Source: an uncultured Anaerolineaceae bacterium (lineage in GTDB: Bacteria; Chloroflexota; Anaerolineae; Anaerolineales; E44-bin32). Taken from it: 63,310 nucleotides of DNA. Both the position numbers and the translations under genes were made by a program. This document shows positions 1-63,310 of the stretch, in pieces. The notes beneath the pieces were generated by a model. It was given only the letters and a program-made list of their open reading frames with translations, did no database searches and was not told where the DNA came from. The stretch spans positions 1 through 63,310 of the forward strand of contig CAYLOP010000003.1 of NCBI GenBank assembly GCA_964385305.1. The letters are read 5' to 3'. The number at the start of each line of letters is the position of its first letter. The stretch's first letter is position 1.

Positions 1-28
1 GGGCTATAATCGAGTTGTAGGTGACCTG

Positions 29-847
29 ATGACGTACCGATCCATCCAGCGCATGCTCATCTGTTTCGCGATTATTGCTGGGATTATCCTCACGCTGAGT
101 TTTGTCTTACCGGCTAGCGCTGGTGAGAAGCGTATTCCTGATGCACAACCCACCCCCTTCCTCACGCCGACGCCGGGACCCGATGGCAAGATCGTCTACA
201 TTGTCCAGGACGGAGACACCCTTTGGCGCATCGCTGCGATCGCGGAGATCAGCATCGAAGAGTTGATGACTCGCAACGGGATCCAACCAGGCGACTATAT
301 CACTTCCGGTATGGAACTAGAGTTGGGATTAGGGGTGCCTGTTCAACCGACCACGGCTCCCGGTGCTGTGCCCACGCCCATTCCGGCGACGCCAACGGCA
401 ACCCCAGCTTCGGCCACCGGTGAAATCTGCGTTTTGCTCTTTCTAGATCAAAATGGAAATGCCCGCCTTGACGAGGGCGAAAGCCCGTTAGCGGAGGGAC
501 AGGTGAGCGTTGTAGATGTTTCGGGGACACTCGCTGGCGAGCACGCTACCGATCTTGATCCGGAAGGCTTTTGCTTCGAAGGGCTTAGCCAGGGTGACTA
601 TAATGTTAGCGCCGCAGTTCCTCCGGAACATAACCCAACGACGTCCATGAATGTCCCCCTTCGCCTCGCAGCGGGGGATATTAAATATGTGCAGTTTGGG
701 GCACAACCGGGTTTAGCGATTATTGAAGGCGAAGGGTCAGGAACGAGTAGCCGCTCCACCACACTTGGCGTGCTGGGTTTCGTGCTCCTGATCGGTGGTG
801 GTATACTGGGTTTCTTCGCCTACCGCTATCGTCGTCAAATTCGGTAG
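29..847 (+). CDS. Secreted, membrane-anchored LysM domain protein (signal peptide, Pro/Thr linkers, LysM, beta-sandwich SdrD/Cna-B-like region, C-terminal TM anchor)
   Basis: 272-aa ORF. Hydrophobic N-terminus ends in PASAGE. YIVQDGDTLWRIAAIAEISIEELMTRNGI matches the LysM pattern. C-terminal LGVLGFVLLIGGGILGFFAYRYRR is a TM segment plus basic stop-transfer. Confidence 0.7.
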   Translation: MTYRSIQRMLICFAIIAGIILTLSFVLPASAGEKRIPDAQPTPFLTPTPGPDGKIVYIVQDGDTLWRIAAIAEISIEELMTRNGIQPGDYITSGMELELGLGVPVQPTTAPGAVPTPIPATPTATPASATGEICVLLFLDQNGNARLDEGESPLAEGQVSVVDVSGTLAGEHATDLDPEGFCFEGLSQGDYNVSAAVPPEHNPTTSMNVPLRLAAGDIKYVQFGAQPGLAIIEGEGSGTSSRSTTLGVLGFVLLIGGGILGFFAYRYRRQIR

Positions 848-915
848 GCCGTCAGGTTTGCCAGCCTCGTTTAAGTCGCAACCGCGGTGCTTAGCCTAAA
901 ATCGCACAATGTAGT

Positions 916-2040
916 CTATTGCGCGCCAAGTAAATCTTCTAATGCGGCTAGAAGCAGACGCACATTTTCTCGGCGGCTCGAGTGTCCCATGAGACCAATT
1001 CGCCAGATTTTGCCAGCAAGCGGACCGAAACCGCCGGCGATCTCGATATTGTATTCCTCAAGAAGCTGACGTTTTATCTGTGCACCATCGATGCCATCTG
1101 GAATTTGTGGAGTGGTCAGGGTTGTGAGCCGGATTGCGGGTGGCACAAATAGCGTGAGATCGAGCCCTTCCAGACCCTCCCAGAATATCTCAGCGTTGAC
1201 GCGGTGGCGTTCAAAGAGAGCTTCCAACCCTTCTTCATACGCCAGACGCAAGGCCTCGCGTAGGGCATAGATCATGTTGATGGGGGTTGTGTGGTGGTAG
1301 GAAGGCGTAGCACTCCAATAGCGTTTGAGCAGCTGCAAATCTAAATAGAATACAGGCGGTGGTGTGCGGCGGGCTGCGATGACTTCCTCTGCGTGGGCGC
1401 TTACGGTAATCGGGGCAAGACCGGGTGGTGCCGAGAGCGCTTTTTGAGCCGCGCTGTAGGCAACATCCACACCCCATGCGTCGATCTCAACCGGCAACCC
1501 TCCAAGCGAGGTGACACAATCAAGGATCAGGAGTGCGCCGTTTTGGTGACAAGCCTTTGCGATGGCGGCGATATCAGATTGTAAGGCGCCAGTCGATGTC
1601 TCGGCATGTACTAACGTGACGGCCTTGTAGGAGGCTTTCTGCAGTGCGGTTGCGATATCGTCCGGGTCGAAGATCTCTCCCCATGGACATTCCGTGACAT
1701 CAACCTGCGCTCCGTAGCGGCGCCCCATCTCGGCGAGGCGTTCGCCAAAATAGCCGCTCACACATGCCAGCATCGGGTCACCGGGCTCAATGATGTTGGA
1801 GAGAGCGGCATCCATGCCCGATGTGCCGGTGCCCGGGACGGCGAGTGTGAGCTCGTTATCCGTTTGAAAGATAAAACACAGCAATGCCTTCACGTCCGAC
1901 AAGATCGCAAGAAAATCTGGATCAAGATGTCCAACGACCGGCGTACTCATAGACCGCAAGACGCGAGGATGCACCATGCTCGGTCCTGGACCCAACAACA
2001 AGCGAGGGGTAGGGTTTAAGTCTGTATACATTGTCTTCAT
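916..2040 (-). CDS. Class-V PLP-dependent aminotransferase (alanine-glyoxylate / serine-pyruvate aminotransferase type)
   Basis: 374-aa ORF. N-terminal LLLGPGPSMVHPRVLRSM and the overall length and layout are typical of the AGXT/SPT family. GGAGG lies 4 nt upstream of the ATG. Confidence 0.85.
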   Translation of the reverse strand: MKTMYTDLNPTPRLLLGPGPSMVHPRVLRSMSTPVVGHLDPDFLAILSDVKALLCFIFQTDNELTLAVPGTGTSGMDAALSNIIEPGDPMLACVSGYFGERLAEMGRRYGAQVDVTECPWGEIFDPDDIATALQKASYKAVTLVHAETSTGALQSDIAAIAKACHQNGALLILDCVTSLGGLPVEIDAWGVDVAYSAAQKALSAPPGLAPITVSAHAEEVIAARRTPPPVFYLDLQLLKRYWSATPSYHHTTPINMIYALREALRLAYEEGLEALFERHRVNAEIFWEGLEGLDLTLFVPPAIRLTTLTTPQIPDGIDGAQIKRQLLEEYNIEIAGGFGPLAGKIWRIGLMGHSSRRENVRLLLAALEDLLGAQ

Positions 2041-2504
2041 GGGGCCTCCGGAGTTCTCTGAGGATGGTTTCTATAAGTATACGAGGATCAGGACGTTATG
2101 TTAAACAAAATGAGCACGCGTTGCTGACGAGATTGGTACCTCATGTGTTACGGAGTTACAGTATGATCATGCCAGCTCAGGGGTGCGTGGTAAGGGCTGG
2201 GCAATGCTTTACTGCAAGATAATCGACATGACCACAAGTCCGACATCGCACCCATTCCAGGAATATGCAATATCCACGATCGCTTTACGGCAGCAGGAAA
2301 GAAGGCGATGGCCGAATGTATGTGTGGTATCGAAACTTACAAACGCCTTACATTTCCACCACGTTAAAAGAAACGTCCCTATAATGAGTTATAAGAGCAA
2401 ATAAGTAATGTGAGATGCCTAAGCCTCGAGAGAGAGGCCCAAATTTGCAGGAGGTGCATATACGGGGGTGCAAGTATTAAGGCCACGAGAAAGTGGTCAA
2501 CAGA

Positions 2505-2542
2505 GAAGCGAGGCACCCTGCCGCCGCCTCGCTTCTTATTTT
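2505..2542 (+). terminator. Intrinsic terminator with no convincing upstream ORF
   Basis: Perfect 10-bp stem GAAGCGAGGC (2505-2514) / GCCTCGCTTC (2526-2535), 11-nt loop, then TTATTTT. Confidence 0.6.
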
Positions 2543-2710
2543 AATGCAGGTTTGCGGTTTTTAAGGGAGTTTGCAGGTGGTTGAAGGTCGATTTATACTA
2601 CGTTCGGTTTGTCGAGAACCCTCTCAACGAGAGGACAATCCTCTTCCACCTAACCATTCAACTCGAGGGGTAAGAGCGTTGAAGACAGTTCTGGAGTGAT
2701 CTTCTAAAGC

Positions 2711-3253
2711 ATGCCGATCAAGGTTGGTTCAAAGTATTATCCTTTGTATACCTATCTCCAACGCCGTTGGGGCACCACGGTTGAACTGTCATTCGAAAGG
2801 ATCGAACAGCTCCTTGGTGAAAGACTGCCGCCAACGGCTCGTTCCAGCCGCGCTTTTTGGAGCAACCGAAACCGGGGAGGATTTCAGTCTGCTGCTTGGA
2901 TGGAAAGCGGCTTCCATGTTCTTGAGGTAGATCTCATGAATGAGTGTGTTATTTTTGGGCAGCCAATCTTGCGCTATACGGTCCAGCGGGAAGGTGATGA
3001 TGTGAGATGGGATGGCAGGATGGTGCGAGCGTTGCGTGAATACTTGGGCTTGAGTCAGGCTGAAATGGCGACAGTGTTGGGTATTCGACAACAAACGGTG
3101 AGCGAGTGGGAGACGAGCGCTTATATTCCGACTCGCTCCAGCTCGAAGCATCTCTCCATGGTGGCGGAACGGGCAGGATTTCCGGTGCTGGACGGTGATC
3201 AAATCTATGTTCCTCAGCAGGAAAAACTTGACATCAATAACGCTACCGTGTAG
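2711..3253 (+). CDS. XRE-family helix-turn-helix protein with an uncharacterised N-terminal domain
   Basis: 180-aa ORF. The C-terminal LREYLGLSQAEMATVLGIRQQTVSEWETS is a classic XRE HTH. The N-terminal KYYPLYTYL...LSFERIEQLLGERLPPTARSSRAFWSN resembles a recurrent small domain of unknown function. Confidence 0.6.
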   Translation: MPIKVGSKYYPLYTYLQRRWGTTVELSFERIEQLLGERLPPTARSSRAFWSNRNRGGFQSAAWMESGFHVLEVDLMNECVIFGQPILRYTVQREGDDVRWDGRMVRALREYLGLSQAEMATVLGIRQQTVSEWETSAYIPTRSSSKHLSMVAERAGFPVLDGDQIYVPQQEKLDINNATV

Positions 3254-3293
3254 AATGTCATTATCGTTATTTGTATGACGATTGGTAAATTGA

Positions 3294-3374
3294 GCGCCTG
3301 AGGTCGCGCGAGACGTGTACAAATGGGGGTGAGAGCATGTCTCGCGCGAAGTACCTCGGGCGCTCGTTTGTTTT
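3294..3374 (+). terminator. Very long hairpin with a U-rich tail downstream of the HTH gene (terminator or structured RNA)
   Basis: Outer stem 3294-3304 / 3353-3363 and inner stem 3305-3317 / 3336-3348 give 24 bp including 2 G-U pairs. There is a 4-nt bulge and an 18-nt loop, followed by TCGTTTGTTTT. Confidence 0.5.
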
Positions 3375-3688
3375 AACGATCTGCAATCTATTACGATCGT
3401 TTGTGAGCGAATGAACATCATTTCCTCATATCAAGAGATGAATAAACAATATAAGGTAAATAGCTCTCGGCACTTTGATGATTAAATATTCGACACGTAT
3501 CAGTGAAAATGCGATCTGATTGGGATCAAGCTCTGGACTTGCTAGGTTTCTGGCACGTGGTCGGACTTGTATAAAATCGGAAAGATTGTGGTTTAATGGA
3601 TTCATCTTTTTCAGGACTGTAATTTTCTTAAACTTGTGCACTGTCAGTGTCGTGCTACAAACGCTATGGGTTAGTGTGTGGGGTATAC

Positions 3689-4492
3689 ATGTTCCAGAGG
3701 AATAGGCGCGGCGGGCTCAAACAGGCGATTGACCGGGCTACGGATCCCGAACTTCAGGATCTGCGCGCACAAGTTGCAGAGAGACAAGAACGAGTTGCTC
3801 AGCTTGAACTCGAACTATCGGAAACTCGCATTCATCTAGATCGCTTTGAGGGGGAGCTCGAATCCCGGCTCGGAGACTTACAACGCCAGTTGAAAGAACT
3901 TGAGGAACAACTGGAGGATGCTCGCAGGCGCGCCGCTCATCGTGCACAATGGGGGGATCATCCTGAATCTCCAGAGCTCGCCGAGGATGTGGTTGAGCAA
4001 TTCCGCAAGACATGGTCACAAGGCGAAAGACCCCCATTACCATCAGCCCCAGAGCAAGAGGATAGCGAGACGTCAGAGGCGCTCAAAGTGCTCTTTCGAA
4101 AGCTTGCAAAACGGTTCCATCCCGATCTGGTGCAAGATCCTGAAGAAAAAAAGCGGCGAGCGCGGAAGATGACAAAGGTCAATCAAGCCTACGCTGCTCG
4201 GGATCTGGAAACGCTGCGCCAGATGGCAGAGGAGCCAACCCAACCTGAGGTAGCGGAACAGAAGACGCGCCCGGAGTTGGTTAAAGAACGCTATATGGAG
4301 ATTCGAAGGCTTGACAGCGTAATCCGTGAGCTAGAATTCTCGTTGCAGCGGCTTACGAACTCACATACTGTTAGGCTTATGCTGGATGTGACCGTCGCTC
4401 GCCGTGCAGGCAGAGACTTGCTTGAGGAGATGGCTAATGATCTGCGTGTGGAGATCGCCCGGGTAGAAGTAGAACTCGCCGCATTGCGCTGA
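3689..4492 (+). CDS. Coiled-coil protein with an internal J-domain-like segment (HPD motif)
   Basis: ORF track gives 3647-4492; ATG 3689 (MFQRNRRGG) is the preferred start. LKVLFRKLAKRFHPDLVQDPEEKKRRARKMTKVNQAYAARD has the J-domain helix II-HPD-helix III pattern. It is flanked by heptad-rich Glu/Arg/Leu segments. Confidence 0.55.
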   Translation: MFQRNRRGGLKQAIDRATDPELQDLRAQVAERQERVAQLELELSETRIHLDRFEGELESRLGDLQRQLKELEEQLEDARRRAAHRAQWGDHPESPELAEDVVEQFRKTWSQGERPPLPSAPEQEDSETSEALKVLFRKLAKRFHPDLVQDPEEKKRRARKMTKVNQAYAARDLETLRQMAEEPTQPEVAEQKTRPELVKERYMEIRRLDSVIRELEFSLQRLTNSHTVRLMLDVTVARRAGRDLLEEMANDLRVEIARVEVELAALR

Positions 4493-4636
4493 GGTCTGAG
4501 AAGCCCAACCGTTCTTTCGTATCTTTAAACACAGGTGTGGCTGAGCGCCGAAAAATGCCATCAACCCCCGGGTCGTGCAGCGCAGCAATACTGCTTCCGT
4601 ATGCTCAAACGCCGCTATGCTTGTCTATGCCGTGAC

Positions 4637-7369
4637 CTAATTCCCATTCTCGTTAAGCATTTGGCGTAACACTGTGTGTAGGATGCCCCTGTTGTGGTAA
4701 TACGTCATCTCGATAGGCGTATCGATGCGGACCTTAACTCTAAATTCTTTGGTTGAACAGTCATCCGTAATAGCACGAACGAGCAGGGTCTCTCCCGGTT
4801 TCAAATCGTTGTGGATGCCGAGCGTGCTATAACTTTCCCGGCCGCTCAACCCCAGTTTTTCCACGCTCTCGCCGGGCATGAACTCAAGCGGCAGAACTCC
4901 CATCCCAATTAAATTCGAGCGGTGAATGCGTTCATAGGACTCCGCAATCACAGCGCGAACGCCAAGCAGGCAGGTCCCTTTCGCGGCCCAATCGCGTGAG
5001 GAGCCTGTGCCATATTCCTTTCCAGCTAGAACGATGAGAGGGATCGCGTCCGCTTGGTATTTCATCGCAGCTTCGTAGATGCTCATTTTCTCGCCGGTTG
5101 GTATGAAAATGGTGACGCCGCCTTCGGCTCCGGGAACGAGCAGGTTCTTTAAGTGAATATTGCCGAATGTTCCTCGTGTCATCACACGGTCGTTGCCACG
5201 GCGAGACCCGTAGGAGTTGAAGTCTCGGGGTGCAACACCTTTCTCAATAAGGTAGCGACCAGCGGGATCGCGCGCGGGGATGGCACCAGCAGGGGAGATA
5301 TGATCTGTGGTGATCGAATCTCCTAAAAGCACTAATACATGCGCCTCCTGGATGTTCTCAAGGTTTGGGGTTTTCTGGGTTAGATCCGTAAAGAAAGGCG
5401 GCTCTTGGATATAGGTGGAGTCGGGGTCCCAGGCGTACATACTCCCGCCTGATACTGGGATCTCGTTCCAGGTTTCGTTCCCAATAAACACATCCGCGTA
5501 TCGTTCACGGAACAGGTCAGGGCTCAGGGTGTCTTGGACAACTCGGTGGATTTCGTCTTGCGTTGGCCAGATGTCTCGCAAGTAGACTGGATTTCCGTCC
5601 TGGTTTGTACCAAGCGGGTTGGACATGAGATCGATGTCGATCGTCCCTGCAAGTGCGTATGCGACAATCAAAGGGGGAGATGAAAGATAGTTGGCGCGAA
5701 CGTGGGGGTTGATACGCCCTTCAAAGTTGCGGTTTCCCGAGAGTACAGCAGTCGCAACCAGATCCCCCTCGCTGATCGCTTTAACAACCTCCCCTGGCAG
5801 GGGACCACTATTGCCGATGCATGTTGTACATCCATATCCAACCACGTTGAATCCCAGGGCGGCGAGTGGTTCTAAGAAACCACCCTTGCGTAAGTACGCT
5901 GTGACCACACTTGAACCAGACGCTAAACTAGTTTTTACATAGGGCTTGACGCGTAGGCCTCGCTGGTGTGCTTTTTGGGCAAGCAGCCCGGCCGCGATCA
6001 TCACACTGGGATTGGATGTATTGGTGCACGAAGTGATTGCAGCAAGCACAACGGCGCCATGGCCGATCTCATACTCGGTTTCAGGGACGCGGACATGAAC
6101 ACGCGGCTCCGTAGCTTCTTGGGCTAGGGCATACCCACCAGCGGTGATTGGAGCTGATAAAGATCGGCGAAATGCTTGTCTACTTTGCGAGAGTGGAATG
6201 CGATCTTGCGGTCGCTTGGGCCCGGCGAGGCTGGGCTCTACTTTTGCGAGGTCCAACTCCAGCTGCGCGTTGTAAGATGGTGTGGGTCCGTCCTCAGACC
6301 GGAACAAGCCTTGCGCTTTGCAGTACCGCTCGACGAGGTCGATCAGGTCGTCGCTGCGGCCTGTCAGGCGTAGATACCGCAGGGTTTCATCGTCTACGGG
6401 GAAATAGCCCATGGTCGCGCCGTATTCCGGCGCCATGTTTGCAATTGTGGCACGATCAGGCAGCGTCATCTTAACCAAGCCCGATCCGAAGAACTCAACG
6501 AACTTTCCGACTACACCAAACTTACGAAGCATCTCTGTGATCGTTAACACAAGGTCGGTTGCGTTTGTCCCCTCGCGGAGTGCGCCTGTAAGGCGAAAAC
6601 CGATAACTTCAGGAGCCGGGATGACCAAGGGCTGACCAAGGATGGCAGCTTCAGCTTCAATACCACCCACGCCCCATCCCACGACACCGAGTCCATTGAT
6701 CATCGTGGTATGTGAATCCGTGCCAATCAGGGTGTCGGGGAAAGCGATGGCATGTCCATTTTCTACCTTGGTGCGCACCACACTGGCGAGAAATTCAAGA
6801 TTGACTTGGTGGATGATACCGGTCGCTGGAGGAACGACACGAAAATTTTGGAAAGCCTCTTGGCACCAGCGAAGAAAAGAGTACCTTTCATGATTCCGTT
6901 GAAATTCAAGTTCCGCATTTCGGCGTAGGGCTTCATGAGAGGCGAAGAAGTCCACCTGCACAGAGTGGTCGATGATCAAGTCGACTGGTACGCGGGGGTT
7001 GATTTTCTCTAGGCCGCCGCCTATCTTGGACAACGCGGATCGCATCGCGGCCAAGTCGACAATGGCGGGAACGCCGGTGAAATCCTGCATAACAACACGC
7101 ATTGGTTGGAACGGAATGTTTGCGTGTGCTTTGCGCTTTGGAGACCAACCTGCTAGGGCGATCACATCTTGCTCGGTAATATGCTCGCTGCCGGCTTGTC
7201 TCAGAACTGATTCGAGTAAAACACGTATGGCGTAAGGGAGATCGTCGAGCCGTGTGAGACCTGCCCGCTCTAATGCCTTTAAACGATAGATCAAGACTTC
7301 GCCTAGTCTTGTAGATAAGCGATCAATGCTTTTAAAGGGATCAAGAAGCACGCAATTTCTCCGGGACAA
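4637..7369 (-). CDS. acnA: Aconitate hydratase A
   Basis: 910-aa ORF with a TTG start. Carries DSHTTMINGLGVVGWGVGGIEAEA and the Fe-S cysteine motifs ITSCTNTSNP and CTTCIGNSG. Confidence 0.95.
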   Translation of the reverse strand: MSRRNCVLLDPFKSIDRLSTRLGEVLIYRLKALERAGLTRLDDLPYAIRVLLESVLRQAGSEHITEQDVIALAGWSPKRKAHANIPFQPMRVVMQDFTGVPAIVDLAAMRSALSKIGGGLEKINPRVPVDLIIDHSVQVDFFASHEALRRNAELEFQRNHERYSFLRWCQEAFQNFRVVPPATGIIHQVNLEFLASVVRTKVENGHAIAFPDTLIGTDSHTTMINGLGVVGWGVGGIEAEAAILGQPLVIPAPEVIGFRLTGALREGTNATDLVLTITEMLRKFGVVGKFVEFFGSGLVKMTLPDRATIANMAPEYGATMGYFPVDDETLRYLRLTGRSDDLIDLVERYCKAQGLFRSEDGPTPSYNAQLELDLAKVEPSLAGPKRPQDRIPLSQSRQAFRRSLSAPITAGGYALAQEATEPRVHVRVPETEYEIGHGAVVLAAITSCTNTSNPSVMIAAGLLAQKAHQRGLRVKPYVKTSLASGSSVVTAYLRKGGFLEPLAALGFNVVGYGCTTCIGNSGPLPGEVVKAISEGDLVATAVLSGNRNFEGRINPHVRANYLSSPPLIVAYALAGTIDIDLMSNPLGTNQDGNPVYLRDIWPTQDEIHRVVQDTLSPDLFRERYADVFIGNETWNEIPVSGGSMYAWDPDSTYIQEPPFFTDLTQKTPNLENIQEAHVLVLLGDSITTDHISPAGAIPARDPAGRYLIEKGVAPRDFNSYGSRRGNDRVMTRGTFGNIHLKNLLVPGAEGGVTIFIPTGEKMSIYEAAMKYQADAIPLIVLAGKEYGTGSSRDWAAKGTCLLGVRAVIAESYERIHRSNLIGMGVLPLEFMPGESVEKLGLSGRESYSTLGIHNDLKPGETLLVRAITDDCSTKEFRVKVRIDTPIEMTYYHNRGILHTVLRQMLNENGN

Positions 7370-8101
7370 GGCTTAAAAGAAGGGATGATGTCTAACGCTG
7401 GATGGGTAACGTCGATTCTTCAAATCATGCTCATAAAGAGTATAATCGAAACGGATGTACCACCATGCCTCTTTACATCGGAGCACTGTCTTAGCGCGAA
7501 AAACGTTTCTGGGTATGGAGAAGATGCTGCGGTATTAACGGGGAGGTGTTTAAATTTGAAGGGTACGATCGTCCGACACGATGCCCACTGGTTGAAAGCG
7601 GAAACGCGAAACTTGATCGTTGCTTATCCTTTGAGACCTTCTCAGTCGATCTCCCCAGGTTTTACATTCGGCAATGCCATGATCGGAATGGACTTTGTAT
7701 AAAGCCCTGGATTATTTATGTCAAAATGTCCATGGAGATTTTATTTTCGAAAATATCCCGTATCATCTGGCACCACAGGTGCGCGGTCACGTGTACCGCG
7801 GTTCTCTACATCTTTGAAGCGTCAGCATCCTTTTCAAGGATGTAGATTGGGAGAAATTACAGGCTTGCCACCCACACGAGTATGTGATTAGTTATTCACA
7901 CACTTATTTTGTGACAACCACAGTTAAACTGGCTGGAGCGTTCTAATACCATGAAACACTGCTGCTCACGACTGCCTTTGAGCGCCGGGTTTTGCGAACC
8001 ACTATGAAGTATCTGGCCAAGCAACGTGGCGAAGCACGTACGCTGAATACTTGTCCGTGCAACATCGGTTTGATGGGAGAGAGCTGGGGTGATGCTTTGG
8101 C

Positions 8102-11100
8102 GTGAAGGAGGAAGTTTTTTCGATTATGGATGATCGAAGTGCCCGTATCTATGAAGGCCAGGCGCAATCGATAGCGTACCAGGAGGAACTCAATCTCCTG
8201 CGCGAAGTACGCGAATGTGTCATCCGAGCGGATGAAAGTGAGCGAATGATACAGGAGATTTGCGACATCATCGTCCGCTCATCAGATCTTTCCTTCGTAT
8301 GGATGGGACTGCGACGGGGTGAGCACGATGAACGTTTCTTCGCTGTGCATCCCTCAGATCGATCTGATACCATAACCTCCCTTTTAGAAGCATGCGAATT
8401 ATATTTCATGCACGGAAACCCGATCGCGATCTCAGAGAATAACCCTGAAATTATCCAGGATCTGTCCGCTCATTCGAAAGGCGATTCTCTCTGGGCTCAA
8501 GCAGCCACATACGGATATCGCTCTGCAGTGTCGATTCCCGTTCGAATTGATACGATCCCAACGGGTACTTTTATTGTCCTGTCCGCGCAACCAAACGTTT
8601 TCGATAGCAAAAGGATCGACCTCCTTCAAATGATTTTGGACGATCTATCCGTGGGCCTTCGTAAAATCGGTTTCAAGGAACAGCATGCGCGCTTGATGCG
8701 AGAAATCGGTGAGATCAGCCGGCTCTCCGTTGAGAAGATTTCTCATGATGATGCAACACGATACCTGCATTCCATCTTGGTCAGGGTGACGGATTTGCTG
8801 GGCGGCAGTGGGGGTGGTTTGTACCTTTGCGATCCGGATGGGGAGCGAATCCGCTGCGTTGTAAGCTATGGAACCTCGAAAGATTACTCTGGGACAGTCT
8901 TGGAACAGGGCGAAGGCGCTGCGGGCATGGTCGCACGGTCGGGTGAAACCCTTTTGATCACAGATTACCCTCAATGGCCAAATCGAGCGGATGCAAATGC
9001 GGAAGACCCCAACTTACACACGGTTGCGGCTGTGCCCATGAAGTGGCAAGGCGATGTCATTGGCGTCATCCAAGTCTTCCGTACGGAAGACAAGCCATCC
9101 TTCTCGCAAGATGAGCTTGACACGCTCGTCATGTTTGCCAATCAGGCGGCCATTGTATTTCAGAATACTCGGCTGCTTGAAGATGCTTGGGGGCGTGCTG
9201 GCCAACTAGAACGCTTGAGTGAGGTGACCCGAGCAGTCATCAGTACGCCTAATTTGGATGCGTTGGTCACACTAATTGCCAAGCAGATGGCGCAACTTGT
9301 AGATGCCGATAGTTGCCTCGTCGACCTCTGGGACCCGGAAAGATATACTGCGGTCCATGCCGGTGAGTTTGGCGCGATGGGCGGAACGCTACGACAGCTA
9401 CGTGACATGAATGATCGGATGTCGCTTACCGAACGTGTATTGCGCGCTGCCAGTCCTTTGATATTTGATGATCTAAATGACGAATTGCTGACCGATCCTG
9501 CCGTCGCGGAATTGCTCCAAACCTGCAACATCGCGGCGCTTCCGCTCATTGTAGGAGAACAATGGCTGGGTGCGGTTGTTCTCTGTCGTGTGGACCCGTC
9601 GCGCCGATACACGCGCGAAGAGTTGAGCATTTGTGAACTGGCCTCGGGTCAAGTAGCGCTGGCGTTAGCGAAGGCGCGGGCTTTGGAGAGCGAACGCATG
9701 CGCATCCAGGAGCTGGAGGCATTGCGGCAAGCCAGTCTGAGTGTGACCTCGAGCTTGGAACTTCAAACGGTTTTGGAAGCGATCCTTGCACACACCCTTA
9801 GGCTTGTGGCGGCGGATGATGCGCATATCTTTCTCTACGACGGGCAGCAGCTCACTTTTGGTGCGGTGCGTTGGGCAGAACTTATTGAGCGTGAGGCTTA
9901 CTCGGAACCGCGCGAAGACGGTTTGACTTACAAAGTTGCCCGTACAGGTGAACGGGTTGTGATCCCTGATGTAAATAAGCATCCGCTGTTCTCCCGATGG
10001 ACATGGGGCGGGGCGATTGTAGGTTTGCCATTGAAGATTGGAGAGCGAGTTGTAGGGGTGATGAATATTGCCATCGACCAACCCCATGATTTCACGGATG
10101 CGGAATTGCGCGTCTTGGAGTTACTCGCTGATCAAGCGGCAATCGCGATCGAGAATGTGCGCCTCTTTGAGCGAAGCGATGCGGAGCGGCTAAGGGTTCA
10201 ATTGCTCTACGATGTGGCTCAGGAATTAGGCCAAACACTCAATCCAGACGAAATTCTACAACGAGCAATAGAACTTACATGCGCCAACCTTGGTGGGATC
10301 GCGGGAGAGGCTTTTTTAATTGAGTCTGGCACGGATAGGTTGCGCGTCATCGGCTCCATCCGCGAGGATGGGGTCTCTACTAGAGAATTGGATGCGCGTG
10401 TGGCTTCGACTTTTGGTAAGGGCCTTGCCAGCTGGGTAGCAGAGCATGCCGCAGCTGTCAACCTGGAGGACGTGCGGGAAGACGAGCGTTGGTACTCCGT
10501 CCCGGGACTGGACGAGGATGTCGGTTCTGCAATCTACGCTCCTGTGTTTATCGACGGGGATGTGATTGGAGTCATCGCTGTTTTTCATCGGGAGCTTCAA
10601 GCCTTCGAACAGGAGCACCTGGATCTATTGATCGCCATCAGCCATCAGATTGGCTTGGCACTCTCCAATGCATATCGCTATCAGCAAATCGATCGGCGCT
10701 TGGCTGAATTGACCGCAATTGGACAAGTTGCTCAGGTTGTCAATCGAAGATTGGAAATGCAAACGCTTCTAGAAGAAGTTGTGCAGCAAGTGGGCAGTGT
10801 ACTCGGATACCCGATTGTAGAGATCTACCTGGTCGATGGAGACGAATTAGTTTTAGGCGCGGCAAGGGGCGGCTTGATGGACAAGGCCGCCCGATTTCCT
10901 TTCTCCCATGGATTAGTCGGCCGAGCAGTTCGTACAAATGAAGCGGTTTATGCGCCTGATGTGACGAAGGCAACTGATTACTTCCCGGCATGGCGTGAGA
11001 CAAAATCCGAGATCGTCGTACCTCTCTGTAAGGAAAATATGGTGATCGGCGCGCTTAATGTTGAAACCCCGCTAGTGGGTGGATTGACGGAGGACGATCT

Positions 11101-11953
11101 CCGTCTGATAAGTTTATTGGCGGACAACATTTCGGTCGCCGTTGAAAAAGCTGCGCTCTATGGGCGATTGCGCCAGTATGCAGAGGAGCTTGAGAATACG
11201 GTCGCATCTCGAACTGGGGAACTTGCTACTGCGCTCGAACAGGCGCAAGAGGCAGATAAACTCAAGACACGCTTTGTGTCTGATGTTTCACATGAATTAC
11301 GCACACCCCTCAGTAATATTTTGCTGTATTTAGAACTGCTTGCAAGCGGTCCGAAAGAGCGATTTAACGCCTACCTGGCGACATTGAATAGAGAGACAAA
11401 TCGCTTGGTGACATTAATTGAGGATCTCTTGACTGTCTCTCGCCTCGATGCGGGATCGGCGAGCATAGAACCCGTACTTCTTAATCTGAACGAACTTGCG
11501 GAGAGCCTTGTTGAAGATCGACGCCGCTTGTTTGCTGAGAAGGACTTAGGCATCGATATTGAGCTTCATCAGGATTTACCATTGGTTAGGGCGGATCAAA
11601 AGATGCTCTCGCAGGTTGTTGCAAATCTTATGACGAACGCGATGCATTACACGCCTGCAGGAGGGCGTGTTTTAATTCGTACGGGCATAGAACATGAAGG
11701 CGAGTCGGATTGGGTTACCCTGAGTGTAATCGATTCAGGGTTAGGTATTCCATTAGAGGAGCAAGATCAGGTTTTCCAGCGCTTTTTCCGTGGCTCAGCG
11801 AGTACGAGGATGGGAAATCCAGGGACCGGTTTGGGTCTCTCGATATGCAGAGAGATCATCCAGCGTCACGATGGCAAGATCAAGGTGCAGAGTGAGGTGG
11901 GGCACGGCAGCTCGTTCATTTTATTGCTGCCGCACGCCGAGCGAACATCATAA
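8102..11953 (+). CDS. Multi-GAF sensor histidine kinase (six GAF-like modules plus HisKA and HATPase_c)
   Basis: 1283 aa. Six repeats of the GAF C-terminal pattern are visible (for example AVPMKWQGDVIGVIQVF, GLPLKIGERVVGVMNIA, YAPVFIDGDVIGVIAVF). H-box SHELRTPLSNI; G-box GTGLGLSICREI. Confidence 0.9.
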   Translation: MKEEVFSIMDDRSARIYEGQAQSIAYQEELNLLREVRECVIRADESERMIQEICDIIVRSSDLSFVWMGLRRGEHDERFFAVHPSDRSDTITSLLEACELYFMHGNPIAISENNPEIIQDLSAHSKGDSLWAQAATYGYRSAVSIPVRIDTIPTGTFIVLSAQPNVFDSKRIDLLQMILDDLSVGLRKIGFKEQHARLMREIGEISRLSVEKISHDDATRYLHSILVRVTDLLGGSGGGLYLCDPDGERIRCVVSYGTSKDYSGTVLEQGEGAAGMVARSGETLLITDYPQWPNRADANAEDPNLHTVAAVPMKWQGDVIGVIQVFRTEDKPSFSQDELDTLVMFANQAAIVFQNTRLLEDAWGRAGQLERLSEVTRAVISTPNLDALVTLIAKQMAQLVDADSCLVDLWDPERYTAVHAGEFGAMGGTLRQLRDMNDRMSLTERVLRAASPLIFDDLNDELLTDPAVAELLQTCNIAALPLIVGEQWLGAVVLCRVDPSRRYTREELSICELASGQVALALAKARALESERMRIQELEALRQASLSVTSSLELQTVLEAILAHTLRLVAADDAHIFLYDGQQLTFGAVRWAELIEREAYSEPREDGLTYKVARTGERVVIPDVNKHPLFSRWTWGGAIVGLPLKIGERVVGVMNIAIDQPHDFTDAELRVLELLADQAAIAIENVRLFERSDAERLRVQLLYDVAQELGQTLNPDEILQRAIELTCANLGGIAGEAFLIESGTDRLRVIGSIREDGVSTRELDARVASTFGKGLASWVAEHAAAVNLEDVREDERWYSVPGLDEDVGSAIYAPVFIDGDVIGVIAVFHRELQAFEQEHLDLLIAISHQIGLALSNAYRYQQIDRRLAELTAIGQVAQVVNRRLEMQTLLEEVVQQVGSVLGYPIVEIYLVDGDELVLGAARGGLMDKAARFPFSHGLVGRAVRTNEAVYAPDVTKATDYFPAWRETKSEIVVPLCKENMVIGALNVETPLVGGLTEDDLRLISLLADNISVAVEKAALYGRLRQYAEELENTVASRTGELATALEQAQEADKLKTRFVSDVSHELRTPLSNILLYLELLASGPKERFNAYLATLNRETNRLVTLIEDLLTVSRLDAGSASIEPVLLNLNELAESLVEDRRRLFAEKDLGIDIELHQDLPLVRADQKMLSQVVANLMTNAMHYTPAGGRVLIRTGIEHEGESDWVTLSVIDSGLGIPLEEQDQVFQRFFRGSASTRMGNPGTGLGLSICREIIQRHDGKIKVQSEVGHGSSFILLLPHAERTS

Positions 11954-11983
11954 TTGAACACGGATTGGAATAAACGATCACCC

Positions 11984-13066
11984 TCAACCGATCCCACATG
12001 CCTGATAAATCTTCCTCATATCCACATTTTCGCTCATAAGCTTCATAAACGCATCAATCTTTTCAGGTTGCCCCAAGCGAGTTTTTCCGTATACGCTCTC
12101 GACAATGTTGACGGTCTCCATTGTATTCTGCTGAACCAATAACACGGGGACCTTGAGAGATTCCGCTTGCTGGATGATCAATGGGCTGGGGCGAAGATTA
12201 CCGGTGAGAATTAAGACGATGGTTGAGGTTTCCAATGCCGCGAGCTGGATGTCCGTTCTGTCACCACCTGTGATAACAGCTTTGCTCGGATAACGGCGGA
12301 AGCGAGAGAGCGCCGCTTGAGCGGTCATTGCCCCTACGGTAAAAGTTTCCACCAGTGCGTCCGGGTTGAAATACTCCGTGAGCACCTCTGCCTCCAGAAC
12401 ATCTTTCAACTCTCCAACACTCAAGGCAGAGAGCATCGGGACACTCGGTAAGCAGCCCAGAACGCAAATCCCCGCGTCCTCGAGGCAAGGTCGTGCATAA
12501 TCTTCTACGAAGGGTTTTGCTTCTTCTGGAACCCGGTTAAGAATCACGCCGCATAATTGCTCGCCCAGACGGAATTGTGCGGTGAGCGCATCATCGACCA
12601 GACGCATTTCGCCATGGAACGGTACGATGACGAGTGCAGGCGCGGCCAGCATTTCTGCGACACGCAAATTGGACAACCCCATCGCGTAGCCTTCGCGCAG
12701 GCTCGCACCACCCTCAAGCAAGAGCACGTCTTTGTCCCTTCCAAGTGTCTCTGCAGTCTCTCTGATCTTCTTCATGAGACCGTCTTCCTCAAGATCCAAC
12801 TTGCACTGGAGTCGCTCGCGAAGTGTGGATTGCGTGACGATCACTGCGGAAGCCTCTATCGGGTCCCCCGGTAAATTCAGGCTCCTATGCACAAAGACCG
12901 CATCTTCGTCAGCAAGTTTCCCTTCCGGGGTTCGCCAAGGTTGCGTGCTCACGGGTTTGAGATAGCCGATTTTGTAACCATCGGCTTGTAGATGTAAGCC
13001 CAACGCCAGGCAAACGGCCGTCTTCCCAGAGTAAGGCTCGACTGAGGTGATATATAAGGCATTCAT
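11984..13066 (-). CDS. Phosphotransacetylase-family protein containing only the BioD-like and DRTGG N-terminal domains (no PTA_PTB catalytic domain)
   Basis: 360 aa. N-terminal MNALYITSVEPYSGKTAVCLALGL...GYLKPV is a BioD-like P-loop. ITGGDRTDIQLAAL...LILTGNLRPSP...VPVLLV is the DRTGG pattern. It overlaps the upstream gene by 4 nt (ATGA). Confidence 0.7.
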   Translation of the reverse strand: MNALYITSVEPYSGKTAVCLALGLHLQADGYKIGYLKPVSTQPWRTPEGKLADEDAVFVHRSLNLPGDPIEASAVIVTQSTLRERLQCKLDLEEDGLMKKIRETAETLGRDKDVLLLEGGASLREGYAMGLSNLRVAEMLAAPALVIVPFHGEMRLVDDALTAQFRLGEQLCGVILNRVPEEAKPFVEDYARPCLEDAGICVLGCLPSVPMLSALSVGELKDVLEAEVLTEYFNPDALVETFTVGAMTAQAALSRFRRYPSKAVITGGDRTDIQLAALETSTIVLILTGNLRPSPLIIQQAESLKVPVLLVQQNTMETVNIVESVYGKTRLGQPEKIDAFMKLMSENVDMRKIYQACGIG

Positions 13067-15216
13067 GATGAACTCCCTGTTGATCCGTATTCCCTGGTCG
13101 GTTGACTCACTTCAGGCTTGATGACGAGGCGCATATCGATCGCGACGCCGCCGTGTCCCTGATCATAAACAACGAAGGGGTTAATGTCGAGTTCTGCGAT
13201 ATCAGGAAAGTCTATGACGAGTTGACTAATCCGAAGGAGAGCATCGATGAGTGCATCTTTGTCCTTCGGTGGTTGACCTCGAACGCCATCCAGGAGGGCG
13301 TGGGTTTTGATTTCCGAGAGCATCTGCTCAGCTTCTCTTGGTGAGAAGGGCGCAACTCGGAAGGATACGTCCTTGAGGATCTCGACATAGATTCCGCCTA
13401 AGCCAAAGGTCACGAGTGGGCCAAACTGGGGATCCCGGTTCATGCCGATAAGGATCTCCAGGCCTGAAGGCACCATTTTTTGGACTAGACAACCCCAAAG
13501 ACGAGCTTCGGGGAGGTAGCGCTGAGAACGATAGGTGATCAGGTCGAAGGCGTCTCGCACATCGGAGGTGTTTTGCAAGCCCACCTTCACGCCGCCCACA
13601 TCAGTTTTATGGAGGATGTCTGGGGAGGCGATTTTCATGACCACTGGGTATCCAATTTCCTCAGCGAATTCAACGGCTTCCTCGGGTGTTTTCGCAAGTT
13701 TTGAGTCCGGGATCGTGAAATCGTAAGCTTCCAGGATCGTGCGTGCCTCGGCATCTCCGATGGTAACTCGCCCCTCAGCCAGGGCGTTATCTATCGTTTC
13801 TCGCACCGCGCTCTTATCCACTTTAAAAGTCTTGTACGTGGGGATAGGCTCTGCCTGGAAGGTACGGTAGGTGCTCATCGCTTTGTAGACCATAGCCGCA
13901 CGCTCGGGGAACGCGAAGTTGGGAACTCTATTCTCCTCGAGGATGGATGCGCCCACTTCAACTCGTGCTTCGCCCATGAAGCAGCCCATAACGGGCACAC
14001 CAACTTTTTTAGCAAGTTCTGCTACCACTTTTGCAGTTTCTGCGATCTCCGTCATGGCTTGGGGGGTGAGAATGACCAAGACACCGTCGACATTCGGATC
14101 GGCCGTAACTTTTTCAAGCGCGAAGCGGTAGCGGTCGGCTCGTGCGTCACCGAGTACATCGACTGGATTGGCAGCACTGGCCGCGTCTGGCAGGAATTGT
14201 TCCAATGCTCGGATGCATTCGGTTTCGAAGCGGGCAAGACGGAGGCCGGCGCGCTCGAGTGCGTCTGTAGCAAGGATGCCTGGTCCGCCAGCGTTGGTGA
14301 CAATGGCGATTCGATCCCCTTTAAGCGGAGGGAGATAGCCAAACGCCATGGCGTCGTCAAAGAGATCCTGTAACGAATCTGCCCTTATGACGCCCGCCTG
14401 ACGGAACGCAGCTTGGTAGGCCTGTTCGGATCCTGCCAATGAACCTGTGTGGGAGCTTACGGCACGCGAGCCGGCTTGGGTGATACCTGATTTGAGAGCG
14501 ATGACCGGTTTTCTCTTTGAGACTTCTCGAGCTACCCGTATAAATTCCTGGCCGTCAGGCAACCCCTCGATATAGCAGAGGATGACGCGTGATGAGGGGT
14601 CATGCCCCCACATTTGGAGAAGATCGGTCTCGCTGACATCGGCTTTGTTTCCAAGCGAAACAAATTTGTTGAGGCCGAGCCTCCCAGCTTGCGCCCAATC
14701 GAGGATCGCGGTGCCTAAGGCGCCGGATTGCGACATGAAATCCATGGGGCCTTCTGGTGGAAGACCAGCGGAGAAGGATGCGTTGAGCGGTGTAGCTGTA
14801 TCAATCACACCGAGGCAGTTTGGGCCGATCAATCGGATATCGAACTCCTTGGCGATCTCCAACAACTCGAGCTCACGTTCCAAGCCTTCCGAACCGGCCT
14901 CGCGAAAGCCTGCACTAATGACAATTGCAGCGGGAATGCCTTTCTCCCCACAGGTTCGCAAGGCATCTGGAACGTAAGGATAGGGAATAACAAGCACAGC
15001 AAGATCGATGGGATCAGGAACCTCAGTAACAGATGGGTACGCCTGGATATCGAGAATTTTGTCCGCTTTAGGGTTGATTGGGTAAACACGGCGATCGTTT
15101 GACAGGTAGCCCCCATGGATGAGATTTTCAAGGACTGCGTATCCCAATTTCGTTGGGTTTGTTGAGGCACCAATCACAGCTACAGATGCAGGTTTAAAAA
15201 AACAATTGAGTGACAC
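13063..15216 (-). CDS. ADP-forming acetyl-CoA synthetase (acetate-CoA ligase, fused alpha/beta)
   Basis: 717 aa. FFKPASVAVIGASTNPTKLGYAV is a CoA-binding Rossmann fold. Succinyl-CoA-ligase-like middle region and C-terminal ATP-grasp (YPVVMKIASPDILHKTDVGGV). Confidence 0.85.
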   Translation of the reverse strand: MSLNCFFKPASVAVIGASTNPTKLGYAVLENLIHGGYLSNDRRVYPINPKADKILDIQAYPSVTEVPDPIDLAVLVIPYPYVPDALRTCGEKGIPAAIVISAGFREAGSEGLERELELLEIAKEFDIRLIGPNCLGVIDTATPLNASFSAGLPPEGPMDFMSQSGALGTAILDWAQAGRLGLNKFVSLGNKADVSETDLLQMWGHDPSSRVILCYIEGLPDGQEFIRVAREVSKRKPVIALKSGITQAGSRAVSSHTGSLAGSEQAYQAAFRQAGVIRADSLQDLFDDAMAFGYLPPLKGDRIAIVTNAGGPGILATDALERAGLRLARFETECIRALEQFLPDAASAANPVDVLGDARADRYRFALEKVTADPNVDGVLVILTPQAMTEIAETAKVVAELAKKVGVPVMGCFMGEARVEVGASILEENRVPNFAFPERAAMVYKAMSTYRTFQAEPIPTYKTFKVDKSAVRETIDNALAEGRVTIGDAEARTILEAYDFTIPDSKLAKTPEEAVEFAEEIGYPVVMKIASPDILHKTDVGGVKVGLQNTSDVRDAFDLITYRSQRYLPEARLWGCLVQKMVPSGLEILIGMNRDPQFGPLVTFGLGGIYVEILKDVSFRVAPFSPREAEQMLSEIKTHALLDGVRGQPPKDKDALIDALLRISQLVIDFPDIAELDINPFVVYDQGHGGVAIDMRLVIKPEVSQPTREYGSTGSSS

Positions 15217-15354
15217 TGTGTATTCTCCACATGATAACCGTTAGTGTACTCCCAATTAAGGCATGGCTCAATGGAGAATGATCATACCCCTTGGGTTATC
15301 TGTACTAAACCCACCTTGACTTTCGGCATGGGAATAGGGATGATGCGATTAATG

Positions 15355-16005
15355 CTAATGGGTTGTGAGTTCAGCAACGGGCGCGTAGGAGCGGCGGTGT
15401 ATAGGACACGGGCCTAGGCGCTGCAAGGCATGGCGATGGTAGGATGTTCCGTATCCTTTGTGACGTGAAAAGCCATAACCTGGGAAGCGTTCATCAAAGG
15501 CAACCATGGCATGGTCGCGAGCCACTTTGGCAATCACGGAAGCCGCTGCGATAGTGAGAACGCGAGTATCGCCATGTGGTAACGGGGTTTGGGGAAGAGG
15601 GATATCGGGCAGGCCAATATGGTCGATGAGAAGATGCTCCGCTGGTACACACAGTGCAGCGAGAGCCCTGGTCATAGCTAGTCGCGTGGCAGAGATCAAG
15701 CCGAAGTTATCTACTTCTTGTGCAGATGATTGCCCCACGCCAATGGCAGGTGCAATTTTTGCGATTTGTATTGCCCATTTCTCTCGCTGCGTGGGGGTCA
15801 TTTGTTTCGAATCGCGCACGCCATCGAGACAACATGCCAAGTCAAATCGTTTGATGGGAAGGATGACTGCAGCTGCGTAAACTGGTCCCGCCCACGCTCC
15901 ACGACCAGCTTCATCCAGACCAGCTATATGCATTACGCCGGATCGCAGCAGACCGAGTTCAAACGAGAGATCGGGGCGCAGTTGCGGCTTATCACGGAGC
16001 GCCAT
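15355..16005 (-). CDS. rnhB: Ribonuclease HII
   Basis: IAGLDEAGRGAWAGPV motif. The ORF track extends to 16215, but ATG 16005 (MALRDKP) is preceded by GAGGG and avoids a long overlap with the upstream gene. Confidence 0.85.
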   Translation of the reverse strand: MALRDKPQLRPDLSFELGLLRSGVMHIAGLDEAGRGAWAGPVYAAAVILPIKRFDLACCLDGVRDSKQMTPTQREKWAIQIAKIAPAIGVGQSSAQEVDNFGLISATRLAMTRALAALCVPAEHLLIDHIGLPDIPLPQTPLPHGDTRVLTIAAASVIAKVARDHAMVAFDERFPGYGFSRHKGYGTSYHRHALQRLGPCPIHRRSYAPVAELTTH

Positions 16006-16717
16006 ACAGCCCTCGATGCCAATTCTGGCGGATGTGTATAAGATCAGTAAACATCTTAAATGCATCCCGGATGATGTGGATCCGACTTCCAGGGTTGTAG
16101 TACCACGGAATGGGGACTTCCACAATTCGATAGCCGCGCTGGATTGCGATGAAAAGAACCTCAACATCGAAGGTCCAACCATCAATTTGCTGTATGCGGA
16201 AGAGATCATCCACATGTTCGGCGCGGAAGCACTTAAAGCCGCATTGTGTGTCGTGGATGCCAGGGACAGCGATCAGTCGAACAAGCCAGTTAAAAGCCCT
16301 TCCGATGAAGTGGCGGTAGAGCGGCTCTCCATACCGTACTGCGCCGGGGACTTCTCGGGAGGCGATGGCGATGTCAAAGTTTTGTAAATTCGGAGGCAGG
16401 AAGCGGTTGATCTCTTCAATAGGCATGGAGAGGTCGGCATCACAGATGAAGCGATAATCCCCATTTGCTTCGAGCATACCCCTACGGACAGCCAAACCTT
16501 TTCCAGCTCGTGCTTCCCGTATGAGGTGAAGGTTGTCGTGGCGTTCTGCGAAGGACTGTGCGATCTCCGCTGTACGGTCGTGGCTGCCGTTTTCAACAAT
16601 GATAATCTCGGCTTGGTATGGCTGCTCTTGCAAGAAACCGAGCACCATTTTCAAACTTTTAGGAAGGCGGTGCTCTTCATTATGGGCGGGTATGATGATT
16701 GAGAGGAAAGGTCGCAA
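15992..16717 (-). CDS. Family-2 glycosyltransferase (dolichyl/polyprenyl-phosphate glycosyltransferase-like)
   Basis: 241 aa. LSIIIPAHNEE N-terminus and CDADLSMP (DxD) motif. Confidence 0.8.
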   Translation of the reverse strand: MRPFLSIIIPAHNEEHRLPKSLKMVLGFLQEQPYQAEIIIVENGSHDRTAEIAQSFAERHDNLHLIREARAGKGLAVRRGMLEANGDYRFICDADLSMPIEEINRFLPPNLQNFDIAIASREVPGAVRYGEPLYRHFIGRAFNWLVRLIAVPGIHDTQCGFKCFRAEHVDDLFRIQQIDGWTFDVEVLFIAIQRGYRIVEVPIPWYYNPGSRIHIIRDAFKMFTDLIHIRQNWHRGLYGAP

Positions 16718-16747
16718 GCTTCACCTTTTGACCATGGTTTTATGAGG

Positions 16748-17638
16748 TTATGTGTAGAACGTGTTGACGATAACGAGTGCAAAGAGGATGAGAATGATGA
16801 CAAATTCGAAAAACGCTATTGAACCAAGCAAGATCCACTGTGATTTAGTCAAGGGAAAGCGTTCGAGCCAGGATGTGATGAAGAGGGGCACTTCCATGTG
16901 CTCTGGCTCCGACACGTAAAATTCGCTCGCATCAACGGCATGTGAAGGTATCGGGGTCGGTTCCAACACTGGTTTGAACGCCATGTCGGGGGCAACCTCG
17001 GGCATATCTTCCGGTTCGGGCAGCGTTGGGTTAATGAGGGCATCGGTGAGTTCGTGTATGTCATCCGTATCCATGATCGGAGGAAATTTCAGTAGATTTG
17101 CTGCGAAGTGCTCGATGGCATCGGTCTGGACAATGCGAGCCCGGGGGCGTGCTTGATCGATGTGCGCGTGGGGATTGGTGAAGATCATGACAGGTTCAAC
17201 TTCGGGCAAGTCGTAGCCAAGTTCACGGAAATAATGGTGGATCACTTGGGCCATCCGCACCGTTTCGGCTTGTGGGTTGGAAGAAGCTCTTTGGAACCTG
17301 CGCGCGCGGCTATTGAATGTTTGCCACTCTTCACCTTTCGCGCGGAACACGCCACGAACGGGAATGGGATTAAGAACGCGGGCACCTTGGGGACTCAATA
17401 GTACCATGGGTATCAAGAACGTTGTACCAGGGAGGACAATATTTCGGATGAGTGTATGATCTTCGCCGAGGCTTCTGTTTAGTCTGTGTGTGGTGAAATC
17501 CTGAGCTTGCATTTTGCTATACCATGACAGGCCATATCTCAAGCTTCCCCGGATACGATTCTCAAGGCTGATGGCACCATCTTCATCCCGAAATTCCGAT
17601 TGATCAATCATATTCATACGCATTCCCCTACTACGCAC
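16748..17638 (-). CDS. Tail-anchored membrane protein with a NERD-like N-terminal domain
   Basis: 296 aa. IRNIVLPGTTFLIPMVLLSPQGARVLNPIPVRGVFRAKGEEWQTF...NPQAETVRMAQVIHHYF follows the NERD layout, though the catalytic residues are unclear. Pro-rich linker. C-terminal TM segment ILLGSIAFFEFVIILILFALVIV. Confidence 0.4.
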   Translation of the reverse strand: MRSRGMRMNMIDQSEFRDEDGAISLENRIRGSLRYGLSWYSKMQAQDFTTHRLNRSLGEDHTLIRNIVLPGTTFLIPMVLLSPQGARVLNPIPVRGVFRAKGEEWQTFNSRARRFQRASSNPQAETVRMAQVIHHYFRELGYDLPEVEPVMIFTNPHAHIDQARPRARIVQTDAIEHFAANLLKFPPIMDTDDIHELTDALINPTLPEPEDMPEVAPDMAFKPVLEPTPIPSHAVDASEFYVSEPEHMEVPLFITSWLERFPLTKSQWILLGSIAFFEFVIILILFALVIVNTFYT

Positions 17639-17837
17639 ACTACGCGCTTATCTGAAAATGAAATAATACGGATGTTGGTGGAAAGCGTCCTGCCGTGATC
17701 ATTACCCCAGGGCTGTTTTAAGGCCTCACTGGGGCGTTTATTCAAGTGTGCGCATTCTTCATTATAAGTCAGTCGGACCAGGAGACAAGTCGAGCCGACA
17801 TAGATGGTGTTCGCGGATATAATCGAGATGGAGAGAG

Positions 17838-19163
17838 GTGAAAAGAATGCGACAGAGCCGTTTTCGCTTTCTGATTTTGGTGTGGGCTATCATATCCTTC
17901 TTCCCTGGCCCGACTCATGCGCAAGCAGAACGTAAAATCCTAGTCCTGCGCGCACAAGGACCGCTGACGCCTGCGATGGTTGAGTATCTCGAACGAGGAC
18001 TCGAACGGGCGGATAGCGAAGATTATTTAGCGTTAGTGTTTCAATTGGACACGCCTGGAGGTTCGGTGGATCTCATGAATCGCATGGTTCAGTCGATTCG
18101 AGCGAGTGAGGTCCCGGTTGTAATCTACATTGCACCCCGAGGTGCGATGGCGGGGAGTGCGGGCACGGTGATCACGCTCGCCGGGCATGCCGCCGCCATG
18201 GCTCCGGAGACCGCCATCGGCGCAGCGAGTCCGGTCGGGGGGCAGGGTGAGGATCTCGAGCAGACGATTGAGACCAAACAAAAAGAGATTCTCAAAGCCA
18301 CGGTCCGCAGCCTTGCTTCGCGTCGCGGCGAAGAAGCGGTAAAACTTGCCGAAGCGACGATTGAAGCCGCCTTGGCTGCTTCCGCTGAAGAAGCCCTCGA
18401 AGTGGGACTGATCGACTTCATCGCTCAGGATCTAGAGGATCTCCTCCAGCAGCTCGATGGATTTGAGGTGTCATTGGGGGATGAGTCATATACGCTGCGA
18501 ACTTCCGACGCTCAAGTGGATGAGCTTTCCCAAAGCTTTATCGAGCAATTTCTTCAGGTGCTGACAAACCCGAACGTCACATTTTTGCTCCTCACGGTTG
18601 GTGTGCAAGCCATTCTGATTGAAATTTCAAGTCCGGGTGGGTGGGTGGCCGGCTTCATTGGTGTTGTGTCTGTAGCGCTGGGGACCTACGGTCTAGGCGT
18701 GCTGCCGGTTAATTGGTTTGGCTTGATCTTCTTGGCCACAGCCTTTGTGCTCTTCCTGCTGGATATCAAGGCGCCGACCCACGGAGCCTTGACGGCTGCG
18801 GGTGTGGCATCCCTTGTCATTGGCGCTTTGGTGCTCTTTAATTCGCCCAGCACACCGAGTTTTCAGAGGGTATCAATACCCCTGGTTTTCGGTGTGGCCA
18901 TTACGACGGCACTCTTCTTCACAACAATTCTCACATTCGCACTGCGTGCACAGCGCCGACCGATTGAGGTGGGAGTGGAAGCGTTGGTAGGCCGGGTTGG
19001 TGAATCAAGATCCGCCTTGGATCCGTCTGGAATGGTCCATGTCGCCGGCGAGTTGTGGACGGCGAGCATTGAGCCTGGGGCGGAACCCATCCAAGCCGGG
19101 GAGAGAGTTGAGGTAGTCAAAGTTGATGGGCTGAAGTTGGTGGTTCGTTCTAAGAAGGTATAA
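17838..19163 (+). CDS. NfeD-family membrane-bound ClpP-class serine protease
   Basis: 441 aa. Signal sequence, ClpP-like domain (LDTPGGSVD, MAGSAGT), four or five TM segments, and a C-terminal OB-like NfeD domain (GERVEVVKVDGLKLVV). Confidence 0.8.
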   Translation: MKRMRQSRFRFLILVWAIISFFPGPTHAQAERKILVLRAQGPLTPAMVEYLERGLERADSEDYLALVFQLDTPGGSVDLMNRMVQSIRASEVPVVIYIAPRGAMAGSAGTVITLAGHAAAMAPETAIGAASPVGGQGEDLEQTIETKQKEILKATVRSLASRRGEEAVKLAEATIEAALAASAEEALEVGLIDFIAQDLEDLLQQLDGFEVSLGDESYTLRTSDAQVDELSQSFIEQFLQVLTNPNVTFLLLTVGVQAILIEISSPGGWVAGFIGVVSVALGTYGLGVLPVNWFGLIFLATAFVLFLLDIKAPTHGALTAAGVASLVIGALVLFNSPSTPSFQRVSIPLVFGVAITTALFFTTILTFALRAQRRPIEVGVEALVGRVGESRSALDPSGMVHVAGELWTASIEPGAEPIQAGERVEVVKVDGLKLVVRSKKV

Positions 19164-19223
19164 CTCAATTGACTCGAGTTCATACCAACTGTAAACTAAC
19201 GTAGTTAGTTTAAGGAGGACACG

Positions 19224-19826
19224 ATGTCATCATCAACTTTTCGCTTGATACTTCGCACTGGTCCCAGCCCTGGCATGGTTCACGATCTGGAAGAAGAAGT
19301 CATCATGATCGGGCGGGATGTGGCAAACAACGTTGTTATTCCCGATACAGAGATTTCGCGTCAGCATGCTCGTCTAACAAGGTCCCCTGCAGGTTATGTC
19401 CTGGAGGATTTGGGTTCCACCAATGGTACATTTATTAACGGGGAACGGATCGCTGCAGCGAGGGTATTGAATCCAGGTGATTTGATCGCCTTTGGTGAGA
19501 CGGTCACGCTGACCTATGACGCGATTTCACCCGAAGCTGCTGCAACCGTGGCGCACCCGGTAGCTGAACCCGCCGCACCCCCGCCCGCCCAAAAAGCCCC
19601 TCAGACGTGGGAGGCCCAGGCACCTCCTGCTGCCGTTGCCATACCTCCAGGGGAAGCTGCGCCTCCAAGAAAGCGCTTGGCGGTTGGGATTGCTGGGGTG
19701 GGTATCGCTATTCTCGTCCTGGCCTGTCTGGCGATCCTTGTCTATATGTGGAACATGCCGCAATCACAGTGGTGCATTATCCTGACCCCTTTGCGGATCT
19801 TTGGTTTCGAGTTCCCGGGCTGTTAG
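19224..19826 (+). CDS. FHA domain protein with Pro/Ala linker and C-terminal TM segment
   Basis: IGRDVANNVVIPDTEISRQHARL...LEDLGSTNGTFINGERI is a canonical FHA. TM segment GIAGVGIAILVLACLAILVY. Confidence 0.8.
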   Translation: MSSSTFRLILRTGPSPGMVHDLEEEVIMIGRDVANNVVIPDTEISRQHARLTRSPAGYVLEDLGSTNGTFINGERIAAARVLNPGDLIAFGETVTLTYDAISPEAAATVAHPVAEPAAPPPAQKAPQTWEAQAPPAAVAIPPGEAAPPRKRLAVGIAGVGIAILVLACLAILVYMWNMPQSQWCIILTPLRIFGFEFPGC

Positions 19827-19844
19827 AAATTCAGATAGGAGAGA

Positions 19845-19871
19845 GGGCGGCTACCCGGCCGCCCTTTTTTG
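19845..19871 (+). terminator. Intrinsic terminator after the FHA gene
   Basis: GGGCGGC (19845-19851) / GCCGCCC (19858-19864) stem, 6-nt loop, then TTTTTT. Confidence 0.65.
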
Positions 19872-20011
19872 CTTTAAGTGGGAATCAGCTTGTGGGGATT
19901 CGGCCTGGGGATTTTTTCTAACAAACTTACTCGGGAATCTGCTGTTTGATGTGACTTTTTGGGGCGCTTTGCATCCAAAGTTATGTAATCAAAGAATTGA
20001 GGAGATGGTAT

Positions 20012-20422
20012 ATGGAAATGGAAATTACTTTCCCGGGTGGTGCTCGCGTGGATGCTAGCTTCGGACCCTTCACTATCCAAACAGATCAATCGCCACGGGG
20101 AGGCGGGGAAGGTTCAGCGCCTGAGCCCTTCGCGCTTTTCTTGGCTTCAATTGGTACTTGCGCGGGGATCTATGTGCTCGGTTTTCTGAGGCAGCGTGGA
20201 ATATCGAGTGAAGGTGTTCGGATTGTCCAAAGGGTACATCACAACCTGTTGACGGGGATGATTGAGCAGATCGATTTGGAGATCCATGTCCCCCCCCAGT
20301 TCCCCGAGCGTTACTATGAAGCCCTCGTCCGTTCGGCTGAGTTGTGTGCTGTGAAGAAGCATTTGGAGAGCCCGCCGCGCTTCAACGTAAAGACGTTAGC
20401 CATGTCGCCGGTTGTTTCTTAA
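20012..20422 (+). CDS. OsmC/Ohr-family protein
   Basis: MEMEITFPGGARVDA...GEGSAPEPFALFLASIGTCAGIYV follows the OsmC pattern. GAGGAG lies 7 nt before ATG 20012 (the ORF track starts at TTG 19997). Confidence 0.75.
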   Translation: MEMEITFPGGARVDASFGPFTIQTDQSPRGGGEGSAPEPFALFLASIGTCAGIYVLGFLRQRGISSEGVRIVQRVHHNLLTGMIEQIDLEIHVPPQFPERYYEALVRSAELCAVKKHLESPPRFNVKTLAMSPVVS

Positions 20423-20458
20423 TATCGAAACCCTGTAGAATGTAGGGCGGAGGTCGTC

Positions 20459-21274
20459 ATGTGTAAACGACTTGTCGCCCTTTTCATTTTTGTAACGCTC
20501 ATCCTCTCCGGGTGCGCGCAAACGCAAGAGCCTCTCACCCAACCTTCATTAGTTCCTACCGGGGAAGGCAGTTCAACCCCTGACCGCCCCGAAACCCCCG
20601 CACCCCACTTCACCGCTATCCCTTCAGAGGATCCATACTTGGAAGAGCGCCAGATGATGGTGGTCACCGGCATCATCGGCTGGGGCGTGGAGGATCAACA
20701 AGTCGTAGATGTTATGGGACGCGTGCCACGGCATCTGTTCGTCCCGGAAGAGTACCTCAGCCAAGCCTATGCCAATCACCCGCTTCCTATCGGCTACGGT
20801 CAAACGATTTCTCAGCCTTACATCGTAGCGTTGATGACACAGGAGCTGGGTGTAGAAGCTGGCGACAAAGTGTTGGAGATTGGTACTGGTTCCGGATACC
20901 AGGCCGCAGTATTGGCAGAATTGGGCGTAGAAGTCTTCACAATGGAAATCGTCGGCCCCTTAGCCGAAACGGCTGAGGCGCGGTTAGATGCGCTAGGATA
21001 TATCCATGCCCATGTGCGCCATGAGGACGGTTACTTTGGTTGGCCTGAGGAGGCGCCATTTGATGCGATCATCGTCACCGCCGCGCCGGATCATGTCCCA
21101 CAGCCCTTATTGCAGCAGCTCAAAGTCGGCGGCGTGATGGTGATCCCGGTAGGCCCTGTGGGCGGTTTCCAGGAACTGTGGCGCATCACGCGCATCGATG
21201 AGGAGACCGTTAAATCAGAAAGCCTGGGCGGCGTGCGGTTTGTGCCCTTGACGCGCAGTTTTAAAGATGAGTGA
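20459..21274 (+). CDS. pcm: Protein-L-isoaspartate O-methyltransferase with an N-terminal lipoprotein-like signal
   Basis: GQTISQPYIVALM and the SAM motif LEIGTGSGYQAAVLAELG. N-terminal LILSGC lipobox-like sequence. Confidence 0.85.
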   Translation: MCKRLVALFIFVTLILSGCAQTQEPLTQPSLVPTGEGSSTPDRPETPAPHFTAIPSEDPYLEERQMMVVTGIIGWGVEDQQVVDVMGRVPRHLFVPEEYLSQAYANHPLPIGYGQTISQPYIVALMTQELGVEAGDKVLEIGTGSGYQAAVLAELGVEVFTMEIVGPLAETAEARLDALGYIHAHVRHEDGYFGWPEEAPFDAIIVTAAPDHVPQPLLQQLKVGGVMVIPVGPVGGFQELWRITRIDEETVKSESLGGVRFVPLTRSFKDE

Positions 21275-21586
21275 AGGACTTATGTCCAATCGTAGAAGGA
21301 ATCACGCCAAGGTCTAGATATACGATGGGACTCTCCCTAAGAAAGTGGTGAAGGTTTTCTTTCTATGTGTGTGGAAAAACCTGCGATCACAAGAAGTTGA
21401 GCCGGCTTTGACCGGCTTTGCATTTGCGGTCTTGTGGATTTTAATCCGCGATGGTGGTTTTCGATCTGTTTTCAGAACCATAGATGGACAGTCTACTCAC
21501 AATTGAGCACCGTTAACTGATCGACAAAAAAATGTAAATCAAGTGATCCATTGGCGCCTTCTCGATTGCTCGGAGTGAAGAGGCTG

Positions 21587-23962
21587 CTATCTATTGGCTT
21601 CTCGCATGGGCGCGGTCAGCAGTGCACCAAGGTAGGCGATCGCGCCAACAGCAAAGGTGGCAGAGAGTCCGAGATCGAGTGCGAGCATCGCGGAAAGCAC
21701 GCCGCTAATACCGGAGACAGCACCATTGATAGCCCATGCCCATGGGATCATGCCGGGGAATCGTCCCTCGATGTGTCGCAGCCCTGCTGCGAAGGGGACA
21801 CCCATCAGCAGCCCTATCGGGGCTAGGCATACAAACGCAAGGGCGAGACGTCCTATGAGGTTCCATGGCAAGGCGAGGTGGATCACTCTGGGAAGGAGTA
21901 AGGCGAGCAGTGCGAGCAGGAGGACAAGCGCGGCGAGCGTTTTACGAAGATCCAAGCGCGGCGAGAGATCACTTCCGATGCCGGAAAAAACCAGTAGCGT
22001 GAAAAGAACCGTAGCGAAGGCTATCGTCGGATGGTCTAACAGGAGTGTGAGGCGTTGGATGAGCGGGATCTCGATCAGGAGGTAACCCGCGCCGAGCAAC
22101 CCAAAGTAGAGCACCATTCGGGGTTGCATTACGCCTTGGCTAGCTCTTCGCCGTATTAAGAAGAGCGGAGCAATCGCCAGAGGGATGGCGAGCAGAAGCA
22201 TCAGACCCAGCAAGGCCAGAAGGACGAGATAGCCGCTTCCGCCAAAGGGTTGCCAATTCAAGCCCAGCGAGGCCAGCACTTCCGGAGTCTGACGCCAGCG
22301 GAAGAAGTGGAAAAAGAAGGGGCGATTGTCGGTTGGTGGCTGAAGGTTGAAGTCATAGCCCATAATGGTTGCTTGTGGATCTTCGATCAATGCTACGAAC
22401 AACTCATGGTAGACATCATGCGGGAGTTGGTTATAGCGGTTGAGTTCATGCGGTTCGAGATCTGGGAGGTAGATTGGGTCGTAGCCATTCCGTATCAGAA
22501 ATGCGCGGGTTGTGCTGAGTTGGTCCTGCGAGAACGGTTGGCGAGACGCTATCATCGTCGCTGTGCGCATCCCACGAAAGGCGATTAAAGCGGGCGAGGG
22601 GTCTTCGACACCTAACGATCGGATGGCTTCAAGCAGCGTAGCCCAAGCCCGAGCTGACTCGCTGGGTGGGGTGCCAAGCCAGCGTGTGACCACGAGCAGG
22701 CCCTTTTCCGATAGCTGACTGTATGCTTGGCTCAGAGATTCTACGGTCAGGCCGAAATTCTCCGTGAGGCTGAAGGCTCCGGATGTCACGGGTCGGTATC
22801 CCTCACGCAGTGAAAACTGGATCACATCGTAACGATGGTCTTCCGCATGTAGGGCACCGCGCATGGTGCGACTGCTGATCGACACACGCGGGTGAGCTAG
22901 CAAGCCATAGCTGTAATTGGCATAGGGGCTAGCGAGGATTTGAGGGATAAGCGGATCATCGTAGACCGCAGTGACATGCGAGGCCCCAGCAGCCAGTGCA
23001 ATAACGGTATCAAGTCCTCCACCGGGGCAAAGGATGAGTGTCTGTGCATGAGGGTGGAGTTCATAGGCAAGAGATGCCGGCATGAAGGACGCCAGTTCTT
23101 CGGCATCGTGTGTGTTCGGGTCGATCGCGCTGATCGGGGATGGGTCGTCGCCGTCGGTGAAAAGCGAGGCTTGAAGCGGTAGGGTTACAGTGGCATTCAT
23201 GCTCAGCCCTGGGAATACGTGAACCGTGCTGCTCTCTACGATGTCAAACCGGGATGAGGCACTCCAGCGAGCAAGTTTGGTGTCGGCATCAGGGGCGAGG
23301 CGGATCATGGAAAGCGCTTTATAGGGCGAGAGGCGGAGTTCGAACGCAGGGGGTGTGAAGATACCGATCAAGATGGTGAATATGGAGATCATGGCAAGCA
23401 CGGCTCGCATGGCTGGTTGTGGGGCCAGTACGAGGGCAGAGAGTAAGCCAAGGGCAATCGCCAGGGCGGCAGCACCCTCGCCGCCCAGAAGTGCTAACGC
23501 AGCCAATGCGACCGGGCAGCCCACAGCGGAGCCGATGAGATTGGCAGCGTAGGGACGGTGTGCCTCCGAACCGGCATCAGCCAGACACGCACCGACGGTC
23601 CAGCCGGTGAAGAAGAAGGGCAAGGTCGCGGCAAGGAAATAAAGCAGTAAAACCCCCACCTGCTTTCGGTCCCAGGCAATGCTGTAAGAGTCGAACGGGA
23701 TTAGGTTGATCGTCGCATATACCAGAGCGCAGGCCGCCGCGAAGGCGAGTGCCAGGCGATGGAGTGGGGGATGCTTGGGCTGTGCAGCGAGCGCGACCCC
23801 ACTGGCGGCAAAGCCCATAACCGCCAGGCTCACGACAAGAAAGGCGAAGTGGTAGAACTGCTGAACCGCGAAGAGGCGCGTCAAGGTGATCTCGAATGCA
23901 AGCGACGCGGCTGAAATCAGCCCAAGGCCTAGGGTGATTTCTCTCCGATTATGTATGGACAT
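21587..23962 (-). CDS. Polytopic membrane protein fused to a spermidine-synthase-like methyltransferase-fold domain
   Basis: N-terminal FEITLTRLFAVQQFYHFAFLVVSLAVMG plus many TM segments at both ends and a soluble middle domain. ATG 23962 follows GAGGAG (the ORF track extends to 24076). Confidence 0.6.
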   Translation of the reverse strand: MSIHNRREITLGLGLISAASLAFEITLTRLFAVQQFYHFAFLVVSLAVMGFAASGVALAAQPKHPPLHRLALAFAAACALVYATINLIPFDSYSIAWDRKQVGVLLLYFLAATLPFFFTGWTVGACLADAGSEAHRPYAANLIGSAVGCPVALAALALLGGEGAAALAIALGLLSALVLAPQPAMRAVLAMISIFTILIGIFTPPAFELRLSPYKALSMIRLAPDADTKLARWSASSRFDIVESSTVHVFPGLSMNATVTLPLQASLFTDGDDPSPISAIDPNTHDAEELASFMPASLAYELHPHAQTLILCPGGGLDTVIALAAGASHVTAVYDDPLIPQILASPYANYSYGLLAHPRVSISSRTMRGALHAEDHRYDVIQFSLREGYRPVTSGAFSLTENFGLTVESLSQAYSQLSEKGLLVVTRWLGTPPSESARAWATLLEAIRSLGVEDPSPALIAFRGMRTATMIASRQPFSQDQLSTTRAFLIRNGYDPIYLPDLEPHELNRYNQLPHDVYHELFVALIEDPQATIMGYDFNLQPPTDNRPFFFHFFRWRQTPEVLASLGLNWQPFGGSGYLVLLALLGLMLLLAIPLAIAPLFLIRRRASQGVMQPRMVLYFGLLGAGYLLIEIPLIQRLTLLLDHPTIAFATVLFTLLVFSGIGSDLSPRLDLRKTLAALVLLLALLALLLPRVIHLALPWNLIGRLALAFVCLAPIGLLMGVPFAAGLRHIEGRFPGMIPWAWAINGAVSGISGVLSAMLALDLGLSATFAVGAIAYLGALLTAPMREANR

Positions 23963-24158
23963 CCCGCCTTTCTCCTCGATCCTCTTAATTTTAGCTGAAG
24001 TGCGGGTTGCCACAAATAGGGCTGGGATAGACGTTGATGGTCTGAAAAGGACAACTGAGGAGTTAACGGATTTCAAATCTCCTATTTACATACTTCCAAT
24101 GTAGAGAGGTTATCCTTCATTATGAATTCGAAATGTATCAATAGTCGGAGGAGTAACG

Positions 24159-24557
24159 ATGACAACTTACTTCATGGTTCCTAGAATGTACAGCCGTATT
24201 CAATCATATCGACCTGTTGGTTTCAATGGTGGTCGCCGAGTTCCCGTCGACGTACATGCCAATCAGGATGAGTATGTGATCACCGCCTCGGTTCCAGGGC
24301 TGAAGCCTGATGATTTGCATGTCGAGATCCTCGATGATGTGGTGACCCTTCGCTCAGAAATTGCGGAAGAAGAGAACGGCGACGGCAAGTATTTGCTGCG
24401 AGAAATGGGCGTTGGTCCTTTCTGCCGAAGCTTGCGGCTGCCCGATCCCGTGGACGGTGACAAAGCGAACGCAAAGGTCGAGAACGGTTTACTTACGGTG
24501 CGCGTCCCGAAAGTAGAAGCGGCACGCCCGAAAGAAATCAAAGTCAAATCACGCTAA
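24159..24557 (+). CDS. Hsp20/alpha-crystallin small heat-shock protein
   Basis: VDVHANQDEYVITASVPGLKPDDLHVEILDDVVTLR ... ENGLLTVRVPK. Confidence 0.9.
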   Translation: MTTYFMVPRMYSRIQSYRPVGFNGGRRVPVDVHANQDEYVITASVPGLKPDDLHVEILDDVVTLRSEIAEEENGDGKYLLREMGVGPFCRSLRLPDPVDGDKANAKVENGLLTVRVPKVEAARPKEIKVKSR

Positions 24558-24629
24558 GGCGATAGGGGCACCTGAGGTACAATGGACGGCAGAAGCCGTC
24601 CATTGTCCTTTCTGCAGCATGGGGAGCGC

Positions 24630-25349
24630 ATGTTACCGATTCGCGATACGGTACGATCCTGGTCATTTCCGATTGTCAACTACGCTTTGATCGCTTTAAA
24701 CGTGCTAGCGTTTCTGTTTGAATCTTCTCTGAGTTCCGATGGATTTAATCGTCTACTTTACACGCTTGGCCTGACACCAGCCAACCTCACCACCTTCCAC
24801 CCCTTCAGCTTTTTCACCCTGTTGACCTCGATGTTCATGCACGGAAGCTGGTTTCACCTCATCAGCAACATGTGGATACTATACATCTTCGGCGACAATG
24901 TTGAGGACCGCATGGGCTCGGGGCGCTACCTGGCGTTCTACCTGTTGAGCGGGACATTGGCAGGTTTGATCCACGCGTTTGTGACCTGCGAGGTCTATGG
25001 ATCTCAGTCACCCGTCGCGATGATCCCCACTGTCGGCGCAAGTGGTGCGTTGGCGAGCGTCTTAGGGGCGTACTTTGTGCTCTACCCCAACGCGCGCGTA
25101 ACGACGTTTGTTCCGCTATTTATCTTGCCCTGGTTCATCGATGTACCCGCATTCATATTCATTGGCGTCTGGTTTGTCTCCCAATTATCGTCAGGGCTGC
25201 TCAGTTTGGGCGCTTACGGGTTGTTTGGGGGAATTGCATGGTGGGCGCATATCGGCGGATTTGCGGTAGGTGTGGTACTGGTAAGGCTTTTCACCCGCCG
25301 ACGTAGACTCTATCGTTCGTGGTATCCCGATGAATACTGGCCATGGTGA
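24630..25349 (+). CDS. Rhomboid-family intramembrane serine protease
   Basis: Six TM segments. Catalytic GASGALASVLGAY and a downstream AHIGGFAVG histidine. Internal ATG 24630 preferred (MLPIRDT). Confidence 0.85.
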   Translation: MLPIRDTVRSWSFPIVNYALIALNVLAFLFESSLSSDGFNRLLYTLGLTPANLTTFHPFSFFTLLTSMFMHGSWFHLISNMWILYIFGDNVEDRMGSGRYLAFYLLSGTLAGLIHAFVTCEVYGSQSPVAMIPTVGASGALASVLGAYFVLYPNARVTTFVPLFILPWFIDVPAFIFIGVWFVSQLSSGLLSLGAYGLFGGIAWWAHIGGFAVGVVLVRLFTRRRRLYRSWYPDEYWPW

Positions 25350-25381
25350 ACCATCGTGAAAGTTGATAAAAGGGATATGAG

Positions 25382-26236
25382 ATGAATGTTTCCTTACTCT
25401 TCTTTCTCTTCCTGATTCTAGCGACGCTCCAACCTGCGTTCCGGCAGCGCATGCTGGAAACCGCGCGAAGAAGAAAGATTCGTGAGTTGGAGCAAAAACG
25501 AGGAAGTCGAGTGATCGTGTTGATCCATCGTCAAGAGACGCTCGCACTTTTAGGTTTCCCTTTGGCGCGCTACATTAACATCCAAGACTCGGAGGAGATC
25601 CTACGCGCTGTGAAGCTCACAGACCCCGAGATGCCGATTGACTTGGTGTTGCATACGCCAGGCGGTCTTGTTTTAGCGTCAAAGCAAATTGCTTATGCGC
25701 TCTGTAGACACCCTGGCAAGGTTACGGTGTTTATTCCCCATTACGCGCTTTCGGGTGGGACGATGATCGCGCTCTCCGCCGATGAGATCGTGATGGACGA
25801 GAATGCGGTTTTAGGGCCTGTCGACCCGCAGGTGGGGCAGTCGCCTGCATCTTCGATCCTGCGTGTGATTGAACAAAAAGATATCGATCATGTTGAAGAC
25901 CAGACGCTGATACTAGCGGACGTTGCGCAAAAGGCAGTCCATCAAATACAGGCGACTTTAGAAAGGCTCTTGAGGATGAGCAGTGGAATTTCAGATGCTC
26001 GTGCCACGGACCTGGCTGGCATTCTCTCTTCCGGCCGCTGGACGCATGACTACCCGATAACGGTCGACGAAGCAGAAGAGTTCGGATTACCGATATCCAC
26101 CGATATGCCAGAAGAGGTATATCAACTGATGAGCCTTTATCCTCAAAGTTCGCAAAGACGACCCACAGTGGAATATATTCCTATGCCGTATCCTCTTCAA
26201 CCGCCGACGCCCCCAGGAAGCAGTGGCGAGAGGTGA
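25382..26236 (+). CDS. Membrane-anchored ClpP-fold serine protease (SDH / DUF114-like family)
   Basis: N-terminal TM segment. VLHTPGGLVLASKQIAYAL...IPHYALSGGTMIALSADEIVM is a ClpP/SppA-like pattern. Confidence 0.65.
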   Translation: MNVSLLFFLFLILATLQPAFRQRMLETARRRKIRELEQKRGSRVIVLIHRQETLALLGFPLARYINIQDSEEILRAVKLTDPEMPIDLVLHTPGGLVLASKQIAYALCRHPGKVTVFIPHYALSGGTMIALSADEIVMDENAVLGPVDPQVGQSPASSILRVIEQKDIDHVEDQTLILADVAQKAVHQIQATLERLLRMSSGISDARATDLAGILSSGRWTHDYPITVDEAEEFGLPISTDMPEEVYQLMSLYPQSSQRRPTVEYIPMPYPLQPPTPPGSSGER

Positions 26237-26327
26237 CTACGAGGGGCGGATTGGTTTACGCAGAATGTGCTAGTCCCATGGCTAATCGCATCGGAAGATG
26301 CGGAGCCAGAGGAAGGAGGGATAGAAA

Positions 26328-27155
26328 ATGAGTAGTGAAGATAGAATGCAAATTAACCCCAATACTGCGGATGTGAAGATGCTTGTGCAAATCCCCGGTG
26401 TGGGTGAGGTATTGGCAGGACGCATCCATGAATATCGGCCTTTTGATACCTCTCGAGACCTGCTTCGTGTGCCGGGTATTGGAGAGGCAACGCTGCGTAG
26501 AATGGAGTCGTATCTGCGGCTTAATGAGGCGTCGAGCAAGTCCTCAACCATTGTCAAAGACCAGCTTAAATCAAAGGTGGTTGACGGCAGGACAACCTCA
26601 GCAGACCCGCTGCCGGAGGATTCCGGAGCTCCTAAAATTGCCCCAGAGCGCGCTGCTGAGGAGCCTGCCACACCAGGTCCAGCACGCATAAGACAGCAAA
26701 GACCGTACTTGACAGGTATAGATCCTCTTTGGCTAGCGGTCGGAACTGCCGTGGCCAGTATCTTTCTTTCTGTCCTTCTGAGCCTTGCGATTTTGATAGG
26801 CATTAACCGCACGCTCGACTTTGGACAACACAGCGTTGTTCAAGAGATGCGGGGTAGCCTTATGGATGTGCAAACAGATCTGGCAGGACTATCCTCGCGC
26901 ATCGAAGGCATCGACCAGCGGCTGGAGGCGGTTGAGGGGTTGAGTGGTCAGGTCAGGACACTCGAGAACGCATTCGCCACAATACGGGAAGATGTCGATG
27001 AGACGCTTCTCCAAATGGGGGAAACCCGTGCTCTGGTAGATGAAATGGTTGGGGAGGTCAATAGGTTATCGACGCGTGTCGGTGTATTCGACCGCTTTCT
27101 CCAGGGATTGGACAATCTGCTGACAGATCTCGTGCCACTCTCGGAGCCTGAGTGA
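26328..27155 (+). CDS. Helix-hairpin-helix (ComEA-like) protein with a central TM segment and C-terminal coiled coil
   Basis: INPNTADVKMLVQIPGVGEVLAGRI...LLRVPGIGEATLRRM forms a tandem HhH. TM segment LWLAVGTAVASIFLSVLLSLAILIGI. The C-terminus is heptad-rich. Confidence 0.6.
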   Translation: MSSEDRMQINPNTADVKMLVQIPGVGEVLAGRIHEYRPFDTSRDLLRVPGIGEATLRRMESYLRLNEASSKSSTIVKDQLKSKVVDGRTTSADPLPEDSGAPKIAPERAAEEPATPGPARIRQQRPYLTGIDPLWLAVGTAVASIFLSVLLSLAILIGINRTLDFGQHSVVQEMRGSLMDVQTDLAGLSSRIEGIDQRLEAVEGLSGQVRTLENAFATIREDVDETLLQMGETRALVDEMVGEVNRLSTRVGVFDRFLQGLDNLLTDLVPLSEPE

Positions 27156-27156
27156 G

Positions 27157-28023
27157 ATGAGGGAGCAAATGGAGGCAGTCATGAGTGAGGAGCACGAAAT
27201 GGTCGCATCGAACGAGACGAAGGGGATCGGGAACGGGTGCCGTCGCGCATTCTGGTGGGTTATTCGCTTGCTGGTCGTGATCAGCTTTGGTGTTGGAGTT
27301 GGAGCGGGTGTGTATTATGGTGTTCCCGCGCTCTACCGAGGTGTTATCGAGCCAACGCGCCGTAACACACAGCGTATCGCGGATCTGGAGGGAGCTCTTG
27401 CTCAAGAGCAAGAGGCGAGTGGGAAACAGCTTGAGCAGAGTGATAATCGCCTCGCAGATGTAGAAGGGAAGCTCGCACAGCAAGCAGAGGATTTGGCAAC
27501 CCTGCAAGCTGAGATGGCAACCCTTGAGGGCGAACAAGACGACTTGCGTGCGGAGATCGGCATATTGGGGCGCTTGGCGGATCAGATGGAGAGTCTGGCG
27601 ATTGAATTAGAAGACACCGTTGCCAGAGTTGATGGTGTGGAGATGATCCTTGAGACTTCTGGGGCGCCTGCACAGCAGCTTGAGCATCGCATCCAGTTGA
27701 TCCGTGCGATGACCATTCTGACACGCGCGCGACTCTGGCTTGTGCAAGACGACCTGGGCACGGCGGCCGAGGACATCGAAGATGCTAGAGCAGTGCTCCT
27801 TGACGCCCTTCGCGACGCAACAGATGAGGATATTGAGAAGTTGGAACCGATTGTGCGGCGCCTGGATCTTGCACTAGACGATATCCGCGTTTCACCTTCG
27901 GTTGCCGCAGACGAGCTCGAGATTGCTTGGAAGCTTCTAAGCGAAGCGGCCACCCCTCCAGCCACCGAGGCTGAGGATATACTTAAAGATACCCTTGAGG
28001 AGAGTACGTATGATTCAAGATGA
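27157..28023 (+). CDS. Single-pass membrane coiled-coil protein, function unknown
   Basis: 288 aa. TM segment FWWVIRLLVVISFGVGVGAGVYYGV followed by a long Glu/Leu/Ala coiled coil. Starts 1 nt after the upstream stop. Confidence 0.5.
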   Translation: MREQMEAVMSEEHEMVASNETKGIGNGCRRAFWWVIRLLVVISFGVGVGAGVYYGVPALYRGVIEPTRRNTQRIADLEGALAQEQEASGKQLEQSDNRLADVEGKLAQQAEDLATLQAEMATLEGEQDDLRAEIGILGRLADQMESLAIELEDTVARVDGVEMILETSGAPAQQLEHRIQLIRAMTILTRARLWLVQDDLGTAAEDIEDARAVLLDALRDATDEDIEKLEPIVRRLDLALDDIRVSPSVAADELEIAWKLLSEAATPPATEAEDILKDTLEESTYDSR

Positions 28024-28687
28024 TGCACAATACCAGGATGAGCAGGAACTCGTGGATAGCACGCCGCCAGAGGTTCCAGAAGCAGTTGCCGAAGAACCTG
28101 TGGGCATAGAAACGGAAACGGTGGAACCACCGGAGGAAGATATCATTCCTCAACCACCGAGCAAGTTTCGCCGTATTCTCCGGACGATCTTGCTGTGGGC
28201 GATCGGCCTGCTCGGTGTATTTGCACTTGGGGTTGGTGTGGCATGGTTCACGCTTGTAAACCCAGTGCGCGCAGACAAGCAGGCTTTAATGGAAGAACTG
28301 GATGCAGCGCGTGCAGACGCTGAGGTGCAACTCTCTGATCTGCAGACCGAGCATGATTTGGAAATCCAATCGCTGCGTGATGAAATAGCAAAAGATTCTC
28401 TCCACATGGATTTGCTCACGGTTATGGTGGATGTGTCCTCTGCAAGGCTTGCACTGGACCTGAATAATGATGTGGGAGCTCGTGCCGCATTGGCAGGTAG
28501 TGATGAGCGTTTGGAGCAATTACAGACCGGGCTGCAGGGGAATGGGTTTGAGGCTGTAAAGGAACTGCGCGCTCAACTTACCTTGGCGCTGGATTCTCTC
28601 GAATCAAAGCCGGCCGTTGCGGATAGGGCGCTTGAGCAACTCGTCGATGATTTGCTTAAATTGGAGCGCTCCCTTTTTAGTGATTAG
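28010..28687 (+). CDS. Single-pass membrane coiled-coil protein with architecture like the preceding gene
   Basis: GAGGAG lies 6 nt before ATG 28010 (ORF track 27995). Acidic N-terminus, TM segment ILLWAIGLLGVFALGVGVAWFTL, then coiled coil. Confidence 0.5.
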   Translation: MIQDDAQYQDEQELVDSTPPEVPEAVAEEPVGIETETVEPPEEDIIPQPPSKFRRILRTILLWAIGLLGVFALGVGVAWFTLVNPVRADKQALMEELDAARADAEVQLSDLQTEHDLEIQSLRDEIAKDSLHMDLLTVMVDVSSARLALDLNNDVGARAALAGSDERLEQLQTGLQGNGFEAVKELRAQLTLALDSLESKPAVADRALEQLVDDLLKLERSLFSD

Positions 28688-28749
28688 AAGTAACTTGTGA
28701 CGAGCCAATTGCCCTTTGGGATCAGGTAAAGCTCAGAGGGCTTTTCATT

Positions 28750-29277
28750 TCATGAGGGATCTTGTTCGGATAGGAACTCAGCTTGAAGCCGTTGTACAAC
28801 GATGCGGTCCGTTGGAAAGATCAACTCAGGGAGGTCTTCAAGTGGGAACAGACGCACCTCGGTGAGATCTCCGCCGGCACGTGCACCGTCGAGCGATTTA
28901 GCCGTTCCGCGATACCAAATCCCGACAGTATGGTTCTCTGGATCATGAAAGTTAGAGAGAACGGCGTAAACGTGCGCTAAGTCGACCTCCAGACCTGTCT
29001 CCTCCCGCATCTCACGTATGGCGGCTTCTTCGGTGGTTTCATCCCACTCAATGTGCCCGCAGGGGATGCACCAGCCGCCATCCTGTCTTTGGCCCAGGAG
29101 CAACTTTGACCCGGAAAGCAAGATTACGGCCACGCCGGTGGTGGGGTTTCGATAGTGGATCCAGCCGCAGGACGGACATCGGAGTCGTCGTTGATCATCA
29201 TCCTGGAAGGGTTTAAGTGAAGAGCCGCACTGTGGGCAGAATCGATATTGATCTTCGTTGGAATGGTTTACGGGCAT
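28750..29277 (-). CDS. NudC-like Nudix hydrolase with an N-terminal zinc ribbon
   Basis: CPQCG...CPSCG ribbon, then the Nudix box GHIEWDETTEEAAIREMREETGLEV. ATG 29277 (MPVNHS) preferred over 29355, which would overlap the upstream gene. Confidence 0.8.
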   Translation of the reverse strand: MPVNHSNEDQYRFCPQCGSSLKPFQDDDQRRLRCPSCGWIHYRNPTTGVAVILLSGSKLLLGQRQDGGWCIPCGHIEWDETTEEAAIREMREETGLEVDLAHVYAVLSNFHDPENHTVGIWYRGTAKSLDGARAGGDLTEVRLFPLEDLPELIFPTDRIVVQRLQAEFLSEQDPS

Positions 29278-29314
29278 GATTGTTCTCGTGGTATCCCGTA
29301 GCTCGGATCTCTTT

Positions 29315-30421
29315 TCAATAGCGCAGTAGCGCCCCGATACGGCCGGCGCGTTCAAGATCAGGGTTATCTCGGATGACCTCTACCTCACCGCCCTCGGCGA
29401 GTACCTTTCGAATAGTGAGTTCGACCGCGTCGGGGATTTTCTCCACACGATCGCCACAGAAAGGACACACATCAAATTCCTGTGCGGAAATGTGGCCGCA
29501 ACCCACGCATCGAAATCCCGGAGCACGGTAGCCTTCACTGACCACGAGCGTCTGTACATTTCCTGCATGTGCCGCGCCCAAAGTGTCATCGAGTCGGATG
29601 ACGCCGTCACGCCCTTTTGCAGCGGCGGTCACAATCGCCTGAACCAAACGGCTCTCCTTCGCTTGCTTGGCGGCTAGGACAACTTCCATCGCTTTTTCAA
29701 GGACCTGCGCGTGACCGGCAATCATGTCCATGGGGAAACTACCCATAACAAGGCTCTGCCATGTCCGTGGGAGGAAATCGATGAATTGGGCGACGTTTGA
29801 TTCCGTACCACCCACCAATACCCTTCGAATCTGCTTTGCTTCAAAGAATCGTGCTGCAAAACGTGCGGACTGCTTGAAGTTCCGGTCGATCATCTCTTCC
29901 GAGTAGCGAGTCTGCCCGGCGATTCCGCCTCGCCTTCCGGTGGCTTGTGAGCCGCCGCCGAGCTTGGTATGTCGTATGGCTTCCCCCATCGTCCCTTGTT
30001 GCTCCCACAACTCACCAAGGTGGAAGTGAAACATGCGGATGCCTTGTTTGTCGACAAGCGCAACGCCGTAGTTCCCGTAATTATCGATAAGGTCGACAAG
30101 CGGCTTAACATATGGCCGGTTGAGACGACGGGCTCTGTCGCGGACGGGAAGTGAGAGCGCATAGCTGCGAAAGAAGTGGTCTTTGGCACATGAAAAAAGG
30201 ACCAAACTTCGGCCGGACCAATCGTATTCATGCTCAATATAGCGCTCGATGGCTTCAACATCACCGGCCGCATTCTCATCAAACTCCTTGATAAGCTGAC
30301 GAAGTCGCAACTTGTACGCATCCGCTGAACCCAGGGAGGGGTCCACACTGAGGTAAACGCTAAGCACGGGAAAGCCTGGCTGGTAGGCGATAAACTCCTG
30401 CAGGTCCTTCACGGTAAGCAT
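29315..30421 (-). CDS. Bacterial eRF1/Pelota-fold protein, Vms1/ANKZF1-like (baeRF-type), with a C-terminal zinc ribbon
   Basis: 368 aa. Loop HTKLGGGSQATGRRGG (Q159 at nt 29945-29947) resembles the GxxQ/GGSQ loop of Vms1. CVGCGH...CPFCGD ribbon is inserted in the last domain. Ends in RIGALLRY, like eRF1/Pelota domain 3. Confidence 0.6.
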   Translation of the reverse strand: MLTVKDLQEFIAYQPGFPVLSVYLSVDPSLGSADAYKLRLRQLIKEFDENAAGDVEAIERYIEHEYDWSGRSLVLFSCAKDHFFRSYALSLPVRDRARRLNRPYVKPLVDLIDNYGNYGVALVDKQGIRMFHFHLGELWEQQGTMGEAIRHTKLGGGSQATGRRGGIAGQTRYSEEMIDRNFKQSARFAARFFEAKQIRRVLVGGTESNVAQFIDFLPRTWQSLVMGSFPMDMIAGHAQVLEKAMEVVLAAKQAKESRLVQAIVTAAAKGRDGVIRLDDTLGAAHAGNVQTLVVSEGYRAPGFRCVGCGHISAQEFDVCPFCGDRVEKIPDAVELTIRKVLAEGGEVEVIRDNPDLERAGRIGALLRY

Positions 30422-30469
30422 AACTGCCTCCTCATGGCATGAAGTAGACGCGCCGAATGGGGAGCATTT

Positions 30470-31663
30470 TCAAGGGCGAGCGCCTAGGGTTAGGGGGACT
30501 TCAATCTCCTTTCCATTCCGTAAGACGGTTAAGCTTACGGTTTGATTGACTTCGGTATTATTGAGTAGATAGGTGAGCAATTCGGAGAACTGACGCACAG
30601 GGACTCCATCGACTGCTGTGATCAGATCACCTCCGGCTCTGAGATCCACATCATCGCAGCTCCCTGCCCCTATGATCCCAGCCTTGTCGGCTGGACCATC
30701 TTGTGTGACGCAAGTCACGTAAGCGCCCAGGGTGTTTGCAGGGAGTTGCAGCGCCTCAAGAGTCTTTAGATTCCATTCGCTGAGACTCGAGATTCCCAAA
30801 TAGGGGTAGTCGTATTTTCCTTTCGCAATAATGGCTGGAAAGACTCGTCGTACAATGTTGGAAGGAATAGCAAAACCGACGCCCGAATTGGCGGCGCCGC
30901 CGATTACGGTGAACGATTCTGTGCGAATGGCGCGATTGACGCCAATGACTTCGCCGCGAAGGTTAATGAGCGGACCGCCTGAGTTGCCGGGATTGATGGC
31001 TGCATCGGTTTGGATGATGTCCCCTGCACTGAAAAACGACCCGCTCGGGGCAGGATTCTCAGAGGAGAGGGTCCTTCCTTTTGCAGAAACAATGCCGATC
31101 GTCATCGTTCCCGATAAGCCAAAAGGGTTCCCAATAGCGAAAACAAAATCGCCAACGCTCACCTGATCTGAATCGCCAAGAGGCAGTGCAGTAAGTTGTC
31201 CTTCAGAAATCTCAACCTTTAGCACGGCTAAATCCGAATCGGGATCGGAGCCCACAAGGGTTGCCCAGGCCTTCATTCCGGAGGGGAAATCGACTTCGAT
31301 TTCAGCGGCGCCATTGATGACGTGTTGGTTGGTGACGATATACCCTGCAGGGTCGACGACAAAACCCGATCCCTGCCCCGTCGGAATGGTTTGATCCGCA
31401 GTTGTACCGATTTGACTGTATGTCCAGATGGTAACCACCCCTGGATTTATTCGCGCGTATAGGCTTGAGAGATCCGTATCTCCACCAAATCCCAGATTGT
31501 CGATGTCGATGAGATCCGTGGACACCGTCACCGTAGGAATGGATATGGGCTTGGTCTCGATCTCTTCTCTGGGTATAGATGTGTCGTTTAATGTTAGCGG
31601 CGTGGCGCATGCCACGACCGCAATAAACAAAGCGAATACAACAAGAAACGATGTTGATTTCAT
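30470..31663 (-). CDS. htrA: HtrA/DegP-family serine protease with PDZ domain
   Basis: Signal/TM N-terminus. TNQHV, DLAVLKV and NPGNSGGPL form the catalytic triad context. C-terminal PDZ domain. Confidence 0.9.
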   Translation of the reverse strand: MKSTSFLVVFALFIAVVACATPLTLNDTSIPREEIETKPISIPTVTVSTDLIDIDNLGFGGDTDLSSLYARINPGVVTIWTYSQIGTTADQTIPTGQGSGFVVDPAGYIVTNQHVINGAAEIEVDFPSGMKAWATLVGSDPDSDLAVLKVEISEGQLTALPLGDSDQVSVGDFVFAIGNPFGLSGTMTIGIVSAKGRTLSSENPAPSGSFFSAGDIIQTDAAINPGNSGGPLINLRGEVIGVNRAIRTESFTVIGGAANSGVGFAIPSNIVRRVFPAIIAKGKYDYPYLGISSLSEWNLKTLEALQLPANTLGAYVTCVTQDGPADKAGIIGAGSCDDVDLRAGGDLITAVDGVPVRQFSELLTYLLNNTEVNQTVSLTVLRNGKEIEVPLTLGARP

Positions 31664-31913
31664 CGATTGTGTTTCCTTCCTACTCTTCTAATACCTGAAC
31701 AAGATAAGCGTTCAACCTACGTGTCCAAAATGCTCTCTACATTGCATCCGGGCCGACCCGCCTGGCTGGGTGTGGAGTAGGGGAGAGGCGGTAAAACATC
31801 AAGCTTTGTTGCATAGATGGTGTGCCCTCACCCAAGTTTGGGGTGCGTCCATTTCGACAGCGATGCGGGTTGATGAAGAAGGCTCGCTTGCCCCGCTGCA
31901 TGGGAGGGAAGGC

Positions 31914-32837
31914 CTAATCCTTTCGTAGCTGAGCGAGTTCTTTAAAGAGGTCTCGTTCTCGTTTGCTAAGTTTATCTGGAAGCGTGATGTTCAGCTTCGC
32001 GTACAGATCACCGTGAACAGACGGATTGCGAAGTTTGGGCATGCCTCGGCCTTTCATGCGAAAGGTTTGGCCCGGTTTGCTCTCCGGGGGGATGGAAAGA
32101 ACCACATCCCCAACCAGCGTCGGGACTCGCGCCTCGCCGCCCAGAATGGCGCTGTAGATGTCGACGTTGAGGTCGACATGCAAATCATCCCCCTTACGCT
32201 TGAAGCGGGGGTCGGGTTCAACATGGACAACAAGATATAAATCCCCTGCCTGATGGCTTCCCGTCTCGCCTTGCTGGGTGAATCGCACCTTCGTCCCAGT
32301 TTTAGCACCGGGTGGGATTTTAACCTCAAGATTTCGACCATCGCGGCGAAAAGTCCTTGTGGTGCCTGTGTAGGCTTCAGCGAGGCTGATATTCACTTTC
32401 TGTTCGATATCCCGACCGCGCCCTCGCCTGGCTCCGGAAAAACCCTGGCTTTGCCTTGGGGCGCCCCCAAAGATAGCGTTGAAAAAGTCTGAAAAACCGC
32501 CAAACAGGTCGCCAATGTCGCCGACCTCGACATGCACATCTCCAGGAGCGCCCCCTCCCATCCATTGGGACCAATCAAAGTTCCCGGATTGCGCTCCCAT
32601 TCGCTCCCAATTTTTATACGAGGCGCCAAGGCGGTCGTATTTTGCTCGCTTCTCGGGGTCGCCGAGAACTTCATTCGCCTCATTGATTTCTTTGAAGCGG
32701 TTCTCAGCATTCTTATCACCCGGATTCTTATCCGGGTGATGTTTGAGGGCTAACTTCCGATAGGCGCGTTTAATCTCACTTTCGGAGGCATTTCGATCAA
32801 CGCCCAGAATTTTGTAATAATCCTTGTAATCCATCAA
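31914..32837 (-). CDS. cbpA: DnaJ-class co-chaperone without zinc finger (CbpA type)
   Basis: DYYKILGV...[12 protein letters not shown] domain, Gly/Phe region, two C-terminal beta domains, and no CxxCxGxG repeats. Confidence 0.85.
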
Positions 32838-32996
32838 TCCCTAAACCTTCACTTCTGATTCTAAAGGCGCTGGTGAAAGCGTGTCAAGAGATGCACACAG
32901 GGTCTAATAGGATTCTAACATCTCCGCGTGGAAATGCGCTGAGCCTCGTGCCCGATGTGACTCCCACCACGCTTCCTTCCGTGCTATCATATCCTT

Positions 32997-34196
32997 ATGA
33001 CCCCATCTGCGAATCTCGAGAGGGTTCTCGTTGTTGACGAAGACCCCGAGGTGCTTGATTTAATCGACCGTCAAGTCTTGGGGCCGTTGGGGTATCGTGT
33101 TGCCACGGCCAGCACGGCAGCCGCAGCGATTCAGAAAGCCTTGACGTTTGCCCCCGATCTGATCATTGTCAGTCTGACGTTGCCAGGCTTGAGCGGCAAG
33201 GACCTTCTGGTTGCGCTTCGTTCTCAGGGCATGGAACTCCCCACACTTGTTATGGCGCGTGAGGGCATGGATGCGGATGCGATTCAGGCTTTCCGCTTGG
33301 GCGCGAGTGATTACCTCGTAAAGCCGTTGCGTGAGGCTGAGCTTGTCGCTACAGTTGAGCGTGCCATTCATGAGACGCGGCTACGTCATGAGCGCAGTCG
33401 TTTGGCGAAGCAGCTTTCGGAGAGCAACCGCCAGCTCGAACGACGGGTTCGAGAGCTTACGACGCTATTTGGGATCGGGAAGATGGTGACTTCTGCGACC
33501 CATCAGGGTCAGTTGTTCAACAAGCTGATGGAGGCGAGCTTGTTTGTCACCGAGGCGGATGTAGGGTGGGTTTTACTCCATGACGAGAACTCCGAACAAT
33601 TGCTCTTAAGAGCGCAGCGCAACTTGCCAGCAGCGCAGGCTGGGAAACTGCATCATCCGTGGGATGATGAGGTCAGCACGCTGGTTATGTTGTCGGGTGA
33701 GGCGCTTGCAATCCATGGGGATGGATTAGCGCAGTTTAAGCTCAGACAGTACGGAAAAGCAGCTCTGATCGCGCCGATCAAGGTCCGCGATCGTCCTATC
33801 GGTGTCATCACCGTCACTCGCCAAGGTGACCACCCATTCTCGGAACGGGATCAATCGATGCTCGAGGCGGTGGCGGACTATGCTTCTATTTCGCTTGTAA
33901 ACGCAAGGCTCTTCCATGCCTTAGAGGCTCGAGCTCAAAGGATGCAAGAACTCTTTGATAAAGTCGCAAGGGATGCAAAAGTCTATAGTGACTGGAGTGC
34001 CAAACTTGAACAGGGGTTGCGGATTGCACGGGGGAAAATCGCCGGTATGGTAGAAAGTGCAAAGGATCCGGGATTCGCAGCAACCCTACAAGCCCTCGAC
34101 CAAAATCTGGAAACACTGTCGAAGCAAGCTGGTGACCTTCCAACAGTCGATATCGATGAGACGCCCGATAGCTCTGACACACGTCCTGCAGGATAA
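32997..34196 (+). CDS. Response-regulator receiver plus GAF domain protein
   Basis: VLVVDEDPEVLDL...DLIIVSLTLPGLSG...YLVKP is the receiver. A coiled-coil linker follows. The GAF pattern ends in IAPIKVRDRPIGVITV. Confidence 0.8.
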   Translation: MTPSANLERVLVVDEDPEVLDLIDRQVLGPLGYRVATASTAAAAIQKALTFAPDLIIVSLTLPGLSGKDLLVALRSQGMELPTLVMAREGMDADAIQAFRLGASDYLVKPLREAELVATVERAIHETRLRHERSRLAKQLSESNRQLERRVRELTTLFGIGKMVTSATHQGQLFNKLMEASLFVTEADVGWVLLHDENSEQLLLRAQRNLPAAQAGKLHHPWDDEVSTLVMLSGEALAIHGDGLAQFKLRQYGKAALIAPIKVRDRPIGVITVTRQGDHPFSERDQSMLEAVADYASISLVNARLFHALEARAQRMQELFDKVARDAKVYSDWSAKLEQGLRIARGKIAGMVESAKDPGFAATLQALDQNLETLSKQAGDLPTVDIDETPDSSDTRPAG

Positions 34197-34267
34197 TGTA
34201 TCACCATTTCAAAAACGAACATTGATGGAACCGCGCACTCTTATCCTAGATTACACGATAAAAAATA

Positions 34268-36187
34268 ATGAGCAATAACCTGATTCTTGTCGTCGAGGAT
34301 GACGAAGAGATTCGCGCACGACTTGCGGAGAATGTGCTGATACCCGCGGGGTATGCTGTGAGGTCGGTGGGCGATGGCAATTCGGCTTTGGCGCTAGTTG
34401 GAGAACTGCGGCCCCAACTTGTGATAACGGCGGATCCACTGCCAGATTATAACGATCTCAAGCTTGTTCAACGTATTCAACGTGAGCAGCCTCACTTGCC
34501 CGTCATTGTAATAGCCGAGGACAGTTCCCAGGAATACGTGCTGAAAGTGTTGCGCGCGGGTGCGGTTGATTTCGTATCTGTGCCCTTTGAACCGGAACAG
34601 TTGCTAGCCGCTGTGGGACGGGCATTAGCACTGAGGCAGGATTGGCAGCAGCTTATCCAAGCACAGGTTGAAGTAAAAGTGAATGCCGATAGCCTTGAAC
34701 GTCGCATTCATGAATTGGAAACCCTGGCATTGATTGGTAGGAAAGTCACCGCTATGTTGGATTTGGATGAGGTTCTAACCACAGTCGTGGACGCGGCGGT
34801 GCGACTCTCAGGTGCGGAGGAAGGAAGTTTGCTTCTGCTGGATGAAGATACCGGCGAGCTTTATATGCGAGCTTCCAAGAATTTTGACGAGGAGTTTTCC
34901 ACCGCGTTTCGATTGCGTACGCGTGACTCGCTGGCTGGACAAGTCGTTACGACGGGAAAACCGGTCATATTGGACGAACGCGCCCCTCAAAAGATCAAGA
35001 CTTCCTACCTTGTGCACTCTCTCATATACGTGCCTCTCAAGGTGCGTGGGCATATCATCGGTGTACTAGGCGTGGATAACCGTACCGCCGATCGATATCT
35101 CAACCAAGAAGATATTACCATCATGCATGCCTTGGCGGATTATGCAGCTATCGCCATAGAGAATGCACAACTCTATGAAAGATCTGAAATCGAGCGCTCG
35201 CAATTTGAGACCATCCTCACGCAAACCGAGAATGGTGTGATTGTTGTGGATCCAGAAAATCGGGTGCTCTTGATCAACAGAGCAGGGGTTGAAGCTTTTA
35301 ATGTGAGCGGTGACATCATCGGCAAGTCTGCTGTAGAAGTGTTCGATGAACCGAAACTCTTGGAGTTGTTGCGCAGAGCGGAGACTTTATCGAATGTCGA
35401 AGAACTCGAGGTCTCGGATGGTCGAACGTTCAGCACGCAACGAACGCCAGTTGCAGGCGTTGGGCAGGCTGTCATCTTACACGACATCACACACCTCAAG
35501 AACTTGGCGCGGATCAAATCGGAATTTGTCACAACGGTGTCGCATGATCTGCGTTCGCCTTTGACAGCAATCCTGGGCTATGTAGAGTTGATTGAGCGCG
35601 CAGGTTCGCTCAATGATCAACAGCGTGATTTCATCCAACGAGTACGCATCAGCGTTGATAGGATTACCAGTCTTGTGACCGATCTGCTCGACCTCGGGCG
35701 GATTGAGGCGGGTTTGGATATTGCAAGAGAAAATACGCCCATCGTGGTGCTCGCCCGTTATGCCATTGACAGCTTACGCGGCGTAGCAGAGAATAAAGCC
35801 GTCACGTTAGAAGTTGAATTACCGGATGAACCCTTAATCGTCCTCGGTGATCCTGTTCGACTCCGACAAATGATCGGGAATCTTCTCGATAATGCATTAA
35901 AGTACACACCTTCAGGTGGGGTTGTGCGTGTTGAAATAGAGGCGGAGGGGGATCAAATGATTTTACGAGTGCGGGATACAGGACCTGGGATCCCTCCCGC
36001 AGACCAACCCTATCTGTTCGATAAATTCTTCCGGGCGAGCAACATCGAAGTTGATATGCCAGGAACTGGCTTGGGGTTGTCGATTGTCAAATCGATCGTG
36101 GACAACCACGACGGCAGAATTTGGGTGGAATCCAAGTTGGGGAAAGGGACGACATTCACCGTTGTGCTTGCTTTGGTGGAGTCTTAG
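34268..36187 (+). CDS. Hybrid sensor histidine kinase (receiver, GAF, PAS, HisKA, HATPase_c)
   Basis: LILVVEDDEEIR receiver; GAF (YVPLKVRGHIIGVLGV); PAS-like GVIVVDPENRVLLINRAG; H-box SHDLRSPLTAI; G-box GTGLGLSIVKSIV. Confidence 0.9.
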   Translation: MSNNLILVVEDDEEIRARLAENVLIPAGYAVRSVGDGNSALALVGELRPQLVITADPLPDYNDLKLVQRIQREQPHLPVIVIAEDSSQEYVLKVLRAGAVDFVSVPFEPEQLLAAVGRALALRQDWQQLIQAQVEVKVNADSLERRIHELETLALIGRKVTAMLDLDEVLTTVVDAAVRLSGAEEGSLLLLDEDTGELYMRASKNFDEEFSTAFRLRTRDSLAGQVVTTGKPVILDERAPQKIKTSYLVHSLIYVPLKVRGHIIGVLGVDNRTADRYLNQEDITIMHALADYAAIAIENAQLYERSEIERSQFETILTQTENGVIVVDPENRVLLINRAGVEAFNVSGDIIGKSAVEVFDEPKLLELLRRAETLSNVEELEVSDGRTFSTQRTPVAGVGQAVILHDITHLKNLARIKSEFVTTVSHDLRSPLTAILGYVELIERAGSLNDQQRDFIQRVRISVDRITSLVTDLLDLGRIEAGLDIARENTPIVVLARYAIDSLRGVAENKAVTLEVELPDEPLIVLGDPVRLRQMIGNLLDNALKYTPSGGVVRVEIEAEGDQMILRVRDTGPGIPPADQPYLFDKFFRASNIEVDMPGTGLGLSIVKSIVDNHDGRIWVESKLGKGTTFTVVLALVES

Positions 36188-36618
36188 TCCCCGAGCCTGT
36201 TTACAGATCAAACGCGCGGCAACGCAATCGCATGCTCTGTAAACGACGCCTCCGCCGGGGCGGTGAGGGGGTAACCCGGCGGAGACCTTCGCCAAAGGAG
36301 GAGACAGCGATGAGTGTAGGAGCTTTTCGTTGCCCCTTCTCTCGTCTCCGCGCGTTATAATACTCCCCAGGCTACAAAGCTGCTACCGTAGAAGATCATC
36401 GCCCTAGGGTGACTTTAATCCACGGAAATCATGGGCGACAAAACCTTATTACAACAAAGGAAATTTCAGGGGAATCGTCTGTCTGGAAGAGAGGCAACCC
36501 CCCTTTTAAGTTTACATAACAGGAAGCTTCATGGTGCAATTTTTGTGGGAGTCGACGTGCTCCACGTAAAGTTCGGGTTTTCGAAGTTCGTATTGAAATT
36601 CTTGAGGATTTACATTGG

Positions 36619-37854
36619 ATGAGTGAAGACGCACTTCGCCGAAGGCTGAGCCGTTTGGGAAGCCGAAAACGCAAAAAAACCCCACAGGCACAACGCTCCC
36701 CGAGGCGGGCGGCTCTGCCACCTGGCAACGATGTAGAAACCCCTCTAGGCAGGGCATATCGCATTGAGCAAAGATTTACACAAGATCATCTACATGGCAG
36801 TTTCCGGTTGGATGCGGCACGAAGCTTCAACGCTGAGGTGATCGCTGAAGTTACTGGACAGCCCAATGTAGCCGAAATCGATTTGGATAAGCTTGTCTAT
36901 CTTGATACAGAGACGACGGGTTTGGCTGGTGGGGCGGGGACGATCGTATTCCTGGTTGGAGTCGGTGTGTTCCAAGGGGATGTCTTCCGTTTGCGGCAAT
37001 ACTTCCTGCGTAACCCAGGAGAAGAGGCTGGGATGCTGAGCGCACTGCAGGAGGATCTGGAAGCAGCCGCTGGCTTTGTCTCTTTTAACGGTAGGGTTTT
37101 CGATTTGCCCTTACTTGAAATGCGTTACATGCTAAGCATGAGACGACGTTGGCGGTTGACCGCATACCCTCAGGTGGATCTTATGTACCCGGCCAGAAGA
37201 TTGTGGCGGCGAAGCCTGCCCGACTGCACGCTCAACACGATTGAGCGCATGCAGCTCGGTGTACAGCGCACCGACGAAGATGTGCGTGGAGATTTAATCC
37301 CAGGGATTTATCACCAATACTTGCGCACTGGCGAGACGAGTGACATCACGAGGGTAATCTACCACAACACCGTGGACGTCCTTAGTTTGGTCTCGCTTTC
37401 TGGTGCGTTGATGAGCCGCTTTCAAGCGGGGGATCTGTCTATATTATCGGGTGGTGAAGCATTAGCGCTTGGACGCTGGCATACCGCTCAAGGCCGGCTC
37501 GAAGATGCAGAGGCGGCGTTTATTGCAGCACTGAAGAACACAGAGCCGGCGCTCAAGGCCGAGGCGGTTCGACGGTATACGGAGTATCTCAAACGACAGG
37601 ACAGGCGCAAGGACGCCGTGGAAGGATGGGAGATGTGGCATGCCTTAACGCCCGACGACCCCAAGCCTTGTATTGAGCTGGCGATGTATTACGAATGGCA
37701 TGCAAACAATGCGTCAAAAGCACATGTATGGTCTGAGAAAGCGCGCCAATGCCTCTCAACCTGGCCGCATGATTGGCGCCGCGACGAAGCCCAGACGAAG
37801 ATCGAACACCGTCTCGAGCGCCTAGCTCGTAAGATGGAAGCTGATGAGCTTTAG
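36619..37854 (+). CDS. RNase-H-fold (YprB-like) exonuclease domain protein with a C-terminal TPR-like region
   Basis: VYLDTETTGLAGGAGTIVFLVGV and FNGRVFDLPLLEMRY are DEDD-type motifs. The C-terminus is helical-repeat. Confidence 0.65.
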   Translation: MSEDALRRRLSRLGSRKRKKTPQAQRSPRRAALPPGNDVETPLGRAYRIEQRFTQDHLHGSFRLDAARSFNAEVIAEVTGQPNVAEIDLDKLVYLDTETTGLAGGAGTIVFLVGVGVFQGDVFRLRQYFLRNPGEEAGMLSALQEDLEAAAGFVSFNGRVFDLPLLEMRYMLSMRRRWRLTAYPQVDLMYPARRLWRRSLPDCTLNTIERMQLGVQRTDEDVRGDLIPGIYHQYLRTGETSDITRVIYHNTVDVLSLVSLSGALMSRFQAGDLSILSGGEALALGRWHTAQGRLEDAEAAFIAALKNTEPALKAEAVRRYTEYLKRQDRRKDAVEGWEMWHALTPDDPKPCIELAMYYEWHANNASKAHVWSEKARQCLSTWPHDWRRDEAQTKIEHRLERLARKMEADEL

Positions 37855-37890
37855 TTGCTCGTCACCTATCCAATCTAGAGTGTCTCGAAC

Positions 37891-38841
37891 CTAATTCATG
37901 AGAGATTGGGCTGCGTCTTCCAAAGCTTTGACTTCATCCTGAGACAATCGCCATCCCAGCGCCCCAAGGTTTTCTTCGGTTTGCTTGGCGTTCTTCACGC
38001 CTGGGATGGGTACTGCCCCTTTGCAAATAACCCAGTTGAGCGCGATTTGACTCGGTTGGGCATTGCTGTGATTCTGGCCGATCTCGCGCATCAAGTGAAT
38101 CAGTTGCTCAATTCGTTTCAGGGTGGCGCTATTTGTACGAATGCCGCGCAACCCTTGAGGGGGATTGGCGGCGGAATACTTGCCGGTAAGCAACCCTTGC
38201 GCGAGCGGGCTGTATGCAACCAAAGTTACCCCTAACTCAGTGCAGGCTTCAAGGAGTGTTTCGCGTTTGCCGGTCGGTAGAAGGAGACTGAAAGGAACTT
38301 GGTTGCAAGCGAGGGGAATATCGTGATTCATGAGCGCATTTTGTGCGCGGCGCATTTGTTCCACGCTGTAATTCGATACGCCTGCTGCCTTCGCCAGCCC
38401 GGCGTCGATGGCGTCTGTGAGCGCTTCCATCCATGTCTCGATGGGAATTGGTGGAAATGGCCAGTGAATGAGGTACAGGTCCACTTTCTCCATTTTAAGA
38501 CGATGCAGGCTACCAAGAAGGGCGCGCCTCAGCGCACGTTTTCCCAGGCGCCATGGGTAGGGGAAGAATTTGGTTGTCACCACGAGTGGGTGCTGTACGG
38601 AAGCGCGCATCTGGCCGAGGAAGCGTTCCGATGTTCCCCTGCCATATACTTCCGCGGTGTCGAAAAAATTGATTCCGGCCTCCACGCTCGCGCGGAATGC
38701 ATCAAAGATATCTTGCTCACCATAGCCGCTGCCGTAATTCCATAGGAGCTTGTCACCCCACGCCCAGGTACCAATCCCCATCGGGGTGATCAACAAATCC
38801 GTTCTGCCGAGCATGATCGTTTCTTCAGGAGATGATGTCAT
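37891..38841 (-). CDS. Aldo/keto reductase
   Basis: GIGTWAWG, FFDTAEVYG and LYLIHWP motifs. ATG 38841 or 38814 is preferred over the ORF-track start 38997. Confidence 0.85.
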   Translation of the reverse strand: MTSSPEETIMLGRTDLLITPMGIGTWAWGDKLLWNYGSGYGEQDIFDAFRASVEAGINFFDTAEVYGRGTSERFLGQMRASVQHPLVVTTKFFPYPWRLGKRALRRALLGSLHRLKMEKVDLYLIHWPFPPIPIETWMEALTDAIDAGLAKAAGVSNYSVEQMRRAQNALMNHDIPLACNQVPFSLLLPTGKRETLLEACTELGVTLVAYSPLAQGLLTGKYSAANPPQGLRGIRTNSATLKRIEQLIHLMREIGQNHSNAQPSQIALNWVICKGAVPIPGVKNAKQTEENLGALGWRLSQDEVKALEDAAQSLMN

Positions 38842-39180
38842 TTGTTTTTTCCGTTGGGTCCCATAGCAGTCCGTATCCTTAGAGAAAAGCTTTTCGGATG
38901 GATGAAGTGGTGAGAGCATCGCGCCTGTGGTCAGGTCTAGATGGGGGTTGATCCCTGTAAGTGCAAACCAGCCCTCTTCAGGTATCCCGCTCGACAAACT
39001 GAACTACGTGGGGCGCGGTACTTCGACGTGTATGCCAACGAGTGATGATGTCCGATGCATAAAGGACCTATGGGCGCCCATTTATTGGCATATGGACGGT
39101 GTGAGAGATAGCCTTGATGCGTAGCGATCTCTCTGGTGCGGAACATGTGGAGATCGGTGTCCGTCTTGCCGGATCGGTAA

Positions 39181-39975
39181 CTACGCTCTCACCCCGTTGA
39201 TCTCCTGACGGACGGCGCGATACAAGTGATCCGCCTTCAATTCCTGCAAAGTATAGCATGGCCCGCCAAGGTGCTCGGCGAGTTTGTTTGCAAGCCCTTG
39301 ATCAAACGCAGCGTGTTCCATATTGATCACAACGGAACGGATATCCGCCTCACGGATTTTATCGGCCACCTGATGAGCTTCTTGCTGGGGAGGCAAATCC
39401 CCCATGGAGACATTGCCTGCACCATCGGTTAGGAGGATCATCAAGGGCAACATATCTTTTCGGCTGAAACTTTCCTTTACGAACATTTCATAGGCCAAGG
39501 TTAGCCCAGCGGAGAGAGGGGTCTTCCCGCCGACCGGAATGTCGGCAAGCGCTTGTTGAGCAAGCTGGACAGAATTGGTTGGGGGAAGCACAGTTAGGGC
39601 GCGATCTTTCTGAAAAACGATAAGACCGACGCGGTCACGATGTTGGTAGGCGTCTGTGAGGAGCGAAAGAATGGCGCCCTTGGTCGCGGACATTCGTTCG
39701 GCAACAGCCATCGACCAGGAAGCGTCGACGACAAAGAGGATCAAATTGGCGGCCTTCCGCACGCGCACTTTCTGATGCAAATCAGAGGTGTGGATTGATA
39801 AAGCGACCCGTTTTCGTTGTGCGCGACGTCGGCGTTGGTATGGGGCAGCTGCGCGAAATGTAGCATCAAAGGCGATGTCGGATGCGTTTTTCTTTGCAGG
39901 CCGGGCCATGATGTAGCGGCCCCGTTTCCGATCTGTGCGTGTTTGGCTGCGACGTCCCCCGTGGCCGCGCGTCAT
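39181..39975 (-). CDS. chlD: VWA (integrin I-like) domain protein equivalent to the C-terminal half of a chelatase D subunit; the frame is open upstream to 40155 without any start codon
   Basis: MIDAS motif FVVDASWSM plus LLTDGAGN. The same frame reads sense codons from 40155 down to 39976, encoding an acidic linker and GHGGRRSQTRTDRKRGRY, with no ATG/GTG/TTG. Confidence 0.7.
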   Translation of the reverse strand: MTRGHGGRRSQTRTDRKRGRYIMARPAKKNASDIAFDATFRAAAPYQRRRRAQRKRVALSIHTSDLHQKVRVRKAANLILFVVDASWSMAVAERMSATKGAILSLLTDAYQHRDRVGLIVFQKDRALTVLPPTNSVQLAQQALADIPVGGKTPLSAGLTLAYEMFVKESFSRKDMLPLMILLTDGAGNVSMGDLPPQQEAHQVADKIREADIRSVVINMEHAAFDQGLANKLAEHLGGPCYTLQELKADHLYRAVRQEINGVRA

Positions 39976-40133
39976 GCGGTCTAGCTGGCCTTCGAGGTGA
40001 CGGGGGACAAATATCTCTCCGACCTTGACTTTATCGCCACCTTCCCACCAGCGTGCATGAAGTGAATCCAGTGTTGTCTGGCGAGAGATTTCGGTTGGAT
40101 CGGGAGTTGAGGCTTCTTCTTCGACCTCGTCTG

Positions 40134-41240
40134 CTAAACTACGCCGGCTTTTTTTTTATCCGGAGCAGGTTCTTCCTCAGAAGAGACTGGTTCGGCTTCC
40201 TCGCCGCCCAATTGCGACTGGATCTGGTCGATGCGGTTTTGAAGATCATCAAGATGGATTTCTACTTGCTGGAAGGGGCTTCGCCGCAGTCTATGAGGGA
40301 GCGCGAGTTCCGCAGCAAGTGCGATGTCTTCGTGCGTGATCTTTGTTCGGCCTTCGAAAGCTGCGTGAGCGCGCGCAGATTTTAGAATCACCATGTCAGC
40401 CCGGTGCCCATCGACCTGCATGGAGGAGGTCAGGGCCGCAATGGCAAGCAGATCGCGCTTGGTGTAGGTGACTTTATCGACCAGTTGCCGGGCGTTTACG
40501 ATCTTCTGTGAGAGGGTGTGTTCCTTTTCCATCCAGCGTGTTCGGAATGACTCGGGTTCCTCTTCGAAGCTCAGGTTGTATTCCATGATTGCAACCCGAT
40601 CGCGCGGATCCTGTAAGCCACGAATCTCAACAGACAAAGCGAACCGGTCGAGCAGTTGAGGCCGGAGGTCGCCTTCTTCAGGGTTCATGGTCCCAACCAG
40701 GATGTATCTGGCAGGGTGACTGAATGAGATCCCCTCTCTTTCGACGATGTTCATTCCCAGCGCGGCTGAATCAAGGAGCACATCAACAACGTGGTCGTCT
40801 AGAAGGTTGACCTCATCAATATATAGCAGCCCTCGATTTGCTGCGGCAAGCACACCGGGCTCGAAATGGCGCTCACCCTCTTTGATAGCGCGCTCAATAT
40901 CCAAAGTCCCAACGACGCGATCTTCTGTCGCAGAGACCGGTAAATCGACGAAAGGGGTGCGTCGCATTTCGACTGGAAGGCTCTCATGCTTTGCGGCGCG
41001 CTCCTTGCATTCCGTACACCAGGTTGTGGGACGTTCGGGGTCGCAAGCAAATCGGCAATCTGCGACGACTGGCACCTCGGGTAGGAGGGCGGCCAACGCC
41101 CGCGCTGCAGTGGATTTTGCTGTTCCACGTTCGCCACGGATTAAAACACCCCCAATACGTGGGTTGACAGCGTTTAGGATCAATGCACGGCGCATACGCT
41201 CTTGACCGACGATTGCGGTGAAGGGGTAAACAACTGCCAT
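40134..41240 (-). CDS. chlI: AAA+ chelatase small subunit (ChlI/BchI type)
   Basis: YPFTAIVGQERMRRAL, Walker A GERGTAKST, Walker B LLYIDEVNLL, VGTMNPEEGDLRPQLLDRF. The acidic Pro-rich tail EEEPAPDKKK ends at the A9 run. Confidence 0.9.
   Translation of the reverse strand: MAVVYPFTAIVGQERMRRALILNAVNPRIGGVLIRGERGTAKSTAARALAALLPEVPVVADCRFACDPERPTTWCTECKERAAKHESLPVEMRRTPFVDLPVSATEDRVVGTLDIERAIKEGERHFEPGVLAAANRGLLYIDEVNLLDDHVVDVLLDSAALGMNIVEREGISFSHPARYILVGTMNPEEGDLRPQLLDRFALSVEIRGLQDPRDRVAIMEYNLSFEEEPESFRTRWMEKEHTLSQKIVNARQLVDKVTYTKRDLLAIAALTSSMQVDGHRADMVILKSARAHAAFEGRTKITHEDIALAAELALPHRLRRSPFQQVEIHLDDLQNRIDQIQSQLGGEEAEPVSSEEEPAPDKKKAGVV
40149..40157 (-). other. A9 homopolymer (T9 on the + strand): candidate -1 frameshift / slippage site joining the chlI-like and VWA frames
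   Basis: The coding strand reads GAT AAA AAA AAA GCC GGC GTA GTT TAG. A shift to -1 after the run reads AGC CGG CGT AGT TTA GCA and continues into the VWA ORF. Confidence 0.55.
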
Positions 41241-41299
41241 TGATAAAATTCTCCCGCGAGATTATACCCCATTCCATATATGCATGGACACAACGAAGG

Positions 41300-41328
41300 T
41301 TGTCAAGACAGGGCTTCCCCTTTATAAT
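41300..41328 (+). promoter_or_regulatory. Sigma-70-type promoter for rpsA
   Basis: TTGTCA (41300-41305), 17-nt spacer, TATAAT (41323-41328), about 35 nt upstream of the rpsA ATG. Confidence 0.5.
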
Positions 41329-41363
41329 GCCTTAATCAATAGGAAACGGAGAGTTGTGATTAG

Positions 41364-43250
41364 ATGATAAGTGATCAGGAAACCGGCGACACAGGGCGCA
41401 TACCTTCAGAGGAGGTTGAAGGGTTGGAATCTAAGCCGGTAGACGCCCTGCAGGAAATAGCAAACCTAGAAGACCTGAATGAGCATGAGGAAGCCAGTGA
41501 TCATGAGGTTGCTGAGGATGTTAAGTCCATGGGTGCAGAAGATGATGCAATGCATCCTATGGACGTCCTGCTTGAAGCGGAGTCTTATGAGTTAGAGATT
41601 CCAAAACGGGGCGAAATCCGTACAGGAACCATCGCGCGTGTGACAGAGACGGACATCCTGGTGGATGTCGGCGCGAAGTCGGAAGGCGTGATTTCCTCAA
41701 AAGAGCTCGAAAGGTTATCCCCAGAGCAACGCGCTGAGCTGAACGTTGGTACAGACATCACGGTTTATGTCATACGTTCGAGCGGACGCGATGGCACCAT
41801 CGTTTTATCGCTCGCACGAGCGGAGGAAGAACAGGACTGGCGTGAAGCCGAGCAACTGCTCGAAAGCCAGGATCTGCACGAAGGGATAGTAAGCGGCTAC
41901 AACAAGGGCGGCTTGATCGTGAAACTCGGCAGCCTGCGTGGATTTGTGCCGGCCTCACAAGTTAGCCTATCGCGACGACGAAGAGCGCAAGGTCAGACGC
42001 CCGATCAGCGCTGGAGCAAGATGGTCGATGAGCCGATCATCACCAAGGTGATCGAGGTCGACCGGCGACGCAATCGCCTTATTCTCTCCGAACGCGCAGC
42101 AGCACGGGAAGCACGCGACGCGCTCAAAGAACGGTTGATCTCCGAACTCGAACCTGGCGCTGTACGTCAAGGTCATGTCATTAGCCTGGCGGACTTCGGC
42201 GCTTTTGTTGACATCGGCGGCGCGGATGGTCTTGTCCATCTCTCCGAAATCTCTTGGAGACGTATTACCCACCCACGTGAATTGCTAAAAGTCGGGCAAA
42301 AGGTTGAAGTTAAAGTCTTGGGTGTGGATGTTGAGCGAAAACGAATCAGCCTTTCCATGAAAGAGTTAGAGGCTGATCCGTGGGATTTGATTTTCGAGCA
42401 GTACAGTGAGGGACAACTTGTTGAGGCGACGATAACGAAACTCACCAAATTTGGCGCTTTTGCATCCTTAGCAGGGAGTGAGTCTTACGATATTGAAGGT
42501 TTGATTCACATTTCGGAATTATCCGATCGTCGGATCGAACACCCGCGTGAGGTTGCACAGGAAGGTCAAACGGTTGCGCTGCGTATCCTGAAAATCGATC
42601 GAAAGCGACGCCGAATCGCGCTGAGCTTGAAGCGCGTTGATTCACCGGCTTATGCAGATCAAGATTGGCAAGTTGCCATGCAGGAAATCGAAAGCTTAGC
42701 TGAGGAAGGTATAGACATCCTTGCTGCCGAAGGAGAGGATTTCACTGATGTAGAAACGCCGGAGGACGTTGCGCTGGAGTCAATCTCAGAAGCTTCTCCA
42801 CATGAAGATGAAGTGGACGCACGACTGTCTGATGATGAGGGTGAACCACTCACGGATGAGGCTATAGGTGATTCGGGCGAGCCTGAAATATCGGAAGCCG
42901 AGCTTGAGGAGCTGGAAGCTGAGCTTGATGAGTCGGGAGCTGAGCTTGAGGAGCCGGAAGCTGAGCTCGAGGAGTTGGAAGCTGAGCTTGAAGAGCCGGA
43001 AGCTGAGCTTGAGGAGTTGGAAGCTGAGCTTGAGGAGCCGGAAGCTGAGCTTGAGGAACTGGAAGCTGAACTTGAAGAGCCGGAAGCTGAGCTTGAAGAG
43101 CCGGAAGCTGAACTTGAGGGGTTAGAAGCTGAACCCGACGAGATGGATGAGGGTGAGGAAAAAATTCCTCTGGAACCCGAACTTACTGCCGATGAAGAAC
43201 CCGACGCCGAGTTGAAGGATCCTGGAGGCGGTGAGGAAACTGAAGAATAG
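41364..43250 (+). CDS. rpsA: 30S ribosomal protein S1 with acidic N- and C-terminal extensions
   Basis: Four recognisable S1 OB motifs (GTIARVTETDILVDVG, GIVSGYNKGGLIVKLG, GHVISLADFGAFVDIG, ATITKLTKFGAFASL). The C-terminal tail consists of EAELEEL/P heptads. Confidence 0.85.
   Translation: MISDQETGDTGRIPSEEVEGLESKPVDALQEIANLEDLNEHEEASDHEVAEDVKSMGAEDDAMHPMDVLLEAESYELEIPKRGEIRTGTIARVTETDILVDVGAKSEGVISSKELERLSPEQRAELNVGTDITVYVIRSSGRDGTIVLSLARAEEEQDWREAEQLLESQDLHEGIVSGYNKGGLIVKLGSLRGFVPASQVSLSRRRRAQGQTPDQRWSKMVDEPIITKVIEVDRRRNRLILSERAAAREARDALKERLISELEPGAVRQGHVISLADFGAFVDIGGADGLVHLSEISWRRITHPRELLKVGQKVEVKVLGVDVERKRISLSMKELEADPWDLIFEQYSEGQLVEATITKLTKFGAFASLAGSESYDIEGLIHISELSDRRIEHPREVAQEGQTVALRILKIDRKRRRIALSLKRVDSPAYADQDWQVAMQEIESLAEEGIDILAAEGEDFTDVETPEDVALESISEASPHEDEVDARLSDDEGEPLTDEAIGDSGEPEISEAELEELEAELDESGAELEEPEAELEELEAELEEPEAELEELEAELEEPEAELEELEAELEEPEAELEEPEAELEGLEAEPDEMDEGEEKIPLEPELTADEEPDAELKDPGGGEETEE
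42894..43139 (+). repeat. Eleven tandem copies (plus a partial copy) of a 21-nt in-frame repeat, GAAGCTGAGCTTGAGGAGCCG/TTG, inside rpsA
   Basis: Units are phased every 21 nt from 42894 to 43124 with 0-4 substitutions each. They encode EAELEEP/EAELEEL. Confidence 0.9.
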
Positions 43251-43256
43251 ACTTCG

Positions 43257-43300
43257 GGCCGGGTGAAACAGCAGCGTTGAACCCGGCCTTTTTCTTTTTC
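43257..43300 (+). terminator. Intrinsic terminator after rpsA
   Basis: GGCCGGGT (43257-43264) / ACCCGGCC (43281-43288), then TTTTTCTTTTTC. Confidence 0.7.
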
Positions 43301-43392
43301 AACGGGACAAATTTCCTATTCCTGCGGCTGCTATTGGAAAATTTGGTAAAATGAGAGAAGTGATTTCAGTATTTGAGTCGAAGGAGTAAATC

Positions 43393-45885
43393 GTGGCCGA
43401 TAAGATGGAGCGCTTCACACAACGAGCCCGGAGAGTTCTGAGCTTGGCCCACGAGGAGGCCGAGCGGTTGCATCATAACTATATCGGAACGGAGCACCTT
43501 CTCATCGGCTTAATCCGTGAAGAAGGCGGTGTTGCAGGGCGTGTGTTACGTGAATTGGGCCTTGATCAGGTGCGGGTGAAGGAAGTTGTTGAACGTTTAA
43601 CAGGTATGGGAAGACATGCAGGCGGGCGGATAGAACTCTCCCCTGGGACCGAGAATATCCTGCAAATTGCGATCGAGGAAGCGCGCCGCATGGGACACCA
43701 CTATATCGGCACCGAGCATCTGTTGCTGGGGTTGGTGCGGCAGGATGAAGGTGTTGGCGTAGATGTGCTGCGGCGATTGGGCATCACCCCAGAGCAAGTA
43801 CGGCGCCAAACACGTCGTATCTTGCAGGAAAGTCCCTCTCGACGTGTTTCGCGTCCACCTGCGACAGGTAAGGAGAAAAAGCAGCAAAAGACTCCGCTGG
43901 TCGATCAACTGGCGACGAACCTGACAGCTTTGGCGGAAGATATGAAGCTCGATCCCGTGGTCGGACGAGAGAAAGAGATCGAGCGTGTCATTCAGATCTT
44001 GGCGCGCCGCACGAAGAATAATCCTGCCTTGATTGGCGAGCCGGGTGTAGGAAAAACGGCGATTGTGGAAGGTCTCGCCCAACGGATTGTGGCAGGTGAG
44101 ACGCCTGGGCCCTTACTCGGCAAGCGCGTGCTGCAATTGGATGTCGGATCGCTGGTGGCCGGCACGATGTATCGAGGGCAGTTTGAAGAACGGCTAAAGC
44201 GGGTGATAGATGAGTTGAAGTCCTCGGAGGCGATCCTCTTCATCGATGAAGTCCATATGCTTGTTGGCGCAGGTTCTGCCGGCTCGTCGGTGGACGCGGC
44301 GAATATCCTTAAGCCCGCTCTCGCTCGTGGAGAGTTGCAGGTAATCGGCGCAACCACCCTAGATGAGTATCGCAAACACATCGAGAGCGACGCGGCACTT
44401 GAACGACGTTTCCAACCCGTAATGGTCGACGAGCCGTCGATCGAAGAGACAATCAATATTCTTCACGGCGTGCGCAAGCCTTATGAGGAACATCATAAGC
44501 TCCTGATCACGGATGAAGCGTTGGAAGCGGCCGTGCATCTCTCCTCGCGTTATGTCACAGACCGCTATCTTCCGGATAAGGCCATTGATCTCATCGACGA
44601 GGCTGCCTCCCGCGTACGCATGTATAAGAGTCCGGAAGCGATATCTCTGAAGAATATCGTTACGGAGTTGCGCGAGACACGCGAAGCTCATGCCCAGGCT
44701 TTAGAAGATGCACGATTCGAAGATGTGCAAACACTGCAGACGCGTGAAGGTGAGCTTGAAGATAGACTGGGGCAGCTGCGGACTGCCTGGGAGAATATCC
44801 AGGACGGCCCCCAGGTGATGGCCGAGGACATTGCTGAAGTGGTTTCGATGTGGACAGGCGTGCCGGTGATGCAACTGGCCAAAGAGGAATCTGAGCACCT
44901 CTTACGTATGGAAGAGGCCATGCATCGCAGGATTGTGGGTCAGGACGAGGCCATCGAAGCCATCTCGAAAGCAGTTCGCAGGGCTAGAGCCGGCTTGAAG
45001 AATCCCAAACGCCCGATCGGTTCCTTCATCTTTCTTGGACCAACCGGTGTGGGCAAGACAGAGTTGACAAAGGCATTGGCCGAATTCATTTTTGGTAGTG
45101 AAGAAGCCCTGGTTCAGATCGATATGTCGGAGTTCATGGAGCGCCACAGCGTCAGCCGCCTCGTGGGCGCGCCCCCGGGCTATGTCGGCTATGACGATGC
45201 TGGACAGCTCACGGAAGCTATCCGACGTAAGCCCTACTCGATCGTCGTCTTTGATGAAGTCGAGAAAGCGCACCCCGAAGCGCATAACATGCTGCTTCAG
45301 ATCATGGAGGAAGGTCATCTGACAGATGCGCGTGGCCGAAAGGTTGACTTTCGCAATGCGATCGTTGTGATGACGTCCAACGTCGGCGCAGAGTTGATCA
45401 AGCGCCAAACATCAATTGGTTTCGCCATTGAGCAGGATGGTGAAATTGAAGAGCGACTGGCCTATGATGAGATGCGAAAGAAATTATTGGGAGCTTTGAA
45501 GAAAGTCTTCCGTCCGGAATTTCTCAACCGTGTCGACGCTGTTATCACCTTTCATGCTCTAAGCAGGGAGCAGATCGCGGAGATCGTCGATTTGGAACTT
45601 GCTAAGGTCAGCGCACGGCTCGTAGAACATGAGATCTCTTTGCGTGCAAGTGAAGAGGGTCGGATGCTTCTGGTCGAACTGGGGTATGATCCCGAGATGG
45701 GCGCGCGGCCTCTTCGCAGGGTGATCCAGAACAAAGTCGAAGATCAACTTTCTGACTCGCTGCTTGCAGGGGATTTCAAGCGAGGCGACGCTGTCCTGAT
45801 CGTTGCGGACGAGGGCGAGATTGTGCTGCGTTTGGAAGATGAGCAGCCAGAAGGTGAAACACACGAGGCGATCACAGCCGCATAA
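43393..45885 (+). CDS. clpC: ATP-dependent Clp protease ATP-binding subunit ClpC
   Basis: Duplicated Clp_N repeats ([10 protein letters not shown] / [10 protein letters not shown]), Walker A GEPGVGKT and GPTGVGKT, and a UVR-like middle coil. AAGGAG lies 6 nt before GTG 43393. Confidence 0.95.
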
Positions 45886-45928
45886 ATCAGCTGGTTATCA
45901 CCATGATCCCTGGAACGAAGAAGGATGG

Positions 45929-45962
45929 TTGGGCGGGATTGTATAACCCGCCCAATTTTTTA
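45929..45962 (+). terminator. Intrinsic terminator after clpC
   Basis: TTGGGCGGG (45929-45937) / CCCGCCCAA (45947-45955), then TTTTTT. Confidence 0.7.
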
Positions 45963-46174
45963 TTTACAGCACAGAATCGCAAGCCTGGTGTACCTCTGAT
46001 GCGGTTGGTGGCGATGGATCTCCTATTAAATGTACAGGGCAAGGCGATGCCTACGCATCGTTCCGCCAAGGCTATTTCGTCCGGCAAACCTTGGCCTCCG
46101 TACTATAGGCCGAGGGTGCGGAACATTTAACACGGAACGCATTTGAACGGTATAATCCCGTTTTGGGGGTGTTC

Positions 46175-47548
46175 GTGGCGAAATCAAAGGTTCAATACGT
46201 CTGTCAGCAATGTGGGCGCACGGCAGTCAAGCCTCTCGGGCGCTGCCCACAGTGTGGGGCGTGGAGCAGCATGGTGGCTGAGCCCGTTACGCCTGAAAGA
46301 TCTAGGCATGTGGCAACGGGTATCCGGACGCATTCTAAGCCGCGCAGCCTTATAGAGATTGAAGGCGACAGCGAACGTCGTCTGCCACTAGGGATCGAGG
46401 AATTTGCACGCGTCCTCGGCGGCGGCGTGGTCCCAGGTTCCATTGTCCTCGTAGGGGGAGATCCAGGAATTGGCAAGTCAACTCTCCTTCTCCAGATGGC
46501 TTTGATCATGGCCGAACAAGGGAGGGTCCTTTACGTTTCCGGTGAAGAGTCCGAGCGTCAACTCAAGGCTCGCGTCCTACGACTCAAGGATGGCGGGAAA
46601 ACCCCAGAAGCCCTTTACCTGCTCACCGAGACGAATGGTGAGGCGATCCTTGCTCACTTGAATGCGCTACAACCGGAATTGGTGGTTGTGGACTCCATCC
46701 AAACAATGTACATGCCCGAAATTGACTCCAGCGCTGGCTCGATCTCACAAGTTCGCGAAAGCGCTTCGCGTCTTCAAGTCTACGCAAAGACCGCAGACGT
46801 AGCCGTGTTTTTAGTTGGTCACGTGACAAAGCAGGGTGCCATAGCGGGTCCGAAGGTATTGGAGCATCTTGTAGATACCGTGCTTTATCTTGAAGGCGAC
46901 CCTTACCATGCCTATCGCCTGCTGCGTTCGGTCAAGAATCGCTTCGGTGCGACAACCGAAGTTGGTGTTTTTGAGATGCGGGCGACCGGAATGATCGAGG
47001 TGCCTAATCCATCGGAGGCGTTTCTAGCGGAGCGAGCCGTCAACGCCCCCGGATCGGCAATCGCGGTAACCATGGAGGGAACTCGCCCATTGTTGGTGGA
47101 GGTCCAAGGCCTGACAAGCGCAACCTCCTTTGGCCACCCCCGCCGCACCGCGAACGGCGTTGATTTCAATCGTCTGCTGCTTACCATTGCGGTACTTTCG
47201 CGACGAGTGGGGCTTCGCCTCGGGGATCAAGATGTTTTTGTGAATGTGGTTGGAGGGTTACATGTGAATGAGCCCGCAGCCGATCTTGCGATCGCCGCCG
47301 CAATCGGCTCCTCTATGCGCGATATGGCCTTGCCCGCGGATATGGCTTTTATTGGGGAGATCGGATTGTCGGGTGAACTGAGGGCGGTCCCACAGATGGA
47401 CACTCGCCTGCGCGAGGCGAGCAAGTTGGGTTTCAAGCGGGTTGTTGTTCCCAAGCGCGTGCGGTCTGGTGGGGATCAACCGAAAGATATTGACGTTCAA
47501 TACGCTCGAACCGTGAGGGAGGTATTTTCCACCATTTTCAACCGCTGA
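46175..47548 (+). CDS. radA: DNA repair protein RadA/Sms
   Basis: Zinc finger CQQCG...CPQCG, Walker A GDPGIGKST, KNRFG motif, and a Lon-like C-terminal domain. GTG 46175 gives MAKSKVQYVC (ORF track 46163). TATAAT lies at 46151-46156. Confidence 0.95.
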   Translation: MAKSKVQYVCQQCGRTAVKPLGRCPQCGAWSSMVAEPVTPERSRHVATGIRTHSKPRSLIEIEGDSERRLPLGIEEFARVLGGGVVPGSIVLVGGDPGIGKSTLLLQMALIMAEQGRVLYVSGEESERQLKARVLRLKDGGKTPEALYLLTETNGEAILAHLNALQPELVVVDSIQTMYMPEIDSSAGSISQVRESASRLQVYAKTADVAVFLVGHVTKQGAIAGPKVLEHLVDTVLYLEGDPYHAYRLLRSVKNRFGATTEVGVFEMRATGMIEVPNPSEAFLAERAVNAPGSAIAVTMEGTRPLLVEVQGLTSATSFGHPRRTANGVDFNRLLLTIAVLSRRVGLRLGDQDVFVNVVGGLHVNEPAADLAIAAAIGSSMRDMALPADMAFIGEIGLSGELRAVPQMDTRLREASKLGFKRVVVPKRVRSGGDQPKDIDVQYARTVREVFSTIFNR

Positions 47549-48151
47549 ATCATCTCACCGCGGAAGAATTTGTCCGTGCGCTCCGTATCCAAATAAAGAA
47601 AACAGCCAGGTGATGGTGCGATTGCGTGTTTTTGCGAAACGAAAGCGCGTTTTCGAGCGTTCCGGAGTCGAAGCCCCGATCTCGCAGGGGCATCAAGGTT
47701 TTTAAGATTGAGCATTGCTTAGGTTTGGGATGATTTTCTCGCTTGCGAATCCCCATAGATCTAGGGGGGAGACTGGAGTCAGGACCATAATATGGGCAGC
47801 AGGCGAGAACGCTGTTCGGATGGTTTCAGGCATGAAACAGATGTTGTCCGTTTGATCCTTTAACATATCGATATCTTAAATCTTTCATTGTTTTTAGGTT
47901 GTAGAAGGCTTATCGTATTGAAGATGGCTAAGAGATTTGTTAGAATTCAGCCATCGCGGTTGGTATGCCAGTAAGAGGAGGAGTTCTTCGCCATCGCACT
48001 CCCGACTCTATACAATCCCTAACGCCATGCACGGGGCTGTTGCACCTGCGGCACTTGCGCATTCCACCCGACACTTTGATTCAAGAGATAGCGAAACGAA
48101 AACTCAGTTTTCTGGGTATTAGGCCTACTGCGCCTTTTGGTGGAGGTGAGC

Positions 48152-49495
48152 ATGAACGCAGAGCAACTCTGGCAGGCAACGCTTGGTCAACTTCAATTGG
48201 AAATGCCTCGAGCATCGTTTGAGACATGGGTTCGCGATGCGGAGTTGCTCACCTACGAAGATGGGGAATATATCGTCGGCGTTCAAAATGCCTATACGCG
48301 CGATTGGTTAGAAGATCGCCTACTATCAACAGTCAATCGTGTGATGACCAGCATCCTCGGCCAGACTGTCCGAGTGCGCTTTGTGGTTTGGCAGGGAGAA
48401 GTGTCCGAGGAAATGCAGGAACCCGCGCTGAGAACATTCGAGACACCTGCGCCGCCCACGGTTGGAAATTCGCGGCTGAATGGGCGCTACACGTTTGATA
48501 GTTTTGTCGTGGGGTCTAGCAATCGCCTTGCTCACGCGGCCGCCGTGGCTGTTGCAGAAAGCCCCGCCACCACCTATAACCCACTCTTCCTCCATGGAGG
48601 AGTGGGGCTGGGGAAAACGCATCTTTTGCATGCCGTGGGACAAGCCTGCCAGGAAGCGGGTTTGCATGTTCTGTATGTATCCTCCGAAGAGTTTACCAAT
48701 GATTTAATCAATGCCATCCGCACTCATAAAACGGATGCTTTTCGGGAACGATACCGCCGTATTGAAGTGCTTCTGATCGATGACATCCAATTCATTGCTG
48801 GAAAAGAATCCACACAGGAAGAATTTTTCCACACGTTCAATACACTCCACGGACAGGACAAGCAGATTGTGATCACATCGGATCGATCACCCAAGGCGCT
48901 TGTCACGCTGGAAGAAAGGCTCCGGTCGAGGTTTGAATGGGGCCTGACGGTAGATATCCAACACCCCGATTTTGAAACCCGCCTCGCCATTCTGCGTTCC
49001 AAGGCGGAGCGAGCTGGTCGCGAGGTGGATCCCGCGCTCATGGAGATCGTCGCGCAACGGGTTCAAAGCAATATCCGAGAATTGGAAGGCGCACTGACCA
49101 GAGTGCTGGCGTATTCCGATTTAAGTGGCATTCCGCTGAGTCGGGAACTGGTTGGGACCGCGCTCATTGACCTTAATCCCAACAACGGTGTATTGACTGC
49201 AGATCGCATTATCTCCGCCGTCGCCGAACAGTTCAATGTTGATGAGGATCGACTGCTCAGCCGGGAGCGTTCCAGGCTTGTCGCCTTACCCAGGCAGGTG
49301 GCGATGTACCTTATTCGCAACGAAACCACTGCCTCCTTGCCAAGCATTGGCAAGGCGCTCGGTGGGCGAGATCATACAACGGTCATGTATGGGTGTGAGA
49401 AGGTTGCGGATATGCTGGAAACCGATGACGCGCTGCGGAGACAAGTGTTATTGCTGCGGGAGAGGCTGTATAGTAATTCAGGGGTTCCCTATTAG
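48152..49495 (+). CDS. dnaA: Chromosomal replication initiator DnaA
   Basis: Walker A GGVGLGKTHL, LLIDDIQF, and the C-terminal DNA-binding helix GGRDHTTVMYGCEKV. GGAGGTG lies upstream of ATG 48152. Confidence 0.95.
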   Translation: MNAEQLWQATLGQLQLEMPRASFETWVRDAELLTYEDGEYIVGVQNAYTRDWLEDRLLSTVNRVMTSILGQTVRVRFVVWQGEVSEEMQEPALRTFETPAPPTVGNSRLNGRYTFDSFVVGSSNRLAHAAAVAVAESPATTYNPLFLHGGVGLGKTHLLHAVGQACQEAGLHVLYVSSEEFTNDLINAIRTHKTDAFRERYRRIEVLLIDDIQFIAGKESTQEEFFHTFNTLHGQDKQIVITSDRSPKALVTLEERLRSRFEWGLTVDIQHPDFETRLAILRSKAERAGREVDPALMEIVAQRVQSNIRELEGALTRVLAYSDLSGIPLSRELVGTALIDLNPNNGVLTADRIISAVAEQFNVDEDRLLSRERSRLVALPRQVAMYLIRNETTASLPSIGKALGGRDHTTVMYGCEKVADMLETDDALRRQVLLLRERLYSNSGVPY

Positions 49496-49633
49496 GATTC
49501 GTTTGAACGACGGGAGATACATTATTTAACTCTGGGGCGATATTAAATCGTAACCTGCTCCTTTACAGGGATATGCAAAAGGCAGCACAAGCACTCTGGA
49601 CGAATTCATTTACCTGGGCTGCTCACTAGGAAA

Positions 49634-49668
49634 CAAATGCGCAGGCGCAAGCGCCGCATTTTTCTTGT
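49634..49668 (+). terminator. Possible weak intrinsic terminator after dnaA
   Basis: Imperfect GC hairpin TGC..GGCG / CGCC.GCA around 49637-49657, followed by TTTTTCTTGTT. Confidence 0.35.
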
Positions 49669-49696
49669 TGCGTGTGAATGATGGTTTTGAATGTTT

Positions 49697-50536
49697 TCAG
49701 ACCTTGTATGCGATCAGACCAATGACGCCTGGCCCACCGTGCACGGCGAGGGATGCGACGAGGTCGTGAGATAAGATTCGCTTACAGTTGAACCTTCGAT
49801 TCACTGCGTCCAAGAGTGCGCGACCCTCGTCAGGAACCCGTGCATGCACAACCGCGGCATTAATAGGGTTTTTCGTCCCAACCAATTCCTCGGTACGTTC
49901 AAGCAATCGTTCAAGCGCTTTGCTACGTGTCCTGACATTTTGTATGGCTTCCAGGGTGCCGTCTTTTATGGCGATGATCGGTTTGAGATCGAGCAGCGAT
50001 CCGAGCGCGCTTTGCAGACGCCCCACACGGCCACTCATCTGGAGATATTTCAAAGTGGCTGGCGTGAGTGTGACGTGAAGCCGGGTGCGAATGTCCTCTA
50101 AACGCTGGAGGATCATCGCGCGTAGCTTCCCGGCTTGAATAGCCTCGGCGGCCTCTAGAACCATCCACCCAGTCCCCAGCGATACGCTGAGCGAATCCAC
50201 CACCACGACATCCGCTTCAGGAACCATCTGCTTCCCTAACATCGCGGAGTTGTAGGTTCCACTGTGCTTGCTGGTCACTGTGATGACAATGATGGAATGA
50301 CCTTGATCGGTGAGTTCGCGATAGTGTTTCGCAAACCAGGCGGGGGTGGGTTGAGATGATGTGGGTATCATGCCAAGTTGCTCGATCTTGCGATAGAAAA
50401 GCTCACGATCGATATCGATGCCTTCTTCGTAGGTTTCGTTTCCGAATTGGATGGCTACGGGGGCAATGCGGATATCATGCTCGGCGAGGATATCCTCTGG
50501 CAAATTGCAGGTACTGTCAGCTATGATTTTTATCAT
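49697..50536 (-). CDS. DegV-family fatty-acid-binding protein
   Basis: MIKIIADSTCNLPEDIL N-terminus. GAGGGAGGG sits just upstream of ATG 50536 (ORF track 50626). Confidence 0.85.
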   Translation of the reverse strand: MIKIIADSTCNLPEDILAEHDIRIAPVAIQFGNETYEEGIDIDRELFYRKIEQLGMIPTSSQPTPAWFAKHYRELTDQGHSIIVITVTSKHSGTYNSAMLGKQMVPEADVVVVDSLSVSLGTGWMVLEAAEAIQAGKLRAMILQRLEDIRTRLHVTLTPATLKYLQMSGRVGRLQSALGSLLDLKPIIAIKDGTLEAIQNVRTRSKALERLLERTEELVGTKNPINAAVVHARVPDEGRALLDAVNRRFNCKRILSHDLVASLAVHGGPGVIGLIAYKV

Positions 50537-50892
50537 CCGTCCCTCCCTCACGATGGTGAAGATGCTTTGGAACACAAGTTTCCGGAGACGCGACCCATCT
50601 CCATCACTACCAAGAATTGGGTTCATCTAGCTTGAAAGAATAATGATAAGAGCTTTGGCGCGCTCAACACATGACGATCGGATTGGGCGAGGGAAAAGTA
50701 TGGTTTGGACGAGCGTCTGTATTGCTTAATATTAGGACAAAACAGTCCGGATCGCAACGATCCGTAATGAGTTCGACAGCTAATGGAAGCTAATTGAGAG
50801 ATAGAACATGAGAAACCGGGGCAATTGCGATGGGGGAGAAAATCCTGTGCGGTCCTGTCAAGATGATTTTTAGGATACCCGGCGATTGTGTC

Positions 50893-51357
50893 TCACCGAG
50901 CGGCTTGAAAAGGTGCATTCCAACTTGGTGACTTGTGGACATGGACGACCTTCCAGCCCTCGTCGAAACGAATGATCACACGGCTTTCGTTATAACTAAT
51001 AACCTTGACCCCTTCTGCAGTGCCCTTTGAGATAAGTAGCGTGTAGGAGCAGATTGCAGTGTCGCCATACCGTTGTTCGTGGTAGTTGGCGAGATCGAAT
51101 CGCACACGTGCCTTTTCTTCTGGAAGGCCGTTTGGGGGATTGGGATCGAGAGCCATCCCTGCCGTATCGTCGCGTTGTGATTCGGCCATCATGAAGTCGT
51201 GAAAAGGAAGTCCGTCGATGAGGTGGGGTGTGATGTACCATTCATAAAGGGTTAGATCGGAGGCGGAGGTCGTGTGGTAGGCATCGACATTATTGTTAAA
51301 AATGCTTTGAAGGTGTTCCTCAAGGAAAGCGCGAATCTCCGACATGTGAACCTCCAT
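50893..51357 (-). CDS. NTF2-like (SnoaL/DUF4440-type) small protein
   Basis: About 150 aa. The C-terminal ESRVIIRFDEGWKVVHVHKS is typical of NTF2-fold proteins. Confidence 0.55.
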   Translation of the reverse strand: MEVHMSEIRAFLEEHLQSIFNNNVDAYHTTSASDLTLYEWYITPHLIDGLPFHDFMMAESQRDDTAGMALDPNPPNGLPEEKARVRFDLANYHEQRYGDTAICSYTLLISKGTAEGVKVISYNESRVIIRFDEGWKVVHVHKSPSWNAPFQAAR

Positions 51358-51503
51358 GATGTGGGCGTAATTTGATCTCAGGCTGACCAGTCTTATTTCT
51401 CTCAGGCAAGCGCATGTGTCTTCTCACCACGTTTCCGTTGAGCCAGGCGTTTTTGCTCAACAGCGAAGTGCTATTTACGCATGATGGAACGGACGTCTGA
51501 ACC

Positions 51504-54005
51504 TCACAGCAAGGTAACCGGATCGACATCGATGAACCACCCCTCAGGCAAATCCTCGGGGATAACGAGTGTGGGGTCCTTCGCCCGGATCACAATGTGC
51601 CAGCGGAACAGTCCGCGGATGCGTTTGTAAAAGCAAGGGGATGGCCCGATGAGATCAGCGATGACCTCGCCCGAGGTGATCCGCTCTCCCACGCGCGCGG
51701 CCATGCGCTTTGCTTCCTCAGCCGCGAATTTGGAAGAGCTATGGCGAAACACCAGCCGCGCGAGGCGCCGGTAGGGTGGGTAGCCAAGCTGTTTCCGATG
51801 ATATAGTTCCTGCTCATAGAAGGCCATATAGTCGTGTTCTGACGCGGCTTGAATCGCATAGTGATCGGGCTGGTAGGTCTGTAAGATCACGCGCCCGCCG
51901 AGTAAACCTCTCCCGGCCCGGCCGGCGACTTGCGTGAGAATCTGAAAGGTTCGTTCAGCAGCTTGGTACTCGGGCAAGTTCAAGCCGACGTCTGCCGAGA
52001 TCACACCGACCAGTGTGACGAGCGGAAGGTCGAGGCCCTTCGCCAGCATCTGCGTCCCGATGAGCACATCCGCCTGGTGGGATGCAAATTGGGAGAGGAT
52101 GACATCATGGGACCCTTTTCCTCGTGTGACGTCACGGTCCCATCTCAGCGTTCGAAGGTTGGGATAGTTTCGCTCTAATTCGGTTTGCACACGTTGCGTG
52201 CCCGTGCCGAAATGCTTTATGCGCGTGCCCTTGCACCTTGGACAGTTGGTTGGCGGCTGGCGTGTGTAGCCGCAGTGATGGCACATGAGATGTGCCTGCG
52301 CGCTGTGATAGGTGAGGGGGATCTCGCAACGCGGGCACCGGACCACCCAGCCGCAATCGCGACAAAAAACATACGTAGATGTGCCTCGGCGATTCAAGAA
52401 CAGTATAGCTTGTTGATTCTTTGAAAATGTCTCGCCCAGGGCTTTTCGGAGCGCACGGCTGAAAATAGAGCGGTTACCGGAGCGCAATTCCTGGCGCATG
52501 TCCACGATTCGCACGGGGGGTAGATCGATGTAACTGGCGGACCCTTCAGAAGGCTGGTAGCGCGAGGTCAGGCCGAAGTGTTCTGCCTGGCGGCTTATCT
52601 TGGTGTGGTGACTTAAGATGCGGTTGGGTAGGGTGAGAAGGTCGAACTCTCCTTGTTCAGCCCGGTAGCGAGTGCTTATCTCGGGTGTAGCACTGCCTAA
52701 GATGCATGCCGCTGGAAGCATGCGCGCGTAAGCCAGCGCTGCCTCGCGGGCGTGGTAGCGCGGGCTGCGTCCCTGTTCCTTGTAGGAGGTATCGTGAGAT
52801 TCGTCGAGGACGATCAGGCCAATGTCAGGAAGGGGCGCGAAGAGGCCGCTGCGTGCGCCCACGATGACGCGTAGTTTGCCCTCACGGCAACGGCGCCATG
52901 TGTCGTAACGTTCGCCATCTGAAAGCTGAGAATGAATCAAGCCGACCTGTTCTGGGAACCTGGCCATAAAGCGGCGTACGGTTTGAGGCGTAAGGGCTAT
53001 TTCGGGAACAAGCACAATGGCGCTGCGACCGAGTGTGAGTGTCTCGTGGACAGCACGAAGGTAAATCTCGGTCTTGCCGGATCCGGTGACACCGTGGATG
53101 AGGATGGGGCGCGGGCCTCGATGGGGCACGTTGTGAACCGCTTCTCGAACCCTTGACCAGACGGCTTTCTGATCGGAGGTGAGTGATGGGGCCTCGGTGG
53201 GGATGAAATCCACGTCCGACAGGGGGTCGCGCCACACCTCGGCTTCGGGCAGTGCAATAAGCCCACGATCTTCAAGGTAGCGAAGATCGACCGGGGTTGC
53301 GCCACACTCGGCGTAGAGCCATGTTGCTTCGATCGGCTCACCCTCCTCGATGAGCATCTCTAATACAGCCTTGCGTCGATCGGCGGCTTTCATCCCTGGC
53401 CTGCCGAGATCATCAAACATGGTCACAGCCTCTTCTGGGGTAACAGCCAATTGGGCTGTACGCACATGCCTGGGTTGCGCGCGCGATTCCGCCAGGATAG
53501 GTTTGCGTTCGATGGCGCCTTGCCTTACGAGCCGATCCGCGGCACGGCGCCAATTGAGGCGAGAGAGCGAACGCGCGATTTGACGTCCACGTAGGGGACC
53601 CCGTCGCGCAAGCAGTGCGACCAGTCGCTCGTCAGCAGGTGAGGTTGTATGTGTGTCTGAGTCGACAAGTGTATAAAGTGAATCCGCCTTCTGGCTGAGC
53701 CCGGGTGGAAGCATCAGGGTAAGACAGTCGATCAGAGGCGAGAGCGTTTGAAGTTGGAGCCAGTGTGCTAATTCGAGTTGATGGGGAGTCAGTACGGGGT
53801 CTGGATCGATAAGGTCCTCGATGGCGCGCGTCTCGGGGACCTCGGGTTTTTTCGAAGTGTCGATGACCACGCCCTGGACGCGCTGTTTTCCAAATGGAAC
53901 TGTGATGAGATGGCCGGGTCCGACATGGCCGCGCAGGGAAGGGGGCAGGTGATAATCGAAGGTACCGCGTATGGAAGGGAGATTGACCGCCACCTTTACG
54001 AACAT
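51504..54005 (-). CDS. priA: Primosomal protein N' (replication restart helicase PriA)
   Basis: Walker A GVTGSGKTE, VLDESHD box, and the Cys-rich insertion CRDCGWVVRCPRCEIPLTYH...CHHCGY...CPRCKG. Confidence 0.95.
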   Translation of the reverse strand: MFVKVAVNLPSIRGTFDYHLPPSLRGHVGPGHLITVPFGKQRVQGVVIDTSKKPEVPETRAIEDLIDPDPVLTPHQLELAHWLQLQTLSPLIDCLTLMLPPGLSQKADSLYTLVDSDTHTTSPADERLVALLARRGPLRGRQIARSLSRLNWRRAADRLVRQGAIERKPILAESRAQPRHVRTAQLAVTPEEAVTMFDDLGRPGMKAADRRKAVLEMLIEEGEPIEATWLYAECGATPVDLRYLEDRGLIALPEAEVWRDPLSDVDFIPTEAPSLTSDQKAVWSRVREAVHNVPHRGPRPILIHGVTGSGKTEIYLRAVHETLTLGRSAIVLVPEIALTPQTVRRFMARFPEQVGLIHSQLSDGERYDTWRRCREGKLRVIVGARSGLFAPLPDIGLIVLDESHDTSYKEQGRSPRYHAREAALAYARMLPAACILGSATPEISTRYRAEQGEFDLLTLPNRILSHHTKISRQAEHFGLTSRYQPSEGSASYIDLPPVRIVDMRQELRSGNRSIFSRALRKALGETFSKNQQAILFLNRRGTSTYVFCRDCGWVVRCPRCEIPLTYHSAQAHLMCHHCGYTRQPPTNCPRCKGTRIKHFGTGTQRVQTELERNYPNLRTLRWDRDVTRGKGSHDVILSQFASHQADVLIGTQMLAKGLDLPLVTLVGVISADVGLNLPEYQAAERTFQILTQVAGRAGRGLLGGRVILQTYQPDHYAIQAASEHDYMAFYEQELYHRKQLGYPPYRRLARLVFRHSSSKFAAEEAKRMAARVGERITSGEVIADLIGPSPCFYKRIRGLFRWHIVIRAKDPTLVIPEDLPEGWFIDVDPVTLL

Positions 54006-54010
54006 AGAAT

Positions 54011-55366
54011 CTAGACTTCGTCCGTTTTCCCCGAAGGCGTTTGGCCGCCCGCCTTTTTGGCCGGGGATAGAGAGAGGCGGGCAATGCGCAGGCCGTCCAT
54101 GGCTTCAACACGCAGGCGCACTCCGCCCACGACCACGGTGTCGCCGATGCGCGCAAGGCGACCGAGGCGGCCCAGGACGTACCCAGCGATTGTGTCGTAG
54201 TAGGGATCTTGCAGTTTGAGATTAAAGTGCTCATTGAAATCATCGATGGGCATGAGGCCGTCGATCGAGGATGTTCCATCGTCCATGGGCATGATTTCGG
54301 GCTCGGTTGCAAAGGGGTCGCCAACCTCGCCGACGATTTCTTCTAGCAAATCCTCCAGGGTCACCACGCCAGCTGTCCCGCCATACTCGTCCAACACCAT
54401 CGCGATGTGCTGCTGCCGGGCGCGGAATAGATTCAGAAGCGCGCCGATGCGTGCCGTTTCAGGGATGAAAATCGTGTCGCGCATGATCTCACGGGCGAAT
54501 TTTACATCCTTCTGGTCGCCGTGCAGTGCATTGAGTAGATCGTTTAGGTGGATGACGCCGAGAATTTGATCGAGGCTTTCCCCGTAGACTGGGATCTTGG
54601 TGAAAGGGTGTTCGAGAGCGGTTTGGAGGACCATTTCGAGAGTAGCCTCGGCTGGGACAGCGATCATTTCGGTCCGTGGGACCATGACCAGGCGCACCAG
54701 GGTGTCGCTGAAGTCGAAGACAGCATACACCATCTCTTCAGCCGCATCTCCCATAATACCGCTGCCCGCGCTGGCGCTGACAAGCATCTTGAGTTCCTCA
54801 ACGGAGTGGACCAATTCATGGCCGGAAGCAGGGTCCATCTTCAGCAAACGTAGGAGTGAGTTGCCGGCGCCGTTGAGCAGCCAGATGGCGGGTCTGAAGA
54901 TCCATTCAATCCAAACGGTGGGGCGGGCAACGGTGAGAGCCGTGCGCTCTGAATGTTGAAGGGCAATCGATTTGGGCGCGAGCTCTCCTATCACGACGTG
55001 GAGAAATGTGATCACAGCGAAAGCTAGGGTGGCGGATAGGCTGTGGGAAACCTCGCTCTCGATGGCTTTGGGAAATAAGTTGATGATTGGCAGGAGGAGA
55101 TTGCTGAGCGCAGGCTCACCGATCCATCCTAGACCAAGGCTGGCGAGTGTGATTCCAAGCTGGGTCGCCGCGATGAAACGATCTGGATCGTGGATGGCGC
55201 GCTGCACCCACAGTGCGGAGGTCACACCTTGCGATTCCAATTCGGTGATCCGGGTTCGTCTGACACTGACCAACGCGAATTCCGCTGCGACAAAGAAGCC
55301 ATTGGCCAATACAAGCAACAAGACAGCCCCTAGCCTAAGAACATCAAGCCAAATCGACGTTTCCAT
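54011..55366 (-). CDS. CNNM/HlyC-family membrane protein (DUF21 TM domain, CBS pair, CorC_HlyC)
   Basis: N-terminal four TM segments (FFVAAEFALVSVRR), tandem CBS region, and the C-terminal CorC pattern IDGLMPIDDFNEHF...GYVLGRLGRLARIGD. Confidence 0.9.
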   Translation of the reverse strand: METSIWLDVLRLGAVLLLVLANGFFVAAEFALVSVRRTRITELESQGVTSALWVQRAIHDPDRFIAATQLGITLASLGLGWIGEPALSNLLLPIINLFPKAIESEVSHSLSATLAFAVITFLHVVIGELAPKSIALQHSERTALTVARPTVWIEWIFRPAIWLLNGAGNSLLRLLKMDPASGHELVHSVEELKMLVSASAGSGIMGDAAEEMVYAVFDFSDTLVRLVMVPRTEMIAVPAEATLEMVLQTALEHPFTKIPVYGESLDQILGVIHLNDLLNALHGDQKDVKFAREIMRDTIFIPETARIGALLNLFRARQQHIAMVLDEYGGTAGVVTLEDLLEEIVGEVGDPFATEPEIMPMDDGTSSIDGLMPIDDFNEHFNLKLQDPYYDTIAGYVLGRLGRLARIGDTVVVGGVRLRVEAMDGLRIARLSLSPAKKAGGQTPSGKTDEV

Positions 55367-55431
55367 ACATTACTCGATTCGAAAGATGTGTTCCAAGCAC
55401 ATCGTGGAGTTCAATCATGTGAGCGAAGAAT

Positions 55432-56277
55432 TTAATCCTGTGCCTGACGGTAGATCGCTGCCGCACCGTATCCGACGACGGAATTGTAATCTGCGGTGAT
55501 ATCTCCGGATGTCGCGTAATGAAGCACTTTGACGCGGTCTGCGCCGAGATCTTGAGCAGCCCAAAGCACAGCCGCAAGCGCCCCACGACCACAGGCAAAG
55601 CCCACCCCCTCCTGCTCTGCAGAGAGCACACCTGAAGGGTCGAATGCCTCAAGGCGTGCGAGGATCTCTCCATCTAGGCGTTGAGCAATGGCTTGTGGAT
55701 AAAAATGAGATAAATCCGAACTGGCGATAAGAACTGCGTTCTGGCCCTCCAGCGTCGCGCCTAGGGCATGACCAACGGCTTTTACCGTTTTTTCTGATTG
55801 ATCGGGCAGCATCAGTGGAAGAAAGCGAAAAGGCTTTTTCAGGGTTCTCTGCAGGAAAGGCAACTCTATTTCAAGAGAGTGTTCTCTATCTTCACGGATA
55901 CGTTTTAACTCGGGACCACCGGCTTGGAGAAGCTCTTGTTCAAAGCCGATCAATAGCGTCTTATCAACGGGCAGTATTCCAAGCGGCGTTTCATAAGCCT
56001 CGTGGTCGGTGGAGAGAACGCTGGCGGGATGCGGAAAATGCAGGGGAGACACGATCACCACGATGTCGGGCTCCAAGTCTTGGAGACACCGGAACGCATG
56101 CGCTGCAACTTGGCCCGAATAGCGATGCCCGGCATGGGGTGTGATGATGCCGATCACCTTGCCGGCGCTCTCTTGTTTGGGGCAGTTCTGTAAATATCGA
56201 TCAATGGATTGTGCGAGCGTTTCCCGATCCCCGGGATACCATGTCCCAGCGATTGAGGAAGGGCGAGTGTCTAGCAT
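55432..56277 (-). CDS. MEMO1-family protein (AmmeMemoRadiSam system protein B type)
   Basis: PSSIAGTWYPGD and GIITPHAGHRYSG motifs. ATG 56277 (MLDTRPS) preferred over 56355. Confidence 0.85.
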   Translation of the reverse strand: MLDTRPSSIAGTWYPGDRETLAQSIDRYLQNCPKQESAGKVIGIITPHAGHRYSGQVAAHAFRCLQDLEPDIVVIVSPLHFPHPASVLSTDHEAYETPLGILPVDKTLLIGFEQELLQAGGPELKRIREDREHSLEIELPFLQRTLKKPFRFLPLMLPDQSEKTVKAVGHALGATLEGQNAVLIASSDLSHFYPQAIAQRLDGEILARLEAFDPSGVLSAEQEGVGFACGRGALAAVLWAAQDLGADRVKVLHYATSGDITADYNSVVGYGAAAIYRQAQD

Positions 56278-56519
56278 CGTAATCCTATGCACCTCTATCT
56301 TGGATTGTAGCACAGGAGCGATCAGATGAAATGGTTGAAAGGCAATTTGCCACACGCTTCTCTGCAGACTGGGGGTTACAAGGCAATGTTCGATATTGTC
56401 ATCCCGTCCGCTGTCGAACTAAGCATTATTTAAGTGTGTTGTGATACTCGACGGTATAGAACGATAAGAGGCTTATTGCTCAAGTATACGCCAGCGCAAG
56501 TGTGATCCTTGAAAGGGAC

Positions 56520-56547
56520 TTGACAACAGAACGTATGTTCGTATAAA
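56520..56547 (+). promoter_or_regulatory. Near-consensus sigma-70 promoter
   Basis: TTGACA (56520-56525), 16-nt spacer, TATAAA (56542-56547). Confidence 0.65.
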
Positions 56548-56562
56548 ATAGAACAAGCGTTC
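56529..56562 (+). promoter_or_regulatory. Two tandem LexA-type (Cheo box) operators
   Basis: GAACGTATGTTC (56529-56540) and GAACAAGCGTTC (56551-56562) are both perfect GAAC-N4-GTTC palindromes. One lies in the promoter spacer and the other over the predicted start site. Confidence 0.7.
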
Positions 56563-56595
56563 TATATAAGATGATGGCAAGGAGGTGGATGAACA

Positions 56596-57588
56596 ATGGG
56601 ACGATCATTCCTTTATCGAGGATTTCAACAGCGTGTACCTGGCAGGGATACATTGCATACGCGTGTCGCCCCTGCACCGACTCCTTCTAATGGAAGACAG
56701 GATCAAGAGGATCACCGGGGTACCAAATCCTCCGCCCCGCGAATGGAAACGTATCGACTGCCATGGGAGTTAGAAGCCCAGGAGGAAGCACATAATCTTT
56801 GGACCGTGCGCGAGGCGAGAGGGGTAGAACCTCCATACCGCCATCGGTCTCATGCAAATGGCGTGGAGCTTCGCCTGCTGCCGCTGCTCCACGCCATGCC
56901 GGGTCTTACCCCGCTCACCGGGGTGGTTGGGATGTCTGCGGTTGGCAACCCGCTCACGCTAAATCTCGAAAATAAAGCGACATCGAACTTGCTGGTATTC
57001 GGACCGGAAGGTTGTGGAAAATCAGAGTTGCTGCGTGCATTGATGCTCTCGCTTGCGCTTACAAGTCGTCGCTCACAGGTGAATTTTATGGGCATCGACA
57101 TCGGCGGGCGCGAGTTCGCCGTATTAGAAGCTCTGCCGCATGCGCTCACGGATCTGGCGACAGAACCGGGCTTCGCGGTGGATATCGTCCTGTGGTTGCG
57201 AGAGGAGATAGAGCGTCGAAAGAACGTTGGTGTAACACAGCCCCATCTTATACTATTCGTTGACGATATGGGGTGGCTCGTGCGCAGCAAGGATGCTGAA
57301 GCGATCGCCGCGCTCTCCGCTATCGTTCGCTTAGGACAAGATGTTGGGGTTCACCTTGTCGCAGCTTCTCGCACTTCTCTGCCGCCGGCGCTTCGGCGAT
57401 TGCTGCATCATCGAGGGATGGTTGAAGCGGTAGCTGTTCGCGAGCAATCACGTTCTGGCTCGACGGTGGGTAGATTCCGTTTCACCTCGGGTAGGGATAC
57501 CAGCATTGCCGATACAACGTGGATGAGCGCACGCGATTTAGACACTGCGGTACGGCTCGTGAAGGCGGGATGGAGAGCCGCGGGATAG
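56596..57588 (+). CDS. Soluble FtsK/SpoIIIE-like P-loop ATPase (motor domain only)
   Basis: AAGGAGG lies 10 nt upstream. NLLVFGPEGCGKSELL (Walker A), FMGIDIGGREFAVLEALPH, HLILFVDDMGWL (Walker B), GVHLVAASRT. No TM segments and no winged-helix gamma domain. Confidence 0.7.
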   Translation: MGRSFLYRGFQQRVPGRDTLHTRVAPAPTPSNGRQDQEDHRGTKSSAPRMETYRLPWELEAQEEAHNLWTVREARGVEPPYRHRSHANGVELRLLPLLHAMPGLTPLTGVVGMSAVGNPLTLNLENKATSNLLVFGPEGCGKSELLRALMLSLALTSRRSQVNFMGIDIGGREFAVLEALPHALTDLATEPGFAVDIVLWLREEIERRKNVGVTQPHLILFVDDMGWLVRSKDAEAIAALSAIVRLGQDVGVHLVAASRTSLPPALRRLLHHRGMVEAVAVREQSRSGSTVGRFRFTSGRDTSIADTTWMSARDLDTAVRLVKAGWRAAG

Positions 57589-57597
57589 GATTGGTCT

Positions 57598-58005
57598 ATG
57601 AAGAGCCTTGCCATTCGTTGGATAGGTCTGTTTGCTACAGTGGCTTTTGCGCTCCGTCGATTCGGGCATATCTCGAATGTCGCCATCGGTGGTGTCTCTC
57701 GCCCTGTGGCCCGGATGGACGCAATCCTGTGCGGCATGACCATTGCACTGATGAGTTCATGGCTTCTTTCAGCACTATGGCGGATCTTTGCCAAAAGATT
57801 CGAGACAACCCGCATCGAGGAGCAAATCGTGACATACAGCGATATCGTATCCGAGACGTGGGAAACCGTAGAATTCGGGTTCGACGAGAATGTTGTATGC
57901 GATCCAATGTTTCTCTCTGAGGAGGTGGGTCGGGGTATCAACTCTCGCGAAACTGACGATGTCCTAGGCGTTTACCAAGTAGAGGCATACGAGCGTACGA
58001 CATGA
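57598..58005 (+). CDS. Small membrane protein (two predicted TM segments) with an acidic soluble C-terminus
   Basis: 135 aa. WIGLFATVAFAL and AILCGMTIALMSSWLLSALW are the hydrophobic helices. Starts 9 nt after the ATPase stop. Confidence 0.5.
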   Translation: MKSLAIRWIGLFATVAFALRRFGHISNVAIGGVSRPVARMDAILCGMTIALMSSWLLSALWRIFAKRFETTRIEEQIVTYSDIVSETWETVEFGFDENVVCDPMFLSEEVGRGINSRETDDVLGVYQVEAYERTT

Positions 58006-58268
58006 GAAATACATTTCGTTTTGGAGAATTCGTGCATGTGGCGCGGAGAAACAAATCAGGAATACCCGACGAGTTCCTTTGGCGTGGGCGCAGGCATCGC
58101 ATCCGCCGTTTGGAATCATGCCGAGATGAAAACCGTCGAACCAGAGATGCCACGCGGTTGCATCGCTTATTTTTTATTCGGACCACAAGCGGGCTTCGCT
58201 GTTTGATATCACATGATGTCGACGGCGATACCTGGCGTATGGAGCACATGTATCTAACTGAGGAATAA
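58002..58268 (+). CDS. Small Arg-rich protein of unknown function
   Basis: 88 aa with 19 Arg. The ATGA start/stop overlap with the upstream gene suggests translational coupling. Motifs FLWRGRRHRI ... LFFIRTTSG ... DGDTWRMEHMY. Confidence 0.45.
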   Translation: MRNTFRFGEFVHVARRNKSGIPDEFLWRGRRHRIRRLESCRDENRRTRDATRLHRLFFIRTTSGLRCLISHDVDGDTWRMEHMYLTEE

Positions 58269-58271
58269 CCC

Positions 58272-58535
58272 ATGAATGTTGGAATGCTATGGTTTGATGC
58301 AGACCCACGGGTCAATCTAGACGCTCGACTCACACGAGCGGCTGCCTACTACCAAGAAAAGTATGGAAGCGTTCCCAATTTGTGTTTCATCCATCCTGCA
58401 ACAGCAGGGGACGATCCGCCCCAAAAAGTGGCAGATCTTGAAGTTCGCACAAGTAAGAAAATACTCCCAGATCACTTCTGGTTGGGAATAGGTTTAGAGC
58501 CTGTTGTTTCCGCTAGAGAAGCGAGCACGGATTAA
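58272..58535 (+). CDS. Small protein of unknown function, last gene of the operon
   Basis: 87 aa. Starts 3 nt after the upstream stop. MLWFDADPRVNLDARLTRAAAYYQEKYGSVPNLCFIHP. Confidence 0.45.
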   Translation: MNVGMLWFDADPRVNLDARLTRAAAYYQEKYGSVPNLCFIHPATAGDDPPQKVADLEVRTSKKILPDHFWLGIGLEPVVSAREASTD

Positions 58536-58562
58536 ATTCGTCTACGTTTGGGCTTCGAAGAG

Positions 58563-59555
58563 CTATTCTGAGATCGCCGTGATCAAAATCTCGAGCTCAA
58601 CCTCACGATCGACCGAGCTTGTCTTACTGCCCTGATCAATCGACAGCAATCTGTGGTAAATGTAGTCCAGGTCCGCTCGAGAGAAATTACGAGCTTGTGC
58701 GCTGATTTTATCCACAACATAGGGATGGACGCGCATGACCTTTTTGGGGTCAACCCCATCGTCAAGGGCTTCACGGGCTTGAATGAGGAGCCGAAATTGA
58801 CGTACAATCATTGCAAATGCATACAGCGGGTCATCCTCTTCGAGCAAGCGGTGCAGCGTTCTCAAAGCTTTCGAACCATTACGTTGACCGATGGAATCCA
58901 CCATCGCGAAGACATCACTCTGACCATAGAATGGCGTAAGGCGGTCAACGTCCTCCACTTGAATTGGTCGGTTCAGATCGACGTAGTCAAGGAGCTTTGC
59001 GAGCTCATGGCTAGCCATGTATGCATCTTCCGCAACGAACTCTGCAAGCTGTTGAGCAGCTGAGGTTTCGATCTCGCCACCCATCTGGTGACAACGATTT
59101 CGCAACCAAGCCACAAAAGACGCGCCGCGCGGTGTTGCGCACTTGCGAATAAACGTTTCATCTGACCTTTTTTCACACCATCGATAGAGTGATGAACGTG
59201 ATTTATACGCACGATCGTCTTTCTCGCTGCGAATATCGACATACTCCGCGAGCACTAGCGCAGTTGTCGGGGGGAGAGATGTGAGTATTGAGAAGAAGCG
59301 CTCACGCCAGGTTTCGTCAGGTGGCAAATCTTCGACATGATCAAGGAGAACCAATCTTCTGGGGGCGATAAAAGGTAGGGCATTGCAGGTTTCCTCAAAG
59401 GCGCCAAGATCTAGCCCCTTTGAGAGAAATTGCTGCGTGTTCATATCTGCGGTGGATGGATCGCCCAAACGCTCGTGAAGCTGCATAATAAACTCGTGGA
59501 CCGCCAGATCGTCATCGCCGTATAGTAGATAGACTGTGGGAGGAGATCGATTCAT
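58563..59555 (-). CDS. holA: DNA polymerase III delta subunit
   Basis: 330 aa. VYLLYGDDDLAV N-terminus and overall delta-subunit length and helical C-terminus. Confidence 0.8.
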   Translation of the reverse strand: MNRSPPTVYLLYGDDDLAVHEFIMQLHERLGDPSTADMNTQQFLSKGLDLGAFEETCNALPFIAPRRLVLLDHVEDLPPDETWRERFFSILTSLPPTTALVLAEYVDIRSEKDDRAYKSRSSLYRWCEKRSDETFIRKCATPRGASFVAWLRNRCHQMGGEIETSAAQQLAEFVAEDAYMASHELAKLLDYVDLNRPIQVEDVDRLTPFYGQSDVFAMVDSIGQRNGSKALRTLHRLLEEDDPLYAFAMIVRQFRLLIQAREALDDGVDPKKVMRVHPYVVDKISAQARNFSRADLDYIYHRLLSIDQGSKTSSVDREVELEILITAISE

Positions 59556-59559
59556 GGCT

Positions 59560-60081
59560 TTACAAACTCGTGAGAATCCGATGGAGGGTTACATTGCCAT
59601 GGGCCATCTCGTAAACATGTGAGATTTCCAGCGAGCCGGGATCAGCATCTGTTGTGAGAAATCTTTGTGCCATTTCTCCTAGTGGTTGGGCGGCTAATAA
59701 GGCGAGCAATGTGGTACCAATCGCGATTGGGAGGCGGTCCATACGCTCTCTCCATTCTCTACGATCACCAGCATGAATGAAGAAAGATGCACCACCGGCC
59801 AGGAGCGCTGCCGAAACGAGGTTTGTGCCGCAATTTGGATGTATGGCAAGTTGGTGCTCACCGCGTCGCAGTCTCGAGAGAGCCTCAACAACGGCTTCGC
59901 GCACGGCTTCGGTGGAAACATCCCCAAATAAGAAGAAGCCTCTGATGTCGGAACGACCGACAAAGGTTGTATTTGGGAATCGCTTACTGAGTACGTGGAT
60001 CGTTGCATGCTCGAGTGCATGATTCCTACGCAATTGCGATAGCATGGAAAACGGTTTCATCAAGTTCGAAGTTTCAGGCAT
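59560..60081 (-). CDS. Conserved-looking hypothetical protein with His/Cys motifs, immediately upstream of holA
   Basis: GAGGAG lies 4 nt before ATG 60081. Carries RRNHALEHATIHVL and AIHPNCGTNL motifs and two hydrophobic segments. The stop lies 4 nt from the holA start. Confidence 0.5.
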   Translation of the reverse strand: MPETSNLMKPFSMLSQLRRNHALEHATIHVLSKRFPNTTFVGRSDIRGFFLFGDVSTEAVREAVVEALSRLRRGEHQLAIHPNCGTNLVSAALLAGGASFFIHAGDRREWRERMDRLPIAIGTTLLALLAAQPLGEMAQRFLTTDADPGSLEISHVYEMAHGNVTLHRILTSL

Positions 60082-60222
60082 GCTTCTCCTCAAGTGCTGT
60101 ATGTGCTGATTATACCCCGGCACCCGCTTGGTCCCGAGCGCTTTAGATCTCTTCAATCCTTTCGGCTCGAAATACCGACTTGCCGAAGCACCCCTAGAGC
60201 CAAGCAAGGTTTGGAGTGAGGG

Positions 60223-61197
60223 TTAGAAGTTCGTATGTTTCAAGCCCGCCTCGCTCATCGCACTCTGGAATGCGGTGAGATGACGACAAGTCAATAGCTC
60301 CTTACGAAGCGAATCAGAAATTTCTAAACCCTGTAGATAGCGGGTCAAATGCTTGCGGAAAAGGATCAATCCCCGCTCCGCGCCATAGGCATCCACCATG
60401 CGCTCGAGATGCAGACGGATGACTTGTGCGAGCTCCGACATTGGTACAGTATCCTTCGGGCGTTGCTGGAATATCCACGGATTCCCGACCGCAGAACGAC
60501 CGATCATGACCGCGTCACACTGCGTCAACTTTCTCATACGCTCGATGTCGGCCACACTGCGAACATCGCCATTGCCGATCACGGGAATGGTGAGCGCTTG
60601 TTTAATTTCTGCGATGGCTTCCCAATCCGATTTTCCACTGTATCCTTGATCTCGCGTACGCGCGTGCACTGCGACCAGTGCGCCTCCGTGTTCTTGGATG
60701 GATTTGGCTACATCGAGGTAATTACGTGTGTGCTTGTCCCAACCCAACCGTATCTTGGCAGTGATCGGCACTTCGAGGTTTTGATGAAGGGTGTCCATGA
60801 TGTGTCCGATCTTCACTGGATCGCGTAATAAACCTGCGCCAGCGCCACGCCCCGAGACTCGCTTGACGGAGCAGCCCATATTGACATCAATGGCATCCGG
60901 CTGCAGTTCCTGAATGCGTAACGCTGCATCGAGCAGGCGATCGCCGTCGTGGTCATAAATTTGAAACACTACCGGCCGCTCCTCTTCGAGGAAGCGCAGT
61001 TCGCGCCAGGCGCGCGCCTGCCCTTGAACGATTTCCATCGCGTTGACAAAGGGCGCATAGCTCATGGAAGAACCAAACTGGCGGCAGATTGTCCGGAATG
61101 GCCAATCGCAAAAACCGTCCATGGGTGCGAGGATTAAATCACCATCTACAGGTATGGGACCTATGGAAAACGTGGGTTGGTGCGCATTCATGATCAT
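60223..61197 (-). CDS. dus: tRNA-dihydrouridine synthase
   Basis: LILAPMDGFCDWPFRTICRQFG and DVNMGCSVKRV motifs of the Dus family. Confidence 0.9.
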   Translation of the reverse strand: MIMNAHQPTFSIGPIPVDGDLILAPMDGFCDWPFRTICRQFGSSMSYAPFVNAMEIVQGQARAWRELRFLEEERPVVFQIYDHDGDRLLDAALRIQELQPDAIDVNMGCSVKRVSGRGAGAGLLRDPVKIGHIMDTLHQNLEVPITAKIRLGWDKHTRNYLDVAKSIQEHGGALVAVHARTRDQGYSGKSDWEAIAEIKQALTIPVIGNGDVRSVADIERMRKLTQCDAVMIGRSAVGNPWIFQQRPKDTVPMSELAQVIRLHLERMVDAYGAERGLILFRKHLTRYLQGLEISDSLRKELLTCRHLTAFQSAMSEAGLKHTNF

Positions 61198-61366
61198 GAT
61201 TTATACCGCGTTCGCGGCGTGGATGACAGTACGGAGGAGATTGCACGACTTCGAAGGGTTGAATCTTTTTTGGTAGCAAATCGTGAAACGAGCCGATGGC
61301 AAGTTTTTCATCAAGAGTCGGTAGTTTCCCTTGTGGTATTCACCCAGGCTCAGCTACAATGTCTCC

Positions 61367-62404
61367 ATGTCGTGGGATATCCTAGGTCATGAATGGGCGG
61401 TGAACCTTCTACAGCGGCACCTATCGATGGATCAGGTGCGGCATGCGTATTTGTTCACGGGCCCTGACTCGGTGGGAAAGCGATCCCTTGCCATCCGTTT
61501 TGCGCAAGCGTTGAATTGTGAGGCGCCCCCAGCGCCAGGTGAATTCTGCGGCGAATGCCGTTCCTGCAAACTTATCCCGGAACAGACCTATCCAGATTTG
61601 CACATCGTCGAAGCGGAGGAAGTGGGAGGTGTGCTTAAGGTTGATCAAGTGCGTCAATTGCAGCGGCAACTGGCGCTTGCACCCTTCGAGGGGCGCTGGC
61701 GTGTTGCCTTGTTGCTTCGCTTCCATGAGGCCACAGCCAGTTATGGGGCGAATGCTGCGAACGCGCTCCTGAAGACCTTGGAAGAACCAGCTCCGAAAGT
61801 CGTATTACTGCTCACGGCTCGCTCCTCGTTGGCTTTGCTGCCCACGATCGTCTCGCGCTGCGAAGTCATCCCTCTGCGCGCCTTACCGGCTGGTCAGATT
61901 GAAGCGGCCTTGAAGGCGAGGGGTGAGACCGAAGAGCGGGCTGCGTTGATTGCCGGGTTGAGTGACGGACGCCCTGGATGGGCATTGCAAATGTCCGAAG
62001 ACCCAAGTGTATTAACCAAGCGGACATCTCTTACGGACGATCTGCTGACGCTTCTTGAAAGTGACCGGGGGGAACGATTTAAGTACTGCGAGCGATTCGA
62101 CCCTAGGAAAGCCAAGAAAGCGTTGAAACACGTCCGTCAGAATGCTCTCGATACGCTGGAAGTGTGGGCCAGCTTATGGCGCGACGTGATGATGTTTGCA
62201 TTCAAGGTGTCGTTCTCGCCGCGTAATCCCCATCGATTTCAGGACATCAAGAACATTGCCGCCGGGATGCAACATCAGCGCGTGATCGAAATGCTCGAGG
62301 CTACGTTGCATACGAAAGAGGCATTGGAGCGTAATGTGAACGTGCAATTGGCCATGGAAACACTCATGCTTGACCTGCCGAGAATTAAAACGATATCATC
62401 ATAA
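61367..62404 (+). CDS. holB: DNA polymerase III delta-prime subunit
   Basis: MSWDILGHEWAV...HAYLFTGPDSVGKRSLA and the zinc module CGECRSCK. ATG 61367 preferred over ORF-track 61331. Confidence 0.85.
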   Translation: MSWDILGHEWAVNLLQRHLSMDQVRHAYLFTGPDSVGKRSLAIRFAQALNCEAPPAPGEFCGECRSCKLIPEQTYPDLHIVEAEEVGGVLKVDQVRQLQRQLALAPFEGRWRVALLLRFHEATASYGANAANALLKTLEEPAPKVVLLLTARSSLALLPTIVSRCEVIPLRALPAGQIEAALKARGETEERAALIAGLSDGRPGWALQMSEDPSVLTKRTSLTDDLLTLLESDRGERFKYCERFDPRKAKKALKHVRQNALDTLEVWASLWRDVMMFAFKVSFSPRNPHRFQDIKNIAAGMQHQRVIEMLEATLHTKEALERNVNVQLAMETLMLDLPRIKTISS

Positions 62405-62460
62405 ACGGCGTCGAGAATTTGGATCGGGATTCGTGAGACACAGAGGGTGTGTCCTTCTTA

Positions 62461-62506
62461 TTAAAACAAACAACCTCCCTAGCCACCAGGTGCATGGGAG
62501 GTTGTT
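62461..62506 (-). terminator. Intrinsic terminator downstream of spoVS
   Basis: 11-bp stem AACAACCTCCC (62469-62479) / GGGAGGTTGTT (62496-62506). On the minus strand it is followed by TGTTTTAA. Confidence 0.6.
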
Positions 62507-62600
62507 GGTATCGAATGGAAGGGGTTCCGGTAGATTCAATCCGATATTGGTCGACAACCCCGAAAGTATTCAGAGTTTCTAAAGGTATTGATAGGTGTTC

Positions 62601-62861
62601 TTAGCGAGGTTCGATGACGAGGCGGATAGCTGTGCGCTCCTTGCCCTCAATTTCTACTGAGGTGAACTCAGGAATGCAGATGACATCTATGCCATCTTCC
62701 TGAAGGTAGCCACGGGCGATCGCAACGGCTTTTACCGCTTGGTTGACGGCCCCAGCACCGATGGCTTGAGCCTCTGCACGCTGATGCTCCCTTACGACGC
62801 CTGCAATAGCACCTGCAACTGCAGAGGTGCGTGACGCGGACGAAACTTTTATGACGTTCAT
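62601..62861 (-). CDS. spoVS: Stage V sporulation protein S family protein
   Basis: 86 aa from ATG 62861. MNVIKVSSASRTSAVAGAIAGVVREHQRAEAQAIGAGAVNQAVKAVAIARGYL is the highly conserved SpoVS sequence. Confidence 0.9.
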   Translation of the reverse strand: MNVIKVSSASRTSAVAGAIAGVVREHQRAEAQAIGAGAVNQAVKAVAIARGYLQEDGIDVICIPEFTSVEIEGKERTAIRLVIEPR

Positions 62862-63179
62862 CGGGCCCCCTATCTTGGTGTTCGTATGTGTCGCCCGATA
62901 TGCGATGCGGTTATAAAATGATTGTACAGGATTCCCATGCAAGGAGCAAGATAAACAGGGTGTCTTTCGAATGTTGAATTTGTGCATCCTAGGGGGATGT
63001 TGCTAAAGAAAAGGATGAAGTGGCCGTTCGATTGGGCTCGGAATGTCGTAGATGACCATCATGCATTTCGAATGAGCATTCGACCCCCGATTATCTTGAA
63101 GCATTGATTTTACGGTGCCTGTGCAAGGTGGAATGCACTTCGGATTCAGGGAGACCTGTAGCTTGTAGCTATTAAAGGG

Positions 63180-63208
63180 TTCAGGGCGGGTATGTTGCCC
63201 GCCCTGAA
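63180..63208 (-). terminator. GC-rich hairpin downstream of the truncated minus-strand gene (possible terminator)
   Basis: TTCAGGGCGGG (63180-63190) / CCCGCCCTGAA (63198-63208), 7-nt loop. The U-tail on the minus strand is weak. Confidence 0.35.
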
Positions 63209-63233
63209 TGAACCGCAATATCCGACACCTCAT

Positions 63234-63310
63234 CTAGAGTAAACCTGCCCGCTCATTAAACGCCCCGATCAGCGCATCGAAAGATTCGATCTGCCCCTGA
63301 ATATCTGTCC
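63234..63310 (-). CDS. 3' end of a gene truncated by the window edge, function unknown
   Basis: An open minus-strand frame reads ...TDIQGQIESFDALIGAFNERAGLL then TAG (63234-63236). It is too short to assign. Confidence 0.3.
   Translation of the reverse strand, partial: TDIQGQIESFDALIGAFNERAGLL

Follow-up and report, generated by a model that had tools for sequence, protein, structure and literature searches.

The gene considered here raises the question of how a protein domain is expressed whose reading frame offers no start codon over its first 60 codons. It lies at 39181-41240 on the minus strand of the window, by which we mean the whole stretch of 63 kb of DNA that was analysed. An open reading frame for a ChlI/BchI-type AAA+ ATPase ends there shortly past a run of nine A residues, and a frame for a ChlD-type linker and VWA domain begins in the -1 register at the same run. 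We think, with a probability of roughly 85%, that the locus is a single gene expressed by recoding, of the fs-chlD type known from the literature, from which both a short ChlI-like and a long ChlD-like protein are made.

Anatomy and family matches of the two frames

The elements of the locus are as follows, with the basis of each assignment in brackets.

40134..41240, minus strand: zero-frame ORF for a ChlI/BchI-type AAA+ ATPase of 368 aa, the short product (translation and domain matches)
41251..41255, minus strand: Shine-Dalgarno-like GGGAG, 10 nt 5' of the chlI ATG at 41238-41240 (read from the sequence)
40149..40157, minus strand (T9 on the plus strand): A9 slippery run, AAA AAA AAA or KKK in frame 0, the candidate recoding site (sequence and conservation)
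40156..40158, minus strand: TAA closing the -1 frame, overlapping the run and directly 5' of it (-1 frame reading)
40134..40136, minus strand: zero-frame stop TAG, four codons past the run, which ends the short product (sequence)
39181..40155, minus strand: -1 frame extension of 324 codons with an acidic/basic ChlD-type linker and a VWA domain (-1 frame reading and profiles)
40036..40050, minus strand: WWEGG motif of the -1 frame, 25 codons 5' of the earliest possible start codon (alignment)
39973..39975, minus strand: earliest ATG/GTG/TTG of the -1 frame, an ATG at codon 61 (start-codon scan)
39277..39741, minus strand: VWA (integrin-I-like) domain with the MIDAS motif DASWS at 39712-39726 and TDG further on (Pfam)

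The ChlI ORF contains a Walker A motif GERGTAKS and a Walker B motif LYIDEV, and it ends in ...EEEPAPD KKK AGVV*, which is read as GAT AAA AAA AAA GCC GGC GTA GTT TAG. According to the conservation profile, its tail past about residue 330 is acidic and non-conserved, with the KKK near the end. After the TAA, the -1 frame continues through 324 sense codons, KKSRRSLADEVEEE...DASWS...GVRA, to a TAG at 39183-39181, and this extension supplies the C-terminal 322 residues of a 686-aa conceptual long product. A preliminary description of the locus had already placed the end of chlI at the A9 run, and our reading agrees with it in every detail. The same holds for the -1 frame that is shut by the TAA and then long open (about 322 codons had been given), for the lack of ATG, GTG and TTG up to codon 61, and for the classical -1 heptamer A_AAA_AAA, which is present in phase in frame 0.

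Pfam assigns Mg_chelatase, AAA_5 and AAA_lid_2 to the ChlI ORF, and VWA and VWA_2 to residues 139-293 of the -1 frame product. Against TIGR02030 (BchI-ChlI) the ORF scores 427.4 bits over profile positions 1-322 of 337, which is below the equivalog cutoff of 466.95 bits, and it matches the ChlI structures 8osf and 6l8d with E about 1e-105. The solved structures nearest to the gene products are these two together with BchI 1g8p and the BchD VWA domain 2x31; the VWA frame matches 2x31_A with E = 2e-19, and its MIDAS residues D144, S146 and S148 are invariant across the aligned homologues. The -1 extension aligns to profile positions 353-640 of TIGR02442 and 341-606 of TIGR02031. It is the C-terminal part of a ChlD, consisting of linker and VWA/MIDAS, and has no N-terminal AAA+ module of its own. 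When both frames are joined to the 686-aa conceptual fusion, TIGR02442 is matched in a single stretch (residues 5-665 against profile positions 1-640 of 641) with 788 bits and thus above its cutoff of 779.45, whereas the separate halves reach 511 and 269 bits and both stay below it. The equivalog cutoff of TIGR02031 (BchD-ChlD), 499.55 bits, is not attained by the fusion, which scores 458.8. Pfam and NCBIfam hence bear out the domain order first described, a ChlI-type AAA+ module followed by a linker and a VWA domain with DASWS.

Homologues of the -1 frame product number in the thousands in Anaerolineae, and the frame is 62-84% identical to homologues. Nearly all of them are publicly annotated as split, 293-320-aa "VWA/ChlD" proteins. 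The 324-codon frame is intact and has kept more than 100 invariant residues along with the MIDAS, and purifying selection on it is evident from the alignment.

Conservation of the junction and alternatives to recoding

Orthologous loci were compared in 80 species-level genomes of Anaerolineae/Chloroflexota, whose assemblies are mostly short-read; 79 loci entered the junction alignment and 72 the tally of start codons in the linker. The chlI gene lies immediately upstream of the VWA frame in all 80 loci. The VWA frame stands at -1 in 74 of them as read, and in 75 when L026 is counted, for which a nanopore indel inside its chlI was allowed for. All 79 aligned junctions contain an A run, mostly A9 or A10 and rarely A7-8; the 74 loci at -1 comprise 46 with A9, 22 with A10 and six with A7-8, so that 68 of 74 carry A9-10. 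The run reaches an information content of 2 bits per position and its flanks at most 0.3 bit, which makes it the sole conserved nucleotide island at the junction. The base right after it is G in 63 of the 79 junctions, and a zero-frame stop follows 1-23 nt past the run in almost all loci. The phase "T + A9" of the window recurs in 17 related loci, "T-A9-G" is common to all of the closest relatives (L002, L004, L005, L011 and L012), and the exact phase "GAT-A9-G" is shared with L002, L004 and L005. The relatives with A7 and A8 all keep the in-phase heptamer, although chance permits that in two of three phases. An alignment of orthologues had been proposed as a check on the first reading of the locus, and the A run (79/79), the -1 offset (75/80) and the near zero-frame stop all proved to be kept.

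A run of nine A is in itself not remarkable, as one was found in the 63 kb where 0.64 are expected, and at least one occurred in 39 of 100 shuffles. It is the position and the conservation that exceed chance. Runs of at least nine A or T occur 75 times in 871 kb of related loci, and 73 of these are the junction run.

The linker between the run and WWEGG is open in every locus and spans 32-39 codons, and W36, W37, G39, G40, G46, F49, P51 and D59 are invariant in the -1 frame homologues. The 80-genome comparison revealed no conserved start codon 5' of the invariant WWEGG. Any ATG, GTG or TTG is missing from the linker in 44 of the 72 loci, and in the other 28 such codons are scattered and not aligned. 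An "AAPxQ" domain (PF26791) was considered as a further conserved element 5' of the ATG and was rejected, since the motif RAAAPYQ lies 3' of ATG 39975.

These data bear on the view that chlI and the VWA frame are two ordinary genes, in which case the VWA protein would start at ATG 39975, at a non-canonical codon or by termination-reinitiation, and the run would just encode the Lys-rich tail of ChlI. Gene callers do annotate nearly all homologues as separate VWA/ChlD proteins, and in some relatives (L016, L017, L019 and L084) the chlI stop codon shares bases with a GTG or TTG, so that translational coupling may operate in a few loci such as L016, L017 and L084. Against two genes stands the invariant segment WWEGG..G..F.PR..D, which precedes the earliest ATG/GTG/TTG and would be lacking from the 264-aa product begun at ATG 39975, and also the fact that candidate starts are missing or unaligned among the relatives. 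The signal upstream of this ATG is a weak GAAGG at 13 nt, and no motif comparable to the GGGAG of chlI precedes it. A lysine tail would moreover tolerate AAG, which makes up 49% of the Lys codons elsewhere in these genes (AAA 51%), yet the run is never interrupted, and the TIGR02442 cutoff is exceeded by the fusion but by neither half. We therefore consider two independent genes improbable.

An assembly artefact would be the simplest trivial cause, with a true run of A10, or one base longer than read, and a plain in-frame chlI-chlD fusion that needs no recoding. Homopolymers are prone to error, and a few in-frame loci look like one-base variants of their relatives: L015 carries A11 against A10 in its relative L023, L083 (P0006) carries A10 against A9 in its sister L084 (P0008), and L088 (P0041) carries A10. 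States other than -1 were found in four of 14 nanopore MAGs and in one of 66 other genomes (p = 0.003), from which it follows that miscalls at this run do occur. Of the 80 independent assemblies, most of which are short-read, 75 nevertheless show the -1 state, and the zero-frame stop within a few codons past the run in nearly all loci, as well as the exact phase common to the nearest relatives, also speak against an error. The VWA frame stands at -1 behind A9 and A10 runs alike, run length and frame co-varying such that the offset is preserved. The junction is thus not explained by a homopolymer undercall, which had initially been named as the alternative, and we regard an artefact as very unlikely.

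The few exceptional loci were also considered in their own right. A10 is found in L083 and L088, and L082 has an additional C behind its A9; the sisters L084 and L085 of these in-frame variants are of the ordinary -1 type. The rare in-frame relatives read through ...KKK... into the same linker. In-frame A10 contigs came from the JGI samples 3300009150 and 3300037480, and they could be slipped transcripts caught directly, should these samples be metatranscriptomes. A dnaX-like "reverse" sub-lineage, in which an in-frame gene would keep the run for the short form, was rejected, as most cases are +1-nt variants on short contigs. L081 is the one case in which the additional base does not fall in the run, so that the idea depends on a single contig. 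Likewise, loci with a +1 offset were not taken as cases of RNA-level deletion, since they are concentrated in nanopore MAGs and one of them has another indel in chlI.

It could also be imagined that the tract toggles at the DNA level, with replication slippage switching from cell to cell between a split (A9) and a fused (A10) gene. A9 and A10 alleles do occur in closely related populations (L084 and L083), and in-frame contigs appear occasionally. Such phase variation would let one expect all three frame states at appreciable frequency, whereas a single state accounts for 75 of the 80 loci, and the exceptions go along with long-read assemblies or with contigs that are short and of low coverage. 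To obtain two subunits from one gene, a cell must furthermore contain both products at once, which switching of the DNA fails to provide, and we find this explanation highly implausible. That a once-fused chlD has been frameshifted and decays as a pseudogene past the run, for which one could cite that no large-subunit partner gene is visible nearby, can practically be dismissed given the intact and conserved -1 frame and the same "frameshift" at the same place in 75 species.

Probable recoding and its route, compared with known systems

For the recoded gene, the following expression scheme is proposed. Standard decoding would stop at the TAG four codons past A9 and yield the 368-aa ATPase, whereas the register would move back by one base inside the A run in a considerable share of expression events. 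This could occur in two ways, either by a ribosome that slips -1 on A_AAA_AAA, or by an RNA polymerase that inserts one untemplated A and so generates an A10 mRNA. Either route would lead to the identical protein ...PAPDKKKSRRSLADE..., a 686-aa ChlD-type subunit with the predicted junction peptide ...EEEPAPDKKKSR..., in which both routes give DKKKS. The N-terminal AAA+ module of this long product would be identical to the short one, and the linker and the MIDAS-bearing VWA domain would form its C-terminal part. The short and the long protein presumably form an AAA+ motor-adaptor complex of the I/D type. The preliminary description had proposed the same pair of 368 and about 686 aa with a common AAA+ module, which is now backed by the 75/80 conservation and the TIGR02442 match.

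That slippage takes place and is efficient at this A run we infer from heterologous reporters of homologous poly-A sites of other species. In E. coli reporters, poly-A sites of Mg-chelatase fs-genes gave 63% shifted product with A11, 40% with A9 and 10% with A7 (PMC3711429). The tested cassettes, from the Pseudomonas/Burkholderia/Delftia/Herpetosiphon/Methanocaldococcus cluster, likewise have the poly-A at the ChlI/VWA junction. They differ from our case in that they come from other organisms, many of whose genomes carry cobN and make B12, and the reporter assay does not tell slippage in transcription from slippage in translation (PMC3711429).

The fs-chlD literature includes Antonov et al. 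2013 (PMC3711429) and Kuznetsov, Milenkin and Antonov 2022 (PMC9227772), the latter of which cites Antonov 2020 (MBE 37:2268) on chlD frameshifting; these papers bear out the published chlD frameshifting to which the preliminary description had referred. They describe an offset of one base, with -1 as the more frequent, and an AT-rich slippery site (PMC3711429, PMC9227772). A ChlI ORF, a ChlD C-terminal frame at -1, an A9 run at the junction, a zero-frame stop nearby and conservation among orthologues are all found here, as in fs-chlD genes, for which two subunits from one mRNA have likewise been proposed. Frameshift signals in fs-chlD have been reported for the Anaerolineae Brevefilum, Anaerolinea, Levilinea, Longilinea and Ornatilinea, and no large subunit is reported for Brevefilum (PMC9227772). 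The present locus, from an uncultured Anaerolineae-like genome, lies outside these named examples, which include Brevefilum fermentans and Anaerolinea thermophila. The named examples have no large subunit and no known function, and likewise no large-subunit gene was found in the window. A further difference concerns the stimulatory RNA structure downstream, which published sites "usually" but not obligatorily possess, and which was detected neither here nor in 79 relatives.

A close parallel is dnaX with its tau and gamma products (PMC1088944), where two AAA+ proteins with a common N-terminal module also arise from one gene with an A-rich slip site, and where the same outcome is reached by ribosome or RNA polymerase. 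E. coli dnaX uses -1 programmed ribosomal frameshifting at A_AAA_AAG, and Thermus thermophilus dnaX transcriptional slippage at an A9 run (PMC1088944), the same run as here. In dnaX the slip yields the shorter product; here it would yield the longer one, as in Shigella mxiE. The upstream SD-like element and the downstream hairpin that stimulate E. coli dnaX are absent at our locus.

Given recoding, we consider transcriptional slippage no less probable than ribosomal frameshifting and perhaps slightly favoured. Reasons for this lean are the length of the run, which is kept at 9-10 where 7 would do for a ribosome, and the lack of a conserved downstream structure and of a fixed upstream SD-like element. 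When the 50 nt past the run were folded for 79 loci, the mean z was +0.37 relative to the gene body, which is slightly less structured, and the run region of the window itself showed no excess structure (z = -0.02). Position-wise information upstream is flat in the 79 junctions, with no SD-like element at a fixed spacing. The in-phase heptamer is thus present and dnaX-type stimulators (SD-like element and/or hairpin or pseudoknot) are not, and the coding-strand A9 has the length of about nine A/T given as the threshold for transcriptional slippage (PMC1088944), as at sites of the Thermus dnaX, IS-element and mxiE type. The restriction of the run to A9/A10, and what this implies for transcriptional slippage, are discussed in neither PMC3711429 nor PMC9227772.

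Cellular role and meaning of the locus

With ChlI + ChlD (BchI/BchD) and CobS + CobT, the predicted pair shares the combination of an AAA+ motor with an adaptor that has an AAA+-like N-terminus, an acidic/Pro linker and a VWA/MIDAS domain. Those pairs are encoded by separate genes, whereas here the N-terminal module of the D-type subunit would be identical to the I subunit and not a diverged paralogue as in ChlI + ChlD, which means that its Walker motifs would be intact. Canonical Mg-chelatase differs as well, as the scores stay below the TIGR02030 and TIGR02031 equivalog cutoffs and no H/CobN gene is in sight.

Members of TIGR02442, "putative cobaltochelatase", we take to be partners of CobN, in genomes that encode cobN and with the gene close to cobN or to B12/cobalt genes. 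A search of the 63-kb window, and of 6 kb around each of the 80 loci, found neither cobN/chlH nor any tetrapyrrole gene, and the cobalamin link implied in the preliminary description finds no support there. As no large-subunit or tetrapyrrole gene is nearby, the need for an I:D pair is an assumption. The recurrent neighbours are an S1 gene (45 of 80 loci), clpC (33 of 80) and an RNase-H-like/TPR gene (13 of 80); they were discarded as a clue to function because no chelatase partner recurs in the 80 flanks.

By default, we read the gene as encoding a chelatase motor for a partner not yet named. A more speculative possibility, which we hold to be rather doubtful, is that the shift in Anaerolineae is due mainly to RNA polymerase and less to the ribosome, and that, at the same time, the I/D pair is an orphan AAA+/VWA machine without H/CobN, whose job is not tetrapyrrole metallation and which has kept its divergent synteny with the S1 (rpsA-like) gene and clpC. 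If this were true, an A9-10 tuned to polymerase slippage would explain the absence of an mRNA stimulator.

The locus is a further member of the fs-chlD recoding that has been in the literature since 2013, and current understanding is not overturned by it. Nearly all database homologues appear as two entries, a "Mg chelatase ATPase" and a "VWA domain protein" that lacks a start or has a wrong one. Recognising the recoding leads to the correct 686-aa product and avoids a pseudogene or assembly-error call. With alleles from A7 to A11, the 80 species form a natural series that suits the question of how subunit stoichiometry is set via transcriptional versus translational slippage. The locus also highlights a widespread ChlI/ChlD pair in non-photosynthetic Anaerolineae.

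Architecture of the locus and its two predicted products

The locus consists of a ChlI-type reading frame and an overlapping -1 frame, which are joined at a homopolymer run:

41240, minus strand: ATG of the ChlI-type ORF (368 aa), with GGGAG 10 nt upstream
40149-40157, minus strand: run of nine A (A9), read directly from the sequence
40158-40156, minus strand: TAA closing the -1 frame
39183-39181, minus strand: TAG terminating the -1 frame, 324 sense codons after the TAA

The 368-aa ORF ends ...EEEPAPD KKK AGVV* (GAT AAA AAA AAA GCC GGC GTA GTT TAG), and the -1 frame encodes KKSRRSLADEVEEEASTPDPTE...WWEGG...DASWS...GVRA. The first ATG, GTG or TTG of this frame is codon 61 (ATG at 39975); here, as in all its other sequence statements, the preliminary description had read the sequence correctly. 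An A9 run alone is not unusual in 63 kb (one match against 0.64 expected, with at least one in 39 of 100 shuffles), and its significance must therefore rest on position and conservation.

Pfam assigns Mg_chelatase, AAA_5 and AAA_lid_2 to the first ORF and, in the second frame, VWA and VWA_2 to residues 139-293. Against TIGR02030 (BchI-ChlI) the 368-aa product scores 427 bits, and it matches solved structures of ChlI (8osf, 6l8d) and BchI (1g8p) at about 1e-105; for the VWA part the match is to the integrin-I domain of BchD (2x31). A -1 shift would join residues 1-364 of the first ORF to SRRSLADE..., giving 686 aa. This conceptual product aligns without a break (residues 5-665, profile positions 1-640 of 641) to TIGR02442 of NCBIfam, named "putative cobaltochelatase", a single-chain ChlI-ChlD-type subunit. 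It reaches 788 bits, the cutoff being 779.45, whereas the separate halves score 511 and 269 bits; complete membership of this family is thus confined to the recoded product. With the equivalog models of genuine Mg-chelatase I and D, the recoded product stayed below the cutoffs.

The Walker A motif of the ChlI part is GERGTAKS (window 41115-41138, residues 35-42), in which Ala replaces the second Gly of the canonical P-loop; this Ala is found in 70-90% of orthologues. The ATPase also carries a Cys-rich insert, CRFACDPERPTTWCTECKE (window 40996-41057, residues ~62-81), with four Cys (CX3C...CX2C) and with only some of its positions conserved among 74 orthologues; this small insert may bind metal or have a redox role.

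Conservation of the frame offset and the A run

Searches with the -1-frame product returned thousands of Anaerolineae homologues, nearly always annotated as standalone "VWA / ChlD" proteins of 293-320 aa; in a few fragments of 406-466 aa the AAA lid continues in frame into the VWA domain via a ...KKK... junction. Their alignment contains an invariant block (W36, W37, G39, G40, G46, F49, P51, D59) that in the window precedes every possible start codon of the -1 frame. A scan with one genome per species yielded 80 loci, all from Anaerolineae/Chloroflexota MAGs, with a chlI homologue directly upstream in every one. In 74 of them the VWA frame is offset from chlI by -1, and likewise in L026 once an indel within its chlI is recognised; the A run is conserved.

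The preliminary description had also considered a miscalled run, a true A10 that would give one uninterrupted ORF. The 74 loci scored as -1 have A9 (46), A10 (22), A8 (2) or A7 (4), and A9 and A10 loci alike need a -1 shift. Run length and downstream phase hence co-vary so that the offset is preserved, which rules this explanation out. Five loci are in the +1 state, four in the set of 14 "MFD" nanopore MAGs and one in the 66 other assemblies (Fisher p = 0.003); homopolymer miscalls are the simplest explanation. Off-by-one frames at the run were seen in L018, L026 (with its additional chlI indel), L036, L053 and L054 (MFD nanopore MAGs) and in L024; those in long-read MAGs look like such miscalls and would be mistaken for +1 frameshift sites or pseudogenes.

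Rare in-frame layouts occur in L015 (A11) and on three short contigs: L083/P0006 and L088/P0041 (A10; JGI 3300009150 and 3300037480) and L082/P0027 (A9 followed by an extra C; JGI 3300057029). The latter three may stem from errors or from real alleles, or from slipped mRNAs should the samples be metatranscriptomes; any of the four from such a sample could be a direct trace of slippage. The sister contigs L084/P0008 and L085/P0017 have the ordinary A9, -1 layout, and the annotated VWA "start" of L084 is a TTG overlapping the chlI TGA, which shows how gene callers manufacture starts at the junction.

With 79 junctions (78 loci and the window) anchored at the run's 3' end, information content was 2.0 bits at seven positions of the run and 1.5-1.7 bits at two further ones. 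G follows the run in 63 of 79, and all other positions within 40 nt on either side have at most 0.5 bit, mostly at most 0.3. As lysine codons elsewhere in the same genes are nearly balanced (AAA 1060, AAG 1026), the unbroken AAA AAA AAA does not result from codon usage, and the junction run accounts for 73 of 75 A/T runs of at least 9 in 871 kb of these loci (both strands). Between the run and WWEGG lie 32-39 codons, open in every case; ATG, GTG and TTG are absent from this stretch in 44 of 72 loci, the remainder having start candidates at scattered, non-homologous positions. These observations support the recoding interpretation.

Ribosome or RNA polymerase as candidates for the proposed slippage

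The heptamer A_AAA_AAA is present in phase within the run, so that a ribosomal -1 shift, as originally proposed, is possible. Alternatively, RNA polymerase would insert one A into the mRNA at the run. As either route would give the identical protein (...DKKKSRR...), the protein sequence cannot tell them apart. Three observations favour the polymerase at least as strongly. The run is kept at 9-10 by selection, against the 7 needed by the ribosome. Efficient bacterial -1 frameshifting usually requires stimulators, and none appeared: the 50 nt after the run show on average marginally less structure than the genes do elsewhere (mean z +0.37, n = 79), the window fold does not differ from shuffles (z = -0.02), and no conserved upstream position was found among the 79 junctions. 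Finally, the A9 run of Thermus thermophilus dnaX is used in the same way, as described by Baranov et al. (PMC1088944). The four A7 loci all retain the in-phase heptamer, which is compatible with a ribosomal contribution, though chance alone would give this in two of three phases. Recoding itself is very probable; for the level of the slippage, we put transcription against translation at roughly 55:45. In L081, a single contig, an extra base outside the retained A10 (positions 269-278) creates an in-frame fusion, and either alternative frame meets a stop within five codons. In this case the zero frame is the long one, and slippage would yield the short product, a reversal of the dnaX kind.

Genomic setting and relation to published fs-chlD genes

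The window is a housekeeping chromosomal stretch (aconitase, GAF histidine kinases, clpC, radA, dnaA, priA, holA, holB). A divergent S1/rpsA-like gene lies 124 bp upstream of the locus and recurs in 45 of 80 loci (median gap 137 bp), with clpC in 33 and a downstream RNase-H-like/TPR gene in 13. No cobN/chlH or other tetrapyrrole genes were found in the window, and no recurrent ORF of CobN/ChlH size around the 80 loci, which leaves the cobalamin association implied by the family name locally unsupported.

The S1-domain protein (41364-43250, plus strand) has a long, acidic C-terminal tandem repeat, (E/P)EAELEELEAELEE, of ~8 copies (about 42850-43130). Both radA (46163-47548) and dnaA (48137-49495) lie a few kb from the locus, and clpC, priA, holA and holB are in the vicinity; the chromosomal replication origin may lie near the window. 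The product of a minus-strand ORF (29315-30421) is a bacterial protein resembling archaeo-eukaryotic release factors (baeRF_family10, E = 7e-38); this ORF overlaps a Zn-ribbon NUDIX gene (28750-29355) at the start of the latter. An 829-aa ORF (21587-24076, minus strand) and several ORFs of 230-300 aa at 3647-4492, 16748-17638 and 27157-28687 had no Pfam match at E <=1e-5.

That chlD frameshifting has been published, as the preliminary description stated, is borne out. Antonov et al. 2013 defined a Mg-chelatase "fs-gene" cluster with a -1 shift in Pseudomonas, Burkholderia, Delftia, Herpetosiphon, Methanocaldococcus and Methanococcus, and in their E. coli reporters A11, A9 and A7 gave 63%, 40% and 10% shifted product (PMC3711429). 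That both chelatase subunits derive from one chlD gene was proposed by Antonov 2020 (Mol Biol Evol 37:2268), as relayed in PMC9227772. Kuznetsov et al. 2022 catalogued such "frameshifted chlD" (fs-chlD) genes in Anaerolineae, including Brevefilum fermentans, which lacks B12 and chlorophyll pathways and the large subunit; they noted an extra chlI in Anaerolinea, Ornatilinea, Longilinea and Levilinea and called the function of fs-chlD in Anaerolineae unknown (PMC9227772). The window locus is a further example of this recoding, and departs from the published description only in its missing downstream RNA structure and in the tight A9-10 constraint that it shares with its relatives. It is a solid, well-conserved case of a known recoding, useful chiefly for annotating such loci correctly and as a subject on which the mechanism can be tested.

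What the first reader, a model, noticed from the sequence alone, without database searches (positions are those of the whole stretch)
56520..58535. Double LexA-box promoter driving an uncharacterised four-gene operon headed by a motor-only FtsK/SpoIIIE-like ATPase
Seen in sequence:
- The promoter is TTGACA (56520-56525), a 16-nt spacer, then TATAAA (56542-56547).
- Two perfect GAAC-N4-GTTC palindromes sit on it. GAACGTATGTTC (56529-56540) lies inside the spacer. GAACAAGCGTTC (56551-56562) lies over the predicted start site.
- AAGGAGG lies 10 nt before ATG 56596.
- Four ORFs follow with a 9-nt gap, a 4-nt ATGA overlap and a 3-nt gap, which is operon-like coupling.

Established knowledge: GAAC-N4-GTTC is the core of the Cheo/SOS box bound by LexA in Firmicutes. 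As far as I recall, it is also bound by the LexA of Chloroflexi such as Dehalococcoides.

The four products:
- Gene 1 has an FtsK/SpoIIIE-type Walker A (GPEGCGKS), Walker B (LILFVDDM) and the surrounding FtsK alpha/beta layout. It is only 330 aa, with no TM anchor and no gamma domain.
- Gene 2 is a 2-TM protein.
- Gene 3 is an 88-aa protein with 19 Arg.
- Gene 4 is an 87-aa orphan.

None of these is a canonical SOS function (recA, lexA, uvr, dinB, imuAB-dnaE2, a known division inhibitor). The flanks are housekeeping genes (MEMO-like, holA) with no integrase, so a prophage or ICE explanation is not obvious.

Inference: this is a damage-inducible DNA-translocation or division-checkpoint module. 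A loose analogy is the UV-induced Ced DNA-import system of Sulfolobales, which pairs a HerA/FtsK-class ATPase with small membrane proteins. That analogy is speculation.
Basis: partly seen in the sequence, partly recalled or inferred. Interest (0 to 1): 0.75.

Follow-up and report, generated by a model that had tools for sequence, protein, structure and literature searches.

The report
Damage-inducible FtsK-like operon in Anaerolineae
A promoter carrying two binding sites for the DNA-damage repressor LexA drives a conserved operon in Anaerolineae bacteria, and its most persistent product is a small uncharacterised protein whose relatives sit in cell-division gene clusters and next to DNA-pump genes of mobile elements, so it is a candidate missing link between DNA damage and cell division or chromosome segregation in this phylum.

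Summary
All stated coordinates, motifs and ORFs check out. The promoter/operator block (TTGACA, box 1, -10, box 2) is conserved in about 30 distinct orthologous promoters from Anaerolineae/Chloroflexota, while the rest of the intergenic region is not. A uvrA promoter in a related genome has the same two-box layout. LexA (SOS) control is therefore well supported in silico.

The interpretation needs revising in four ways.
- The conserved core is gene 1 plus gene 4, not four genes. Genes 2 and 3 are optional.
- Gene 4 is not an orphan. It founds a family of at least 2,347 clusters. Members also lie inside dcw clusters (mraY-X-murD), alone behind a box-bearing promoter, and in mobile elements next to FtsK/ParB/ParA genes.
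- Gene 1 is FtsK-derived, but its alpha domain is degenerate here and its catalytic Glu is Asp. The partner is beta-only or lacks Walker A in some lineages, so a conserved motor role is doubtful.
- The Ced analogy fails the membership test.

Best reading: an SOS-induced module acting where chromosome segregation meets septation. The mechanism is inferred, not shown. It is a new variant of a known kind.

The parts
56520..56525 (+). -35 hexamer TTGACA
   Evidence: TTGAC(A) is invariant in all orthologous promoters.
56528..56541 (+). LexA-type operator 1 (AGAACGTATGTTCG; core GAAC-N4-GTTC 56529-56540), in the promoter spacer 3 nt after the -35
   Evidence: It is at the same position, with at most 1 mismatch, in 32 of 32 orthologous promoters.
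56544..56549 (+). -10 hexamer TAAAAT (18-nt spacer)
   Evidence: It aligns with TAGAAT/TATAAT/TAAAAT in the orthologs, most of which have a TGn extended -10.
56550..56563 (+). LexA-type operator 2 (AGAACAAGCGTTCT; core 56551-56562), directly after the -10 and over the predicted start site
   Evidence: A second box (GAAC or GCAC variant) lies 21-30 nt after box 1 in all orthologs.
56579..56585 (+). Shine-Dalgarno AAGGAGG, 10 nt before the ATG
   Evidence: A GGAGG is conserved in the orthologs.
56596..57588 (+). Gene 1: soluble FtsK/SpoIIIE-derived P-loop protein (330 aa). It has a degenerate alpha domain, a beta (RecA-like) domain and a family-specific C-terminal tail. It has no TM segment and no gamma domain.
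   Evidence: PF01580 E=1.9e-23. The profile hits FtsK and EccC structures. The family has 106 clusters. GKS is conserved in 92/93 and the Walker B Asp in 91/93. The catalytic position is Asp in 68/93, and the Arg-finger position is Arg in 44/93.
57598..58005 (+). Gene 2: small membrane protein (135 aa) with 1-2 TM segments, a juxtamembrane TRxE motif and an acidic C-terminus. It is present in only some orthologous operons.
   Evidence: No family hit. Homologs with TM segments and TRxE occur in L001-L007. It is absent in L009, L010, L012, L013, L018 and L020.
58002..58268 (+). Gene 3: DUF6504 protein (88 aa, 19 Arg), predicted all-beta. It is optional.
   Evidence: PF20114 scores 29.2 bits against a cut-off of 24.2. 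Invariant WRGRR motif. AF2 pLDDT is 87, with no PDB fold match. All 30 metagenome relatives lie in this same operon.
58272..58535 (+). Gene 4: conserved small alpha/beta protein (87 aa) and the most persistent element of the unit. It founds an uncharacterised family.
   Evidence: 2,347 representative clusters at E<=1e-3. Invariant residues are G4, M5, W7, D9, Y27, K30, Y31, G32, P35, C38 and G72. AF2 pLDDT is 83, with no fold match in PDB or BFVD. Other contexts are dcw clusters, a standalone copy with a box, and mobile elements next to FtsK/ParB genes.

Best explanation
This is a LexA-repressed (SOS) transcription unit of Anaerolineae.

Regulation. Two LexA dimers would sit on a near-consensus sigma-70 promoter. 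One operator lies in the -35/-10 spacer and one lies immediately after the -10, so RNA polymerase is excluded. After DNA damage, RecA-stimulated LexA self-cleavage would free the promoter and all four genes would be co-transcribed. This step is inferred from sequence and conservation.

Function. The effector is most likely the small protein gene 4. It probably works with gene 1, a soluble derivative of the FtsK motor domain that still binds nucleotide but may hydrolyse it poorly. I propose they act on the FtsK/divisome machinery, where chromosome segregation meets septum closure. They would delay or coordinate septation, or help clear DNA from the septum, while the chromosome is repaired. In the window's lineage, gene 2 (a small membrane protein) would tether the complex to the membrane. 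Gene 3 (an Arg-rich DUF6504 beta-protein) would supply nucleic-acid binding. Both genes are accessory.

What is shown: the operator architecture and its conservation, the family memberships, the gene-context associations, and the degeneracy of the ATPase.

What is inferred: LexA binding, damage induction, g1-g4 interaction, the target, and the direction of the effect (inhibition or facilitation).
For: Regulation:
- Two perfect Cheo-type boxes sit on the promoter.
- The identical architecture (cTTGACA-N3-box-N2-3-TAnAAT-box) occurs in 32 promoters, about 29 of them distinct. There is at most 1 mismatch per box, while the flanking intergenic DNA is not conserved.
- The layout survives relocation of the gene pair to another locus (L052/L056). 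It also survives loss of the partner (L055).
- A canonical SOS gene, uvrA, has a box in the spacer and a second 1-mismatch box after its -10 in an Anaerolineaceae genome.
- GAAC-N4-GTTC / CGAACRNRYGTTYC is the LexA motif of Gram-positive bacteria (PMC2248561). From my own knowledge, Dehalococcoides LexA binds it too (Fernandez de Henestrosa et al. 2002).

Function:
- Gene 1 is in the FtsK/SpoIIIE family.
- E. coli ftsK is itself SOS-inducible through the dinH promoter (PMC4080785).
- Gene-4 family members are encoded between mraY and murD in four distinct dcw clusters of Anaerolineales-type contigs.
- In 24 IMG/VR loci, the commonest Pfam family among the neighbours of gene-4 homologs is FtsK_SpoIIIE (7 of 92 ORFs), followed by ParB and ParA. 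An FtsK-like gene lies directly upstream of gene 4 in L064 and L077.
- The locus is chromosomal, lies in a conserved housekeeping neighbourhood and is vertically inherited: priA-CNNM-Memo | operon | holA-DUF6391-holB.
Against: - There is no experimental evidence of LexA binding or damage induction, and no lexA or recA promoter of this clade could be examined.
- The link to division and segregation rests on gene neighbourhood only.
- Genes 4 and 3 match no known fold, so no biochemical activity can be assigned.
- Gene-4 copies in dcw clusters carry no LexA box and look constitutive. That fits a positive or structural division factor better than an inhibitor.
- Gene 1 can occur without gene 4 (L011), and gene 4 without gene 1 (L055).
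- I could not determine whether one genome carries both a dcw copy and an SOS copy.
Confidence: 0.5

Rival explanations
1. Gene 1 is a true damage-inducible DNA translocase. It would pump or remodel DNA for repair (fork or recombination-intermediate processing, or clearing trapped DNA). In the reader's version, it would move DNA between cells of the filament for recombinational repair, like the Ced system. Genes 2-4 would be its membrane and DNA adaptors.
For: - FtsK family membership, with an alpha domain in most family members.
- Walker A GKS and the Walker B Asp are nearly invariant.
- A membrane protein and an Arg-rich protein are encoded in the operon.
- Gene-4 homologs lie next to FtsK-like genes in integrative or plasmid-like elements, which may transfer DNA.
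Against: - The catalytic Glu is Asp in 68/93 members and is G, N or A in others. The Arg-finger-equivalent is Arg in only 44/93.
- The alpha domain is degenerate in the window's protein and absent in L052.
- Walker A is lost in L061 although the double-box promoter and gene 4 are intact.
- Gene 4 occurs alone in L055.
- Genes 2 and 3 are dispensable.
- The CedB model scores 12.8 bits against a cut-off of 700.
- There is no gamma or other recognised DNA-binding domain.
Confidence: 0.15
2. The gene 1-gene 4 pair is a domesticated or remnant module of a mobile element (an integrative element or phage-plasmid with FtsK-like, ParAB and integrase genes). Its LexA control would reflect element induction logic rather than a host repair or division function.
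For: - 26 IMG/VR contigs carry gene-4 homologs, with FtsK-like, ParB, ParA, integrase, methylase and portal genes nearby.
- A two-domain gene-4 protein lies in a phage- or plasmid-like context (L053).
- The partner ATPase shows reductive evolution.
Against: - In about 45 loci from diverse Anaerolineae the operon sits at one fixed chromosomal position between Memo and holA. No integrase, repeats or composition shift are seen.
- The mobile-element copies lack LexA boxes.
- Gene 4 keeps strong sequence conservation, with 11 invariant residues. That argues for a maintained host function.
Confidence: 0.15
3. The palindromes are operators for a repressor other than LexA, or they are not damage-responsive, so the operon is not part of the SOS regulon.
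For: No binding or expression data exist. The promoters of lexA and recA in this clade were not examined. The second box is often GCAC-N4-GTTC.
Against: - The motif is identical to the Gram-positive LexA consensus core.
- The same layout is found on uvrA.
- Perfect boxes in 475 kb of fetched loci lie almost only at these promoters and at uvrA.
Confidence: 0.08
4. The operon encodes an accessory of damage tolerance: a mutasome-like or RecA-modulating factor. Gene 1 would play an ImuA/SulA-like RecA-fold adaptor role, and genes 3 and 4 would be small modulators like DinI or RecX.
For: - The strong double operator is typical of tightly controlled, late or toxic SOS functions.
- Gene 1 is a RecA-fold protein with doubtful catalysis.
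- The neighbouring genes are replication genes: priA, holA and holB.
Against: - No polymerase (imuB, dnaE2, dinB) lies in or next to any of the loci.
- Genes 2-4 give no Pfam hit to DinI, RecX, SulA, ImuA or YolD.
- The dcw and FtsK/ParB contexts of gene 4 point elsewhere.
Confidence: 0.05
5. Gene 1 is an EccC/EssC-like secretion ATPase, and the small proteins are its substrates or adaptors (a type VII-like system).
For: The best NCBIfam and PDB hits include EccC/EssC ATPase domains.
Against: - All T7SS models score far below their cut-offs, for example 59.6 bits against 346.
- Per domain, the best match is FtsK, and it includes the alpha domain.
- There are no EccB/D/E genes and no WXG100-type helical hairpin. 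Gene 4 is alpha/beta and gene 3 is all-beta.
- Gene 1 has no TM segment.
Confidence: 0.03

Closest known systems
E. coli ftsK under the SOS promoter dinH
   Same: An FtsK-family protein is placed under LexA control, linking DNA damage to chromosome segregation and septation (PMC4080785).
   Different: E. coli FtsK is the full-length essential divisome protein, with a TM domain, linker, alpha/beta motor and gamma domain, and a canonical DE Walker B. Here the protein is a short soluble paralog. It has a degenerate alpha domain, no gamma domain and a DD Walker B. It is paired with a small partner protein and controlled by a double operator.
SOS-induced cell-division inhibitors (SulA, YneA, SosA, ChiZ, DivS, SidA/DidA)
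   Same: They are small, lineage-specific, LexA-controlled proteins acting on the divisome. Gene 4's family is tied to dcw clusters by gene context.
   Different: There is no sequence or fold similarity to any of them. Gene 4 has no predicted TM segment and is usually paired with an FtsK-derived protein. Constitutive dcw-cluster copies exist, so inhibition is not established.
[quoted passage not shown]
   Same: An operon pairs a small membrane protein with an FtsK-family protein in a filamentous bacterium. The reference was seen in PMC9380542; the details are from my own knowledge.
   Different: SmeA-SffA is developmentally regulated, not SOS-regulated. Gene 2 is not conserved across the family. 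No homology to SmeA was tested or found.
Ced DNA-import system of Sulfolobales (CedA/A1/A2/CedB)
   Same: It is damage-inducible and pairs a HerA/FtsK-superfamily ATPase with small membrane proteins.
   Different: The CedB model scores 12.8 bits against a cut-off of 700, a match at P-loop level only. There is no CedA-like polytopic protein. The membrane protein here is optional, and the ATPase is dispensable or degenerate in some lineages.
Firmicutes-type LexA operators (Cheo box) with multiple boxes per promoter
   Same: The core is GAAC-N4-GTTC, with 1-3 boxes per promoter overlapping the -35/-10 (PMC2248561).
   Different: The flanking bases here are A/T (AGAAC...GTTCT) rather than C/G. The second box often degenerates to GCAC-N4-GTTC.

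Membership tests
LexA (SOS) regulon, Gram-positive/Chloroflexi-type operator | Palindrome GAAC-N4-GTTC overlapping the core promoter | tested here: met
   There are two perfect boxes, one in the spacer and one directly after the -10.
LexA (SOS) regulon, Gram-positive/Chloroflexi-type operator | Operator conserved in orthologous promoters (phylogenetic footprint) | tested here: met
   All 32 promoters keep both boxes with at most 1 mismatch each and the same geometry. This also holds at the relocated loci L052 and L061.
LexA (SOS) regulon, Gram-positive/Chloroflexi-type operator | Same motif on canonical SOS genes of the same clade | tested here: inconclusive
   It was found on one uvrA promoter (L052). 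The lexA, recA and ruv promoters could not be fetched.
LexA (SOS) regulon, Gram-positive/Chloroflexi-type operator | LexA binding in vitro and damage-dependent induction | not testable with these tools
   This needs EMSA or footprinting, and RNA-seq or RT-qPCR after mitomycin C or UV.
FtsK/SpoIIIE family (PF01580) | Pfam model above the gathering score | tested here: met
   83.5 bits against a cut-off of 24, E=1.9e-23.
FtsK/SpoIIIE DNA translocase (functional motor) | Walker A GK[ST] and Walker B hhhhDE with a catalytic Glu | tested here: not met
   Walker A is met (GKS in 92/93). Walker B is DD in the window protein. The catalytic position is D in 68, E in 8, G in 7, N in 5 and A in 2 of 93 members.
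FtsK/SpoIIIE DNA translocase (functional motor) | Arg finger (the R of ATQRP) | tested here: inconclusive
   The aligned position is R259 in the window protein, but it is Arg in only 44/93 members.
FtsK/SpoIIIE DNA translocase (functional motor) | FtsK alpha domain (PF17854) | tested here: not met
   It is not detected in the window protein or its closest relatives P0002-P0004, but is present in most other members.
FtsK/SpoIIIE DNA translocase (functional motor) | N-terminal membrane domain and C-terminal gamma (KOPS/XerD) domain | tested here: not met
   The protein is 330 aa with no hydrophobic segment and no gamma domain. The profile ends with a family-specific tail.
Ced DNA-import system | CedB equivalog (NF041017) | tested here: not met
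   12.8 bits against a cut-off of 700. The match covers only residues 119-163, the P-loop.
Type VII secretion EccC/EssC | Equivalog models TIGR03924/03925/03928 above their cut-offs | tested here: not met
   Scores are 59.6, 44.3 and 40.7 bits against cut-offs of 346 to 778. No other T7SS genes are nearby.
DUF6504 (PF20114) | Pfam model above the gathering score (gene 3) | tested here: met
   29.2 bits against a cut-off of 24.2, E=1.1e-6.
Known SOS division inhibitors and RecA modulators (SulA, YneA/LysM, DinI, RecX) | Match of genes 2-4 to the corresponding Pfam models, or a fold match | tested here: not met
   Genes 2 and 4 hit no Pfam family at E<=1. The gene 3 and 4 models have no PDB match at E<=1e-3.
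imuA-imuB-dnaE2 mutagenesis cassette | Y-family-like ImuB and DnaE2 genes in the unit | tested here: not met
   No polymerase gene lies in or beside the operon in the window or in any related locus.
Anti-phage defence systems (PADLOC) | Full-length match to a defence protein model | tested here: not met
   There are only P-loop-level partial hits (mad8 at residues 127-173, and the FtsK-like region of SspH) and none for genes 2-4.

The most novel reading that the evidence does not exclude
Gene 4 founds a new family of small regulators of FtsK-type motors or the divisome in Chloroflexota. Hosts would use it as the phylum's missing SOS checkpoint between division and segregation, and as a dcw-cluster component (mraY-X-murD). 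Phages and integrative elements would use it beside their own FtsK/ParB genes. Gene 1 would be an FtsK-motor-derived decoy or adaptor rather than a pump. A more radical variant is damage-induced DNA translocation between cells of the filament, which I put at about 0.05.
Probability: 0.3. Interest if true: 0.75.

Novelty: new variant of a known kind. Interest (0 to 1): 0.6.

Why it matters
- The SOS regulon of Anaerolineae/Chloroflexota is essentially undescribed, and no SOS division or segregation effector is known for this phylum of filamentous bacteria.
- This locus gives a clean, strongly conserved LexA target whose products are all uncharacterised.
- It links a large unannotated protein family (at least 2,300 clusters) to three settings that all touch DNA segregation and septation: an SOS operon with an FtsK-derived partner, the dcw cluster, and the FtsK/ParAB modules of mobile elements.
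- If confirmed, it would add a new class of small FtsK/divisome-associated regulator. It would also show an FtsK motor domain being recycled into a non-motor accessory protein.

Tried and rejected
- Fold searches of the gene 4 model (PDB and BFVD) and the gene 3 model (PDB) gave nothing at E<=1e-3. The HK97-capsid, lipocalin and WRKY hits are noise.
- Profile searches of genes 3 and 4 against PDB sequences gave only spurious antibody 'YYQQKPG' matches.
- NCBIfam, PHROGs and PADLOC gave nothing for genes 2-4 beyond one weak PHROG of unknown function for gene 2.
- A tblastn of gene 3 against plasmids found no match. I therefore could not test my recollection that DUF6504 might accompany imuB/dnaE2 elsewhere, and I dropped it.
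- Literature searches on DUF6504, LexA with Chloroflexi or Anaerolineae, FtsK-like SOS genes, and dcw with Chloroflexi found no description of this operon.
- The distant gene-1 paralog P0105 lies in an unrelated metabolic context without boxes, so it is uninformative.
- Fusion proteins of the gene-4 family carry two gene-4 domains or disordered tails. One weak GIY-YIG-like fusion (E=0.006) was not pursued.
- The other near-matches to the extended box in the window all lie inside long ORFs and were dismissed.
- A first shuffle simulation timed out and was replaced by an analytic estimate.


Full report
**1. The observation**

- TTGACA is at 56520-56525.
- The two perfect GAAC-N4-GTTC palindromes are at 56529-56540 and 56551-56562.
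- AAGGAGG is at 56579-56585, 10 nt before ATG 56596.
- Four co-directional ORFs follow, separated by a 9-nt gap, an ATGA overlap and a 3-nt gap.
- GPEGCGKS, LILFVDDM and the 19 Arg of gene 3 are correct.

The two boxes are the only perfect ones in the 63-kb window. Their number alone is not significant, since 1.19 are expected. A pair within 40 nt is expected only about 9e-4 times per window. Five other one-mismatch matches to the extended motif all lie inside long ORFs. The flanks are a Memo-like gene and holA. Base composition shows no island.

**2. The operator is a phylogenetic footprint**

A scan of one genome per species returned 13 Anaerolineae/Chloroflexota loci with the same synteny: Memo(-) | gene 1 ... 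gene 4 | holA(-). Metagenome contigs and contig look-ups added about 30 more.

In all 32 promoters available, about 29 of them distinct, the block has this form: cTTGACA, N3, GAAC-N4-GTTC, N2-3, TAnAAT, then GAAC/GCAC-N4-GTTC.
- Each box has at most one mismatch.
- The boxes lie 21-30 nt apart.
- The rest of the intergenic DNA is unrelated between loci.

This alignment puts the -10 of the window at TAAAAT 56544-56549 (18-nt spacer). Most orthologs add a TGn extended -10.

The same architecture persists in three altered settings:
- The gene pair has moved to a different neighbourhood (L052/L056).
- The partner protein has lost its P-loop (L061).
- Gene 4 stands alone (L055, single box).

In L052 the canonical SOS gene uvrA has a box in its spacer and a second one-mismatch box just after its -10.

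GAAC-N4-GTTC is the Cheo box, the core of the Gram-positive LexA consensus CGAACRNRYGTTYC (PMC2248561). That Dehalococcoides LexA binds it is from my own knowledge (Fernandez de Henestrosa et al., J Bacteriol 2002). I could not retrieve that paper here. I therefore rate LexA control at about 0.85-0.9. Binding and induction remain untested.

**3. Gene 1**

Gene 1 belongs to FtsK/SpoIIIE (PF01580, 83.5 bits). A family profile hits FtsK motors, including the alpha domain, and EccC ATPase domains. All T7SS, FtsK and CedB equivalog models score far below their cut-offs. PADLOC gives only P-loop-level hits.

The family has 106 clusters of roughly 330-345 aa, named Anaerolineales where a name exists. 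It is the FtsK alpha+beta unit without the membrane domain, linker or gamma domain, and it ends in a conserved family-specific tail.

Three things weaken the 'motor' reading.
- The alpha domain is detected in most members, but not in the window's protein or its closest relatives. Their first 90 or so residues are a degenerate, low-complexity remnant.
- GKS (92/93) and the Walker B Asp (91/93) are kept. The catalytic Glu position, however, is Asp in 68, Glu in 8, and Gly, Asn or Ala in 14 of 93. The position aligned to the FtsK Arg finger is Arg in only 44/93.
- The partner of gene 4 is reduced in other lineages. It is a 234-aa beta-only P-loop protein in L052. In L061 it is a 270-aa protein whose Walker A is gone (SGIDSLFE). 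In L055 it is absent.

Nucleotide binding therefore looks conserved in the main family, but translocation is unlikely to be the conserved function.

**4. Genes 2 and 3**

Gene 2 is a small membrane protein with 1-2 TM segments, a TRxE motif after the last TM and an acidic tail. It is recognisable in L001-L007 but absent from many operons.

Gene 3 is a DUF6504 protein with an invariant WRGRR motif. Its AF2 model is confident and all-beta, and it has no PDB match. All 30 relatives found in metagenomes lie between gene 1 and gene 4, and it too is missing from many operons.

The minimal operon is gene 1 + gene 4 (L010, L018, L020).

**5. Gene 4 is the key and is not an orphan**

The word-indexed search found 18 relatives. 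An exhaustive profile search found 2,347 representative clusters at E<=1e-3, and 1,045 at E<=1e-10. Where names exist, they read 'hypothetical protein' from Anaerolineaceae or Longilinea.

Eleven residues are invariant. The AF2 model (pLDDT 83; beta-alpha-beta-beta-beta) has no match in PDB or BFVD.

The family occurs in four contexts:
- The SOS operon described here.
- Inside the dcw cluster (rsmH, ftsL-like, PBP, murE, mraY, [gene-4 domain + basic disordered tail], murD, ftsW, murG). This holds in four distinct high-GC contigs whose MraY clusters with Anaerolineales MAGs. These copies have no LexA box.
- Alone, behind a TTGACA-box-TATAAT promoter.
- In 26 IMG/VR contigs without boxes, gene 1, Memo or holA. 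Among 92 neighbouring ORFs of at least 200 aa there, the most frequent Pfam family is FtsK_SpoIIIE (7). Next come ParB (5 and 4), DUF5131 (4), then ParA-type ATPases, integrases and methylases (3 each). An FtsK-like gene lies directly upstream of gene 4 in L064 and L077.

A two-domain gene-4 protein also lies in a plasmid- or phage-like context.

**6. Mechanism**

Regulatory mechanism (inferred from sequence and conservation): two LexA dimers occlude a near-consensus promoter, and RecA-stimulated LexA cleavage derepresses it. The double operator suggests tight repression.

Function (inferred from context): gene 4 recurs in three settings, namely FtsK-type ATPases (chromosomal and mobile), partition genes and the dcw cluster. 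All three concern moving DNA out of the way of a closing septum. E. coli ftsK is itself SOS-induced via dinH (PMC4080785).

I therefore favour an SOS module acting at the segregation/septation interface. Gene 4 would be the effector and gene 1 an FtsK-motor-derived partner, adaptor or decoy. Genes 2 and 3 would be lineage-specific membrane and nucleic-acid-binding accessories.

Whether it delays septation or helps division restart is open. The constitutive dcw copies argue against a pure inhibitor.

Rivals are listed with their evidence in the Rival explanations section: a genuine repair or transfer translocase, a domesticated mobile-element module, a non-LexA operator, a mutasome or RecA modulator, and a T7SS-like ATPase.

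**7. Comparison and novelty**

It works like known SOS links to division (dinH-ftsK; SulA/YneA-type inhibitors) and resembles SmeA-SffA in gene pairing. It is a member of none of these families. It fails the Ced, T7SS, ImuAB and defence-system membership tests. Gene 1 is an FtsK-family member but fails several features of a functional FtsK translocase.

No paper in the searchable library describes DUF6504, an Anaerolineae LexA regulon or this operon.

I class it as a new variant of a known kind, with an uncharacterised large protein family (gene 4) at its centre. Interest is 0.6. The regulatory finding is solid and the context links are new and testable, but the function is still inferred.

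Noticed in passing
L052:449-510 (Anaerolineaceae MAG GCA_040767665.1): The uvrA promoter carries GAACGGAAGTTC between a -35-like TTGTAT and TATAAT. A second one-mismatch box (GAATGAGTGTTC) follows right after the -10. This is the same double-operator geometry as the operon studied.
   Followed up: partly
L057:5001-5381, L058:5001-5387, L059:5001-5369, L060:5001-5345: A gene-4-domain protein with a basic disordered C-terminal tail is encoded between mraY and murD in dcw clusters of high-GC Anaerolineales-type contigs. I found no description of this extra dcw gene in the literature I searched.
   Followed up: partly
L061:4168-4980: The partner protein upstream of gene 4 has lost the Walker A motif (SGIDSLFE in place of GxxGxGKS) but keeps LLIIDDL. 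The perfect double-box promoter is retained. It looks like a pseudo-ATPase.
   Followed up: partly
L009:5748-7400 (Chloroflexia MAG MFD09964.bin.2.53): Gene 1 is split into two ORFs, gene 4 is frameshifted, and Memo and holA give split hits. This suggests indel errors in the assembly or pseudogenisation.
   Followed up: no
L011:6056-6238 and L013:2499-2681: A conserved 60-aa Lys-rich gene (MKAELEFFDVK.RSKFK..DWR.E...) lies between the operon and holA in some loci. In L011 it occupies the place of gene 4.
   Followed up: no
window 59560-60207 and 62601-62987: A DUF6391 gene always follows holA. holB, a SpoVS-like gene and a deoxynucleoside kinase complete a conserved neighbourhood rich in replication genes (priA, holA and holB within 10 kb).
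   Followed up: partly
window 58154-58166: A terminator-like hairpin followed by a T-run (GCGGTTGCATCGC TTATTTTTTA) lies inside the gene 3 coding sequence. The number of such sites in the region equals the chance expectation.
   Followed up: no
L022 (Ga0315545_1120035, 1141 nt): This metagenome contig is 100% identical to window genes 1-4 at the protein level, so the same organism was sampled in a JGI metagenome.
   Followed up: no
P0206 (176 aa): A gene-4 domain is fused to a region with a weak GIY-YIG nuclease match (E=0.006). It may be a real fusion or a gene-call artefact.
   Followed up: no
L005:6579 and L006:6588: An additional perfect GAAC-N4-GTTC box lies inside the gene 1 coding sequence, at the same position in two related loci.
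   Followed up: no
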